Position numbers and translations under genes: made by a program. Shown one piece after another: positions 1 to 64,000 of a stretch of 64,000 bases of DNA. A model generated the notes under the pieces. It ran no database searches and was not told the origin of the DNA. It worked only from the letters and a program-made list of their open reading frames with translations. The stretch lies in the NCBI GenBank assembly GCA_000002445.1, contig CP000071.1, positions 128,001 to 192,000 on the forward strand, in the 5' to 3' direction. Source of the DNA: Trypanosoma brucei (Eukaryota). Numbering within the stretch: position 1 is the stretch's first letter; the number at the start of each line of letters is the position of its first letter.

Positions 1-299
1 TGGACTATTCCTGCGTCCGGTGCTTTTCCTGCTAGCTCCACTCTCGGCAATAAGGGGGGAAGTTGCAGAAGGGAGAGTGGGTTGTATGACTGTTACCTTA
101 GGTGAGGACTTCACCTGCGGCCGGCTCCGTTCAACCGCAATGAGAAACTGCGCCAGCCTTTTAGAGAAACATACATCCTGCACACACACTCCTTCTACCG
201 AAAACCTCACACGTAATTCCTTCAAACCTGGACAGCTCATCAGGTGCAGCAACATTTCTTCGCAGTCGCCGCGTTGGCTGGTAACAGCGCGCTCTACCT

Positions 300-2420
300 T
301 CATACCGTGCATCTTCTTTTGATGTAGGGTGAGGCCAGTTTTGCTAGCACACTGCCGTTCGCATGTCGGGCACACCAACATGGATGTGTTTGTATGCGGG
401 GAATCAGTGGCACGCAATTTTGTGCTTTTGCTGCATTTAAGCTCGACTCCCTCACCTTTGTGGAAAGCCTTACAGTGTCGGCTGAGGGAGTCCCTGCAAC
501 TGAGCACTTTTTGGCACACACTACACTGCACCTCCCTTTCCCCGGGATGTCAACGTTTCCCTCACGGGGACGCTTACGAGGGAATTGCACTACCATTACG
601 GTACCGTCCTCAGTCACTATGCTCTTATGTTTGAATTTCTTGTGTAGTGACAGGGAAGAACGTGTACCGAAGCTCGCCTCGCACAGGTCACATTGAAACA
701 GCAGCTTCCGTGTATCCTGAGAGGCTGGCGCTGCTGGGGCTCTACCATCTCCTTGCACTGAGTCTTCGTTCTCTCGTCCCCTTTTCACGCGGCAACTACC
801 GCTACCTATGTCATGTATTGTTCTAAGGTGGTGTAATAGTCGGCCTGGCACTGCGAATTTGGAGGCACAGATGGTACAATAAAGCACCTGTGGTCTCATC
901 GGGACTCGTGTGCTCGATGGTAGAGGAACGATCGCCACCACTGGAGGGGGCTCCGGGGGGATATCCACTGCAGGTGTTGCATCGCCGTATTTGATCTTCA
1001 AGAGGGCATCAGCTCGCACAAAGCCATGTTTGTTTACCATATGCGTTACAGCACTCGAGCGGCATTGGTATGTGGCATCACATTCCGTACATTTGGTCGG
1101 TTCGGAGGTTCTCTGAAGAGTGCGTGCCGCAACAGGTGGGGCTGTTTGTATTGTTGGTCCTATCGCTGCATGTTGCGGGTTACACCATCGGCACTGCGGG
1201 GGCACACTCGGGTTGATCTTTCGCAACATCCATCCATAGTGTCTTGAAGACCCAACCCGAAAGCGTGCCAGTGCCGTTTCTTCTTCCCTCGTCAGTTCTT
1301 CTTTATGTTTTGTTGGAAAGTGGTTGCCCGTGATACCAAACCTATGAGTGTTTTCATGGACTTCTTCCAACCTAAGCACTCGCTTCGCATAAGCAATGAT
1401 GTCGGGGATCCATGTGTCTCGCAATTGTGGTAAATATGCGGCCTTTTTGGCCATTTCATCGCAAACCTCATTCCGTTTCACGCCACAATGGCCAAACACA
1501 AATTGCAGTCGCATACGCAACTTCCTTCTCTGAACTTGAAGCAGAAGCCTCCATAGTCGTCTTAGAATTGGGTCCGTTACGGCTAGGGGGCCTGTCTGCA
1601 GTGCTGTTAACATTGACAGCGAGTCAGAGAAGATGGACAACCTGCTCGGTGTGCTTCTGTATACCGGAAGCCATTTCAGCAGCCGTTGCAGTCCTATCTC
1701 TAATGCTACGCATTCCGCTCTGTAACTGCATGAGAGTTCCCCTGCTCCGGACTCCTCACCGAGGGACACGGATCCATCAGTCCACAATTCGTAGTGCTTA
1801 CGTCGCGGCGGCTCCTTCCCCCTCCGTGCAAAATGCCGTTCAATCCACTTTTCGGAAGCCCCCCTTTTGACATCGTCAGGGTCATCAGCGCACACAGGCT
1901 TTATCTGCGTGTGAAATAGCGGTCGGCAGCTGTGGCGGAGCGTCGATGTCTCTAGTGGGTGCTCGCGTGGCTCAATGTGGAGGTGGGGGTAGGACCGCAT
2001 GATGCGGGAATGTAGGGCTCTGACTGGGTGTTTGCTGTGGTATACTTCTTCAGCACTGCGCCGCAAACATCCGCTTCGTGACTCACACATCAGCATGAAT
2101 TTCATGCTGTGCACAAGAGTGGCCGTCTTGAGTGGCAGGAGGTTTGCTTCCAGCAGAGAGTCCTCTTTGCGCGTCCCATGCGGTATGCCGGCTATGATGC
2201 AACTGGCTTTGTGTTGTGCTGATGCAAGGAGGTCGCGACTTCGTTTCGAAGCGTCCCAGTACCATACCTCAATGCCATACATGGTGTGTGCCTGTACGAG
2301 TGCTAGATAAAAAGCTCTCAGTACTTGTCGTCTTGGCCCCCATGTAGAAGCTGAGATGGCTGCTATCTGCAGTAGTCGGAAGTCCATCTTGCGTCTCGTT
2401 TCGGCCTCATGTGTTGCCAT
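300..2420 (-). CDS. ingi ORF segment: RT C-terminal region, RNase-H-like motif and C2H2 zinc finger; separated from the RT segment by a stop/frameshift.
   Basis: YELWTDGSV (RNase H-like) and the C2H2 finger CTECDATYQCRSSAVTHMVNKHGF. It is contiguous with the upstream RT ORF on the same strand. Confidence 0.6.
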   Translation of the reverse strand: MATHEAETRRKMDFRLLQIAAISASTWGPRRQVLRAFYLALVQAHTMYGIEVWYWDASKRSRDLLASAQHKASCIIAGIPHGTRKEDSLLEANLLPLKTATLVHSMKFMLMCESRSGCLRRSAEEVYHSKHPVRALHSRIMRSYPHLHIEPREHPLETSTLRHSCRPLFHTQIKPVCADDPDDVKRGASEKWIERHFARRGKEPPRRKHYELWTDGSVSLGEESGAGELSCSYRAECVALEIGLQRLLKWLPVYRSTPSRLSIFSDSLSMLTALQTGPLAVTDPILRRLWRLLLQVQRRKLRMRLQFVFGHCGVKRNEVCDEMAKKAAYLPQLRDTWIPDIIAYAKRVLRLEEVHENTHRFGITGNHFPTKHKEELTREEETALARFRVGSSRHYGWMLRKINPSVPPQCRWCNPQHAAIGPTIQTAPPVAARTLQRTSEPTKCTECDATYQCRSSAVTHMVNKHGFVRADALLKIKYGDATPAVDIPPEPPPVVAIVPLPSSTRVPMRPQVLYCTICASKFAVPGRLLHHLRTIHDIGSGSCRVKRGRENEDSVQGDGRAPAAPASQDTRKLLFQCDLCEASFGTRSSLSLHKKFKHKSIVTEDGTVMVVQFPRKRPREGNVDIPGKGRCSVVCAKKCSVAGTPSADTVRLSTKVRESSLNAAKAQNCVPLIPRIQTHPCWCARHANGSVLAKLASPYIKRRCTV

Positions 2421-2446
2421 CCCTTGCAGACACTGGAATGTTACTC

Positions 2447-3661
2447 CTAGAGAAGCTTCGGTGTCCTGTCAGCTCCTATTCTTTCGCCGTCCAGTTGCAA
2501 TGTAAGGGGGTGGCGCTCTATACACCCGAAGAGTGTGCACTTCGTTTTCGCTACGTTGACAGACATGAAGTACTCTTTTGACCACTGTAACACCACGTTT
2601 AGGCCGCATTGTAGTGTGTGGTTGATGACATCCCTCTCTGTGTGCCTGGCAAGTAGCGTCAGGTCGTATGCAAAGAATCCGTGCTGCAGTAACGGCACTT
2701 CTGCAAGGCGTTGGCTCAACGAGTTCATGACAATAATGAACATGATTGGGCCAAGGACAGTTCCTTGTGGCACTCCTCGCTCAAATGTTCTGCTGTTGGA
2801 AAGCTTCTCCCTGAATCTCACTCTGCCAGTTCGGTTACTCAGAAATGATACGCACCACTTCACAATGTGGGGTGATACCTTCATTCTGTGCATTTCCCTC
2901 GCAATTTTGTCGTGGTCTACTGTATCGAATGCCTTCTCGTAGTCGACAAATACAGCACCCGTAAGAGATTGGTGCGTGGGGCGGCAGAGGGCAGCGCGGA
3001 CGTGCAGGAGTTGTTCGAGCGTTGAGCATCCGGGGCGAAAGCCTGATTGCTGCGGCGTCAGCTGGGACTCAACAGTGTCTCTAAGCCTCGTGGCAATTAT
3101 GCGCTCCATGACTTTGCAGAGACAGCTCGTGAGCGTCACTGGCCTGTAAGAATCGAGGTCCTCCGCCTTTTTTCCGGCCTTCAGGATGGGGATGATAACA
3201 CCAGTCTTCCATGCAGGCGGCACGACTCCCGTTCGTAGGCTGTCATTGAATAGCCTCAGAACAACATTCAGCGCTGTTCTACCGAGATGTTGCAGTGCCT
3301 CGTTGTATAAGCAATCAGGTCCGGCTGCGGATCCACTCGGTAGCAGTTTGATCGATCTCCGTAGTTCAGCCATCGTGATGGGACTGAACTCACTCGCTAT
3401 CGTCTTTATGGGTGCAGGTGGGTGTGAGTCGGGGTGCCTTCTTGCGCGGGACGAGTACAGTTTACTGAACCTCTCAGCTTGACGGTAGTCCGTGATGGCC
3501 GCGTTATCAACAAGTACAGCCGGTGTGGTTAGTGGTCGTGGCGCATATACCTTCTTGACAATGTGCCAACTGCAGTGGTCTGACACTTCATGTCTGGAGC
3601 ATAGCGTGCTCCATCTCTTCTTTGTGGTACGGTCCAGGATCTGCTTACGCGTGGCTACCAA
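2447..3661 (-). CDS. ingi ORF segment: reverse-transcriptase domain
   Basis: RT motifs are present: YRPVTLTSCLCKVMERII, QSGFRPGCST, VFVDYEKAFDTVDHD, FAYDLTL (an FADD-box variant). Confidence 0.7.
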   Translation of the reverse strand: MVATRKQILDRTTKKRWSTLCSRHEVSDHCSWHIVKKVYAPRPLTTPAVLVDNAAITDYRQAERFSKLYSSRARRHPDSHPPAPIKTIASEFSPITMAELRRSIKLLPSGSAAGPDCLYNEALQHLGRTALNVVLRLFNDSLRTGVVPPAWKTGVIIPILKAGKKAEDLDSYRPVTLTSCLCKVMERIIATRLRDTVESQLTPQQSGFRPGCSTLEQLLHVRAALCRPTHQSLTGAVFVDYEKAFDTVDHDKIAREMHRMKVSPHIVKWCVSFLSNRTGRVRFREKLSNSRTFERGVPQGTVLGPIMFIIVMNSLSQRLAEVPLLQHGFFAYDLTLLARHTERDVINHTLQCGLNVVLQWSKEYFMSVNVAKTKCTLFGCIERHPLTLQLDGERIGADRTPKLL

Positions 3662-4845
3662 CTTTTCCCTTCGGTGGGAGGGTCCGCATCCAGCGATCTC
3701 TTCATCGAGTTTCGGGAGTGTATGTGTCCAATGCGGATGGCGGAGCTCAATTTCTGTTCCAGGGTGTTGACGTTCTTCTCTCTACCAATTTTCCTGCAGA
3801 GCTCGTCAACCTTGAGACGGAAATTCCTCCAGTTAGCTTTTAGCCATGCGTACATGGGCTTTCGAAGCCGCGGGCAACTCAGTGCATCTGTGTCGTCTCC
3901 AACGATAACGTCGAAAAATATGTGATGGCGATCGCTATCGGGAGAATACAGCGATGTCCACGTGTACACTGTGCAATTCCTTGACAGTGTCACATCAGGG
4001 CTGGACTCCCCGTGGTGGCGCGCGTACCTGGTGCACTCACCAGTGTTGCAGACCAGAAACTGGTTGTCAATGCACCACTGTGTGAGGGTTTCACCCTTGG
4101 TATTTGGTGGGCTCGCGCGATCCCATGCCAACGCGTGTGCGTTAGCGTCTGCACCGATGAGCTGGGCACCGTCAGTCGTTAGAAGCGTATCTAGGTCAGT
4201 TGCCGTGAAGGTGTGTTTTGGTGGGATGTATGCCGACGTGACAGTCAGCGCCGTTCCACGTGCAAGGTGAATTATTGCATGCACTTGTTCAATGCGACCA
4301 ACAACGGCTATACCGGTCTCGACTGGTAGGTCCTCCCTCACTAGTATTGATACACCACCTCCTTTGCAGTTACGAGCTATTCCGTGATGTTGGTAGCCAG
4401 CAACGCTAAAGCAAGCCGCCTCTCCAGGCGTCATCCTTGTCTCGCTCAACAGACAAAAGGCGATCCGCTCATCAACAAGGGTTTTGTGGAGTGCTAATCT
4501 CTTTCCTTGAGATAGCCCGGTGCAGTTCCACTGCATCCCTCGCAACGACGGGCCGGGATTCTCTTCCACATCACCGGACAGCAGCATCTTAGTGCGGATG
4601 ATACTGCTGATAGCACGCTGGCACGTGCCCAGGGACCGACAAATGAAAAACGGTGTCCCGGCAAGACGCCGCTGATCCCTGTTCTGTATGATGCCGTAGC
4701 CGGAGCACAGCAGTGTTCCCCATGAAAGGAACGCTGCTGGCTCTTGGCTTCGCCCGATGATACGGGGTACTGGACCCTGGCACCACGTTGAGGTGGCCGG
4801 CATCGCCAGGGGAAACACAAGCAACCAGATCACACCAAAGAACAA
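3655..4845 (-). CDS. ingi ORF segment: N-terminal 2A-like peptide plus apurinic/apyrimidinic endonuclease (EEP) domain. It is frameshifted relative to the RT segment.
   Basis: The translation contains LLSGDVEENPGP followed by an endonuclease-like domain (LSETRMTPGE..., SPDSDRHHIFFD). The ORF overlaps the next ORF at 3655-3661 in another frame. Confidence 0.65.
   Translation of the reverse strand: MFFGVIWLLVFPLAMPATSTWCQGPVPRIIGRSQEPAAFLSWGTLLCSGYGIIQNRDQRRLAGTPFFICRSLGTCQRAISSIIRTKMLLSGDVEENPGPSLRGMQWNCTGLSQGKRLALHKTLVDERIAFCLLSETRMTPGEAACFSVAGYQHHGIARNCKGGGVSILVREDLPVETGIAVVGRIEQVHAIIHLARGTALTVTSAYIPPKHTFTATDLDTLLTTDGAQLIGADANAHALAWDRASPPNTKGETLTQWCIDNQFLVCNTGECTRYARHHGESSPDVTLSRNCTVYTWTSLYSPDSDRHHIFFDVIVGDDTDALSCPRLRKPMYAWLKANWRNFRLKVDELCRKIGREKNVNTLEQKLSSAIRIGHIHSRNSMKRSLDADPPTEGKSW
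4549..4572 (-). other. 2A-type self-processing peptide motif DVEENPGP near the N-terminus of the ingi ORF
   Basis: The reverse complement of 4549-4572 is gatgtggaagagaatcccggcccg, which translates to D-V-E-E-N-P-G-P. A 2A sequence at the start of trypanosomatid L1Tc/ingi ORFs is established knowledge. Confidence 0.75.
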
Positions 4846-4896
4846 AAGCCGACACAGCTTAACGACATACTCAACGTCAACATGACGATTTCCTGA

Positions 4897-6199
4897 AGCT
4901 CACAGCAGACCCTGGTGGACAAAATAAAAGAAAAATGCGACTTCGCTACATTTAAGCAAGACGCCGGCGCATCTTTCAGAGATATCAACCGGGAGGAAGA
5001 CTCAGCGGACTGGAAAGACGCCAAAAGCTCGTGGAACGTAGCGAATCCCCTCACGGTACACGCTTTGCTGCTACATAGCTTCAGGAGCATCGTCAACAAC
5101 AGGGCCAACGAAGCTCTGAAAAAGTTCAAAGAGACGCAAGCGACCGGACTCGACACAAACCCCAACATAATAGAGCAGATTAACGAAGCTCGAACAAAAG
5201 CGGCGTGCGCGAGCGACGGTATGTACGATCCCGCAGCAAAGACATGCAAAGCATCACAGGGCAATACAATCACAAAAACGGCAGAATGCACACCAGACAA
5301 AGCCGGAACGAGCATCGGCCGCGACCTGATCTGCCTGTGAGCTTCGACTAACGGAGCGGAATGTACCGGCACACACTTCACGCAGGATCAGATCAGCGTC
5401 GGCAACATCGTAGCAACTGCGTGGGAAAAAACGGTTGCGAAGTGCCCAAAAGCAAACACAGATCTCTCTTTAGACGTGGCAATAGACATCGTGCTAGCAG
5501 CTGTCGCAGCGCAAATCGGTGTAAACTAAAACAGCGCAGCAACAGCGCATACGCTCACGGGTGGAACTTATTCAACGAGTTGCGCCAATGCCGGCAGCAA
5601 CTGCATAGACTATTCGTAACACTACACCGGCAGCACAAAAGGTTTCTACAGCATCCCATGGGCCGCTCAACTGACAGAGGCACGCAACCTTTACAAAATG
5701 TACCAGGAATTTGTTGAAAACAACAAGCGGCTGAAAGCAGAGGTAAAGAAACTAAAAGCAACGATATCAATCAGAACTACTCCGACAACCTCAATAATTC
5801 TCCGGCAATACAAACACGCCAACAGGAGAATCCAGCGGAACTAGGGGTGACGACAAGCCGCAGGTAGAATGTGGAAAGATAACAACGCCAGATAATTGCA
5901 AACCAGATATGGGATGTAAATATAACGAAACTCCTAACAAATGCGAAGAAGATCCTAAAAGCCATGTTGTTCAAGCGAACCAAGAAACTGGAAAGACAGA
6001 TGGGGGTGTAAAATACTTAGAATATGAAATGAAGAATAGATGTGAGGCTGTCAACAGGGATGACCAAAAGAATTGTAAATGGAGAAGAGGGAAAAGAGGA
6101 CGAAGATGACAAGGATAGAGAAGTGCCGAAATGGAAGTTTTCTCATCAATAAGAAAATAGCTCTGATGGCTGCTGCTTTTGTGAGTTTGTTGTTATGAC
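4897..6199 (+). pseudogene. VSG: Variant surface glycoprotein (VSG) pseudogene. The N-terminal-domain-like region and the C-terminal domain with GPI-signal tail are spread over at least three frames, with an in-frame TGA at 5338-5340. It is 5'-truncated where it abuts the ingi 5' end.
   Basis: The translation includes the VSG-like ...AECTPDKAGTSIGRDLICL*ASTNGAECTG... (frame 1, 4897-5528). Cys-rich CTD pieces (CGKITTPDNCKPDMGCKYNETPNKCEED, CEAVNRDDQKNCKW) occupy another frame. The terminal ...KCRNGSFLINKKIALMAAAFVSLLL* (ending 6199) is the classic VSG GPI-anchor signal tail. The VSG 3'UTR 16-mer lies 75 bp downstream. Confidence 0.8.
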
Positions 6200-6272
6200 A
6201 ATTTTTAAAAGGATTTTTGCCCGATTTTATAAAATCTGTTATTTGTGATAATTTGACATATTTCTTAATATA

Positions 6273-6288
6273 TGATATATTCTAACAC
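6273..6288 (+). promoter_or_regulatory. Conserved VSG 3'UTR 16-mer (TGATATATTCTAACAC; one mismatch to TGATATATTTTAACAC)
   Basis: Exact string read at 6273-6288, downstream of the VSG stop. The 16-mer is a known VSG mRNA stability element. Confidence 0.75.
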
Positions 6289-6456
6289 TCTTTGATGAAA
6301 ACCTAAAAATCAGTAGAACTCTTTAAAAATACGTATGAAACTTTTTTACGGGTGTAACTTAGTACGGTGATAAGGTAGGTTAATGATTGCTTTTTCAATG
6401 TATATCCATTTTGGTTTTTTATAGCTATTAGTGATAGCCATATTGTAATGGTAAGT

Positions 6457-6535
6457 ATAATAATAATAATGATAATAATGATAGGAGGGTGTATTGAGTG
6501 TGTATATACTAATTCTAATATTATAATAAATTGCT
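6457..6535 (+). repeat. Single 70-bp-repeat-like element (VSG-associated imperfect repeat): (TAA/TGA)n tract followed by a GGAGGGTGTATTGAGTGTGTATATAC...ATATTATAATAA core
   Basis: taataataataatgataataatgataggagggtgtattgagtgtgtatatactaattctaatattataataaa closely resembles my recollection of the T. brucei 70-bp repeat consensus (…TAATAATGATAGGAGAGTGTTGTGAGTGTGTATATACGAATATTATAATAAGAG…). The consensus is recalled, not aligned. Confidence 0.5.
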
Positions 6536-7692
6536 GTATAATATTGTGCATTTGCACGGCTGAGAATGGTATGTCTTGGTAAAGATTTCCTCGTTCACTC
6601 ACCCAGCATACCACCAAATCGTGCTCTTATGTGGTGCACAAACTTGTAATTTCTCTCTCAGAAAGAGACTTGTGAATATCATAAAGTAGTCACATTGTTG
6701 AAACACGGGTAAACACACGTATAAAAAATGCATATATTCATATATTTAACACATTTTGCGGTCTTATATCGTTTTTAATATCATAGATTGCCTATACTAT
6801 CCAGAGAGACAGCAATTCTCTTTCTAAACGGTTATTTACACGATGCATTTGGAACCTTCTTCAGTGTCAGCACACATATTATTTCCTGCGTCTTTGTAGA
6901 ACTCAAGGATGGTCAACTTATTTTATTCATATTTTAATTCACATATCGGAGGAACACACATTCAACTAAGCGCATGTCCATTAATTCTACCTACAGATAA
7001 TATTTTCAAAAGAAATCAGATGGAGGTATATTTCTTTTTACAGAATCATTTAATAACATATGCCGAAAAGCATGTATACAGTTAAAACAATTCTTGCTCA
7101 ATAAGCAACACGATATGGATATTTTGTCCTGAATCGGGAAATAAACCCATAAAATTACATTTTTACTTTTTGTCAGTTTATATGTGCACCAGCACCTCGC
7201 CATTCCCTCTTTTAAAATTAGATTTTCTAAAATTATTTCATAAATTATGAGAGAAAAGAAGAAAAACAATCTAGATTACCACACACACATACTCTGTCTC
7301 TCTCGTTCACACTATTATCAATTGTTTGATTTATTTAGAAGTGAATTATTGTTATTATTGATATTGTTTTTATTACTATAAAACATATATTGGTTCCTTC
7401 TTACACGCAAAGAGTGCGTCCTAAGATTTTTTCTCTGTAAATAGCACCTTCTCAAAAACTAACAACTTTATATCCCTTAAATTTCTCACCATCTTTATCG
7501 TTATCTCACACATTCACACTACTCTAATTTTCCCCTTTTCAGCTTAATTTCAAATATTGGTATTTCCTGTTTCTTTATTTTCTTAACATTTAGACATCAC
7601 CTTTTTTTGCCTGCATTAATGTCAATAAGGGATAGTATAACAAAATTATTATGGGGAAAAGATAAAGTGAGGAAAACAATCATCACGCGTGA

Positions 7693-8691
7693 TCACTCAG
7701 CGACATCAGCGAGAACCCGCCCACCGCGGCTGCGCACGAACTCCATGCGACGGGGCACAAGCACTGCGATCTCTTTACCAAAACGGAAAAAGACAGCAAC
7801 AGCGAGAAGTCCTGTGCCCATACCAATTAAGCTACCAGCAACTATATCAGCGAAGTGATGGCGGTTGTCACGTGTTCGTGAGATGGCGCAAGCACATGCG
7901 AGGTAAATTGGAGAAAGGCCAACGAGTGTTCGCCACACGGATGCTCCACTGAACGCGTGTAAAACCGAGAGGAAGTATAGGGCCATCGGTGTGCAGACGG
8001 AGAAAGCGCAACTACTGTGCCCTGAAGGAAATGAAAGCCTGCCATCCCTTGCTTTTGCAATGTCACAGAGATCTTTTGGATCTGTTCCTTCCGTAACGTT
8101 AGCCTTTTTCAATCTATCAAGAAAATCAGGACGGAGTCGGCCAGCATAAACCTTCAATATTTCCACCAAACAAACGGCCAAAATAATAGAAAATCCGTGC
8201 GCCAGAACCCAGTAATTGGTGGCTTCAAGACATGTCATAAGTCTCTTTGGATCATTCTCTTTGTTCCCTTCTGGCGATTCGTCGGGGTATCTTCCAGCCT
8301 TAGCAGCATTTGCGCCTTCAGACCTCTTCCCTTCTGGCTCCAACATCTCTACCCGCGTAGTGGCTCCGTCTATGAGTTGATCAGTTTCTTTCACATCCAA
8401 GTACCACTCACCCTTCCGAGCCAAACGCGCACGCAAGGCTTCGAACAGCAGATAAAGTCCAATAGGTATAAATTCCATGGAAAACAGTGTTCCTGAGGGG
8501 AATGTGGACTTCCCCTTCTTATGACTTATGTCCGTGTCATTCCATGAGAATGTTCGGCAAGGTGGGCGGACAGTCCTCATTCCATACACAACAGCCAGTG
8601 CAAATGTCACAAGTAGAATGTAGTCCAGCGCATGAAATACCTTTATGTAGTACACAAATTTTGCGAACCCTGTCTTACCATCATCTGCCAT
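7693..8691 (-). CDS. PAP2-family lipid phosphate phosphatase (phosphatidic-acid-phosphatase type 2), multi-pass membrane protein
   Basis: All three PAP2 signature motifs are present: KVYAGRLRPDF (KxxxxxxRP), SFPSGHSS (PSGH), SRTRDNRHHFADIVAG (SRxxxxxHxxxD). ATG verified at 8689-8691. Hydrophobic segments are present. Confidence 0.8.
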   Translation of the reverse strand: MADDGKTGFAKFVYYIKVFHALDYILLVTFALAVVYGMRTVRPPCRTFSWNDTDISHKKGKSTFPSGTLFSMEFIPIGLYLLFEALRARLARKGEWYLDVKETDQLIDGATTRVEMLEPEGKRSEGANAAKAGRYPDESPEGNKENDPKRLMTCLEATNYWVLAHGFSIILAVCLVEILKVYAGRLRPDFLDRLKKANVTEGTDPKDLCDIAKARDGRLSFPSGHSSCAFSVCTPMALYFLSVLHAFSGASVWRTLVGLSPIYLACACAISRTRDNRHHFADIVAGSLIGMGTGLLAVAVFFRFGKEIAVLVPRRMEFVRSRGGRVLADVAE

Positions 8692-10171
8692 CTTTTAACG
8701 CCTTGTTGTGCTCAATTAAGTAACGACGCTGCAAAACAGTTATCAAACAGCGGATAAAATAAAGGAGAACGGTACAAAGAATGCATGAACATATTCAAAT
8801 TCAAAAAAAAAGATTGCAACCCCTGCATGCAATACGCTTTAACTCAATATTCCGAAGCTTTTTATTGCTCTTTGTGGGATTGTCACTGGAAAGGTGTACT
8901 GTACGTATGCAACTTGATGATAATTCTATAAATCACATCATAGAATAAAAAGTCAAGCAGCATATAAATAAAACAGTGTTAAATCTAATTACAAGGCGTT
9001 TTTGGATACCTCCCGTGCATTTTCCATACTTCATAAGATCTGTAATGCATGTGTGTGAAGATATTATATATATATGCACTCCTATGCTCCCGATATGTCC
9101 AGGGACTGTGTAAATGAGGAAGAGGTATTCGCTGTTCCAGACTTCCTCCACAAGCACAGAAACCATATAATTCGCGATCACTTGTCCCTCCTATACAACA
9201 CTATCTCCTTACATCATCATTGTCATGGAGAAGAATGCTGCGCACACGGACATGCGCAACAGTTCTTTTCCACAACTAAAATACTAAAATCCCATAAAAA
9301 CAGCGAGTATACACTCATCGATACTCACACCAGCAGAGTCACACTACTAATTCCAACTGTAAATCTGTATAGTGGAGGAAGGGGCTGTCGTACAATGAAC
9401 CAAGTATCCTTAGCCCTCTTCAGCGGTCTGAACATAAACTCGGTTTTTGTGCAGCTTATCCGCATAGTGGGAAGAAAATGGTTTCCGCTTCACGCGTCCT
9501 CTGAAACACCATCTTTTCAATTATGCCAAGAACGTTACGCCTTTGTTTCAGGGTGTAGTGGGATACTTGCTTTACTATATCACTGATTAGTTTTATATTG
9601 AAAAAGAGTCTCTTGACTACTACCTTCTTTCCTGCAGCCGCCTCTGATCCAGACATTGTGCAGAGGTAATGTTGTCTAACGGAGAAGCATGAACCGTCAA
9701 TTTGAGAGTTGCTAATATCCTTTAATGGAAAAACCTACTATATTTGACCAACCATTTCAATTAAACTGTTGTGCTTAAATGTGGAAACCTGGCGCAGCGG
9801 TACGTACTTCACAGCGAGAAAAGAGTCCACATATTTGTGTTTAAGAGGAGAGAACATAGCATGTGTAGTTCAGATGCTAAACGCAAAGATACTTTAGCTC
9901 GATTTTGTTTAGCAGCAATAACATCAAAAATAAAAACAACGGATGAGCAAAAAGAGAAACGCATCTCCACGTGCAGCCTGTTAAACAGATATTTACAGCC
10001 ATCCAGAGGAAAACATTTCACCACAAATTTCAATTTTCAGCACCGCTAATAATCTGTCTAAAACAACCTCTAAAAATCAAAGATCGTAAACACAAATGAT
10101 TACCTTAATATTGTGTTGAATGACAATAAAAAATTGCTTTTCTAGACAACGATACTTCCACGCACCATCTT

Positions 10172-10845
10172 TTTAAACACTTGTAGTCCCCATAGTAGCT
10201 TCTAGCTTAATGATAGCGTACAACATAAAGAAATTCAATACATCCTTCTCCAAACATATATATATATATGTATGTGTGTGTTAATTTCCTTTAAACTTCA
10301 CTCCCCTCACTTCCTTATATACCAAACTTCCATACCTTATCTAACCCCATATGTTAAGTGTTACATTACTCCTAATTTTCAACGTTCCAGCAGTATTTCT
10401 TTCACGCTGTTCATAATTCTATAAGGCACCGCCCATCATATAGGGTAAACTATTTTTAACCTTTTAATTCTATTTTCTTACTTTGTACTATGTGTACATA
10501 GGTTATTATATGATGTATATGAAAATTGGTAAAAAGAAGCAACAGTTATATTCAATTCCGAGAACACCTCATGGTGTAAATATAAGTTTTTAAAACTAAT
10601 GATACCATTCGTTACGACACAAATATCCTCTCGAATATTACAACAATCTTATTTATACCTTTAAATTCTTAATAAATAAATAATTATATTATCGACAGTA
10701 TTTCGTGATTATTCTTTGACGAATTCTTTTGGTCCACCCATGACGTTACCGTCATACAACAATTTATTAAAAATAACATAAAATGCTTAGTAAAAAAAAG
10801 AAAATATTACCCTTATTTTCGTGTAATTTCCCATTGTTTCGCTTT
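10172..10845. repeat. Duplicated segment X, copy 1 (the 3' flank and last ~18 codons of gene A). The second copy is at 13218-13855.
   Basis: Near-identical strings in both copies: cttgta[g/a]tccccatagtagcttctagcttaatgatagcgtacaacataaagaaattcaatacatcc... through ...aaaatattacccttatttt. Confidence 0.8.
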
Positions 10846-11618
10846 AATGGACTTCGAACAACTTCATCATCATAATTTTCTTCATCATCTTCACCACTAT
10901 TACTTTCGTTTCCTTCCCCTATTGATTTTCTTCTTTGCATTCTTCCACGATATTTTCCTTTTCCCCCCTTACTACTATCCTCTTCATCCTCATCCTCATC
11001 CTCGCCCTCATCTTCTTCCTCGTCCTCCTCTTCATCCTCATCGTCTTCATCGTCTTCATCGTCTTCATCGTCGTCTTCCGTCCATAATCCTCCGTATGGT
11101 CCAACAATTTCTACACCCCGCACTCTTTGAATCTTCTCAGGGGTGAGGTAAGTGACAATACATTTTCCATGCACTGTACCCCAATGATCGTAATCTCCAA
11201 CATTTTTGGCCCATTTTTTTTCAAATTTCAACATATCCTTGGTGCATTTCGCAGCTTTGCTTCTCGTTAGTGGAAAGGTCCCATTTAGTTGACACACGGG
11301 ATTTATCCCCAAAAAATTCCAGCCTTTCATTGTTCTTCCCACAGATTCGAAGCTCGTATGATTCCATCCCTTTTTCGAATAGGCCAAAGCAATGCCACCC
11401 TCCTCACCCCCTCCGCAGTGCATCTTCCCCCACCTTATCCTCTGACCACCTCTTTCGCAATAAAACCGCATATGTCCACCTTTTTCAAATGCGGCGCACA
11501 CCTCGTCCAGTGATAATGAATTCCTATAGAGCGCATACATTTTGAGAAGTTCCCAAAAAGAGGCTTCAGCAGAGGACCCGAGAAAGCCGAGAATGAGCGC
11601 CAGTACTATGGTTTTCAT
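10767..11618 (-). CDS. Cassette gene A, copy 1: a 283-aa predicted secreted/surface acidic protein. Signal peptide MKTIVLALILGFLGSSA, Cys-containing N-domain, long D/E run, basic stretch, hydrophobic C-terminal tail (GPI-signal-like). Family unknown.
   Basis: ATG verified. The 17-aa N-terminus and ~18-aa C-terminus are identical to the ORF at 13813-14628. The internal ~240 aa are only distantly similar, though the Cys/Trp spacing is conserved. Confidence 0.6.
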   Translation of the reverse strand: MKTIVLALILGFLGSSAEASFWELLKMYALYRNSLSLDEVCAAFEKGGHMRFYCERGGQRIRWGKMHCGGGEEGGIALAYSKKGWNHTSFESVGRTMKGWNFLGINPVCQLNGTFPLTRSKAAKCTKDMLKFEKKWAKNVGDYDHWGTVHGKCIVTYLTPEKIQRVRGVEIVGPYGGLWTEDDDEDDEDDEDDEDEEEDEEEDEGEDEDEDEEDSSKGGKGKYRGRMQRRKSIGEGNESNSGEDDEENYDDEVVRSPLKRNNGKLHENKGNIFFFLLSILCYF

Positions 11619-12296
11619 ATTGATCTCCTACTGACAAACACAGAAAAAATGCCCATATATTTTACCCAATACTCACTAACGTATTCGATATACCTTCTCC
11701 CATGGTTGTAAGTAATTTTAGAAGAAAAGAAAAATAACAATTATCAAAAGGTTATATAACGCTCTTTTATTAGTTACTCCCTCTCGGCACTCATAATCCT
11801 CATCATCGGCCTCATCGCTGTTTTCACCTTTACGCCTGCATATTTTGGATTTACTCTTTTCACCTTTAACCTTTGAAACTTTAGTCTCCACAATTACCTC
11901 TTCCTTCTTTCGTTTTTCTTTTTGATATCCAAACTCTTTTACACGATTCTTTTCTTCGCATTGATTTAAATCTTCATCCTCTTCAGTTGCATCATACCTG
12001 GCAAAAGGCACATTTTCACTAGTGTTTGGCATTTGGGATTCCATAATGACGGACTTTATCTGAGTGCTTTCTTTGCTGCAGTTCCCTCCTATTCGTTTGC
12101 ATGTGCTTTCCATAGCACTTCCTGCAAGAGCCGCAAAAATGGTGGAAACAATTTGAGTGCCTACGCTTACACCTTGAGGTGGCGAGTAAACATGGTTCAA
12201 GGCTATGATGCAGTGATTCTGATTTCTTAAACGCCACACCCGCATTGGACCAGTAGCTTCTGTACGCGGGGTTGCCGCGAAATGCGCAGGCGCACA
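11571..12296. repeat. Duplicated segment Y, copy 1 (gene A signal-peptide codons, the A-B intergenic region and the 3' two-thirds of gene B). The second copy is at 14581-15297.
   Basis: agaggacccgagaaagccgagaatgagcgccagtactatggttttcatattgatctcctactgacaaacacag... is identical in both copies. Confidence 0.8.
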
Positions 12297-12662
12297 ATCG
12301 TTTATTGGTTCAACGATTATGGTTCGCCGCCTGCTCACCCGGCAGCATGGGTTGTAACCGCGACCACGAAAGGTGTCATTTACAAACTTGGCCCCGGGGT
12401 CTGAGAGGTGACGCTTCCAGTCTTCTAACGTCCATTGCGTAGGCAAAAGGTACATTCTACCGTCCTCTCCTCTAGAACACAATGTTATGTTCCACCCCTG
12501 CTCTGATTTTCGGATTTTGCTGTCAAAGTTACATGCTACAATAACACTTTCACCATCGATAAACCAAAAGGCGTGGCAATTCCTCACTCTGTTATATTCC
12601 TCACCATTACAGAGTGAGGAAAATAAAAGTATTATTAAAATAGCGCCTATCTGTTTACACAT
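11718..12662 (-). CDS. Cassette gene B, copy 1: a 314-aa predicted secreted/surface protein. Signal peptide MCKQIGAILIILLFSSLCNG, Cys-rich N-domain, E/K-rich acidic-basic region, hydrophobic C-terminal tail LLIIVIFLFF. Family unknown.
   Basis: The ORF-track start at 12671 is TTG; the first ATG is at 12660-12662. The C-terminal ~175 aa are duplicated, nearly identical, at 14728-15255. Confidence 0.55.
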   Translation of the reverse strand: MCKQIGAILIILLFSSLCNGEEYNRVRNCHAFWFIDGESVIVACNFDSKIRKSEQGWNITLCSRGEDGRMYLLPTQWTLEDWKRHLSDPGAKFVNDTFRGRGYNPCCRVSRRRTIIVEPINDCAPAHFAATPRTEATGPMRVWRLRNQNHCIIALNHVYSPPQGVSVGTQIVSTIFAALAGSAMESTCKRIGGNCSKESTQIKSVIMESQMPNTSENVPFARYDATEEDEDLNQCEEKNRVKEFGYQKEKRKKEEVIVETKVSKVKGEKSKSKICRRKGENSDEADDEDYECREGVTNKRALYNLLIIVIFLFF

Positions 12663-13217
12663 CAAGAACAATTCTGAGGGCGTAAATTTTTAGAGGCAGT
12701 GAAGCAACAGATTGTGCACCACAACGTGGTTTAGATCTTTGGTTTCTAAAGGTAGTAGTGATAGTAAAGCAAACCAACATTGTGGAGTAAAGAAAGAATG
12801 AGCTCAGAGCAAAATAGAAAATGATGTGAGGTGTAATTTATATTTTCGTGAGATAGAGGATTTTTAATTTTTTTTTGTTGGAAAAAATTCCAAAGAGAAA
12901 ACTTTTTCAAATTGTAGTTTCCACTTCCAACCCTGATTCTTCTATTTTCAAAATTAAATATATGCAGAGCGGCACAAATCACCACCTACTATTCATTACA
13001 ATCATCTACAAATGTTGTGGTAAGTTATACCAAATGTAATACCGTTTTTATAAAACATAAACACATGATAATTACGCTCCGTTGCTTTCAATTAAAATAT
13101 CGAGTAATTCTATAACAGAATAGTCAACATTAAAAAAGAACTCTATCAAATTACGAAAAATCACACAAAAGGAACAATATAACAGGAAGTACCCATCCTG
13201 AAAACGCGGCACTTTTC

Positions 13218-13855
13218 TAAACACTTGTAATCCCCATAGTAGCTTCTAGCTTAATGATAGCGTACAACATAAAGAAATTCAATACATCCTTCTCCAAACA
13301 TATATATATATATGTATGTGTGTGTTAATTTCCTTTAAACTTCACTCCCCTCACTTCCTTATATACTAAACTTCCATACCTTATCTAACCCACCATATGT
13401 TAAGTGTTACATCACTACGAATTTTCACTGTCCCAACAGTATTTCTTTCACGCTGTTCATAATTCTATAAGGCACCGCCCATCATATAGGGTAAACTATT
13501 TTTAACCTTTTAATTCTATTTTCTTACTTTGTACTATGTGTACATAGGTTATTATATGATGTATATGAAAATTGGTAAAAAGAAGCAACAGTTATATTCA
13601 ATTCCGAGAACACCTCATGTTGTAAATATAAGTTTTTAAAACTAATGATACCATTCGTTACGACACAAATATCCTCTCGAATATTACAACAATCTTATTT
13701 ATACCTTTAAATTCTTAATAAATAAATAATTATATTATCGACAGTATTTCGTGATTATTCTTTGACGAATTCTTTTGGTCCACCCATGACGTTACCGTCA
13801 TACAACAATTTATTAAAAATAACATAAAATGCTTAGTAAAAAAAAGAAAATATTA
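13218..13855. repeat. Duplicated segment X, copy 2
   Basis: See copy 1; roughly 95% identical by eye, with small indels. Confidence 0.8.
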
Positions 13856-14628
13856 CCCTTATTTTTTTGAGGACTTGCGGTACCTTGTTTTACCAGGTTT
13901 TGAAAATCTTCATTATCATTCGCATATTCATCATCGGCATCAGCACCATGTTTGTCATCTATTCCTTCTTCGTGTGCATTCTCACTACTCAATATCGTTT
14001 TTCGTTTTTTTGCGGTTCTTTTTCTCTTTTTGTGTCGCCTTTTTTTTTCAACTTCAAGTTCTCTAGTCATATTCTCTTCTTCATTCCTGCTCTCTTCTGG
14101 CTCGTCGTCCTCGTTAACTTCCACTGCTTCTCCTTCAGTTGAAAGAATGTCAAGAGGACGAGTGGTGATAATGCACTTCCCTTTCGCAGGATCCCAGCTC
14201 TTGTACCTATTACCATTTTTTACCCTTCGCTCCATCTTTTTTAGCGACTCGTTTGTGCATTGGGTGACCGGAACCTTAGGTAATTCAACTTCGTCATCAA
14301 TGGTGCACTCTGGATTCACTCCCAAATAAATCCAGTCATCCATATCTTGTTCCAGCAATATGTGCTTCTCGTAAGACTTCCACTCGTTTGAATAGGAAGC
14401 AAAAACATTCCCCTTTTCGTCGACACCGCAACTCATTACCTTCCAAATCGGCAACTCATTCCCCCTATGGCAAAACATCTGCATACCCCTGTCATCTGCA
14501 AACGCGGAGCACAACCGTTTGGGTGTCCCGAGGTCATCGTAAAACAAGTGCTTAATTTTATCCCATTCCTCTTTATCCGCAGAGGACCCGAGAAAGCCGA
14601 GAATGAGCGCCAGTACTATGGTTTTCAT
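13813..14628 (-). CDS. Cassette gene A, copy 2: a 271-aa paralogue of gene A with the same signal peptide and C-terminal tail but a strongly diverged mature region
   Basis: ATG verified. MKTIVLALILGFLGSSA... and ...KNKGNIFFFLLSILCYF are shared with copy 1. The core aligns only by pattern (C-AF...F-C-RG...W...CG...E-G...YS...W...LG-NP-C). Confidence 0.6.
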   Translation of the reverse strand: MKTIVLALILGFLGSSADKEEWDKIKHLFYDDLGTPKRLCSAFADDRGMQMFCHRGNELPIWKVMSCGVDEKGNVFASYSNEWKSYEKHILLEQDMDDWIYLGVNPECTIDDEVELPKVPVTQCTNESLKKMERRVKNGNRYKSWDPAKGKCIITTRPLDILSTEGEAVEVNEDDEPEESRNEEENMTRELEVEKKRRHKKRKRTAKKRKTILSSENAHEEGIDDKHGADADDEYANDNEDFQNLVKQGTASPQKNKGNIFFFLLSILCYF

Positions 14629-15297
14629 ATTGATCTCCTACTGACAAACACAGAAAAAATGCCCATATATTTTACCCAATACTCACTAACGTATTCGATA
14701 TACCTTCTCCCATGGTTGTAAGTAATTTTAGAAGAAAAGAAAAATAACAATTATCAAAAGGTTATATAACGCTCTTTTATTAGTTACTCCCTCTCGGCAC
14801 TCATAATACTCATCATCGGCCTCATCGCTGTTTTCACCTTTACGCCTGCATATTTTGGATTTACTCTTTTCACCTTTAACCTTTGAAACTTTAGTCTCCA
14901 CAATTACCTCTTCCTTCTTTCGTTTTTCTTTTTGATATCCAAACTCTTTTACACGATTCTTTTCTTCGCATTGATTTAAATCTTCATCCTCTTCAGTTGC
15001 ATCATACCTGGCAAAAGGCACATTTTCACTAGTGTTTGGCATTTGGGATTCCATAATGACGGACTTTATCTGAGTGCTTTCTTTGCTGCAGTTCCCTCCT
15101 ATTCGTTTGCATGTGCTTTCCATAGCACTTCCTGCAAGAGCCGCAAAAATGGTGGAAACAATTTGAGTGCCTACGCTTACACCTTGAGGTGGCGAGTAAA
15201 CATGGTTCAAGGCTATGATGCAGTGATTCTGATTTCTTAAACGCCACACCCGCATTGGACCAGTAGCTTCTGTACGCGGGGTTGCCGCGAAATGCGT
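14581..15297. repeat. Duplicated segment Y, copy 2
   Basis: See copy 1. Confidence 0.8.
14728..15297 (-). pseudogene. Cassette gene B, copy 2: a 5'-truncated copy retaining only the C-terminal ~175 codons
   Basis: It is nearly identical to 11718-12296. Sequence similarity ends at ~15297. The upstream B reading frame hits TGA immediately, and no signal-peptide region is present. Confidence 0.7.
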
Positions 15298-18200
15298 AAT
15301 TGGGCTCCGACGTCAGCCCGGGACTGAACATTCTTGCTGCCACCAGGCAAATGGCATTTGCCTTTTATGTGGAAGCGCCCATACTGTCAGTGCTTTCGCT
15401 TCTCTACCATACGTTCTTTCCTTTGAAATTCCAGTGTTTCGTTTGTGCTTCAACTGTACTCTAAATGAAAATATAGTACCTATAGGGTGTTAGTCATATA
15501 ATTATGTTAAAGTACTATATTATATTTTTTACATGACAACGGTGAAGTGTTCAACATGTTTATGTCCAACGAGAGTCGCCGATGACGACGAGTACGCCAG
15601 ATGGCTGCGAGGCCCATATTGGGTCGAAAACCAAGATCTTGAGGGTGCTGTGGGTCGCATTAGCAGGTTGTTATTATTATCGCTTGCTCTCGTCTGGCAG
15701 TCGGTTACGGAAGATAATTTAGCCCTAACGGTGTCATATAATAATCTTACCAATTCAATGAGCTACGCTACTCCACTCTCTACACTCCTGCGCCTGTGTT
15801 TGGTTTTTGTGTCAACTTTAGATGGAAATGCTTTAGTGAAGCGGTCTATCATCCGCTTCTCAGTTTTAACTGTGGAGAGTTTTCCTTATCAAGCACCACA
15901 CGATCACGACTCCGGTATGTTTACTAACTTTCATCCCCTTTTGTTAATATTTATTTTTTGCAACCACCATGTGGCAAAGTGGATATGAGCTGCTCCTGTC
16001 TCCATCATTTCGCCATTGCGCCCTGTAATCACCCTTTCTAAATGTTGAATCACTTCTCGAGGACTCCTCGAAAAAAAAAAACCCTGACCATCACCATTCC
16101 CTCTCACTAACTCCCCTTCAAACTCTTATACATAGAGCGTGTAGCTGCACAAGACGGTGTTACACGTATTCGTCCGCCACGCGCAAGGAGAGCCTGCATC
16201 TCAACACTTTCAACCGTCAGCATTATCAGCTGTTTGACCACGGGCATCCCATGAAAATGCTTTCAAACTTCATGCAGGACGAACCAATCTCGGTGGAGCT
16301 GTAGTCGCTATGCACTTATGATTATACAAATGCACCCCTCGTTGTATTTCCAGTTGGCTTCCAAAACACACGAAAAAAAGGAGAGTGAATATGAAATATT
16401 CGAATCCATCACCGACGCATGAGCATTTGTAGTTGGAGCAGGCGCCAATGTCAACGATTCCTCCACAAGTATATAAAGATATATTATTTCACTCACCGGA
16501 AGTATTCATAGAAAGCAAGAAAAAGCATTAAGAGACCACACCTCAGGAGTCTTCACGCTGGAAAGGCTACTCCGCACATTCTTTACGGGCGCAATTGGCA
16601 CGTTCATGACCTTTTACCGCCCACCACCGAGAGGGGCATGTGGCTCCCAGGCGGTATTGTAGAAAAAAAATGCGGCGACAGCATCGAGTTAAAAACAAAC
16701 ATAACACACGTCCATACAAAACAGGGACACAGAAAGTAATTGTCCCTGCACCCTTTCTCAAATGAGAGAGATCTTCATTGGCTGTCAGAAAGAAAAAAAA
16801 AACATCACTGCTTAGTAAGAGGCATCATTTTGAAGAAAGCTCATAATTCAACAAATTCGTTCTTACAATAAAAACGACTGAAATAACAGTTTCTACAAGA
16901 TGTAGGCAGCCGTACACTAGCGTGATGATATGAAGCATGGTATTCGCTCAGGCTTCCGATCTATGAGGAAGTAGAAAAATAGCGGCAAACGCTTGATGTA
17001 GATAATTATTCACAAGGTCCGAAAATAGTATAGGATTCTCTCAGGTAATATCGAATGAACTCATACTCCAATTTGAGCCACAGGAAACACTTGTGCCAAA
17101 CACGTTTCTGCAAACCATCAACCTTTATTCAAGAGGCGGTGGGCACATTTATACCAACGGAAAGCGCGCTGCCTGTAGGCGAAAATATGAAATTCCCGCA
17201 ACAAGCCATGAGATGCACCAACAACGTCTTACACAGGAGGCGAATGTGTTATGCAATACGCTATTGAAGAAGGGTTTTCACGGCCGCTAGCGGAGGGAAT
17301 GCCACCGAACGGCTTCAGGATGACAATAATTCTTGGGATCAACCGTGATCATCTACAGGGAGCGTGGGGAGTTAAATTGGGGCTGGCGACTGAGCCAAGT
17401 GGTGACCATCGTTTTATCGGGTCCGGAGCAAACCATATTGGAGTACTTACCGATAAGTCTTCGTGCACACGCTAAAGAAACAGGTGCAAACCTGCCGGTG
17501 CGGCGAGAATTGGGCGAACGAAACCGTGCGATTGTCAGCAACAATAACCCCGTCATAAAGGAGGCAATTCCGAAGAGGATGAATGGGCTGGTGTCAAATT
17601 TTGGAAGCGAAAATTATGGAGTACACGCGGGGAAATAAAGCGGTATGAAAACGGAAAGGGCGCTGATCAAACTGGAGATGGAAAAAAAAACCTGGGTAAC
17701 GCGCAGGTCTCAAATCCTTTGGGCCAACCACTCGGTCCAATAAAGGAGCAGGAGGTACATGCAAAGAACGAGGGTTATAGCTATCAAAAATGAGGGAACA
17801 GGAATGATATCGGCCTCAAGGAACTGAACGGGCAAAGAATGATCATGCGCTCTGCCTGACAGTGGTGAAAGCGCATATTTAGCTTTTTTTTTTTGCAGAG
17901 GGGGATGCAGTTGTCAGACGCGCTGAGTTCGAGCTAGCAAGAGAAGAAAAAATAAGGCAAAGCGCCGTGAGCAACAGCGCGCATCCCAAAGAATGAGAGT
18001 TGTTCCGACGTATTTAATGAGTTGTAGCTTAACCCAGGAAGTGAGAGAGCGGACCGCAAAGCAGACGACCGGCGTACAGGACACATGAAAAAGATTAACG
18101 AGAGGCAGAAGTAGCGGGGGGAGGGAATTTAGAAGGAACACCTGACACGGGGCCGACTGCCAAGTTCAGACGGGTCCATCACGCTGGACGCGCTTTCGTG

Positions 18201-20157
18201 AGGAGTGTCATCGAACCCAAAAGCGGAAGAGGTCATGACAGAGCTGGAAAGATATTCCGCAGCCATGGCAGAGCGCATTGTGATGGAAAACGGAGCTAAT
18301 AAAACGAACTAAAATAACAAACATGAACATAGCAAAAAAAAAAAGAGGAACGATCCGGTTATCCGGTCAGTATCCAGTGCGATACACGCGTGAGTCAGGC
18401 AGCGGTTGTGCACACGATAAAAGCGCACAAACGGAGGAGCAAGTGAGTGCCATCAGCAACAAAGCTTGGGGAATGAAGTAAAGCTACGAGAGGAATCCCG
18501 GTGTGACGACTGTGTGAAAATCTTTGATTGAAGTTAGCCGTTGTGGTGATTAAAAAAAAACACACACACACAAAACATTCCCATAAAGATAACCGAAGGA
18601 GAAAAAAGTCAGAAAAGCACCAAGGAGGAATTACCGAGAAAGGGCTCCGACGCCCGCACTGGTTGAAAAAGTACGAAAAATACGTATAACAAAAAAACAA
18701 AAGGCAACGAAAAAAAAAAAAACCGTCCAAGTATACAGAGCGTCGAAGAAAAGAGTAAAATGGTTTGAAAAAAAAAAAGAAAACAGAAGGTAGAGAATAC
18801 AAACGCCCGAGAGTCAATGGTATAAAAGGGAACCAGAGAGTAAAACATGGGTAACGGAGCACAACTACAAACCGAAAGTTGGTGGAGAAAGAAGGGAAAA
18901 TCAGAAGGTTATGTTAGACACAGAACCATGTCCAACATGTAGCAAAATATGCCACCACAAGTGGATCCCGAACTGCGTATAACAAAGGATACCTGGCACA
19001 CAACGGCACTCCTTTTTTTACCTTAGAAAAAAAAGGAAAGAAAAAGTGGGGATGGACGGAAAAGGAGGTACAGGGGAGACAAGATATTTTTTAAAAAAAG
19101 CAAAAAAAAAAAGAGATCACGGACATAGAAGATGTACCCGCGCCTCAAGACGGTAGCTGCTGGAGTTCCACTTCCAGGGAGCATCACGAAAACACAAATG
19201 TTTCCCAAGGCAAAAAAAACGAAGAGTGACACAAATTAGCAGGATTTACTTCTCTAACCTCAAAGGCTCATCTCAATGTTCCCCTTTCTTCGCTCAACAA
19301 AACACGCCACTAAGCAATACCTGGCAATTCACCTTTAGGTAAGATAGAGGCGACAGCCCCATAAGGTAGTCAAAAAAAAGGGTTGGGGATGTTGTCTCGG
19401 AAGTGAGTTCCGCACTTGTTTGAGAGACTTACTATTAAGGATGCGAAGGCAAGAGTACAAAGCAGACAAGTTCAAGGAAAAAGAGAAGCAATGTAAATGT
19501 GTGGTTGGCATCTTTTCTCAGGGAGTTGTCCAAAGTGCAATACTCCACGACCCCGATACAAAAAAAAAAAAGCAAAGTTGAAACCTACAAAATCGAAGGA
19601 AGAAGACCACACCCACCTTAAAGAATCCGCAAAACTCTACCGCAAAACAAGGCAAATGAAGTGTACAAAAGCAAAGGTTGATGCAACGGCAAGGTGCAAA
19701 CTCTCAAAACACCAGACGCTTATTCAGCATTTGGCGTATCTAAATGGAAAGCGGTAGGGAACCCCGATCGGCTTCCCATCGTGATCAGCAGTCCATTTAG
19801 GAGTCGGTGCCGCGGGAATGGAGTACCATAAGCTTACTGTCACATTCCCCTCCCTTTCCCCCCCAAAAAAAAATAATAATCCGGTACCATAACTTAATTC
19901 CCATCTGTTGTCCCCGCCTTTTGTGCGCATGCGCAGTTCAACACCAATACACGCAGCAACCACCTCTTCGACTTAGGGGTCCAACATCAGGGAACCTCAC
20001 TTACCATTTGCACTAAAAAAGGAGAAAAAATGAGCGAAATAAACATAGCCACTCCTCCAGGGCCGTGAGCGGGTAGTGACAACCAATGGGTAGCACTGCT
20101 TTACGCACTTAAATCGAGTCAAATCATGCCGACCCAAAATATGGAACTGCCAACGTT

Positions 20158-20185
20158 AAAATAATAATAATAATAATAATAATAG
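20158..20185. repeat. (AAT)9 microsatellite
   Basis: Read directly; a second (AAT)7 tract is at ~61790-61811. Confidence 0.85.
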
Positions 20186-20506
20186 GACAAGCCCATAGAT
20201 AAACAGTCAATGAGTAACTGTAGATGGAAGAAAACAAAAGTAAAAAAAACAGCACATCTGTGAATGGGCTAAACCCAATGTATGCTGGTGTAAAGTGGCT
20301 CTTACAATGTTATGGGGTCAGGGGTGGGGGTCCTAGTAGTATAAATTCATGTTCATCTTCGTCCGCTGTTACGAAACAAATGCGGACATCCATCACACAA
20401 TTATACAGCCTTGCTCTTTTTTTTTACCTAATGTTTTGGGAGACTTTCGCATTCTGGTGCCTACAACTTTCATAATATCGTATAGTAAAATGGCGTTTTA
20501 CACTAT

Positions 20507-21635
20507 TCAGTTATGCTTCCGCATTGGGAAACGCAGATCCTCCAACTTCAGTAGATTTTGTAATCCGTTCAAATTATTTAGGTTCATACAGTCAAATATG
20601 TCCAATTTTTTTTTGAAATTACAAAGAATCTTTATGGCATCGATATTTTTAAGACCTACACATCCCGAGAGATCCGGTCTTTCTAAACTCCTTAAATAAC
20701 GTAGTTCACTAATATTGTTCAATTTGGTACATCCGGATAGGTAAAGCGTTTTCAACCCAACAACTTTTTGAAGCCCATCCAGATCCTTTAGATCCGTACA
20801 ATGGTTTAGGTAAAGCTCTTTCCAATTTCGGACATCCCCGCAGAAACTTCGCGCCACCCACCGACGCACAACCGTTGAGATTTGTTGCTTTTACTTCATT
20901 TTTTTTTTTTCGATGCACAACTCACTTACGTTCCTCAGATTGTCACGATCTGATAAACTCAACGCATCCAAATTACGCGCATCCGCGAGACCACGCACTT
21001 CGCGACGACTTGGGCACCCTTTGACTACGAAGGACTTCAATCCGACGCAGTCACTCACATTGATCTCCGTTAAAGTTTCGCACCGCTCCACATGGAGAGC
21101 AACAAAATTATCTGCACGGCACAAATTCGCGTTTTTTTTAAAGGTCGCGTACACTTTTAGTTTGAGAACTCCATCCGTTTCAGAACCGATGAAGAACTCT
21201 ATATTTTGTGTTGTATCGTGAAACCCACGAATTGAGTACATGTCCACACCATCCCCAACTATTTGGTGTCATGCCGCGGCCGCAACCTGCTCTGTGGCTG
21301 CATTTCCCCGCGAGCGGAAGAATTGTTTGATTAGGCGTCGTCGCCTCATGGTTGGGACGTTTCGTCATCTCCCTTTCGGTTCTGGCACCATTCTCAGTTT
21401 GCTTCCGCCTGACCGGCAGTTCCACTTCACCAGGTTCAGTTTTGTTCTTATTCTGTGGCGCATCTGCTGCTTCCATCCGCGGATCCCTCTGGTTTTCCCC
21501 CACCTCCGTTGTTTTGATTGTGAGTCTCCTTTTTTTCCCCCTTGAAAATGAGATGATCTTGCCGTTCACAAATGCAGAGTAGCCCACCAGCATTATCATT
21601 AACAGACATTCTCCTACTACTGATGATGTTTCCAT
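20507..21635 (-). pseudogene. Leucine-rich-repeat protein (ESAG8/LRRP-like) pseudogene, broken into three overlapping reading frames
   Basis: LRR units of the ESAG8 type (LxxLxLSGCxxLxNIxxL, e.g. LKTLYLSGCTKLNNISELRYLRSLERPDLSGCVGLKNIDAI; LTEINVSDCVGLKSFVVKGC) appear in ORFs 20507-20869 and 20891-21247. A third frame covers 21180-21635. Confidence 0.6.
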
Positions 21636-23119
21636 GGCCCTCTCAACACTTCCGTGGTAAAATTTATTTATTTATTTCCTGCATAATGAGCAACCCTGAA
21701 ATGAGAATAACTGGTCATGCGAGAATAAGTATTTACAGTCCTCTTACTCCAAACCGACCTGCGACTGCGGCAAATACCCCTCTTACGCGTTCATCTCGAA
21801 GCAGCTGCCAGCCGCTAACCGGCAACCATCAAACTTTCAATCATTTCTCAACTACTCTAACTATACACACACGCAAAAAAAAAAAGAACTCAGAAAAAGT
21901 GGGACACAAGTAAACACAGAGGGTCACATACGTTTATTACCATTCCACTTCTTATTTTTCTCCACACCTGCACGACTACTACTAACCCGTAACCTTAAAC
22001 AAAGGATAGACATATACTTTACTGCCAACGCGAAAAAAAAAAATGTTCGTGGGGAAGACACCAGTTTACACATTACCTCTTAAGGATTTGCACCGTGTTA
22101 TTGCAGCAAAATCTGGGCTTCCACGACGAGCGTGGCTTGAAAAGGTGAAGAAGCGAAAATTCGTAAGCACCCCCCCCGCAGCACAACATAAAAACATCAC
22201 AACATAAACGAAATCCCTGGAACGCACTCGTTGAACGTGTGCCCACACGCAACTCTTTTCGCCAAACTTCATCACAACAGCAAGTGGAACATCAAGAAAA
22301 GGTACCCAAAAACTTTCCCCCGCCTGCTGCATAATCGGGTCGAAAAGTTCAGCAGCACAAATGAAGCCGGTGCAGCTTTTTTTTCTTCCACCGGAATCCT
22401 GAACCATGCCATCTCAAGGATGCAATAACGCCGGTGGCAACCTTTCGGCACCGTGCATTACCTCGCCGGATCACCGCCGCAGCGCGGCCCCGTAACCCTA
22501 AATGAAACAAAAAAATGAAATCCACCGTAGGCGACACCGTAGGCACTGGCATTACTGCATTAAAGAAAACGTTCTACCTGAGTCGTTCTGGGATGGAAAA
22601 CAAATCGGCGCTCTCTTCAAAATAGCTTCGTGACTGTTAGCATAGGCAAATTATTCCAAGATCCCTTCAATATTCTAGTTTCTTCAACGAGTGCATTACA
22701 GCAAGGAAACAAAAGCAAACACGTGCTCGCAAAAAATGTGTGAAAAACAAAATTACAGAACCACACGAACTTTATTTTTTCATTCACCTCATCGATGTTT
22801 TTTCTTCACTTAAAACTCCTGAAACGATCGTCAATGTAATGAGGCACTTGCAACACGATCCAAAGTGGATGAATTCCCAACCAACAGGTTCATTCCCCCC
22901 ACGCCTCGTCACAGACTATGAAATACCTCACACACGCAGCGATTATCGTTATATTCCATTTCTTTCCCTTAACCCAACTAAAGCGGATGTTGACCACAGC
23001 AGAATGCGCAAGTGGAGCTACGGGCCAGACGAACGATCTACAGAAATTTGATAGTGCGTTCCCTTCCTGATGTTTTTACGGACCCTCACAGGTAGTTTCC
23101 ATAGCATAATAACGTGTGC

Positions 23120-23147
23120 GGGGTTAGGGTTAGGGTTAGGGTTAGGC
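23120..23147 (+). repeat. Interstitial telomere-type repeat (TTAGGG)4.5
   Basis: ggggttagggttagggttagggttagg read directly; the G-rich strand is the plus strand. Confidence 0.9.
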
Positions 23148-23634
23148 CAGCACCACAGCATTCGATAAGACAAAACAACAAGTCACAAAAATAGGATCAC
23201 ACCGGACATACGTGCCTGTCGCTGCTTTAAAATAAGGATGCAAAAAGCAACGAGCGCATTTGACATTGGCAATAAAAGGGAAAATGAGTGGGCAACAACA
23301 CCAAAGGATTTACCCTCCGCTCCTCCATCACCCACTGCAAGTGAAAATAACCATAGAAACAATAGTTTCGACCTTCACGCAGTGCGGGGAGCAAGTTGGC
23401 TCCCTTCAGATGCAAGAGATGAGAATTGTGTGATCCTTCCAAACCTTGCCTTTTCTATCTGCGGTATATTTGTCAAAGCGCCTAACCTTCAATGTCACTC
23501 AGAGAAAAGAAAAAAATAAGACAACATGTCATCTCACATCACCTTTGTCCTCCAAGTGAAGATGAAACATTGCCACTCACGAACTAGTGTGCGGGGTAGA
23601 ACAATTTTGAGACGCGACTGTCTCTGGCGCACCT

Positions 23635-26600
23635 TTATAGCAGTAAAGTATCTGATGCGTCGATATTCTTACTGTTGGAAGAAAATATGACGGCCCCAAT
23701 GCGGTTCAACACGCTTCGAATGGACGAAAAGGACGGAAAAACTACTGCACCTGAGACCAACTGAGGCACCTGCCGCAACAATTCCATCATAACAGCTTCA
23801 CAGCACGCGCTCCATACGTTGGCCAGTGAAGCGCCATGGAAGTCCTTGCGGTGCGTACCGGGAAGAGTTATTTCAGCACGGTGAATGGAAGGGAAAATGT
23901 TACCGACGTGAGATCCTTTAAAAATAATGTCCTCAGGCGGCCGGTCACTCCTATCGTACGTGAAGAGCACAAATATATCGGATATTTTTATAAAGTGGAG
24001 CTGCACACTCATGAATTTAAGTAGCTTCCAACAACTAAGCATGCCGCGCTGCACACGTACCACATTCTCCAAATCCTTGTTAGTTTCTGAGGATTTGTAG
24101 CGTCTTCCTAGCCTCCGCATTTGATACACAAAGGTGTCCGATAGTTCCAATTCAAGAGTCGTGACGTGACTGTACACGGAAGAGGCAAGAATAGCGTTGC
24201 CGACGATTCGTGCGTCGCGAACAGTGAGATCAATACTGAAGGGTTTTATTTCATGGCTCATCTTCCCGTTGTAGGTACCATTGCTGCGCATATTGGACAC
24301 TGTGCATTGAACTGTCACCCTCTTGTGTTCGTAAACCAACCACGACTCACATCGGCCCACCACGCAGTTAATTGGAATGTTATCCCCATCCTCCACAAGC
24401 AAACCAATACCACATGCTTTCACACCAGCACGCAACATCATCTCCTCTACAGGCGTCTCAACTATCACAGCGCTACCAACCAATGTTCCTAAGCCACTTC
24501 GCAGCGAAGAAATAGCGTATGTTGTCACAAGGGTGATAACCCATCCGACCGTGTCCTTCCTTTGGTGAATGAAGGCTGCTACATCGTTTCCAATTTCTAC
24601 CTCTGTTCCGTGGGACAGAAGGACCCGGAATCTCCGTGAAGAGTTAACACCTTCACGAAGAACCAATACCACTTCGCCACTAGTTAAGGAATGAGGAGTG
24701 TACGATGAGACACTCATACGGGGTACCTTCTCATAGTTGTGCGATGTTAAGTTGACGACAGTCACGTATGGGGGGCGTGGTTCACTGACTGACACCACAG
24801 TTGGTTCGAAGCGGTCCTCCTTGAACACGCGAATCTCATGGTGTGTGTCTCCGCACTCGATGAAAGCAGATGAGCATGTCTGTGGTAAGAGGCTCACCGC
24901 CACAGGCGCGCTAAATTCGATGTTTACAGTTGTGTCGCTACCCTTTGCGCTCCATGCGAATGCAAAATTTACAACTTCATCATTCGCTAGAGCAGTGTAA
25001 GATACCGTCCCCCCCGCGGGAACTGTGAAACAGTGTGGCAACTCATCGGTAAACAACCCACCCCTTCTCGTTACGTGTCTTACTTGGAGGTCCCGTAAAT
25101 CATCCATGTTGGTAAAAAGTAGAGGTGGTATTAGCTCCATGAAGTAACCGAAGCGATCGACTCGAGACCGCATGAGAAAAAGATGAGGCTGTCCGAGATG
25201 TGTGCCTTTGACGCTCATCGGTGCGCAGAAGAGCGGGCGTTCCTCAAAATCTTCGGTAACTTCAAAAGAAACGGAACTCAGTTCTCCCGCATGTAATACC
25301 AGGCGAGTGTGAAGGGGTAGATATGCAAAGTTTCGGCCTGTTGCGTGACTCAATGCGCCATCCCGGATCAAACCAGTTGGTTTCCCTACCTCGGTGGTAA
25401 ACCTCACATCCGTACCAGAGTTATTTTTAAGCCCAAAGACGCCATAGGGGCGAACGGTGCAGACACTAGGCGCAGTGCAGCTGCCAACATCCTGCTGTCC
25501 AATATCCAGTTCAAAGAAGCGCTTGTAGGGAAATTCCCTGTGCCTCATCAGAACCCTCTGTCTTAACGATCCTTCGTTGAAACACGCTTCAACACGATCA
25601 GTACTGAAATAGATGTCTGAGTAAACTATACTTTCAAAAACATAATCCACCCTTGGACCAAAGGGATCGTGCTGCAGCGTAAAAAAAGTGCCGCTCGGTT
25701 CGATAATGCATTCCTCAACAACAAGATCACTGATTAGTAGTAACACTTTCATATTAAAACGGGTTCCATTATGAATGCCAAGTCGTGCGGGAGATAGAAA
25801 CATCGTGAGAACGCCGCCACTCAGAAGATAAGTGACATCAATATATACTGGCACGTCTCCCAGCACAAACTTCCTGAGACGCCCAATAGAATCATCCCCA
25901 CGCTCTTCGGCCAACTTAAATAAAATTCTCAATGAGCCTTCGCTAAGCAATTGCTGCTCAGATGTGCAGGCACTATTGGAGGACATCAAGCAAAGAGATA
26001 TGTCGTCCCTAGAAATAAGGTGAATGGGGACAGGTAAGGTTTCGCCTGGAGGAACTTCCAGCTTACCGACCGAGGAATCGATAGCCCCAAGCACCACACC
26101 ACATGGTAACCTGTTGCTAATTTGAAAACTGGTGCGGAAGCTCACACGTTGAGAGAGGGTGTGGTCGAGTACCTGCCTAACAATTCGAACCTTCTCTCCA
26201 GATGTTAATGTAACGACACACGCCCTGCGTAGCACATCCGTGAGTTCTTTCTCTGGGTTGGGGTCTCGGTAACTCTCAAAATGCGATATTCGGCAGTTGT
26301 CAACGGAGTGAATGCAACGTGGAAAGACAAGATGGTTACCATAAAATGTTTGGCGCTCCTTAACCACAACGCGCTCCCCGTCATCGACGTCCAAAACCAG
26401 TGATACCCCAAGCTGGTTAATTACTTCCACCGTGGGGGGTACCGTAAGTCCCCTTCCAAAATTTCCCGGAAGGAAGGAGGATGCAATGAATTTCATTTGC
26501 TCTATCGAAACAGACAGATCGAGTGAAGAGAGTAAAGTTTCACATGCAACGTGTTTCGAATCTAACAAACGAGCAACTGCTGCGACTGACAGAGGGCGCT

Positions 26601-29600
26601 GCAACGCGCGTTTGTAGGACTGTGAGCAGAAGTCCCACAATGTTAATTCCTGTACACCAAATCGGAAATCCACATGCGCTTCTCCTCCATCAGCTTCAAC
26701 TTTCGATCGGAGTAGGGACTTGTTAACGGCCATATGCGCAACCGATGCACCACCGCGAAGGAGGATATCGATGGGGAAGGCAGACACAGCAATAGACCAC
26801 TTCCCCTCCCCGAAAAGATATTTCAAGCGTTTATAACACAGCAGAGGCGATGTCCTTGACCTTCCGTTGAAACCTTTGCGACAACTCGTCCCGCCAATGA
26901 GCTGCTGCATTGTTTCAACCAAACCCATGGGGACCCCAACACGATCAACTTGAAGTGTGGCGTTCACGGTACCAATATGCTCTTTACACCTTGTTGCGAC
27001 GTTTACAGCGGAAGTGGTGCTAGAAAAAACGCGCGAGCAAACGCTGCCATCAATGTAGTCGACCCAACTGTTTTGTAAGCAGAGTTGAAGCCCCAATCCG
27101 TAAGAGGTGGAACACAAACAGTCACCCACGAGGGTAAACGCAAATGTAAGTTGACAACCCGTAGGAAAAAGAAGTTCCCCTCTACTATGGTGAATCATCA
27201 GATGAAGTCCATGAGGCACTATGCAACGTAAAATGTCTCTCACATTAGGAGCATCAAGTTGCGTTGCTTCATGGGTTTCAAGTTTTTTGATTGTGTCATC
27301 ACAGTCCAAAAGAAGAAAAGATCCACTTTCATCCTCAACTGCAATAGAACTCCGAATCAACGTGGAGATGCGACAACGTTGAAAAAGGACATGAGTTCCC
27401 CGACATACTACTAAGCGAGCACTTCCACGAACAGCTAAAAACTCGCACTCCACAACGTTAACAACTTTGCCCGGGCAATTAAAGAAACACGAGCCGATCA
27501 TATCGAGGTTATATGACACGTCATGCAGGTAATCTGCTGTGATAACGTGCTTTCTTGATAGTGAAGTAGCCATGCGGCGTATATCCAATAGTGCATCAAA
27601 CAGTTGCCGAACCGGGTACGGTGTGTCGCACAAGTTTGTCTTGAGTTCAATGCATTCCAACTCAACAAGCGCCTGTTTTTCAAAGGTTGATAAAACGGAT
27701 GTTGCCTCCGCACCGTATTTACGGGCGTCCTGCGTGGAAGCTGTTGAGGCGAGAACAAATTTCAACGCCTCCAATTTCAATGAAATAACATCCCCACCAT
27801 ACATTGTTATTGACTGCACATTCAGTTTCAAAGGGGTCAAACCACCCTCCGCATGCACTCCAAGCACACACATCGCCTCTTTTCTGAAGAGAAATGAGGC
27901 AGAAAGATCACGGACTTCCACCTTCAAACAAGAGGAAGGTAAAAGAGGGTGAAGCACATCAGCGTCCACAGCGGGTATGTACAGTTCCTTTGTGTATGCA
28001 CCGCAGCTGTTAATCAATAGCGCGGGTGGTGAATCACGTAGTTCATGAAAAAACTCACTGAAACGATTGAAAAAGGAAAGAGCGCTTTCACTGCCCGCAT
28101 TTGGGATCCTGCATCGACATTGCAGGACCCCAGATTCGCCAAATGACAAGACGCAAGTTGTGTTGCAGAGTGCTATTGCAATTTCGCAACTGTTATGCGG
28201 AAACGCGCAGCACCATTCCCTCCACGCATGTGGACTTACGAAAAGTGCGCCGCACGATTCCATCGTTGAAGTAATTTGCTTAAATTCCCCAGCAGTCAGC
28301 CGATCAACCCGCACGCAAACGGAACCCACACTGATTAGGACACAAGCCACTGGTGGAAGAAAGTTATGTGTTAAAGCAGAGTGCAACCGGGAACAAAAAG
28401 AAACACGAAGGGGTGCAACCTCCACTGCGTCTAAAACTTGAACTGTCTCGACCGAAAAATGAGACATTGGGTGGCTCAATCCCAACTGTAAATTTGATGC
28501 AGAGAGCAATTTCTGCGTCGAGAACACTCCCAGCGTAACTTCCACGACGCTCGACGACGCCAGTGCGCAAAACAAACGACCCTTCGATAGCGAAGCCACC
28601 CGGCACTTGGCGCCGCGAGGAAAATCAATGATGAAAAAGGGTTTGCTAGCATCCTCTGTTGTAAGCATAAATGATCGCAGATGAATGCAAAGAACATCCT
28701 CGTCACTCACATTCTTAGAGGAAAAAATACGCGTTTCTCCAATAGTTATGACGCTTTCCGTTGGTACAAACCAACACTGAATGCACTTTATGCAAATACA
28801 CTGGCTTTTTTTCTTCCTCCTCGATACCTGATGAATATCTGCAGCGGTAAAAATTTCTTCCCAGCTCGAAATAGAAACGTTGGCGTTGCTCGATCTCTGT
28901 GTGCGCTTGGTGGCCCCTTTATACGACTCATAGCCGACCCAAGCAACTTCTGACCATTCGCTACAAATATGCTTAAGGTACTCCCAAAATGCAGGGCAAA
29001 TATTAAACTTTAACTCAGAAACAATGATGTTACCCTCATCTCCCATTCGCACATTGATGGGCGCAACTAATTCGTGGGCCCCCTCACCAAAGTGTGCGGA
29101 CAGGGCGTGTAGCGAAACTCCAATTTGTGAGCCCCTCGGAGCATCTCCTTTAATGATTATTAGCGAGAGTTTCTCACATTCGACATTGATATCGTCGATA
29201 ATTAGCCGGAGGAAGGGTAGAACAAAACTCATCTTCTCCATGGTTCCACGAGATGATGGTGCTGGTGCGGTTCTTGATGTTGCAACCATCTCCACAAAGA
29301 GAAGTGGTAGAATGGAGGCTACCGGTTTGATTGTTTCGAGTAGTCGCGGTGTCGATAATGCAATGCGAGTAGGTTCTACATTTACCTTTAGGGAACACGC
29401 TCCCTTCGTCTTGCGTTTCTGAAAGCTAAAAAACGGCACGTCAGAAGCACCCGGTAGACGCAGAGTTTCCCACATGCTGTCATCTTTTAGTGATACGTCC
29501 CCAATGTGAACATTAGTCTCGTCCACTCGGCTAACAAGGGTAATCTCACCCAGAAGCATAACAGTTCCCGTTGGAAAGTAAATGTACACTTCACCAATGT

Positions 29601-30966
29601 CCACATGAATGGAAAGCATTATTGCATCTACAAGCTGCCTCCCTTTACCTCCATCACTTGCTATATCAGAGGTGACTGATGTCCTGGCATATGTTTCCAT
29701 CACCGTGCGTCTAAGGAATAAAATGACATCCCTGTAGCGAACTTTCTGCTCGATTTCAACCATTGCGTCTAGTTTTGCTGAAATGTCGCCCACTTGGTGG
29801 CAGTAATTCAGTAGTTGAATATATGCACGCCGCGCTTCTGCAAAAGAGCGGATATGAGATAAAGTAAAGTTGTACCTCCTCCTTCGATCTCGAAGGAGCT
29901 CCATCACGCAACAATGCGCATAATTCCACAAGGATGCGGAGCCACGGAGATGTATATGGGGGTGGCAGTACACAGGAAGCTCCAAAAACGAGCGACTCGC
30001 TGCTAAATAAGCGTGCAAGGCGAGGAGGACGTCGTGGTTAACTAGCAGAGACACCTGTTGCTCCAATGATATGGTGACGTTTTGCCTACACAAAACTCCA
30101 CGCAGGAATACAGATGTAACACAAACCGCTGCAACATCAGTGGTCACGAACGTGGCGCACAACTCTCCAGCAAACGCCTTAGCAGTCACGTCACTGACGG
30201 TTGCCTTCACAACTTTTATCTCTTCAGTTCCGTTACAAGCACATGGCTCCACATGTACTGCAAGATCCCGGAAGACTATTTCAAGTCTTGTGTTCGAGTT
30301 GGGTCCAACCGATAACATAAGAGTGAGGACATCTACATTAACAAGAATCTTTCTGTCCACCAAACCGGACATAGTACTCTTGACCACGCCGTATAGGTAT
30401 GATATTATACCTTCCTCCCCCTCTACGGCCTCATTGCCCCCCGGGTCTACATAAGTTGAGGATGAACTAACTTCGCTACAACAAGACATGCACTCATCCT
30501 CGTCATCATGTGCGTCCGCATGCTCCTTCGCGTGATCAATAGGTTTGGGGCTTGCAGTCGACGAACTAACACGTGAGTGACTTCTACTTGAGTTACATGG
30601 TGATGTAGCACAGTTCCTATTCCCAAGGATGCTTTGTTCTGTTATACCGCTTCGTATGATGTCTGAACTCAGTTCCGTTTCAGTATCAGAAGTGGCCAAA
30701 TGAGAGCATGTGTTCAAATGTAGCCTCGCTTCTTTGGCATGAACAACAAGAGCATCTTTGGATGATGGCCACGGTATGTCGAAGTGAATTTCCGTTACGT
30801 GACCTGATTCGACAGGGAGTTGAGTGATATCTCTCAGTGCATCCTTCTTGAGCTTGACGTTGCGAATTCGAAGTGACCTTTTGGTTAAAGAACTCTCCAC
30901 ATCGAAAGGGTTCACATCCGCCACTTTCGCGACGCGGGCCAACAAAAACGAAATAATATGTTGCAT
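23635..30966 (-). CDS. Giant (2443 aa) Chorein-N-domain protein, VPS13/ATG2-family bridge-like lipid-transfer-type protein
   Basis: The N-terminus MQHIISFLLARVAKVADVNPFDVESSLTKRSLRIRNVKLKKDALRDITQLPVESGHVTEIHFDIPWPS matches the Chorein_N pattern (…LLNRYLGEYVENL…GDVVLENLxLKxxALDxLxLPxxVKxGHIGxLxLxIPW). It is one uninterrupted 7.3-kb ORF. The ORF-track start at 30990 is GTG; the first ATG is at 30964-30966. Confidence 0.65.
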   Translation of the reverse strand: MQHIISFLLARVAKVADVNPFDVESSLTKRSLRIRNVKLKKDALRDITQLPVESGHVTEIHFDIPWPSSKDALVVHAKEARLHLNTCSHLATSDTETELSSDIIRSGITEQSILGNRNCATSPCNSSRSHSRVSSSTASPKPIDHAKEHADAHDDEDECMSCCSEVSSSSTYVDPGGNEAVEGEEGIISYLYGVVKSTMSGLVDRKILVNVDVLTLMLSVGPNSNTRLEIVFRDLAVHVEPCACNGTEEIKVVKATVSDVTAKAFAGELCATFVTTDVAAVCVTSVFLRGVLCRQNVTISLEQQVSLLVNHDVLLALHAYLAASRSFLELPVYCHPHIHLRGSASLWNYAHCCVMELLRDRRRRYNFTLSHIRSFAEARRAYIQLLNYCHQVGDISAKLDAMVEIEQKVRYRDVILFLRRTVMETYARTSVTSDIASDGGKGRQLVDAIMLSIHVDIGEVYIYFPTGTVMLLGEITLVSRVDETNVHIGDVSLKDDSMWETLRLPGASDVPFFSFQKRKTKGACSLKVNVEPTRIALSTPRLLETIKPVASILPLLFVEMVATSRTAPAPSSRGTMEKMSFVLPFLRLIIDDINVECEKLSLIIIKGDAPRGSQIGVSLHALSAHFGEGAHELVAPINVRMGDEGNIIVSELKFNICPAFWEYLKHICSEWSEVAWVGYESYKGATKRTQRSSNANVSISSWEEIFTAADIHQVSRRKKKSQCICIKCIQCWFVPTESVITIGETRIFSSKNVSDEDVLCIHLRSFMLTTEDASKPFFIIDFPRGAKCRVASLSKGRLFCALASSSVVEVTLGVFSTQKLLSASNLQLGLSHPMSHFSVETVQVLDAVEVAPLRVSFCSRLHSALTHNFLPPVACVLISVGSVCVRVDRLTAGEFKQITSTMESCGALFVSPHAWREWCCAFPHNSCEIAIALCNTTCVLSFGESGVLQCRCRIPNAGSESALSFFNRFSEFFHELRDSPPALLINSCGAYTKELYIPAVDADVLHPLLPSSCLKVEVRDLSASFLFRKEAMCVLGVHAEGGLTPLKLNVQSITMYGGDVISLKLEALKFVLASTASTQDARKYGAEATSVLSTFEKQALVELECIELKTNLCDTPYPVRQLFDALLDIRRMATSLSRKHVITADYLHDVSYNLDMIGSCFFNCPGKVVNVVECEFLAVRGSARLVVCRGTHVLFQRCRISTLIRSSIAVEDESGSFLLLDCDDTIKKLETHEATQLDAPNVRDILRCIVPHGLHLMIHHSRGELLFPTGCQLTFAFTLVGDCLCSTSYGLGLQLCLQNSWVDYIDGSVCSRVFSSTTSAVNVATRCKEHIGTVNATLQVDRVGVPMGLVETMQQLIGGTSCRKGFNGRSRTSPLLCYKRLKYLFGEGKWSIAVSAFPIDILLRGGASVAHMAVNKSLLRSKVEADGGEAHVDFRFGVQELTLWDFCSQSYKRALQRPLSVAAVARLLDSKHVACETLLSSLDLSVSIEQMKFIASSFLPGNFGRGLTVPPTVEVINQLGVSLVLDVDDGERVVVKERQTFYGNHLVFPRCIHSVDNCRISHFESYRDPNPEKELTDVLRRACVVTLTSGEKVRIVRQVLDHTLSQRVSFRTSFQISNRLPCGVVLGAIDSSVGKLEVPPGETLPVPIHLISRDDISLCLMSSNSACTSEQQLLSEGSLRILFKLAEERGDDSIGRLRKFVLGDVPVYIDVTYLLSGGVLTMFLSPARLGIHNGTRFNMKVLLLISDLVVEECIIEPSGTFFTLQHDPFGPRVDYVFESIVYSDIYFSTDRVEACFNEGSLRQRVLMRHREFPYKRFFELDIGQQDVGSCTAPSVCTVRPYGVFGLKNNSGTDVRFTTEVGKPTGLIRDGALSHATGRNFAYLPLHTRLVLHAGELSSVSFEVTEDFEERPLFCAPMSVKGTHLGQPHLFLMRSRVDRFGYFMELIPPLLFTNMDDLRDLQVRHVTRRGGLFTDELPHCFTVPAGGTVSYTALANDEVVNFAFAWSAKGSDTTVNIEFSAPVAVSLLPQTCSSAFIECGDTHHEIRVFKEDRFEPTVVSVSEPRPPYVTVVNLTSHNYEKVPRMSVSSYTPHSLTSGEVVLVLREGVNSSRRFRVLLSHGTEVEIGNDVAAFIHQRKDTVGWVITLVTTYAISSLRSGLGTLVGSAVIVETPVEEMMLRAGVKACGIGLLVEDGDNIPINCVVGRCESWLVYEHKRVTVQCTVSNMRSNGTYNGKMSHEIKPFSIDLTVRDARIVGNAILASSVYSHVTTLELELSDTFVYQMRRLGRRYKSSETNKDLENVVRVQRGMLSCWKLLKFMSVQLHFIKISDIFVLFTYDRSDRPPEDIIFKGSHVGNIFPSIHRAEITLPGTHRKDFHGASLANVWSACCEAVMMELLRQVPQLVSGAVVFPSFSSIRSVLNRIGAVIFSSNSKNIDASDTLLL

Positions 30967-31729
30967 CTTTTTTGGGCCGTAGTGGCCCACTGCCCTGATA
31001 CCTGTGCACGTTCGTAGAGAAAAGGAAGTACAGATTAGATGATAGGGGCAAGAATTTCCCGTGCAAATGTAAGTTTCTCACAACCAACGACCCGGTTGCA
31101 AGTGTTAGATGCTGATGATCCCACTCGCCACCAGTCGTCAGTTATTATACGAAATATGCTTCTTCAGCACGATGTTTTCCCAACTGCGCCACGCGCCGAC
31201 AAATTAGAAAAGAAAAAATATATATATATATTATTCACGACAGCCGCGACGAAAACACCATCTTCTCTTTATTCAAACCATGAGGTTCATTTTTCTTTTC
31301 TCTTTCTTGGCTGTCCCCTCCTTTGCAGTTGGAAAAAAAAAAATTACAACAAATACATAAGTTAGGGACAGTTACCGCTCGCTAACTTACTTTACCCAAG
31401 TTCACTTACTCCTCTCGTTTCCTTTGAGTCGTGAAATACAATTAAACAAAGAGATTAAACACTTTTTTTTTAAATGAGAGAGAGATGAAGCACAGAAGGG
31501 AGAAAAAGGATCCAAAACAGCCCCTCCCCCCTCACCTGGAAAGTTACCACCAGCATGAAGTGTTCGCTACGCGGTAGGATGTGCTTTAATTCTTTTGTTT
31601 TAAATGTTGGAATCCAACCGAATACCTGACAGCAACGTAGTTGCTGTCGTACAAACCGGTTTATCAAAAAAAAAATGAAAGGAGTTGAGGGAGATTTGAG
31701 AGTTCTCTAGGGGAGAAAAATTGTGCCAT

Positions 31730-32263
31730 TCACCAGTAGAGACGGTGTGCACAATACCCATTGGGGTTTTCCTCAAGGTAATTTTGATGATAATCTTCAG
31801 CAGGATAAAAGCGAGACGCCCTTTCCAACGTTGTTACAACCTTAGCACTACTACCAAATGCTTTAACAATATTCTCACGTAGTTTTTCGTCGCCGCCATT
31901 CAACTTTTCGATGAAACTTTCCGCCTCGTTCCGCTGCTCCTCATTGTGATAAAATATGGTGCTTCGATATTGTGTACCGACATCGCCTTCTTGTCGATTT
32001 AGCGTGGTGGGGTTATGCATGCGGAAAAAAAAATTGAGTAGCGCGTCGTACGTTAGTTCATTAGTGTTGTAAGTCACTTGAAGAACTTCTGCATGACCGG
32101 TGTCCCCTTTCTTCACCAATTGATAGTTCATCTCAGGAAGCTCTTTTCCTCCCATAAAACCAACCTTGTGGGAAATGAGAGCAGCGCCAAATTGTCGCAC
32201 GAAGAAATGTTCGGTTCCCCAAAAGCAACCTGCAGCAAAAGTAGCAACAGCATTTGGGTTCAT
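31730..32263 (-). CDS. MSRA: Peptide methionine sulfoxide reductase MsrA
   Basis: Active-site motif AGCFWGTEHFF, plus GHAEVLQVTY and YHQNYL. Starts at the internal ATG (32261-32263) so that MNPNAVATFAAGCFWG is the N-terminus; the 31 upstream codons of the ORF are probably not coding. Confidence 0.85.
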   Translation of the reverse strand: MNPNAVATFAAGCFWGTEHFFVRQFGAALISHKVGFMGGKELPEMNYQLVKKGDTGHAEVLQVTYNTNELTYDALLNFFFRMHNPTTLNRQEGDVGTQYRSTIFYHNEEQRNEAESFIEKLNGGDEKLRENIVKAFGSSAKVVTTLERASRFYPAEDYHQNYLEENPNGYCAHRLYW

Positions 32264-32843
32264 TTTGTTCGACACAAATAGTGCGTATATGCTGAAAATG
32301 AAGAAGTATTCCCTCCCCCACTGCACACGACCGCAAACAGTAACAAGTAAATACAAAATTGATAAATCAACCGCTTACAGTAGCGTGGATAAAGCGTGCA
32401 GTTGTAGGAACAGTAGACACTTTGTCGGAGGCTATAAATACTTGAGAGGCAGAAACGATCGGGGTGGGTGAATTATTCGAAAATTTACGAGGACCGTAAG
32501 CAATGCCGACTAAAAGGGGTCGAACAAACCGCAACTACCTTCTACGGAAATGACTAGCGGTACCGGAGGGGGGAAAGAGAATCACATAAGTTTGGTGGCC
32601 TCGTTACCATTATCTGCTTAAGCGTCTACATGGAAATACAAACTAATACTAGTTGGAGAGGGATGCGAAACGTAAGTAGGATTGGAGAATGGGTAGGGAT
32701 ACCCCCTCCACCCTATAGTCACAGTAAAAATAAAGCGGTAAAACAATCCGCACATCGATATGAAGGTTTCCACCGTATTCATTTTCCTTTTTTTCTTCTT
32801 CTTCTTCACGACATCGACAACAACATATATTCCTTCTAACACC

Positions 32844-34577
32844 CTACCGGCCTTTCTTCCGTGAGGTACCCAGGACCTTTCTAATGAGGAAGCGGGTTAT
32901 GCCCCCAACAACAAAAGCTGCAAATGACACAATAGCGACTCGCCTCAGTATGCGTATTGTTGTGATGGGTGGACTGGCAACGGCAATCTCCGGCTGTTTG
33001 GCAACAGCATACACATACTCGTTAAGAGTGGCAATCTCTGTTTCCTCAGGGTTTTCCACACTTGTCGCAACCGGTGGCCACAACAATTGGTTTTCACGAC
33101 AAAAGGATTCCATAGCAAGCTGCGCCTCCGCAACGTTTTCCTCAATTTCGTGGGAAACTTCAGCCTTAGTGGCAACAACTATGAAAGGCAAATTGTGGCA
33201 TTTCTGCTGCGAACCAGTGGCTCTCACGTAAGCATCCATGATTGGAGGTGTCGTCTTCGCCACGCGGCTTCCATCATAGCAGAGAAGAACCACGTCCACT
33301 TGTTTTTCCTGCACGACATTTTCTAGTAGCTCACCAGCTGAATCGATAGGAAGAGTAACGTACGCCACTGTTTGAGGCGCTTCTTCCATACCCTTGCGAA
33401 CGAAAAATGTCGTCGTCCGGACATACGTGACCTGCTGTATTGTCTGGTCATCGTAGAGTTCATCATCATTAGCCGTTAAAGTGAAAATAAGACTCCTTCT
33501 ACCGCACCCGGGAGCACCAAGGACCAAGACAGTAATAATATTTGGCACCGTTTCCCCCGGCTCCCGATACGGGCGAGCTCTGCGAAGCTGGAAGAGGATG
33601 CTTGTGTCACCTTTGTAACCCCAGTAAAGAGCATACTGAATAACCACCTCACGCTTCACTAACGCCATGTACTTCCAATATTCGATAAATTTATCCAGTG
33701 GTATCCGAGACTTAATGAAGCCGCTGATGTGCGCCCATGGGCAGCCGGGAGTGACGCTCCACATGTCGTCAATATCGTGGAACCGCTTAAGTTTGTACAA
33801 GTTTCTAAAAAACTGAATGGCATGATGTGATAAATAGGTATTACATTCCTTGCTGACGCGAACAGCGTTTATATCCCGCCAAGAGTATGGCAGCCCGGTG
33901 GGATGTAGACCCGTGATGTGCAGCGTCGCCCATACCTTCCGTGCATCGTTCTTTAACAAATAGGATACTTGGACAGCTTTGAACAAATCGAAATTCATTG
34001 GAATGCTAGCGTTCGGAATTGACACTTCAGCCAGCATATCGGCGATATCACCTTTCGAGAATGAGACTGACGCAGCGGAACGCTGCCATGCCAGAATTTC
34101 TTCCTCATTAAGCACTCCGTCACCATCCTTGTCAAAAAGCCAAAAGGCACGACGTAAGGACAATTCCCCAGTTTCTGTTATGCAGCGGGTACTACTGTTC
34201 CATATGATGTGTAACGGTGAGAGTCCAATGTCAACCACCGCTACCCGTAGATCATTTAAATTATATTGACCATAGTAAAAGTCACAACCCTGTAATAACG
34301 TCAATGCGTCACTCGATGTTCCCGGAATGGAGATGGTGGGTTTATTGTCGTAACTTGCTTTTGAAGAAGGTGTGATGGCACCATGCGTAAGAACAACAAG
34401 ATGACAAGTGGACAAAAGGCGGCTGTCAGCACGCTCGACACCCGAAACAGAGGTACATGTCACTTCATACCGTCGGTTCCAGGCGTGATGTTTATTTTCC
34501 ACCATGCCACCGAGTGCCGCCTCAACTGAACTAAAATCGGTGCCGCACACCAGCACACGAATGGATGCCAGTACCAT
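32844..34577 (-). CDS. Miro/GEM1-like mitochondrial Rho GTPase: degenerate N-terminal GTPase-like domain, EF-hand region, C-terminal P-loop GTPase and a C-terminal transmembrane anchor
   Basis: EF-hand LFDKDGDGVLNEEEI; second GTPase P-loop VLVLGAPGCGRRSLIF; C-terminal hydrophobic anchor IVSFAAFVVGGITRFLI. Start placed at ATG 34575-34577 (MVLASIRVLVCG…), because the longer ORF crosses a poly(T) tract. Confidence 0.75.
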   Translation of the reverse strand: MVLASIRVLVCGTDFSSVEAALGGMVENKHHAWNRRYEVTCTSVSGVERADSRLLSTCHLVVLTHGAITPSSKASYDNKPTISIPGTSSDALTLLQGCDFYYGQYNLNDLRVAVVDIGLSPLHIIWNSSTRCITETGELSLRRAFWLFDKDGDGVLNEEEILAWQRSAASVSFSKGDIADMLAEVSIPNASIPMNFDLFKAVQVSYLLKNDARKVWATLHITGLHPTGLPYSWRDINAVRVSKECNTYLSHHAIQFFRNLYKLKRFHDIDDMWSVTPGCPWAHISGFIKSRIPLDKFIEYWKYMALVKREVVIQYALYWGYKGDTSILFQLRRARPYREPGETVPNIITVLVLGAPGCGRRSLIFTLTANDDELYDDQTIQQVTYVRTTTFFVRKGMEEAPQTVAYVTLPIDSAGELLENVVQEKQVDVVLLCYDGSRVAKTTPPIMDAYVRATGSQQKCHNLPFIVVATKAEVSHEIEENVAEAQLAMESFCRENQLLWPPVATSVENPEETEIATLNEYVYAVAKQPEIAVASPPITTIRILRRVAIVSFAAFVVGGITRFLIRKVLGTSRKKGR

Positions 34578-35208
34578 TGTCGATGTTAAAAGAACACTTA
34601 TTGGTAATAACTTAACAGCAGCTGTTTTTTTTTTAAATGAAAAGGGTCGAAAATTAGAAGGGAAATATACAACGAAATGGTGGTAACGCACTCAACAAAG
34701 AACAAAAAAAAATCTACCCATCCGAAAGGGTGACGAAGAGGGGAATGAGCGAATACAAACTTGCACATTCGGTAGCCAATAGGGAAAAGGGACAAAGGAG
34801 AAAGAACGCCTATAACCATATGCCTCAGAAAAGAAAAAGGAATTTTAGAAACACTCAACTTCCAATCGGTGGAAGAAAAGGTCGCGCGAGTGGAACACGG
34901 AAAATCATCGGATTCGTGCAGTGCATATCCTGTTGCTAGTTTCCCTCCGCCTGCTTCGTGTCTTTGGTTTTGTCTTCATTCTTCCCTTTCCATCTGTTCG
35001 CCTCGTCTCTTCTGTGGATATGCATCGCAGCAAGGAAGCATGGAGATGAGTTGATCACCTTCACGGACCTTCAAGGATGGGGAAAGCACAGGGTTAAATG
35101 ACAAAACATATTTTTGCTTGGGAGATTAACGTACGTGAAAACACGTCTTTCCTTGCGGCTTTTGGAGGAACATGTGGGCACACCTCTCCTTTTCAACACC
35201 ACACCCCA

Positions 35209-36204
35209 TTAGTCCTCCTTCTCTTCGTTCTGATCGTCGTGCTTACCCTGTAGAGTTTCTTCCTTGCTCTGTCGCTCTAACTCTTTCTCCAACTCATTTG
35301 CAAAAGCCTCGTCATCGGCAGTATTTGTTGCGTTTGACCCCGCCGCAGCCTGTCCTTTATTAGCCTCCTGAAGAGACAAAAGCAACGCCCGACGTAACAT
35401 CTCCTCTTCGGTCATATTTTCCAGGCTTAGTGCCTCCTCATCCATGTTTATATCCGTTCTCTCCACCGTTTCACTTTCAGCAGCATTAGAATTTAAAGCC
35501 GCCGCCGCCGCCTGACGTCGCTCCTCCTCTTCAAGCGACATTTGAATGGCGAGCACCATTTCCGGGTCCATGGTCGGATCCACGGAGAAACCTGCAGAAG
35601 AACCATTGAAGCCTCCTCCACTTACACTGCTGTCCTCCCCCATAAATATGGCGCTCGACATCAAACTGTCAATGAGAGGAACTTTAGCTGGTACGCTTAA
35701 GAACCGTGAATTTCCATTATTACTGAGCCTCTCAACGAATGCAGTCAGGCGCGGAACGTTCGAAGGTACACCTACACTTACAACATCGACTGCTACGCTT
35801 TCTTTACGAAGTTTCTTCGCCAACTTCTCCAACTCACCGTCTGTTTCTCCTAGCGGAGTACCAATAAAGGCGACGATACGTTTTTCTGCACGCGGGTTAG
35901 TTCGGTGGCTTAAGGCAAGGCACGCAATTTGCAGCCCTTTGGAAAAGTGGCATTGTTTTCCACTGATTGAAATCTTCGACATGGTGGACATAACGCGATC
36001 CACATCTGAGGTGAGGGTTTCAAAGACTGTACAGGCATTGCCTCCGAGTGTCAAGAAACCCACAGTGTTCTCAGCGTTGGCTGATGTTTTCGCATTGGCC
36101 AACAAAGTTGCCGCCTCCTGTACAACAAAGAAACGATTGGGATGTTGATCTCCATTTCTCATAAACTCCGAGGAATCTAGACAGAGAAAGCAAGCCTCAG
36201 GCAT
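35209..36204 (-). CDS. RPN10: 26S proteasome regulatory subunit Rpn10 (S5a/PSMD4): vWA domain plus ubiquitin-interacting motifs
   Basis: The N-terminus MPEACFLCLDSSEFMRNGDQHPNRF matches the Rpn10 N-terminus (…CxDNSEYMRNGDxxPxR). UIM-like EEEMLRRALLLSLQE and MVLAIQMSLEEEE. ATG verified. Confidence 0.85.
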   Translation of the reverse strand: MPEACFLCLDSSEFMRNGDQHPNRFFVVQEAATLLANAKTSANAENTVGFLTLGGNACTVFETLTSDVDRVMSTMSKISISGKQCHFSKGLQIACLALSHRTNPRAEKRIVAFIGTPLGETDGELEKLAKKLRKESVAVDVVSVGVPSNVPRLTAFVERLSNNGNSRFLSVPAKVPLIDSLMSSAIFMGEDSSVSGGGFNGSSAGFSVDPTMDPEMVLAIQMSLEEEERRQAAAAALNSNAAESETVERTDINMDEEALSLENMTEEEMLRRALLLSLQEANKGQAAAGSNATNTADDEAFANELEKELERQSKEETLQGKHDDQNEEKED

Positions 36205-36620
36205 TGTTAGGACGTACCTCGCGATGCAAATTGAAGTAGATCCGTATACTTCAACAGGTGATTATTACCTCTTTTTACTGCTACTTTTTTACTCCTTTTT
36301 CCCCTTCAACTAATTGGTTTCTTCCTTTTGTTTCTTTTTTCTCACCTTTCTGGGGCCAGTAGAGGGAAAGCAAAACGGAAAGAGAGGAAGAAGATAAAAT
36401 GGCACTGTACATAGAACACTGGAGCGTGCTACCATCAACAGATGCAGCTACTTATTTTTGTGTTGGTATTGTTAAAGCGGATTTCCTTTCCCCCTAAACT
36501 CTCTTCCCTTTCACATAAATAAATACTAATAACCTTGCCCCACCAGCCGCCATCTGGCTTCCCTGCTACCTCACACATACACGACACGCAGGATCTGCTT
36601 CACCCTACATCTTAGCGGTA

Positions 36621-37688
36621 CTATGACGGATGCCTCGTTTTTGTTAACGTTTCGGCCAACAAAAGGTGATAAGAATTTAATGCTTCCTTCGCTTGTTGGC
36701 GTACCAAAAAAATAGCTGCTGCACGCCGCCACAACAAAAGCTGTTCCCGCGCCAAAAGCACCTCAGGATCAGATAAAACAGACATGTTGACGCTTGCGGG
36801 ATTCTTGGCGCTGTCCTGAAAGTGGCGAGAGAGTTCCTCCACGTAGCGCATTGCTCCAACCAAATCATGCATTGTGTGCAGCTGTCGGCGGTCGCGAAGG
36901 AGGTGGTTGCGAAGTGCCTGACGCTCCTCCTTCATAATGATATCGCATCTGCTTAACATATTAGCCTCTAATGCGGTGGTAATCTTCCGCAACACACGGC
37001 AAAACACATTTGGTGGGCTTTCCCCCATGCTAGGTTTCTGCAATTCGATATAACGCGCAGCAGCGGCATCCACTGCACGATCAAGTCCTTCCATACAGAA
37101 GACAAAACTATCACTAGACTCACTAATTGAGGTAGGGCAGCTGAAGTTTGTAGCTTCATCCAACAGACTGTCGCACACGACGCGAACAAGAGGCTCAGCG
37201 ACAAGCAGCTGCCGAATTGTCTCGGACACTCTCTGTATTCCTACCTTCTCACCGTGGTTAAGCAGAAGCGCAAAATTGTGAACCTTACTACAAGCCACAT
37301 CGAAACCAATAAACTTCCGCATTTCCCTAGCCATATATTGGTAGTGATTTGTAACCCCCTTGAGAACTCCCAGAGCTTCTGGTAGGGCTCTCAAGTATGA
37401 ATGTGTTTCTTTATTAGTTTGTTTGTACCGCTCGAACCGATCCTTCCAAATTGAATCCATTGCCTCGTGAAGAAGCACTGATTCCTTCCGCTTCTGTCGC
37501 AGCAGCTCAGCTCCAGCTAAACGGGCTTCATCAAGTGCACTCGTTTCCGCAAGAGAATCGGCGTACTGCCTGTCAAGGTCAGCACGGCGGGAGCGTAATT
37601 TGCCCCACCGCGCCCCCCACACTAACGCTCCAGCGAGCGACACGCCACCCGTCACAACGGCGACGCCAAGAGAAGAGTGTGAACTCAT
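36621..37688 (-). CDS. Hypothetical protein, 355 aa, with an N-terminal hydrophobic segment (signal/anchor); no recognisable domain
   Basis: Long ORF in the polycistronic run, ATG verified. N-terminus LGVAVVTGGVSLAGALVWGA. Confidence 0.5.
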   Translation of the reverse strand: MSSHSSLGVAVVTGGVSLAGALVWGARWGKLRSRRADLDRQYADSLAETSALDEARLAGAELLRQKRKESVLLHEAMDSIWKDRFERYKQTNKETHSYLRALPEALGVLKGVTNHYQYMAREMRKFIGFDVACSKVHNFALLLNHGEKVGIQRVSETIRQLLVAEPLVRVVCDSLLDEATNFSCPTSISESSDSFVFCMEGLDRAVDAAAARYIELQKPSMGESPPNVFCRVLRKITTALEANMLSRCDIIMKEERQALRNHLLRDRRQLHTMHDLVGAMRYVEELSRHFQDSAKNPASVNMSVLSDPEVLLAREQLLLWRRAAAIFLVRQQAKEALNSYHLLLAETLTKTRHPS

Positions 37689-38538
37689 TGCACTTTTTTT
37701 CTCTGCATAAGTGTGACGAAATTTTAAAAAATGGAAAGAAGTATGGGAGCACGAATGTTTGAAGGTTCACAAGCCGAGTGTACGGGCATCAGAAAATGTA
37801 ACTGGTGCGGTTCCCTTTGTTTGGATAGGGAAAGCAGGCTGGTGGCGGCAGCTCTAAACATATATGCAGTGATTGTTAATTTTCAAAATAGCCCCCTCCA
37901 AAACATAAATGAAAACCTTGACACCAATGTTTGCATGCACACAGGCATGTAGACCTCGCAAAGACAGTTACACAAGATTCATGTTCTGTCGAACGGTAGC
38001 GTATGGTGGAGATGTGATTAAAAACCCCCTCGACAGTTAGGTTAATAACGATAGTGCGGTCCCAGCTATGGCGTCTGCAGTCACAAGCATACCAACAAAT
38101 AAACTTCGCCACAATGAATAAAGAAGAAAAAATTCGGCAACCGGTCCCCACAGCACTCATACACAACGTTGCTTCACCGAAAGTAGCCACACATTTCGGT
38201 AGTCCTCAGGGAACTCTCCGTTCTTATCACCGATACCATTCTTCACACTCTTATCGTTGGTTCTGGCGGCGCCGGCAAAGCCAACCGCGCGCACGCAATG
38301 AACCCGCAGCGCCCTGATGATAGTATAACCACGGTAGAGTCGCACCCCACTTTAATCCCGTGAAAAGTAAAAAAAAGCCCACAGTAATGATTAGCCGGCT
38401 CGCGAAGAAAGAGAAAGTTAAACATCTGGGTGCCATGATTTCAGAAACAAGTTGTGAGGTTCGTGACAGCGACAACAGTGACTTCTTCGCCTACTTTGGC
38501 TATCCGCATCTCTACGGCACATCGCCAAGGGAAAGTTC

Positions 38539-40575
38539 CTAAAGCTTCGACTGGAGTGGAAGTGCCGTGCGATCATAGAGGTCTTTCACTGCATCTTCGA
38601 TAGCATTCGCAAATGCAATAGCAACATTTGTTTCCTCGCACGCTTGATCTCCAGCCAGGGGGCGCTTACACTCCGTGAACGCAGAAACAGTAAATGAAAG
38701 TTGTTTCGGAGAGAGTGAGTATCCAATGCCAACACCATCAGGATGAGTGGCTGCGAATGAAAAGGAGAGTATTCCCGGGGCCGACATGTTAGACGTCGAC
38801 AAATAATCGGAACAGAGCTCTCGAAGGGCCTGCGAAGCGAAGAACATTTTCTCCACGTGGGTCACACCTTTGTTAACATCCCAAGGCACATCGGTCGAAG
38901 GGTTGTGGTGAAGCCGTTCTTGTACTTCCTTATGGAAACGAGAAAGCAGGGTTACCGCACGATGAAATCCCTTTCCGCTTCGGCAGAGAATAATGCGCTC
39001 ACGGTGCTCCTCACTAACATTATGAAGGGCCGTTCGTATATTTGGAGAAAAACTCCGTTCTCCTTTCGCGGATTCTACCAATTTAGCAAGGGTCTGCGTG
39101 CTATGTGTAACTGTCCTGAGGGTTTCTGTCCGACCGTGATGATACTTTTTCATCAGAAGAGCGCAATAGGTCGAGCGTTGATCCCCAAAAAGTCGCTTCT
39201 GTGCAATGTGAAACGCTGCATGCATGAAAGCATCGGGACTCGATCCACAACGTTGTTTAATTTCGTTGGTCCCAAAGTCGTTTACCCGTCGCAGGGCCAA
39301 TGTCATTTGTTTTACCCTTAGGTTATGATCCCGGTGAAATTTTTGAATATCTTGGAGTACGTGAGTGCAAATGGCATTTCCCCAATGCACCATATGCATA
39401 TGTGCCTCCATTACCGTGAGGCATGTCTTAGGAGGGTCGATTGCACCGGTAAAACATCTGGAAAACGAAACATTGTAGTAATTGACGAAGGCGCATACGG
39501 CAGCGAGAGTGCTTCCGTCGCCCCACGAGTGCTCCATGTTACAGCTGCTTTCGCCATTTGGGCCGATAGCGTATGTAACGTTCATATCGGGGTAACGATT
39601 CTCCGGACAAGCGCCTCCATGTAAACAGCGTGAAAGATCGGTGTTTTCGTCCAAGGCAATACCAAAACTACAGGACGTAATTTCGTCCAGTGCTTCACGT
39701 GAGGACTGTTCTAACCACAGCTTACCAAACGCTCGTGCCCATTTTTTGCGGCAACCGTTGGCCAGAACCAACGGAGTGCTTCTATTTCGCGGTAACGATA
39801 ACGCCTTGCTCTTTAGAGCTTCTATCAGATGTGCATTGGCAATAATTTCCTCCACGCAAATCCTTTCTAAACTGCCATTTCCGTTTATCCCACCGAAACG
39901 AATCCAATCAACAACGAACGCATTACCTCTGTGGAGCACAAGGACTTTGTTTGTGAGAGACCAACGCAATCCGTCTACACCTTCATGAGGAATACGGACG
40001 GTACGAAACAAGCGGGTAAACTGATCGCCACATAAACTGAGATCCAAACGGCACATCTTGGGCACACGACCCTGAAATTCAGGGGTAAAAAACTTTGGAT
40101 TTCCCAGCAAACTGCGGAAATGTAAAGAAGCCGTGCCAATAATGGAAGCGCGTAGGGCCTGCATTGAAACACCAACACCCTTTGCAAGATTGTCAAGAGG
40201 CGGACTATCCAGCTGAAGAGTGTAATTCCAGCCGAAGGGAAGTGGATCTCTGGTGCTGAGGTACATGGCGTTCCACAGAGGTGTCATGTGTGATGTGTGC
40301 AGAGACTCGTTGCAAAATTGCTTGTAGGCCTTTGCGATGGATTCCAACAAACGGAAATAGGCCACTGCATCTCTCAATTGGTCCGGCGCGCATCCTTTGC
40401 TCGCCTGAAGTGACAGCAAAACGCCTCTGATGAATGATAAACTTTCCTCCTTGTTTTCTACATTACCCAGAGGTTCCAGAAACCTTACGTAGCACTCAAG
40501 TATTTCTCGTAGCGATGGAAGCGGTAGCGGCGACTCTTTCGCCACCCGACGTTTCGACGTGGACACCCGTGTCAT
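38539..40575 (-). CDS. Choline/carnitine O-acyltransferase family protein (carnitine acetyltransferase-like)
   Basis: Catalytic-His motif NMEHSWGDGS (EHSxxDG), YLSTSN (STS motif), N-terminal PLPLPSLREILECYVRFLEPL (LPxLPxPxLxxTLxxYLxxxxPL pattern). 678 aa, ATG verified. Confidence 0.8.
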   Translation of the reverse strand: MTRVSTSKRRVAKESPLPLPSLREILECYVRFLEPLGNVENKEESLSFIRGVLLSLQASKGCAPDQLRDAVAYFRLLESIAKAYKQFCNESLHTSHMTPLWNAMYLSTRDPLPFGWNYTLQLDSPPLDNLAKGVGVSMQALRASIIGTASLHFRSLLGNPKFFTPEFQGRVPKMCRLDLSLCGDQFTRLFRTVRIPHEGVDGLRWSLTNKVLVLHRGNAFVVDWIRFGGINGNGSLERICVEEIIANAHLIEALKSKALSLPRNRSTPLVLANGCRKKWARAFGKLWLEQSSREALDEITSCSFGIALDENTDLSRCLHGGACPENRYPDMNVTYAIGPNGESSCNMEHSWGDGSTLAAVCAFVNYYNVSFSRCFTGAIDPPKTCLTVMEAHMHMVHWGNAICTHVLQDIQKFHRDHNLRVKQMTLALRRVNDFGTNEIKQRCGSSPDAFMHAAFHIAQKRLFGDQRSTYCALLMKKYHHGRTETLRTVTHSTQTLAKLVESAKGERSFSPNIRTALHNVSEEHRERIILCRSGKGFHRAVTLLSRFHKEVQERLHHNPSTDVPWDVNKGVTHVEKMFFASQALRELCSDYLSTSNMSAPGILSFSFAATHPDGVGIGYSLSPKQLSFTVSAFTECKRPLAGDQACEETNVAIAFANAIEDAVKDLYDRTALPLQSKL

Positions 40576-41488
40576 TTGCTTAACGCACCTTTATCCCGGA
40601 TCACGATAGAGGATGGAAATACGAGTATATATACACATATCTTCTCATCACTGGAGTTGTTAAGGGCATATGATGGAATAGTGGAAAAATACATAAATAC
40701 GGTTCGGTTTTCAGTGTAAAATCACGGACAAACAAACACGGGTTGTAACAACCGTTTTCCCGTTGTGCTGACAAGAAGGATCAGCAGGGAGTGAGCCAAG
40801 AAAAGCTGATGCAAAGAACACAAACGATCCATGACTTAAACTCTCGCAAGAAACCCAGTTGTTTTCAAACCTTCATTAAAATTTCGTTGTGTTCACTTTG
40901 GGTGTGATATTTTCGTCTCATCGTACACGATTTGCTTAACTAATAATAACAACAAATCATCGACGAAAAAAAGGCGAAGCCGTGACAAATGTTAGGATGC
41001 CACCTGATGGTATGAACATGTGTTTCCGATGTAAACACAAACCTTATGCCAAGAACACGGCGTGCAACAATACATCGGTGCACTTCTCTTTAAACCAATC
41101 CTTGAACAAACAATCCGACATTGTAACATACATATATATGTATTTAGTGCATCCTCGAAAGCTTTCCCCGAACACCACCCACCTGAAAAAAAAAGAGTAT
41201 TAAAAGAATAAGAATGCATTTGTATACGGTAACGAAGTGCAGGAACAGGTACGAACGGTGTCATTGCCGACTGGCAATTAATCCGTGGCAAATATACAGT
41301 GGTAGCATCGTCAAAATTGTAAAAGGGAAAAGTTACGTCAAAAAAAAAAAGAATATTTGGCACCAAGCATACTCTTGCATCCCCTTACAACCACGTCCAC
41401 AGTGGCATTCCCACTGCTCAGTCTTTCCCACCCATTGTTTGACATCAACTTATTGCAAGTGGCCCTCATTTTTACCGCGCCGATGGCT

Positions 41489-41734
41489 CTACGCCTCTGG
41501 TCCCTTTACCTTAGGTGCCATGGTCACAATCGCATGACTTTGCGCTTTTGACTTTGCACGCAGTTCCATCGCTATGGCCTGGGTGTTTTTCTTATGTGCG
41601 CGCTTTATTTCGATTGATTCCTTGGCTGAAACTGTGTGGTGCTTTGCTCCTTGGGCGCGCATTTTAGCCTCGCGTCGACCCTGGTTGACACGATTCTTGT
41701 CGCCACCTCTAGTAATTTTTGCTGAATGTCCCAT
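41489..41734 (-). CDS. Small (81 aa) lysine/arginine-rich protein; possibly 4F5/SERF-like
   Basis: MGHSAKITRGGDKNRVNQGRREAKMRAQGAK… loosely resembles the MTRGNQRELARxKNxKK 4F5 motif. The ORF-track first codon is GTG; ATG is at 41732-41734. It lies between two solid genes on the same strand. Confidence 0.3.
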   Translation of the reverse strand: MGHSAKITRGGDKNRVNQGRREAKMRAQGAKHHTVSAKESIEIKRAHKKNTQAIAMELRAKSKAQSHAIVTMAPKVKGPEA

Positions 41735-41983
41735 CACAGCAATGATACGCCCCTAGGTATGTGCTTACGGGTAGTGGTGAGGTAAACCCTTGGAGACACA
41801 AAATACAGGCGTTTGGTGAGAGAGAAATAGCCCTGGAGTACTGTTATGTTTTGTTCGGAATACACAAGGTTTCGCGCACAAAATGGGAAGTACTGCCCAG
41901 AAAAACGGACAACTTACACGAACTTCCAGGGGAAGATGTGGGAGAGGTGCGTTTACAAATCTTAAGTGATGAACACAAAGCAA

Positions 41984-42895
41984 TTAGTTCATCTCACTTT
42001 CGCCACGGCGAATAGCACGGCTTGCCTTCAGCTCCCTTCGTCGTGCATCCACCTGTAGTTCATGTTGGTATTCAGCCCACTGGGAGCGCTCCAGAAATCT
42101 CTGCTTCTCCAAGTAACTATCGTCCTGGCGCTGTTGCCTGAAGCTCTGGAGGGAAACACCTTCCTCTTGCAACTCCTTCGTAAGGTACCGTTCCCACTGC
42201 GCATGTGACTTTTGGATGAGACCTGAAGAGGTTGACATCGTGCGCACGCCAGAAGAATCTCCCATTGCGGACTTCTTTTCCCCTGCCGCAACCCAGTGAC
42301 CGTGTCGCTCACGCTTACGACGGTGTACCACTATGCCACTGCGGTCGAGTTGTGCACATTCACTATGCACTACAGGTCTGAAGTGTTGCGGTTGCGATGC
42401 TTCGGTCGAGCCTTCACCTAAAGGAGCTTTGAGTTTGCGGAAGAAGATTGGGTTCGCTACAGCCAACACTTCATCGAAGCTCTGCGAACGCGCTAGGGCA
42501 TCTGAACTCGACAGAACTGAGAGAAGCCGCTGGAACAGGAGAGCGTTGGAGAAAGTGGACAGAATTACACCGTCATCCGGGTCCAATGTACCTTTCCGCA
42601 TAGAGAAAGGCTCTGCAATTTTTCCGTCATGCAAAGGCACCGTATTTCCGACCTTGCGCTGTGAAAGTAACCTCCGGAGTCGCTGTTCCCGTTCCAAGCG
42701 TTCCGTTGCTACCGCATCACCACAACCCCCTCCTGTTTCCCTTATGCGGTCAGTGATGGAACAAGTAGAGGAGATGAGGGACACGGAGTCTGAAGAGGAA
42801 CTGCGGTTGGATTGTGTAGAAACCGAATCATCACCATTGTCACTACCGGAACTGTTTGCAACATCGGTTGAAGTTGAAGAAGAGCTGGAACTCAT
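41984..42895 (-). CDS. Hypothetical protein, 303 aa, Ser-rich N-terminus and R/E/Q-rich (coiled-coil-like) C-terminus
   Basis: ORF with verified ATG inside the unidirectional gene run; no recognisable domain. Confidence 0.45.
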   Translation of the reverse strand: MSSSSSSTSTDVANSSGSDNGDDSVSTQSNRSSSSDSVSLISSTCSITDRIRETGGGCGDAVATERLEREQRLRRLLSQRKVGNTVPLHDGKIAEPFSMRKGTLDPDDGVILSTFSNALLFQRLLSVLSSSDALARSQSFDEVLAVANPIFFRKLKAPLGEGSTEASQPQHFRPVVHSECAQLDRSGIVVHRRKRERHGHWVAAGEKKSAMGDSSGVRTMSTSSGLIQKSHAQWERYLTKELQEEGVSLQSFRQQRQDDSYLEKQRFLERSQWAEYQHELQVDARRRELKASRAIRRGESEMN

Positions 42896-43213
42896 AATCT
42901 GCTAACAAAGTAATGGGTATTCAATAAGGAGTTGACTAAATTTATTCCCAGATGCAAGTTCTCCCCTGCCTTTTTTTCGCCTCCGCCTCGGCCTTCCTGT
43001 CCACTAAGTTTAATAACAGCTATAGAAGCTTTGCACGGTTCCAGAAGTTGATATTCGGTATTGTTCCTTCCTTGTGAGTGCTACATCAAAAGGGAGCGGA
43101 AGCAAATGTGAATTCAACAAACAGTACAAGGGTGGATGTTTTTTCCCCTTCATTTGTATAAAAAAAGTAACGCTATTACTGCGATTGAAAAGGGACACAG
43201 TGTGTTCGGACAA

Positions 43214-43216
<3 letters not shown>

Positions 43217-43244
<28 letters not shown>
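43217..43244. repeat. (TA)14 microsatellite
   Basis: Read directly in the intergenic region. Confidence 0.9.
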
Positions 43245-44337
43245 ACAACGTAACCATCCGCCTGAACGAAAATAAAAGAAACCGGATAACTTGCCGATAC
43301 CCAGTCGCCCAACAGAAGTGTCACATGCAATTCGTATGGGGATGTTTGCCCGTTATTTTCGATTAGTCCATTGAGCATAATGTCCCTCAGCGATTACAAG
43401 GTGAAGAACATCACGAAGACTCTAACAGGTTGCCACAAACTCCAACACAATCATTTCATGTATTTGCCGCATCCTCGTACGTGAAAACTCCCAGCATACG
43501 GCCTTTTTTCTTTTTGCCCACCCGGTTATTGCGAATGAAACCCTCAACAATCGAATTTTTTTACCTCCCAGGCACACCTACCCTTAACTTCAGGGTGCTG
43601 TGAGGTTAGCGACGAATAAAGAAAATGCTTTGAAAGCGTCAGTAACTTGTAATACGTAGTATAACGCACATTACGTTTTCATTTTTCTTTTTAACATTCT
43701 TAGGATATGCTGCAGAAGTAAAGTAATAAAGAAAGGGAAGAGTTCAAATTCTAAACGTGGTTGAACTACCACATGCATGTAGAGGAAAGTCGAAAACCAA
43801 AGGAAATGAAAGTGTCAAAACTATCAATACGTCTATAGCAGAAAGAGAAAAGGGAGTAATTTTAGCACAATGTTTACTTCCTCCTCACCCTACGTTCTCC
43901 ACTCGACGGCTTCACGAATACAAAATCGGTAATATCTGAGGATGGAGTCAGCTCGCTGAAGCTACTTAAATAACCGTTTTCTTTCTTTCGATCGAAGTTC
44001 TGTATGTCTTCCGACTACTTACGTCGAATAATCACTAAAGTAGTGCATCTGTTACTCAGACACGCGCTCATTTTTAGATCAATGTTTTATCCGAACCATC
44101 TCTAACTTGCCAAAAAATGACAAAAAACACGCACATACGGAAAAAAAAACTAAAGTACACAATAAATGTATGCATATGTTTTCATTGCTCTATTATTACT
44201 ATTTGTTTATTAACCCAAACTCCGTGAGTTTCTTCCTTCCACAAATGACCTCTCTATAAGCAATCTCTTCTTTTTTTTTGTATCGCCAGTTAGACCGTTT
44301 TCATAATCTATAAGAATCCCCACGTATGTGAGTGTTC

Positions 44338-46983
44338 TCAAAACTGTGTGCCAACCCCCACACGCTGCTTTTCATTGAGTGTGAGGAACGATGACACAAT
44401 AACTGTTACCACACTATTTAACTCTTCCAAAATACCAACTGCAACGGCGCCCAAACTATTTCCTCTACTGCTCGTACCGCCGCTGGCATTAAAAGAAACC
44501 GGCCTCCCCCCTTGTGTTATGCCATCCCTTGTGTTCTTACTGGCAAGCGCTGTAACTACTTGAAGTCCTTTAGCCACACGTTTTGAAAGGAGTGCCAACT
44601 GTTTAACAAGACTACTTCGTGTTTGTAGAATAAATTCAAACGTATTGCGTACTTGTTTTAGGTAGGCTTCGTCGTTAGCGGAAGGATTCGTTTGCCCAGT
44701 GAGAATGTTTATGTCGCCGAACAGTTGGAGATTCTTGAGCACACCGAAGAGTGGATCCTCAACAGAAGGTTTGTTTTCTGAAGAATTTCTCGTAGTTGCA
44801 TCCACAATGGAACCAACAACGGTGTTAAGGGCATTTCCAGGGGTTTCATCCATTTGCTTCGCTGTAATGGTGCCACTTGGTGTGGGGTGGAAATCACCAG
44901 TCTCAACACCACTGGCGGCATTCATAAAGTTCACAGATGACAGGAGAATAGGCAAGGTTTTCTTCAGGAAGGAGAAATTTTCGGCAGTTTCACCCTCATC
45001 TCGCGCAAGCAGCATAAGTTTGTCATATATAGGATCATTTGTTGATCCTGCCAACGGGTGCTGCAGGTACGCGAGTAACTGCTCATACACATCCGGATCG
45101 CAATCACGCAGGGACTGCAAGTAACGTGAAAGAGGCCCATTGCGCTCAAGAAGTGCAGACTTGGTGCCTTCATCATCGCTAATGTAGAACTTGTCGGGAT
45201 TGTTCAACATTGTCGCGTTTAAAAGGGCAATCAAATGAGGATCAACAACTTTGTCTGCTAGCTTGCGACGGAAGCCATTTAGCAGTACTGCCATATCTCG
45301 TTCTTCCTCTTCTTTGCGTCGAAGTGTGTACTCCATGGAACTCAGTAGTGTCCCTAACAGCTCATTCTTCTTTCGTAGTTCTTCCAGTTCGTTGCTTAAT
45401 GCGACACCACCGTCACGGGACGAACAAAACTTATAAGCGTCCGTGACGCCTTTAGTTTGCAATCCCTGTGCTGTCGCTCTGTGTAAGCGATCATATTCCC
45501 CGCGGACATGCTCTAATTCCAACGATTTGTCCCTCAGTTGCCTCTCCAAGTGCAATTTCTCTGTGTTCCTGGCCGCCAACTGTTGTTCCACATCTGCCTT
45601 CTCTTTAATCTTCTCAGAGACGTCCGCACGCGCTTTTGAGGCTTCCGTTGCCGCGTTGTTCAGGTCATTTCGGGTCATGTTAAACTGTCTTTCAGCGCCA
45701 TCGGCACGGGCGTTCGCGTCGGCCAATTCCTTGTTGAGTCGTTTCACTTCGCTCTCCAGCTCCTTTATGCGAGTGCTTGATGACACGATTTCAACCTCCT
45801 TTTCTTTTTCTAAATCATCTACACTTACTAGCCTTAAACGCAACTCCTGCGCTTCGTTACGCGCGGCTTGAAGCTCTTCTTGTAACTTTGTAACGGTCAC
45901 TCCAGCGGCAGCCACGCGGGTTGCGAGTTTGCTGTTTTCAAAACTCAGTAAACATTTGGCATCCTCCACAATTTTTTCTTGTTCATGCGGACCCATCGCC
46001 GGTGTCGACTGCGATGGCACGTAGTAACCAGCAACATCCCATATGTGAGCCACACTATCATTTCCAATCGTCCATGCGCGGACTGTTTCCGCAACATAAA
46101 CCCGCGCCGCCCCGTAGATAAAGGCGTCGTGGGCGCCATTCACGCGGATTAGCACTTCGTATGTATGAGCATTAACTACGGCAACCACTCTGCAGTGTGT
46201 TGTTACCAGCACTTTCCCAGTGATTGCCTGCAACGACGTGACAGCTTCCTTTCCAATCAATACCCGGCTCTTCAGAGTAAACAATACAGGTTCCAATGAC
46301 CTCCTTTCCTCGGATTCCGCATCCAATGAATACACACTAATGCAACCACTCCTACGTCCCACCCAAAGGGTTGAGGTTGTAGGTTCGACGAGGAGGCGTG
46401 TAACGTCAGAGTTGTCCTTCAAGTGTTCGACCACCATCTCGCCACTATAAGGATCCCACACTCGAAGCGACCCATCGCCATGTCCGCTAATAATCAAACC
46501 AGCAAAAACTGTCACATCTGCAGCAGGGCTTGAGGAGGTGTAAGCCATCATCTGAGCTTTACTACTTGGATTCCATTGGACTATTCTACCTGTTTCAGAG
46601 GCACCGATGACCGAGTGCCCATCAAAGATTAATGCTGTTATGGGCGCTGCAGTGCCTGTACCCATAATTGCAATTTGACGTTTCCACCGTCTCCTGGTGG
46701 CCTCAAATATGTGAACGACACCTTCAGAACTTCCTGCCCACAATTCATGGTTTACCAATACCATACACTTGAAGTGCACGCGATTGTTACCTTCGGCAAC
46801 GGCAATGCGCTCCAACAGTTGGCCGTCTTGTGCATTGTGCACAGCGACACCACCTTTAAGTTCGGCCACCCAAACAACTTTACCGACAACACAACAGCAA
46901 CGAGCATTGCATTCGAACGTCCCTACGGGTGCAAGAGGGAACGTTGCCGTGGAATCACCTCCACCAGCCTTTTTGGGACCCAT
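44338..46983 (-). CDS. WD40 beta-propeller plus long coiled-coil protein, 881 aa
   Basis: N-terminal WD-like repeats (…GSSEGVVHIF, GHGDGSLRVWD, WVGRRSGCISVYSL) followed by ~300 aa heptad-rich sequence (LEKEKEVEIVSSSTRIKELESEVKRLNKELADANARADGAERQ…). ATG verified. Confidence 0.65.
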   Translation of the reverse strand: MGPKKAGGGDSTATFPLAPVGTFECNARCCCVVGKVVWVAELKGGVAVHNAQDGQLLERIAVAEGNNRVHFKCMVLVNHELWAGSSEGVVHIFEATRRRWKRQIAIMGTGTAAPITALIFDGHSVIGASETGRIVQWNPSSKAQMMAYTSSSPAADVTVFAGLIISGHGDGSLRVWDPYSGEMVVEHLKDNSDVTRLLVEPTTSTLWVGRRSGCISVYSLDAESEERRSLEPVLFTLKSRVLIGKEAVTSLQAITGKVLVTTHCRVVAVVNAHTYEVLIRVNGAHDAFIYGAARVYVAETVRAWTIGNDSVAHIWDVAGYYVPSQSTPAMGPHEQEKIVEDAKCLLSFENSKLATRVAAAGVTVTKLQEELQAARNEAQELRLRLVSVDDLEKEKEVEIVSSSTRIKELESEVKRLNKELADANARADGAERQFNMTRNDLNNAATEASKARADVSEKIKEKADVEQQLAARNTEKLHLERQLRDKSLELEHVRGEYDRLHRATAQGLQTKGVTDAYKFCSSRDGGVALSNELEELRKKNELLGTLLSSMEYTLRRKEEEERDMAVLLNGFRRKLADKVVDPHLIALLNATMLNNPDKFYISDDEGTKSALLERNGPLSRYLQSLRDCDPDVYEQLLAYLQHPLAGSTNDPIYDKLMLLARDEGETAENFSFLKKTLPILLSSVNFMNAASGVETGDFHPTPSGTITAKQMDETPGNALNTVVGSIVDATTRNSSENKPSVEDPLFGVLKNLQLFGDINILTGQTNPSANDEAYLKQVRNTFEFILQTRSSLVKQLALLSKRVAKGLQVVTALASKNTRDGITQGGRPVSFNASGGTSSRGNSLGAVAVGILEELNSVVTVIVSSFLTLNEKQRVGVGTQF

Positions 46984-47387
46984 CGCTATTTGATTGCACG
47001 CCTTTAGAACCCTCCACCGACCCTCGGTTTAAACAACTTTTTTACCGTCGCCGCAACGCTCTTCCCTTTCTCGCTTGGTCACTTATGAACATACGAAAAT
47101 AAAAAGCGATGTGGTTCAAGGGAGGAGACTAGTACATACGACAGTGTGTTGCAAAGAAACATGATACGACGATGCCCAAGGGCAGAACAACAACAAGAAA
47201 GGCAAATAAACAACAGTGCAGCGTGATGGCGTGTAAGTTCACACTCTTCAAACTGTAGAGTTCTGTCCTCAGTTTTCTGACCCCATTGTTAAGTGACCGG
47301 TTTTGTCAAATCTTTCACAGCCTCCTTTTAGAAGTTAATGGTTCATATAGTGCTTAAGAACTGCAAAGATTAACACCATGTTGCTTC

Positions 47388-48575
<1,188 letters not shown>

Positions 48576-48865
48576 CTAGAAGAATAGAGTTCTTCACCAG
48601 TCGTTTACTATTTTTGTATTCCTTGCCCTACTAATTCTACCAATTGCCTTTTCCCTTCTGTAGCCTTGTAGTTTCAGTTTCCCTCGCACCGCTAAGTTCC
48701 GCACAATAGAAAAAGAGAACTACGGGACATAGATAAGACATCAAGTAAAAAAGTGTGAACGTGAAGTATATCAAACCACAAAGGAAATTTATTATTTTTT
48801 TTTCGCTCTTTCTGCTGGGACAGCAGTTCGACAATCTCCAGGTAACGATAAAATGTAGTAATGAT

Positions 48866-50404
48866 TTAATAACTTATGGGGTAGAAGACGTTTTTACGGC
48901 GCCAGACATCCAACACAGCTTGTAGAAAACGTTGGATGACATCGTGACTGCGTTCTCTTTCTTCCGCCAAAGAGATTACAGAGCCCACAGCCTCACCATT
49001 TCTGGAACCACCAGCAGAAAGCTGGGAAATAATAGCGGGCAAACCACTAATAATTTGTGAGCACTCCAAATCAATTGCCGCCGCCAAAACCGAACATTTC
49101 CCCCCCATATCAGCAAATACGTTATCAACGTACCTGCCCTCAACTAAGTACCGAAGCAGGCAAGAGAACCATGGCTGCTCCGGCGCCGGCTCCCCTTGTT
49201 TTATCCAATAAGCCGTTATGGATGTCACACGGCGATTTTCAATGAGTGTGATAATGTCCACACGTGTGCACGACTGTAATAACCACGCTATTAATGAAGG
49301 GGGAAGAGCTGCATGTTTAGAGAAGGTCTCCTCCGATGCAAGGATGTCCGCTAATGTGATCGCAACGCGCGTTTCAAACTTAGGCATGTTAAAAAGCCAA
49401 CCAAGAGATTGCAGACGCACACATTCCTCGCGCACTGTTTTGGATGCCCCGGCGCAGGGACGTCTGTTTTCACCATCGATCATCACCGTTCCGTCCGCTA
49501 TGGCTTTGGTAGTGTCCAGCGTAAAAACAGCAGCAGTTTCCCTGCATTCGCGAGTTCGCTTTGACTCCACCGTGTCCACGTTATCGCCAAAGTTCAGAGG
49601 GTTAGTCTCCCATGGAGCCTTATGCGCCAAAATATCCCACGAGTGCTCAACAAAGAATCCCGCCATGGATCTTAAGATGAAATTAACGGGGTCTGCGCTT
49701 GCCGAATCGGTCAGAACACCGGCTTCCTTTAGTGTTGTCGTGCGCGAGCAGACAGATCCCACAGCCGCCGTGGTGAAGGATATGTAATCCCCCTCGCGCT
49801 TCAAGTATTTACCCAACCGACTACCTGACGAGGAAACCAATAATGTAAAGTGATGGCAAGCAATATCCCTCTGAACGCGCATTGCTGAACCCGTGATCTT
49901 CATTTCGTCGAGAAATAAATCGTGTCTCTTCGTCGTTGTTATTCGCTCGGGGCCGATCCCGAATTCTCGGCAAAGGTGCCAGCGTAACAGCTGAATAGAT
50001 CGCTTCGGTTCATAAGTGTCACGATGAGTGAACACAGAAAAACTGACATTTCCCAAATCATGGTAAACTGCACCACCACCGGAGTTGCGGCGCGCAATGC
50101 TCACGCCATCGTGATGTGCTGCTCGCAGAGCAACTTCAGAGAATATGTTTTGGTTGCGCCCGACAACCACACAAGGTTTGTTAACGTACATGAGGAGAAG
50201 GGCCTCCTGCCGCCGTAGAACGACACCACGAAGAAGTGCCTCCTCAGTGGCGAGATTGTCATAAATGACATCCGAGTTCGATATGAGTGCCACGCTTCGC
50301 TGTTTGTCCGATAGCAGCCGGTCAGAACGAATTGAAGCGCCGTGGCGGTTCACAAAATCCAATAGAGATATCGTGGGGCGCAGAGACAGTCTGGCAGCGC
50401 GCAT
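48866..50404 (-). CDS. Lipoate-protein ligase (LplA family), mitochondrial-type, with a long C-terminal extension
   Basis: Signature RRNSGGGAVYHDLGN (RRxxGGGxVxHD of the lipoate/biotin ligase catalytic domain). N-terminal presequence-like MRAARLSLRP. ATG verified. Confidence 0.8.
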   Translation of the reverse strand: MRAARLSLRPTISLLDFVNRHGASIRSDRLLSDKQRSVALISNSDVIYDNLATEEALLRGVVLRRQEALLLMYVNKPCVVVGRNQNIFSEVALRAAHHDGVSIARRNSGGGAVYHDLGNVSFSVFTHRDTYEPKRSIQLLRWHLCREFGIGPERITTTKRHDLFLDEMKITGSAMRVQRDIACHHFTLLVSSSGSRLGKYLKREGDYISFTTAAVGSVCSRTTTLKEAGVLTDSASADPVNFILRSMAGFFVEHSWDILAHKAPWETNPLNFGDNVDTVESKRTRECRETAAVFTLDTTKAIADGTVMIDGENRRPCAGASKTVREECVRLQSLGWLFNMPKFETRVAITLADILASEETFSKHAALPPSLIAWLLQSCTRVDIITLIENRRVTSITAYWIKQGEPAPEQPWFSCLLRYLVEGRYVDNVFADMGGKCSVLAAAIDLECSQIISGLPAIISQLSAGGSRNGEAVGSVISLAEERERSHDVIQRFLQAVLDVWRRKNVFYPISY

Positions 50405-50807
50405 TGCATCTGTATGCGCACCTCACCTCCTTCCTTCTACACACAACAAAAACAATGGGAACGTTAAACACACGAAGACAGACACATAAGCAAGATTGCT
50501 GGTACTCACAACCGATTAAATAATAGTAAGCAACATTTTTACTGTGAGGGGATCAAGTCAAACCGCGCAGCACACCACGTTCAAAAGATGGGCGAGTGTT
50601 TTCCTCATCGCTGGTTCATGCCGACGTGGAACAACAACAACGCATAAGTGGTTTTTTTTTTGCGTCATTGGATTTGACAGATCAAACAAGGAAGAGGGAG
50701 AGAGAAAAAACTGTCTGCAGGCAACGAAGAGTACAGGCACATCAATGAAAAAAAAGGAGGGAAGAAAAGTGTAAGACTGGGCACAACACAGCAGCCACGG
50801 CAATTTA

Positions 50808-51149
50808 TCACATATCGGATTTCGGTGCCTCCACCGGTGTTACATTTCTAGGATCAACTTCTGTTGCGGTGTTACTCTGAGAGTGACGAAGAAGGAAGAG
50901 TGCCAAGTGATCTATTGGATTAGCGGGCCGAAGGCGGCAGAGATCCTCTAAACCTTCCGTCAATACGGCCATTACATGAGTCTCCAGATACTCCGGTACA
51001 CTGAGTGGTTTTGGTAAATCATCAGAGGGGCCGGAACACATACCTTCCCTGTTTGGTGTGGGACCCCGCGTTTGATTCTGCACGTCCGTAGCGGGTGAGC
51101 CGGGTTCACCAAAAGATGCATGAACAGTGGCTTCACTCTTCCCCTCCAT
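50808..51149 (-). CDS. Small Dpy-30 / RIIa-type dimerisation-docking domain protein (113 aa)
   Basis: PEYLETHVMAVLTEGLEDLCRLRPANPIDHLALFLLRH matches the Dpy-30 motif pattern (…YLxxxVxPxLxxGLxxLxxxRPxxPIxxLAxxLLxx). ATG verified. Confidence 0.7.
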   Translation of the reverse strand: MEGKSEATVHASFGEPGSPATDVQNQTRGPTPNREGMCSGPSDDLPKPLSVPEYLETHVMAVLTEGLEDLCRLRPANPIDHLALFLLRHSQSNTATEVDPRNVTPVEAPKSDM

Positions 51150-51691
51150 GTCTGTGGTACTATTCTCTTTTTAATTCTTCCTTTACCAGCACTACTCCAG
51201 TAGTTCAAATTTTTTTTTTTGTAAAAAAAAAAAAGATGACACAAGGAAAAAAACGGGTAGCTGTTGATTGACACACGGTTGGACTGTTTTAACACAGGTA
51301 CCACATCAAACGTAAAGTAGAGAACGAGAGGGTAGTTAAGGGTTAAGAGAATCAGTTAATCCGTTACACAAACAGCACACGGTTCCACTTTCATCATCGA
51401 TGCGATGTGCGTTAGGACGTCTTTTCTTTCCTTCTTTCCTGTTTTTTTTAATCTCTCATTCAAATAATGCGAATGCCAACACAAATGTGTCAACCATACT
51501 TACTCCTTTGATGTGTATTTCATCATTTGGGCGCGTGGGTACAACACACAAACACACACATGCACACAAACATTGCCAATGCATTCTTCTCTCCCCGCCG
51601 TGTTTGCGATACCCTACGGTACTAGCATCAACCCTGCGTGAGAGTACCTGCCAAACAAATGCCAAGAAAAAATTACCGCACCATAATAACC

Positions 51692-54600
51692 TCAATCATA
51701 CTCCGTCAGAAGTTTCAGACTCAATCCTTCGATAACAAAGCAGCCGAGAGCATCCATCAGAAGGATTTGAAGAAAGCGTTCGCGAAATTCCTTAGAGGGG
51801 AAAGCTACAATCTCGAACGATTGATTTAAGGTAGGATCCATTTCTGAGGCGAAGTAAAAGACAGCAAGAGCCAATACGACCAACGAGTAGAACATTGGTC
51901 TATTCTTTCTGATACTCTGCATGAAAGGCTCGCCCCTGTAATTAACAGCAAATGTGACACCACCAATAAGTGTGGTGAGTAAGAACATTGCCGAATTCAG
52001 TAAAGTTGGCTTGAACTCCCCTTCAGCACCCGCTTGCCTCATCGTTGCCACGCCCTCCGCATCTGCCTCCTCCACCAACCGCACGGTTTCCACCATGCTA
52101 TATAAGTGCAAGCCAAACTGCATAAAAATGGTGCACATCATGTAAGGGTGGAACACCTTCGTGATCGGTCTCTGAGGACAGAGTGTGGGCATTGGTTGAC
52201 TTTTCGACATGCACAGGAAGCAAACTGTGAGAATAATACCTGACAGAATCATTTGACTTTCACCGTGCTTCACACCATCCATTTGCAGCACGGACATCGA
52301 ATACGCAGAAGTGAGACAGTTAAGAGCGAGAATCTTGTACATTTGCAGCGTTGTTACGAGTGTGCTACGACCGAGGCGGACAATATCGCAAACGGATGTC
52401 AGCGCCCTGGAGCGACACGTGAAGGGAGCGGCTATGGAAGCATCACCCAACTTAACTTGCGGTGCTCCACCCATATCCGCATCGTCAGCGTTAAAAATGG
52501 ACTCCATAAGAAAGTCAGAAGCGGGAGCATTCATCTCAGGTTGGGAAGCAACCTTTCCTGCCTCTGCCGTTTTCCTCGACTTTTTGCTCTCCTCCAGTTG
52601 TTTGTTCCAGCGAGCGATCTGAACAATTTCCGCCCTGCGACGGGCTTGGGCCATTTTATGCCTTACCTGCTCCATGAACGGTGCATCAGCCGATGGAGCC
52701 GGAGGAACGACCGTCAACTTAAAACCTGGGGGAATTTTATGATCTTTGGGGACATCAGGTTCATTGTGTGGCTCGTTAGAGTTATGCTCTCCGCTGCCTC
52801 CAACGTTTTGGGACGCGTCCATCGACGTGGCGTTGAGAACGGCTATGCCCGCATGCGCCTGCTTGAGGGCGCCAACATCATTTGTACCATCACCCGCCAT
52901 AAGCACCATGTGTTCCTTTTGCTTAAGATCAGTAACAATATCTTCCTTATGCGTGGGTGCGCAACGGGCCCACACTGCTATGTGTTCGCTGTATTGTGCA
53001 ATGAGGGTAGCCAAAGTCGTAGTCGGTATTGACTCCGCATTTACGCAGAGATCCCACTCATCATCCGAAGGAACTTTGTGCCGCCTTGTTTGTACAAATG
53101 TTTTCGCAAGGATGCTGCGACGATCAAGGTTTACCTCTTTCCCTGTAGCCGCATCGGTCCATACAATACAATCATCGACTTCGTCCTCTCCATTGCCCTT
53201 TTTTTTCATACTGCTGGCAACAAGTTGTTGGCGACACTTTAGTATTGTTACGTCCCGTCCCACCGATATAGCCGTTTGTACGCTGTCGCCCGTAATAATA
53301 ACACAACGGTGACTTCCACTCTGAAGCATTTCAATAGTGTCTTTGGCATCTTTCTTGAGTGGACACTGAAAAACAGCAAGTCCAGCAAATATCAAATTCT
53401 TCTCACAATCCTCTCGGTCCATGTTGTGAATGGCTTCCTTTGACCGCTCTTCCTCCTTAAGGGGACGATACGCAAGTGCGATAACGCGATAGCCCTTAAT
53501 GGCGTGTGCATTAGCTACAGAATGAAAGTCCGGAGGTATACTTTCACACAGTTGAGCAATGGCTTCCGGCGAACCCTTAGCCACAACATACTTTCCGTCC
53601 GGAGCACTTACAATACATGGCATACGCCTCAGGTTAGCCAGGAACGGAAACCTTACAAGTATTTTGTATTGTTTTTCGAAACCGCTGTTATTTTTTCGAT
53701 TTTGGGACTTGCTTGAGCCAGAGGTTTCATTCTTACTACTACCGGTGGTACTTTTCCCTTTGACGTCCTCCTTTTGAGCCGGTGGGTCGTACACCACAGT
53801 GTCATCAATGTTTACCCTGTAGCCAAGGGCTCCGAGGGACGCCTTTTCCATAGCATCACCAGCGACTGTGTCCGTGCCCTCAAGTTGAAGTAGAGAGTGG
53901 CATGTGACTAGTACTAATTCGGCTTTGGGTGGAACTGTTTTGAGTGTATTCAAAAGACCTTTGCCATCTGCCATGTCAACACCACTAAAGAGCATTTCAT
54001 CTGTGGTGAGAGTCCCAGTCTTGTCAAAGCAACATGTGTCCACTTTGCCAGCATATGGAATGCGGAATGGTTCAGTACAGAATACGTTTTGTTTGACAAG
54101 ACCAAGTAGGGCAGTGTTGACAGCCAGTGTAAGTTCCATAGGAAGCTCAGGTGGTACGACAGCGGTGATAATTTGAATGCACGCAAGAAAAAGCTTCCAC
54201 CGATCGCGATTGGGGTCTTCGAGTCCACGCTTGAGGAGGTAGCCAGAAGCCATCAACGCAAAGACAAGAAGCAGTCCGATGAAACCAAAAGCCTCCCCAT
54301 TGTTTTCACTGGCCCGTTCCTGGCTGTGAAGTATGGTGCGCAGAAGCTTTCCCTGTTTAGTTTCGAATCCCGTCTTGAGTACAACAGCCAAAGCTCTTCC
54401 GCGTTCTGTGTCGCTCTGGCCGTGCGGACCGTTACTGAGCAGTAGCTGTGTGCCTGAGTAAAGAAGATGACGCGCATGCTTCTTCATCTCCAGTGGAAGA
54501 TTCGCAGCGTCAATTGCCTCTTTCAACTGCGGTGTCGACTCACCCGTAAGCATTGCCTCATTCACAATGCATGTGCCGCGGACCAAAATAACATCAGCAG

Positions 54601-55477
54601 GACAAGGTGCGTTATTATCAACTACCATCAAATCCATTGGTAGAAGCTCTGTTGTTTTTACACTCACTTCCCTCCCTGCACGCAGTACCGTCACCTGGCG
54701 AACAGGCACTTCGGCCATGCTGCGCAATGTTTTCATATTTCTGATCCGTTGCATGACAATGGTGCATTCCATAGCCACCAGCATCACAGCGGTGAAGAGG
54801 GAATAGTACCAGTACTGATCCAGACACCAAAGAAGAACACAAAACATTTGAAACACAAAAAACGGTGCCAGCGCGTGGTCCACCAAAAGTGTTTGGAAGT
54901 CAGGTATTACCACCTCTGTCTCGTTTCGCCCAAACATGTCAAGTTGCTTACTGCGGTCAGCGGTTGTAGCAAGTCCCTCCCATGCGAAATACATGGAGAG
55001 ATTGTCCTTTGTTGGAAACCGAGGCTTCACAAATTGCTCCGTTACCGCATCCAATTTCCATTTGCGTTGCTGAAACACAAAGCAACACGGGTGATCACTC
55101 GATGCATGAACCAAAGGCACAATCTCTGACTCACCCTTGAATTCCTTTGTACAAACGTAAACATGCGTGGCAGTATCGACCTCCTTTGGGGGTACACAGT
55201 GGAACTGAACAAGTGATCGGAACCGCACAGACCATATCGTAAATAGTGAGAGCAGCCCGTGAAAAAATATTACGATAGGTATACAAACAGCATGAAAGAA
55301 GTTGATGTACGTCCCGTGCACAAGGTATGTCGTACGGTCCCACGCAATCTCCGGGTTGAGATGCAACGTGAATATCACGGCATAGAGAGGTACGAATGGC
55401 CAGATAATTGGCCACGCCGACCAGTGCCGGTGGCGCAACAGCTTGATCTCTTTGATTATGGAATTTTTTGTTATCAT
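51692..55477 (-). CDS. P5A-type P-type cation-transporting ATPase (Spf1/ATP13A1-like)
   Basis: P-type motifs TGES (MLTGESTPQ), DKTGTLT (CFDKTGTLTTDEM), GDGTNDVGALKQAHAGIAV. The P5A signature PPELP occurs in VPPELPMELT. 1261 aa with multiple transmembrane segments. ATG verified. Confidence 0.85.
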   Translation of the reverse strand: MITKNSIIKEIKLLRHRHWSAWPIIWPFVPLYAVIFTLHLNPEIAWDRTTYLVHGTYINFFHAVCIPIVIFFHGLLSLFTIWSVRFRSLVQFHCVPPKEVDTATHVYVCTKEFKGESEIVPLVHASSDHPCCFVFQQRKWKLDAVTEQFVKPRFPTKDNLSMYFAWEGLATTADRSKQLDMFGRNETEVVIPDFQTLLVDHALAPFFVFQMFCVLLWCLDQYWYYSLFTAVMLVAMECTIVMQRIRNMKTLRSMAEVPVRQVTVLRAGREVSVKTTELLPMDLMVVDNNAPCPADVILVRGTCIVNEAMLTGESTPQLKEAIDAANLPLEMKKHARHLLYSGTQLLLSNGPHGQSDTERGRALAVVLKTGFETKQGKLLRTILHSQERASENNGEAFGFIGLLLVFALMASGYLLKRGLEDPNRDRWKLFLACIQIITAVVPPELPMELTLAVNTALLGLVKQNVFCTEPFRIPYAGKVDTCCFDKTGTLTTDEMLFSGVDMADGKGLLNTLKTVPPKAELVLVTCHSLLQLEGTDTVAGDAMEKASLGALGYRVNIDDTVVYDPPAQKEDVKGKSTTGSSKNETSGSSKSQNRKNNSGFEKQYKILVRFPFLANLRRMPCIVSAPDGKYVVAKGSPEAIAQLCESIPPDFHSVANAHAIKGYRVIALAYRPLKEEERSKEAIHNMDREDCEKNLIFAGLAVFQCPLKKDAKDTIEMLQSGSHRCVIITGDSVQTAISVGRDVTILKCRQQLVASSMKKKGNGEDEVDDCIVWTDAATGKEVNLDRRSILAKTFVQTRRHKVPSDDEWDLCVNAESIPTTTLATLIAQYSEHIAVWARCAPTHKEDIVTDLKQKEHMVLMAGDGTNDVGALKQAHAGIAVLNATSMDASQNVGGSGEHNSNEPHNEPDVPKDHKIPPGFKLTVVPPAPSADAPFMEQVRHKMAQARRRAEIVQIARWNKQLEESKKSRKTAEAGKVASQPEMNAPASDFLMESIFNADDADMGGAPQVKLGDASIAAPFTCRSRALTSVCDIVRLGRSTLVTTLQMYKILALNCLTSAYSMSVLQMDGVKHGESQMILSGIILTVCFLCMSKSQPMPTLCPQRPITKVFHPYMMCTIFMQFGLHLYSMVETVRLVEEADAEGVATMRQAGAEGEFKPTLLNSAMFLLTTLIGGVTFAVNYRGEPFMQSIRKNRPMFYSLVVLALAVFYFASEMDPTLNQSFEIVAFPSKEFRERFLQILLMDALGCFVIEGLSLKLLTEYD

Positions 55478-56410
55478 TTCCGCTGATTCACACTCCAGTT
55501 TTCAAATCAAAAGGTTTGGAAACCAGCTTATTTTCCCTCCGTTGTGATGGTATCCAAACAATCCCAAGTCACCCGTTTCAACAAACAGTGAATCAAGGTA
55601 AGAAGTGGGATAACACCTCCTTAGTGGGGTTCGCTTAAAGCAACTCCCTTTCACACCCCTCACTTCTTATTAAAAAATACCGTTAAAACTGTTCGCCCCT
55701 TTTCTGTTTCCTAATGATCTCTTTATTGGATGCGATAAGCTCACGCGACCTAAGAAAGAAATATAGCTCCTTCAGTTTGGAAAAAAAAATGTGTAGAGGC
55801 AGCGGTAAGCATTGCGGGAAAGGGTAGGAAGATAACGGCAGTGCTCAGTCGGGAGTAATAAAAGTTAACGGCACAAGTAGAAGTGTGTATGAGTAGAGCG
55901 GCCTCACCAAAAATTAGGAAGACGAAGAACACAAACACACACGCATATTATATATATATATATTATCTTTGTGATACATCGATAGTGACAAGTCAATCAA
56001 ATTGCACGGTCAGTGTGTCACGTAAGGAGAAAAAGAAAAGGAGAAACTTGCTTAACTTCCTCAAAACTCGTTTGTGATGCAGTTCCAAAGCACTAAACAA
56101 ATACACGAAAACATTCTCATTTTGCGGACAAAGACGAGGTTGTTGGAACTGCTTCCACAACTTTCGGCTTCAGTGCACAAATGCGAACCAAGAAAGGATA
56201 TCATCGTCTTTATCCTGCAAGAAATGACAACCGCTGCACATTAAAACAAAGAAAAACAGAGAGGAAATTGCGTACAGACCTCTTACCTCCGGCTCTTGCG
56301 ACCGGTAATTAGAAAAAGTAAAAGGAAGGTGGGCGAGCGACTGAAAAAAAAAAAAAAGTAATTTCTCTCCTCATCGCCTCAACCGCTAGTGAGCAGCATC
56401 GCAAGTCTCT

Positions 56411-57391
56411 TTACTTACAGCGGAGAAGCCGTGTGGCCTCTTCACTACCCGATGCAGCGGCTGCTTCCAACCATTCACGCGACTTTCCTCGCAGTTCAGC
56501 CACTGTATTATCATCACACACACCCACTGCCCTAGAAGCCGCCGCTTCTGCCGCCCGCCAAAGTAATTTCCCCACGTTCAACTGCGCCATCGTGTGTCCC
56601 AACTCTGCAGCACCACGGTACAACCTCAGTGCTTCACCCCAATCTGATGGTAGACATTTACCACCTATTTCTACACCATCTTCATACATCACCCCGAGTT
56701 CGTACATCGCGGGAGCATAACCCGAATCCGCAGCACGTTCAACCCATGTGAGAGCTGCAGTTAAATCAATTGGGACACCTACACCATCGCGCAGACAGAG
56801 ACCCACTTGTAGCATCGCCCCGGCGTGTCGTGATGCTATGGCGCTGTCAAGAAGTTTCAAAGCATCATCTATGTCCCCGGGGGCGTTCTTCTGTTTCAGA
56901 AGAAACTCTGCCAGTGGCACCGTTACTAAAGAGAGTCCTGAGTCTTTTCCAGTGGGAGTGCAGTTGTTCATACAAAAGGACTTGAGGATTGACGCCGCGG
57001 CGGCTTCAGTGGAGGCTTCACAGGCCTGCACCAGCGCCAACACGTGCGGCCGCGGGGCAGCGGCAGCCGACAACGCCGATGAGGCGCGACTTGGCGGGGC
57101 AGCGGCTTTTCGCATCCGCCGGCGTCGTTGCAGCTCTGCCAGAACTTGTTGCACGTCGTTTTCAATAACAGATCTATCAGTTTGGTCCTTTGCATGCAGT
57201 AAATATCGAAGTTGCTCTTCCAGGCTTCCATGTTGTTGCGTTGGTACCGAAAAAGTTGTGGTGGAACTGTACAAATCTTTTGGTCTGGGCGCTCGAAGGC
57301 CTTCGGTTGGAGGTGAAGGTTTCAACACACGTGTTTGCAGCGTGGAAATGGATCTAATGTCCGTTTGCATTGAGGCACGATGTCCGGACAT
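56411..57391 (-). CDS. Sel1-like (TPR-family) repeat protein, 326 aa
   Basis: Sel1 repeat pattern AxxGxxxGxG: AGAMLQVGLCLRDGVGVPIDLTAALTWVERAADSGYAPAMYELGVMYEDGVEI, then GHTMAQLNVGKLL. ATG verified. Confidence 0.65.
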   Translation of the reverse strand: MSGHRASMQTDIRSISTLQTRVLKPSPPTEGLRAPRPKDLYSSTTTFSVPTQQHGSLEEQLRYLLHAKDQTDRSVIENDVQQVLAELQRRRRMRKAAAPPSRASSALSAAAAPRPHVLALVQACEASTEAAAASILKSFCMNNCTPTGKDSGLSLVTVPLAEFLLKQKNAPGDIDDALKLLDSAIASRHAGAMLQVGLCLRDGVGVPIDLTAALTWVERAADSGYAPAMYELGVMYEDGVEIGGKCLPSDWGEALRLYRGAAELGHTMAQLNVGKLLWRAAEAAASRAVGVCDDNTVAELRGKSREWLEAAAASGSEEATRLLRCK

Positions 57392-57681
57392 CTCTACAAC
57401 TAGCTTTCATACATTGTTTTTTTTAAAAAAAAAGAAATTGAAAGCAGATTCATCTCGAGACTGATTACTTAAACGCACACGCAAGTAACAGTTGCAATAG
57501 ATGATTGTTGAATTGAATAGCACCCTTAATAAATAGTACCCCATCCCAGTAATATGAACAGATGCCATACAAATGCGTTAAGTTGTCCCCCTACTTTTTT
57601 GCGTATTAAAAGTGAAGAATAAATTAAAGAATAAAGCGTGAGGGCAATCGAAAATATTAAATGAAACATAGTGATCAGAGG

Positions 57682-57701
57682 CACACACACACACACACAC
57701 A
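57682..57701. repeat. (AC)10 microsatellite
   Basis: Read directly in the 2-kb intergenic gap. Confidence 0.9.
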
Positions 57702-58976
57702 AAAAGGTAGTATATCCCTGCCGAGGTTGCACAAGTGTCTTCATAATATTAGTAATGTAGATGCACAGGACATTTGTGATTATTTACGCCAGATTCACTT
57801 GCCTTTAAGTAGCCACAACCGTTTCAACCTAAGAAGGGTGTTATGGAGAGGGACAATTATACGTACCGACATGTGCTTTACACCATTACAATGCGAAAGC
57901 ACCGCCATACACGCACATTGTTCACTTTTTCCTCTTCAATTTTTCAAAATAATAAAACGCAACAGAATTTTTAAAAAAAAAATCATAACGTCAAAAGAGA
58001 AGGAAGTTTACGACAAGTTCAAGGTGGCAGTTGCGTACTGGTGTCAGCGACAAAATTTCCAGCACCAACACACCGTTACTTTCATATATGAAGTCATGAA
58101 GAATCAATTCTGATTGGAACCACCGCGTCACTGCATTTACCTCGCACTTTCGAGTACTACATAGGGGAGACAACCTCTAACAAAAAAAAAAAAGCAAATG
58201 CTTCCGCGTAAAAATTATAAAAAAACAACATCTCGTCACAACACTCTGCAGAGGAGTGTATCTTCCAGAACACACAACAGCGTCACTGCCATTACGAAAA
58301 GTAGAAAAGTGTCTGTGGTTAATCCTATGCAGTGAAGGTGATTAAAAAAAGAAAAAACATCCTCACACTCAGCAACAGAACGTTTAAAATGTCATCAGTG
58401 AAAGATTCGGTGGAGAGTCCATAAATTTCATTTACTCAAACAACTGTGGATAATAAGAATTTTTATCTTCTGACACAACATATGCCACAAGAAATTGACC
58501 CTCACACTTTACAAGTACCGTTACACACACAAAAGAAAATTATCCCAGAGAGTCACCTCAATCGCAATAGCAACTGCGGTACCAAAAGATAAAACAAACG
58601 GCACACATTTGTTTGGATGCTAGGAAACGTTCACGAATCACTACCATTCAAAATTTAGTGAAAGGGAGTACGGCAAAAAGGATCCTCCGCAAGCTTTACG
58701 GTATTAAGAAAAAAAAAAGTACCGAAGTTTAATTTCAAGCTGCGGTGGAATAAAAGGACGAATGAGCCACATAGAAATTAGGTACCGTCAATTCATCCGG
58801 AAGCAACGATATGCACTACGCATCGTCTTCACTCTCAGTTCTCAGTTGTATTTCGCGCAAATGGAGAGCGGAACCTTGTTGCTGCTACTACATTTTTGTT
58901 TAAATAAAAAAAAACGTGGCACAAAACCAAAATGGACAATGTCGTAGCACCAGATATGTAAAGGAGCTTTACAAAA

Positions 58977-58978
<2 letters not shown>

Positions 58979-59010
<32 letters not shown>
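58979..59010. repeat. (TA)16 microsatellite
   Basis: Read directly in the intergenic region. Confidence 0.9.
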
Positions 59011-59012
<2 letters not shown>

Positions 59013-59366
59013 CAAAGCATCTCCCAACAAACGAGGGAAGGAAACACACTATTGCATTTCAAAGCAGGTTAGAAATAATAAAATATGGTGTCACAGGGCG
59101 TTTGAGAAGGTATATGTCCATATTCACCTGTGAGTAAACAACCTGTTAAGCCGTAAGTTAATGCTGGCTATGTCAATAAAAAGGCAAGTCGCAGCGACTA
59201 CCCGACACACCCACCAAGTTGCTACTCCCGTCGCAGCAAATATAAATAAATAACAATAAGGGGTAATAAAGTTACTACAAACGAATGTGAACGACTAAAG
59301 AATTACATGATGTTTCATAACCTCCATAACAACGCACAACTTCGACTAAGTGACGCGAACACTAGC

Positions 59367-60239
59367 TTACGGGGTGGAGAGAGCAGAAGCTTCCTTGATA
59401 ATTTCATTGTTTCCGAAATAGCAAACTACACCGGAGCGTTGTGATAACTCCTGTTTCTTTCCAGCGCAGTGCACAGAAGAGGTGCTTGTCTCCGCCTCAG
59501 TAGCAACCACATCACTGCAATGCAGGAAATCTATTACAATCGCCTTACCGCACGTCTCCACCGGCAATCCTCTAACGAACCATTTCGCAATCTTCTCAAC
59601 TGCTCGTGTTTTCTCCGCCCTGTCTAATAAACCTGGCCGGTAGATGGACAACCGCGATAGTTGAAGTTCCTCTACTGAAGCATCTGCTCGACCTTTCGTT
59701 TGTGGATAAAGAAAGCAAGAGTTCTTGTTAGCCAGTTGTGCGCTCACCTGCGCATAGTTAAGGAGGGTTGAACCACTAAATCTTTTTACTGCCTCTGCAA
59801 AGGCAACAACATAGTCATAATCACAGCGTTTGAATTTGGTGGCACTCCCTGCATCACGGCGAGTGGTCCCAAGGCACATGGCAACGTACGTGTGGCCGCT
59901 GAATATATCGCGGTAACGCACCTCCGCGGAGCTCTGCGTCTTCCTATGAGTTTTGTCAGCATTCTCTCGTTGTTCCTCCCAGAAACGGCAGAAATCCTCC
60001 CAATCGAACGTTACGGTGTGCAGACGGGCTATTTGCTCTCTAGTTAATAATGAAGAAGCTTCCTTTTCAGTCTTGTTACCATTTATGCCCTCCAGCGAAA
60101 AACCGAAAAGTGCCGCAACATCTTCCGATGGGCAACTCCTTGTGAGGGCCGCGACGCGAATAAACTCCTCACGCCGCAGAGCCTCAAACACCACACGGCG
60201 GCCAATCGCACCTGTTGCACCCGCCACTAGTAGAGACAT
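59367..60239 (-). CDS. NAD(P)-binding Rossmann-fold protein (NmrA/atypical SDR-like)
   Basis: N-terminal MSLLVAGATGAIGRRVVFEAL matches the GxxGxxG dinucleotide-binding motif. 290 aa, ATG verified. Confidence 0.6.
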   Translation of the reverse strand: MSLLVAGATGAIGRRVVFEALRREEFIRVAALTRSCPSEDVAALFGFSLEGINGNKTEKEASSLLTREQIARLHTVTFDWEDFCRFWEEQRENADKTHRKTQSSAEVRYRDIFSGHTYVAMCLGTTRRDAGSATKFKRCDYDYVVAFAEAVKRFSGSTLLNYAQVSAQLANKNSCFLYPQTKGRADASVEELQLSRLSIYRPGLLDRAEKTRAVEKIAKWFVRGLPVETCGKAIVIDFLHCSDVVATEAETSTSSVHCAGKKQELSQRSGVVCYFGNNEIIKEASALSTP

Positions 60240-60553
60240 CCACCAAAAAACGTGCGCTAAAAGTTAATCAAATTTAACAATAAGGAATTCAACACGTGAG
60301 TGGTCGGCAGCAGTTGCCCTCTGTCTGAGATAATGTACCTGTGACCTCCTTTGTCGCTGTGGAACCACCTAACAGTGAATTAAAAAAAAACAAAACGGAA
60401 AGATCGCTGTAAAAATCTGCGAACTAGGCAAACATATAAAACCAACTGACGTCGTCAGATTGCCGTAACGTAGGAATGGCTGCCACAAAGTGGCGAAGTT
60501 AACAATGGCAACAACACGACTAAAAACATTACACGTCTTATGAATTACACCCT

Positions 60554-61114
<561 letters not shown>

Positions 61115-62378
61115 TTAGTGTAATTGACAGAAGAGAGTGATTCATAAAAATAAAAAAAAAGAAATCCAGTGGCCCACAAAAACTAATTATCTACACAGCT
61201 AATGTGGAGCAGGGCAAGTGAGTGCAGTGTGTGGACTAGTGTTCGCATTTTTTTTTCCTCAAAAGGTAGCTCACGCCACGTGTATGACGCTGATACTAGC
61301 AAACAGTAACTGCAAACAAAGAGCCGTTACGCATTTATGTAGACATAACAGTTTTTTCCTTTAGATTCATACACACGCAGTAACCGATGTTTATCTGCAT
61401 CAAAGCTCCGTGATTCGTCGAATCTTCATGATTTAGTTTTCCACACACTCTTTTATTAAAAAAGAGTGTGTGCAAAAACGCACTTGCAATACATCGAACG
61501 CAGCAGTACCCTATTTACCACACACACACAAAAGGAGGAAAAAAAAAGGAAAACAATTTTCACCTTTCCTGCTTCCCCCCCCCTCGTAAAAACCCTCGAA
61601 CGCACGCACTGGCAACAAATTTTCCGAAAAGATTACGGACAAGGATAGTCGCTGCAACCACTACTCTGCACCAAACATCAGATGTTGTTATCACTCACCC
61701 ACTTTTCCTACGCGCCACTTCCATGTGGTGTTGCAGGTGCTATTACACGCGGGTTCATTTCTTCAATAGAACTGATCCTTTAGGGGGGGAAATAATAATA
61801 ATAATAATAATACAGGAGGCAGATAAGGGCATGGATGATGATTTAGGAGAGGAAGAAGATATAATGTTAACCAGGCATAGTCGTAACTGGAACCCTGCAA
61901 ACACGCACGCACATTTAGAGTAAGAAACTTACCAAAAAGAAAACCAAAAATCGGGGAAAGGGAACTTCAGCGACATTAACAACAAAGGCCTGACTAACGC
62001 TCCCCTCCATAAAGATACATCCGCACAATAATTAACAATTCAGGAGAATAACGGCAGATAACCACGTCAGCGTGAGGCTAACAGAGAATGCTGTTGATGT
62101 ACCTTTGTGATTACATGTCTGATGGCAGCATCAGTTTGTCTCCTGGCACTTCTTACTTCTTTGTTCCTCTTTTCTGCTACCATACACAAATTGAACTTCA
62201 CCTTCCCTCACTTCTGAACAATATCTTCAACCACCGACATAATCAATCTGCCCCTACACATCCATCTTCCCGACGGTTAGTCTTGTCTATTATCTATCGT
62301 TCAATGATATCATTTCAAGCAAAATAATAAAAAAAAATAAATAAATGTGCACTGGCTATAATTTTAATGGACATCACC

Positions 62379-62726
62379 TCACGCGAGCCTCTTGATAATG
62401 TGCAACCCACTGTCAGTTTGAACAATAGGGCTTATATCGCCAATCTTGAGGGCCCGAACGGCATCTTCAAACGGCTTCATCATCTCCCCACTAGAAAAGA
62501 AACCCAAATCCCCTCCAGAAGCGTAACTTCCACAGTCACTGCGTTGTGAAGCCGCCTCTTCAAAACTCACCTCTCCAGAGGCAATGCGTTGCGACCACTT
62601 CTGCAGTTCCTTGATGGCGTCCTCGTATGTCACATCTGCAGTAGAATCTCCAGTACGACGCGAAACCGGATTGCGGCTGCCACTGAATTTCACCAGCAGG
62701 TGAGCTGCTCTCAGCTTTTCGGACAT
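62379..62726 (-). CDS. PIN1: Pin1-type parvulin peptidyl-prolyl cis/trans isomerase lacking a WW domain (115 aa)
   Basis: LRAAHLLVKFSGSRNPVSRR…SDCGSYASGGDLGFFSSGEMMKPFEDAVRALKIGDISPIVQTDSGLHIIKRL matches the Pin1/Ess1 PPIase domain, including the basic phospho-binding loop and the catalytic Cys region. ATG verified. Confidence 0.8.
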   Translation of the reverse strand: MSEKLRAAHLLVKFSGSRNPVSRRTGDSTADVTYEDAIKELQKWSQRIASGEVSFEEAASQRSDCGSYASGGDLGFFSSGEMMKPFEDAVRALKIGDISPIVQTDSGLHIIKRLA

Positions 62727-63054
62727 GAAGCGCTGATGTCGAAACCCTTAATTATTTGACCTCGGAAACGGCTCTCACGTAATTAAATGTAATGTTAGAA
62801 GAAGATAGAAATTTTTGTAAACGGGGCCACCTTAACCGCATTGCTTCCACATTCTCCTCATGGCACAGATTATTAAATCCAGGGATGCACCACAACCTTT
62901 CACTACCATCAGCGTCATCACAATAAAGAGGTGTGTGAACGCTGGGAAAGGTGTGGGAAAATAATCACTCAACAAATGATTGTTAACCAGAAAATATAAA
63001 ATAGCTGTTAGAGTGTGTACACCAAGAGCATGACGTACCGTAGATGAAGTAATG

Positions 63055-63092
63055 TATATATATATATATATATATATATAGGTAGGTAGGTA
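63055..63092. repeat. (TA)13 followed by (GGTA)3 compound microsatellite
   Basis: Read directly. Confidence 0.9.
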
Positions 63093-63286
63093 GATAGATA
63101 ACTCCTCCACGCCACCATTCAAGAAGGAACGGAGGTAATATGCTAACGAAAAAAGTGGAAAAAAAACTTATCATTTGCGTATCAACAACTAGACATGAAT
63201 ACGCACACTGAATATCTATGAACACCTGGTTTCAAAGGACCCGCAAACACACAATAGGTAGTCCCACCTGAGTGCCATGCATAGAG

Positions 63287-63994
63287 TCAGTTCACCCTTC
63301 GGGCGCGATTGCATAAATACGCGATCGAACAGACGCGCAACCCAATGGCTAATGCCCGCGCCGCGAGCTCAACGGTTTCCGTGCAAACGTATACCGCGCC
63401 GTTTCCGCTATACCTGCTTACAAGGAAAGAAGCAAACATTAATGTGGAGTGATGCTGCTCTCGAGAGCGCTCGCCGAATCCGATCACACTCGGAGCATCC
63501 TTTTCACCCGTATCAGGGGACGAGTTTAGCATTAGTAGTGGAGACAGCGACCTCCATTCTTGGATCACCGGCGGAAGCGAATTAGCCTCGCCCTCACGCT
63601 GTTCATCCAAAAGAAAGTCACATTTTGCATTTTCCATAATGCTAAGAGCACAGCTCACTACTTCAACAAAATCATAGCTAAAACCAGTCGAACATGGAGT
63701 GCTAGAGCAAGTGCTGCAGAAACTATGAAGTGTTGGCGTCGTAACGCTGCTCACTTCCTTAACATCCGTCGACGCCAAGAACAGTAGTTCTTCCTTCACC
63801 ACTCGCGGAACTCTCATCATGTTCCCGCGTTCAGTAAATATTGTTTGATACAATGATGTGGGACCCGTCATGTTAGTTAACGCTAGTAGCGACGTCGTGT
63901 CCATTACTAACAACGCACCCTTTACGCGTGCCGCATCTTCCGTGTTGGACAGGACTCGTCGGCGCAGAGTTGAAAACATAATGTATTGCGGCAT
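63287..63994 (-). CDS. Hypothetical protein (at least 235 aa); the reading frame stays open to the window edge, so the true start may lie beyond 64000
   Basis: ATG at 63992-63994, but the two upstream codons (to 64000) are also open. LLVMDTTSLLALTN is weakly PIN-domain-like. No confident assignment. Confidence 0.4.
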   Translation of the reverse strand: MPQYIMFSTLRRRVLSNTEDAARVKGALLVMDTTSLLALTNMTGPTSLYQTIFTERGNMMRVPRVVKEELLFLASTDVKEVSSVTTPTLHSFCSTCSSTPCSTGFSYDFVEVVSCALSIMENAKCDFLLDEQREGEANSLPPVIQEWRSLSPLLMLNSSPDTGEKDAPSVIGFGERSREQHHSTLMFASFLVSRYSGNGAVYVCTETVELAARALAIGLRVCSIAYLCNRARRVN

Positions 63995-64000
63995 GTATCT

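What the first reader, a model, noticed from the sequence alone, without database searches (positions are those of the whole stretch)
23635..30966. 2443-aa Chorein-N protein is short for a VPS13 and long for ATG2: candidate divergent bridge-like lipid-transfer protein
Only the first ~70 residues are recognisable (Chorein_N). The rest of the 7.3-kb ORF shows no motif I can name, although it is uninterrupted and sits as the first gene of the housekeeping polycistron. By size it could be an ATG2, BLTP2 or short VPS13-like protein. Kinetoplastid repertoires of these repeating-beta-groove proteins are poorly characterised.
Basis: partly seen in the sequence, partly recalled or inferred. Interest (0 to 1): 0.5.

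Follow-up and report, generated by a model that had tools for sequence, protein, structure and literature searches.

The report
Short divergent VPS13 lipid-bridge protein
This 2443-residue Trypanosoma brucei gene encodes a very divergent, shortened member of the VPS13 family of lipid-transfer bridges between organelles, not an ATG2, because it has the six-repeat adaptor-binding domain found only in VPS13.

Summary
The ORF is real. It lies on the minus strand at 23635-30966, encodes 2443 aa, and is 100% identical to a T. brucei protein that databases name only "N-terminal region of Chorein".

Single-sequence Pfam finds almost nothing. Profiles built from kinetoplastid orthologues resolve it:
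- **N-terminus.** It matches solved VPS13 structures (E 1e-10), including a helical segment beyond Chorein_N. Atg2 scores only E 0.41.
- **Flanking strands.** These match beta-groove lipid-transfer folds: BLTP1, Vps13, TamB and ATG2A.
- **C-terminus.** It aligns with the post-VAB region of VPS13D and ends in helices, with no PH domain.

VAB repeats are the published criterion separating VPS13 from ATG2. This is therefore a short VPS13 paralogue of roughly 8-10 groove units. It has been found only in kinetoplastid-type sequences and keeps its gene neighbourhood in Leptomonas. It is distinct from the canonical 526-kDa TbVPS13.

The middle 1000 residues were not modelled, so a continuous groove there is inferred. 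Lipid transfer itself is inferred by homology. Interest is moderate. It is a candidate stand-in for the ATG2 reported missing from trypanosomatids, but that is untested.

The parts
23635..30966 (-). Complete coding sequence, 2443 aa plus stop codon. Probably Tb927.8.540; that identifier is inferred from gene order and was not verified.
   Evidence: ORF list and translation. 100% identical to P0001. The upstream neighbour is a PMSR gene, and Tb927.8.550 is annotated as peptide methionine sulphoxide reductase (PMC3326296). LRR fragments lie downstream, and Tb927.8.530 is a leucine-rich repeat protein (PMC2837033).
30691..30966 (-). Residues 1-92: Chorein_N core, the start of the first groove unit.
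   Evidence: Family profile against PDB: VPS13 9yrm_B, VPS13A 9yg4_B and Vps13 6cbc align to profile positions 16-85. hhalign against VPS13D residues 1-341 gives probability 93%. Weak Pfam ATG2 and VPS13_N hits.
30382..30690 (-). Residues 93-195: low-complexity acidic and Ser-rich loop inserted in the first groove unit.
   Evidence: Gappy, poorly conserved columns in the 12-sequence alignment. No counterpart in the VPS13D alignment.
30466..30507 (-). Residues 154-167 (DDEDECMSCCSEVS): a short linear motif conserved inside the disordered loop, with the pattern acidic run-[F/Y/L/C]-x-S-C. It is FFAT-like in some orthologues.
   Evidence: S161 and C162 are invariant in 12 of 12 sequences, inside an otherwise unalignable loop. 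Any function is inferred only.
29677..29931 (-). Residues 346-430: VPS13-type helical segment after the first groove units (W-x-YA...R-x-R-Y-N-F...ARRxY-x-LL).
   Evidence: Second matched stretch against VPS13 9yrm_B residues 364-448. The distant family member P0028 matches Pfam VPS13_N positions 304-409 at E 2.8e-8. The stretch is rich in invariant residues: W347, Y349, R364, N366, R379, Y382.
26527..29676 (-). Residues 431-1480: unassigned beta-rich middle region, inferred to be about 5-6 further groove units.
   Evidence: No significant similarity to VPS13D or to PDB sequences. Beta-amphipathic windows make up 13% here, against 5% in shuffles and 19% in the confirmed groove parts. Not modelled.
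24529..26433 (-). Residues 1512-2146: VAB (VPS13 adaptor-binding) domain. Six beta-sandwich repeats with conserved Asn at 1517, 1618, 1733, 1848, 1953 and 2072.
23833..24438 (-). Residues 2177-2378: post-VAB groove strands, long amphipathic beta-strands with short helices between them.
23644..23826 (-). Residues 2381-2441: C-terminal helices at the position of the ATG_C region. No PH domain follows.
   Evidence: Helices 2381-2406, 2416-2427 and 2435-2441 in the model, at low confidence. The protein ends at residue 2443. Pfam ATG_C and PH are not detected.

Best explanation
The gene encodes a lineage-specific, strongly diverged and shortened paralogue of VPS13, a bridge-like lipid-transfer protein.

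**Shown here**
- A VPS13-type Chorein_N start, followed by the VPS13-type helical segment.
- A six-repeat VAB domain.
- Groove-type beta-strands on both sides of the VAB domain.
- A helical C-terminal end with no PH domain.

**Inferred by homology**
- The roughly 1600 non-VAB residues form one continuous hydrophobic groove of about 8-10 units, probably 15-20 nm long.
- The Chorein_N end docks on a donor membrane, most likely the ER.
- Phospholipids slide along the groove.
- The VAB domain hooks the far end to an organelle-specific adaptor protein.
- The C-terminal amphipathic helices contact the acceptor bilayer.

The protein is distinct from the canonical 526-kDa TbVPS13 (Tb927.8.5580), so it presumably serves a different contact site. 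Which organelle pair that is remains unknown.
For: - **N-terminus.** The family profile hits VPS13 9yrm_B at E 9.9e-11 with two collinear stretches, VPS13A at 7.8e-8, Vps13 6cbc at 3e-6 and VPS13C at 2e-3, against Atg2 at 0.41. hhalign against VPS13D residues 1-341 gives probability 93%.
- **C-terminus.** Collinear with VPS13D 3858-4142 at probability 82-87%.
- **Selection.** Full-length orthologues of 2369-2682 aa exist in Trypanosoma, Leishmaniinae and Angomonas, and the gene neighbourhood is conserved in Leptomonas.
- **Criterion.** VAB repeats identify a VPS13 rather than an ATG2 (PMC7613979).
Against: - No Pfam VPS13 or ATG2 model reaches its curated threshold, and the full-length and C-half scans return nothing.
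- Residues 431-1480 show no detectable similarity to VPS13D or to PDB sequences and were not modelled.
- Sequence-level VAB similarity is weak: hhalign probability is 72% for the whole C-half and 1% for the VAB region alone. The VAB assignment therefore rests mainly on one AF2 model built from only 16 sequences.
- There is no PH domain, and the ATG_C region is very short compared with canonical VPS13.
- No localisation, interaction or lipid-transfer data were found.
Confidence: 0.82

Rival explanations
1. It is the divergent ATG2 orthologue of trypanosomatids, a lipid bridge feeding the growing autophagosome.
For: - The best single-sequence Pfam hit for the N-terminus is the ATG2 model: E 2.5e-4 here and 3.3e-8 in P0020.
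- Its length is closer to ATG2 than to VPS13.
- It ends in helices without a PH domain, as ATG2 does.
- ATG2 is reported as not found in trypanosomatids (PMC3901119, PMC8161075, PMC10104450).
Against: - A six-repeat VAB domain is present. ATG2 has none, and VAB is the stated discriminator (PMC7613979).
- The family profile scores VPS13 at E 1e-10 against Atg2 at 0.41, and it matches the VPS13 helical segment after Chorein_N.
- All ATG2 Pfam scores fall below the 50-bit cut-off and cover only the Chorein_N region that the two families share.
Confidence: 0.04
2. It is a VPS13 by descent that has taken over the ATG2 role. It would supply lipid to autophagosomes in organisms that lost ATG2, recruited through its VAB domain or C-terminal helices.
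For: - ATG2 is reported missing while ATG8, ATG9 and ATG18 are present (PMC3901119, PMC8161075).
- The architecture converges on ATG2 in size and in its PH-less helical end.
- A canonical VPS13 already exists for the usual VPS13 roles (PMC5256885).
Against: - There is no direct evidence of any kind.
- The absence of ATG2 was not re-tested here with profile or structure methods.
- Plant VPS13X is similarly short and lacks a PH domain, in organisms that do have ATG2 (PMC7613979). That architecture therefore does not imply ATG2 replacement.
Confidence: 0.1
3. It is a degenerate VPS13 relic that keeps the fold but acts only as a tether or scaffold, without lipid transport.
For: - Divergence is very fast, about 23% identity between Trypanosoma and Leishmaniinae.
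- The middle region is unrecognisable by sequence.
Against: - The full-length ORF is maintained across kinetoplastids, with conserved gene neighbourhood.
- The beta-amphipathic signal in the middle region (13% of windows) approaches that of the confirmed groove parts (about 19%).
- The Chorein_N end and the C-terminal groove strands are conserved.
Confidence: 0.06

Closest known systems
VPS13 family (yeast Vps13, human VPS13A-D); reference structures 6cbc, 9yrm, 9yg4 and the VAB domain 7u8t
   Same: - Chorein_N start plus the following helical segment.
- A six-repeat VAB domain with one conserved Asn per repeat, inserted between groove units.
- Groove strands continue after the VAB domain and are collinear with VPS13D 3858-4142.
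   Different: - About 2440 aa, against more than 3000 aa in canonical VPS13s.
- Fewer groove units, an estimated 8-10 against 12 in VPS13A.
- No C-terminal PH domain and a much shorter ATG_C region.
- No Pfam model passes its threshold.
- Relatives were found only among kinetoplastid-type sequences: 23 hits in 1.84 billion cluster representatives.
Plant VPS13X (At3g50380), as described by Levine 2022 (PMC7613979)
   Same: A short VPS13 with nine groove units, identified as VPS13 only by its VAB repeats. It lacks the PH domain, which is replaced by helices. Several of its groove units are not recognisable by sequence.
   Different: - No evidence of orthology, since no plant protein appeared in the profile search.
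- VPS13X carries an extra lectin-like domain, and none was seen here in the modelled half.
- The kinetoplastid family has its own conserved acidic [F/Y/L/C]-x-S-C motif in the loop of the first groove unit.
Canonical T. brucei VPS13, Tb927.8.5580 (526 kDa; PMC5256885)
   Same: Same organism and same superfamily. Both presumably act as bridge-like lipid transporters.
   Different: A different locus and about twice the size. It was not retrieved by the C-half profile of this family at E of 0.001 or better, so the two are distant paralogues.
ATG2 (yeast Atg2, human ATG2A/B; 6a9e, 8kbx)
   Different: ATG2 has no VAB domain. The N-terminal profile scores Atg2 at E 0.41 against 1e-10 for VPS13.

Membership tests
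VPS13 | N-terminal Chorein_N domain of the VPS13 type, followed by the VPS13 helical segment | tested here: met
   Family profile A5 against PDB: VPS13 9yrm_B at E 9.9e-11, with two collinear stretches (16-84 and 243-329). VPS13A at 7.8e-8, 6cbc at 3e-6 and VPS13C at 2e-3. hhalign against VPS13D gives probability 93%.
VPS13 | VAB domain: six beta-sandwich repeats, each with a conserved Asn, inserted near the C-terminal end of the groove | tested here: met
VPS13 | Continuous repeating-beta-groove rod from end to end | tested here: inconclusive
VPS13 | ATG_C region after the last groove unit | tested here: inconclusive
   hhalign of residues 2150-2443 against VPS13D 3858-4142 gives probability 82-87%, and helices are predicted at 2381-2441. 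Pfam ATG_C is not detected, and model confidence is low at the extreme C-terminus.
VPS13 | C-terminal PH domain, present in canonical VPS13 and absent in plant VPS13X | tested here: not met
   The protein ends at 2443, directly after the helices. The model shows no beta-sandwich after residue 2378, and Pfam finds no PH domain.
VPS13 | Pfam VPS13_N, VPS13_VAB or related models at their gathering thresholds | tested here: not met
   No hits for the full-length protein or for the C-terminal half. VPS13_N scores at most 12 bits here and at most 32.5 bits in distant relatives, against an 80-bit cut-off.
VPS13 | Bulk glycerophospholipid binding and transfer between membranes | not testable with these tools
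   Requires purified protein and liposome assays.
ATG2 | Chorein_N followed by about eight groove units with no VAB insert | tested here: not met
   A VAB domain is present. Levine 2022 uses VAB to separate VPS13 from ATG2 (PMC7613979).
ATG2 | Pfam ATG2 model at its gathering threshold | tested here: not met
   17-32 bits against a 50-bit cut-off, covering only the first 100-290 residues. Atg2 6a9e scores E 0.41 with the family profile.
ATG2 | Binding to ATG18/WIPI and ATG9 at the phagophore | not testable with these tools
   Needs interaction or localisation experiments.
BLTP2 (Hobbit) / BLTP1 (Tweek/Csf1) | N-terminal transmembrane helix anchoring the protein in the ER | tested here: not met
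   The N-terminus, MQHIISFLLARVAKVADVNPFDVESS, contains charged residues and aligns to the soluble Chorein_N of VPS13. PMC7613979 states that Hobbit and Tweek start with transmembrane helices.
BLTP3 (SHIP164) | Short groove with a C-terminal coiled coil and no VAB | tested here: not met
   A VAB domain is present. No SHIP164 hit appeared in the PDB sequence or fold searches.

The most novel reading that the evidence does not exclude
Trypanosomatids, for which reviews repeatedly report no ATG2, use this short, PH-less VPS13 paralogue as the lipid conduit for autophagosome growth. A VPS13-derived bridge would then have replaced ATG2 in a whole eukaryotic lineage, recruited through its VAB domain by a kinetoplastid-specific adaptor.
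Probability: 0.1. Interest if true: 0.75.

Novelty: new member of a known kind. Interest (0 to 1): 0.4.

Why it matters
Databases label this protein only by its first ~100 residues. The trypanosome literature I could search treats Tb927.8.5580 as the parasite's VPS13.

Showing that kinetoplastids carry a second, cryptic VPS13 with an intact adaptor-binding domain matters in three ways:
- It adds a member to their small set of bulk lipid transporters.
- It gives a concrete handle, the VAB domain and its conserved Asn residues, for finding the organelle adaptor.
- It supplies a testable candidate for the unexplained absence of ATG2 in these parasites.

It is also a further example, alongside plant VPS13X, that short PH-less VPS13 forms exist. 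These forms escape curated sequence models and need structure prediction to be recognised.

Tried and rejected
**Searches that gave nothing useful**
- Single-sequence Pfam and PDB searches of the full protein and of the C-terminal half returned nothing.
- A PDB profile search with the shallow 5-sequence alignment gave only marginal hits.
- The word-indexed protein search failed with the full-length 12-sequence profile and with the N-terminal profile. The first returned only the family itself plus one VPS13D at E 7e-4, and the second returned nothing, not even the family.
- PDB profile searches with the C-half and full-length alignments found no VAB or groove match by sequence.
- hhalign of the middle region against VPS13D was not significant.
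- The afdb50 fold library was unavailable.
- An exact-sequence look-up of the window protein in assemblies found no record.
- Searches for Tb927.8.540 in the literature and in the TrypTag supplements found nothing.
- No tandem repeats or Rfam families were found in the window.

**Failed model**
- The first AlphaFold2 run used a 4-sequence alignment and failed, with pLDDT 32. It was repeated with 16 sequences.

**Interpretations considered and rejected**
- ATG2 orthologue: rejected because a VAB domain is present.
- BLTP1 or BLTP2: rejected because there is no N-terminal transmembrane helix.
- SHIP164: rejected because a VAB domain is present and no coiled-coil end was seen.

**Interpretation downgraded**
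- A canonical FFAT motif in the acidic loop. T. brucei has Cys at position 2 of the motif, and five other orthologues have Leu, where an aromatic residue is required (PMC8077184).

Full report
**Observation.** The window holds a 7.3-kb open reading frame on the minus strand. The stop codon is at 23635-23637 and the first ATG at 30964-30966, giving 2443 aa. Its product is 100% identical over its full length to a Trypanosoma brucei (equiperdum) protein that NCBI and UniRef name only "N-terminal region of Chorein".

Every ORF of 200 aa or more in the window is on the minus strand, apart from three plus-strand ORFs that lie inside larger minus-strand ones. The unit is therefore transcribed from high to low coordinates. 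This gene is the last conserved gene of the block, not the first. Upstream of it lie genes for a peptide methionine sulfoxide reductase, an EF-hand protein and a VWA protein. Downstream lie leucine-rich-repeat fragments, ORFs without Pfam hits, a PAP2 gene and a retroelement.

Tb927.8.550 is the methionine sulfoxide reductase (PMC3326296) and Tb927.8.530 is a leucine-rich repeat protein (PMC2837033). The gene is therefore probably Tb927.8.540. This is inferred from gene order and was not verified.

**Why single-sequence methods see almost nothing.** Pfam gives no hit for the whole protein or for its C-terminal 1044 residues. The N-terminal 118 residues alone give only sub-threshold hits: ATG2 model 19 bits at E 2.5e-4, and VPS13_N 12 bits at E 0.037. 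A phmmer search of PDB sequences finds nothing.

The family evolves fast. Leishmaniinae orthologues are only about 23% identical to the T. brucei protein over the full length.

**The family.** I searched 1.84 billion cluster representatives exhaustively with a profile of the C-terminal half. Only 23 proteins came back at E of 0.001 or better.
- The named ones are all trypanosomatids: T. theileri, Porcisia and Angomonas. Leptomonas and Novymonas came from the first search.
- The unnamed ones come from sequencing-run and metagenome assemblies.
- Full-length members are 2369-2682 aa, plus one of 3161 aa.
- No canonical VPS13 was retrieved, so this is a distant, lineage-restricted family.

In Leptomonas pyrrhocoris the gene sits in the same order, VWA - 576-aa protein - PMSR - this gene. 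The genes are therefore positional orthologues.

**N-terminus.** I built a 12-sequence profile of residues 1-92 plus 196-430, leaving out the disordered loop. Against all PDB sequences it hits:
- VPS13 9yrm_B at E 9.9e-11
- VPS13A 9yg4_B at 7.8e-8
- Vps13 6cbc at 3e-6
- VPS13C at 2e-3
- Atg2 6a9e only at 0.41

The best hit has two collinear stretches. One is the Chorein_N core. The other is a helical segment at T. brucei residues 346-430 (W-x-YA ... RxRYNF ... ARRxYxxLL), matching VPS13 residues 364-448. A distant family member matches the same part of Pfam VPS13_N at E 2.8e-8. hhalign of the full family alignment against a fish VPS13D aligns residues 1-371 with VPS13D 1-341 at 93% probability.

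**The decisive region.** In the orthologue alignments, six Asn residues stand out at 1517, 1618, 1733, 1848, 1953 and 2072. They are spaced 101-119 residues apart, each in a h-x-h-x-N-x-[ST] context. They are conserved in 13-16 of 16 sequences. This is the known signature of the six repeats of the VPS13 adaptor-binding (VAB) domain. That signature is my recollection of Bean et al. 2018 and Dziurdzik et al. 2020, which I did not re-read.

Sequence comparison alone is weak but consistent.
- hhalign aligns the whole C-terminal half collinearly with VPS13D 2822-4161 (probability 72%). It puts the T. brucei Asn residues exactly onto the repeat Asn residues of VPS13D, in one of two registers.
- Compared repeat by repeat, repeats 2, 3, 5 and 6 each match their VPS13D counterpart best.

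**Structure.** A first AlphaFold2 run with four sequences failed, with pLDDT 32. With a 16-sequence alignment of residues 1440-2443 the model reached mean pLDDT 71.5. Confidence was mostly 70-90 through repeats 1-5 of the six-repeat region and lower, in the 50s and 60s, in the last repeat.
- Foldseek against the PDB puts the Chaetomium Vps13 VAB domain (7u8t) first, at E 1.5e-22, probability 1.00 and target-normalised TM 0.60-0.64 over 599-721 alignment columns. The next hit, the BLTP1 complex 9cap, is 16 orders of magnitude weaker.
- After the VAB domain the model shows long strands of up to 21 residues with alternating hydrophobic residues. Helices at 2381-2441 follow, and the protein then ends. 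There is no PH domain.
- The region 2150-2443 aligns with VPS13D 3858-4142 at 82-87% probability.

**Classification.** Levine (2022, PMC7613979) states that VAB repeats identify a protein "definitively as a VPS13 rather than ATG2". He describes plant VPS13X as a short form with nine groove units, no PH domain, and several sequence-unrecognisable units. The kinetoplastid protein has the same kind of architecture.
- It is not the canonical trypanosome VPS13. That protein is Tb927.8.5580, 526 kDa (PMC5256885).
- Hobbit and Tweek types are excluded because they begin with a transmembrane helix, and this N-terminus is a soluble Chorein_N.
- SHIP164 is excluded because a VAB domain is present.

**What is not shown.** Residues 431-1480 have no significant similarity to VPS13D or to any PDB sequence. 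A crude profile analysis found beta-amphipathic windows in 13% of this region. This compares with 5% in shuffles, about 19% in the confirmed groove parts, 7.5% in the VAB domain and 2.6% in the helical tail.

That pattern fits five or six further groove units, giving a total of about 8-10. It is still an inference. Lipid transfer, membrane partners and localisation are also inferred, and I found no experimental data.

**Mechanism proposed.** The steps below follow established knowledge of VPS13 proteins. None of them was tested for this protein.
1. The Chorein_N end contacts the donor membrane, probably the ER.
2. Lipids move along the hydrophobic groove.
3. The VAB domain binds an organelle-specific adaptor.
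4. The C-terminal amphipathic helices touch the acceptor bilayer.

**A conserved motif in the loop.** The disordered acidic loop of the first groove unit holds a conserved short motif: an acidic run followed by [F/Y/L/C]-x-S-C, with S161 and C162 invariant. In Leishmaniinae and some other members it reads like a phospho-FFAT motif for VAP binding. T. brucei, however, has Cys, and five other orthologues have Leu, at the position where an aromatic residue is required (PMC8077184). I record it as a lead only.

**Novelty and interest.** The gene and its Chorein_N label are already in the databases. I found no description of its assignment to VPS13 through a cryptic VAB domain, its shortened PH-less architecture, or its restriction to kinetoplastids. 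I rate it a new member of a known kind, of moderate interest.

The most novel reading still open is that it substitutes for ATG2. Reviews report ATG2 as not found in trypanosomatids (PMC3901119, PMC8161075, PMC10104450). I give this about 10%, for two reasons. Nothing here bears on it directly. Plant VPS13X also shows that this architecture coexists with ATG2.

Noticed in passing
window 30466-30507 (-), residues 154-167: A conserved short motif sits inside an otherwise unalignable acidic and Ser-rich loop: an acidic run followed by [F/Y/L/C]-x-S-C, with S161 and C162 invariant in 12 of 12 orthologues. In Leishmaniinae (EEDFKSCAG, EEEFASCAS) it resembles a phospho-FFAT/VAP-binding motif. T. brucei has Cys at the position that needs an aromatic residue.
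   Followed up: partly
window 23638-23652 (-), residues 2439-2443: The extreme C-terminus is conserved in nine of the ten trypanosomatid-like orthologues examined as [S/T]-x-L-[L/I/M]-COOH (DTLLL, TTLI, SSTLI, SSLLL, GSALI). Angomonas and two more distant members lack it; those two carry longer C-terminal extensions with a VPS13-like 'DVLGAP' motif. Its function is unknown.
   Followed up: no
window 300-4845 (-): Three consecutive ORFs of 706, 404 and 396 aa. The last carries endonuclease/reverse-transcriptase-type domains (Exo_endo_phos_2). This looks like an ingi-type non-LTR retroelement at the low-coordinate end of the window.
   Followed up: partly
window 6000-14700: A low-GC stretch (35-42%, against about 46-48% over the housekeeping genes) with strongly negative GC skew at 10-12 kb (-0.38). 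It holds a PAP2 phosphatase gene (7693-8691) and three ORFs without Pfam hits (10767-14628). The last of these has a signal-peptide-like start and a hydrophobic C-terminal tail. They probably correspond to the strain-variable Tb927.8.490-.520 genes described in PMC4288722.
   Followed up: partly
window 20507-21247 (-): Two adjacent short ORFs encode leucine-rich-repeat sequence (for example LKTLYLSGCTKLNNISELRYLRSLERPDLSGC), broken by a frame change or stop. This is probably a fragmented LRRP gene or pseudogene directly downstream of the VPS13-like gene.
   Followed up: no
window 35546-36148 (+), 52253-53032 (+), 56748-57464 (+): ORFs of 200 aa or more lie antisense to, and inside, larger minus-strand genes. 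They are most likely spurious shadow ORFs in a strictly one-strand transcription unit.
   Followed up: no
L001 (Leptomonas pyrrhocoris) 1541-17955: Gene order VWA/UIM - 576-aa protein - PMSR - VPS13-like is conserved with the window. In Leptomonas an amino-acid transporter gene follows, whereas T. brucei has the variable LRRP/PAP2/retroelement region there.
   Followed up: partly
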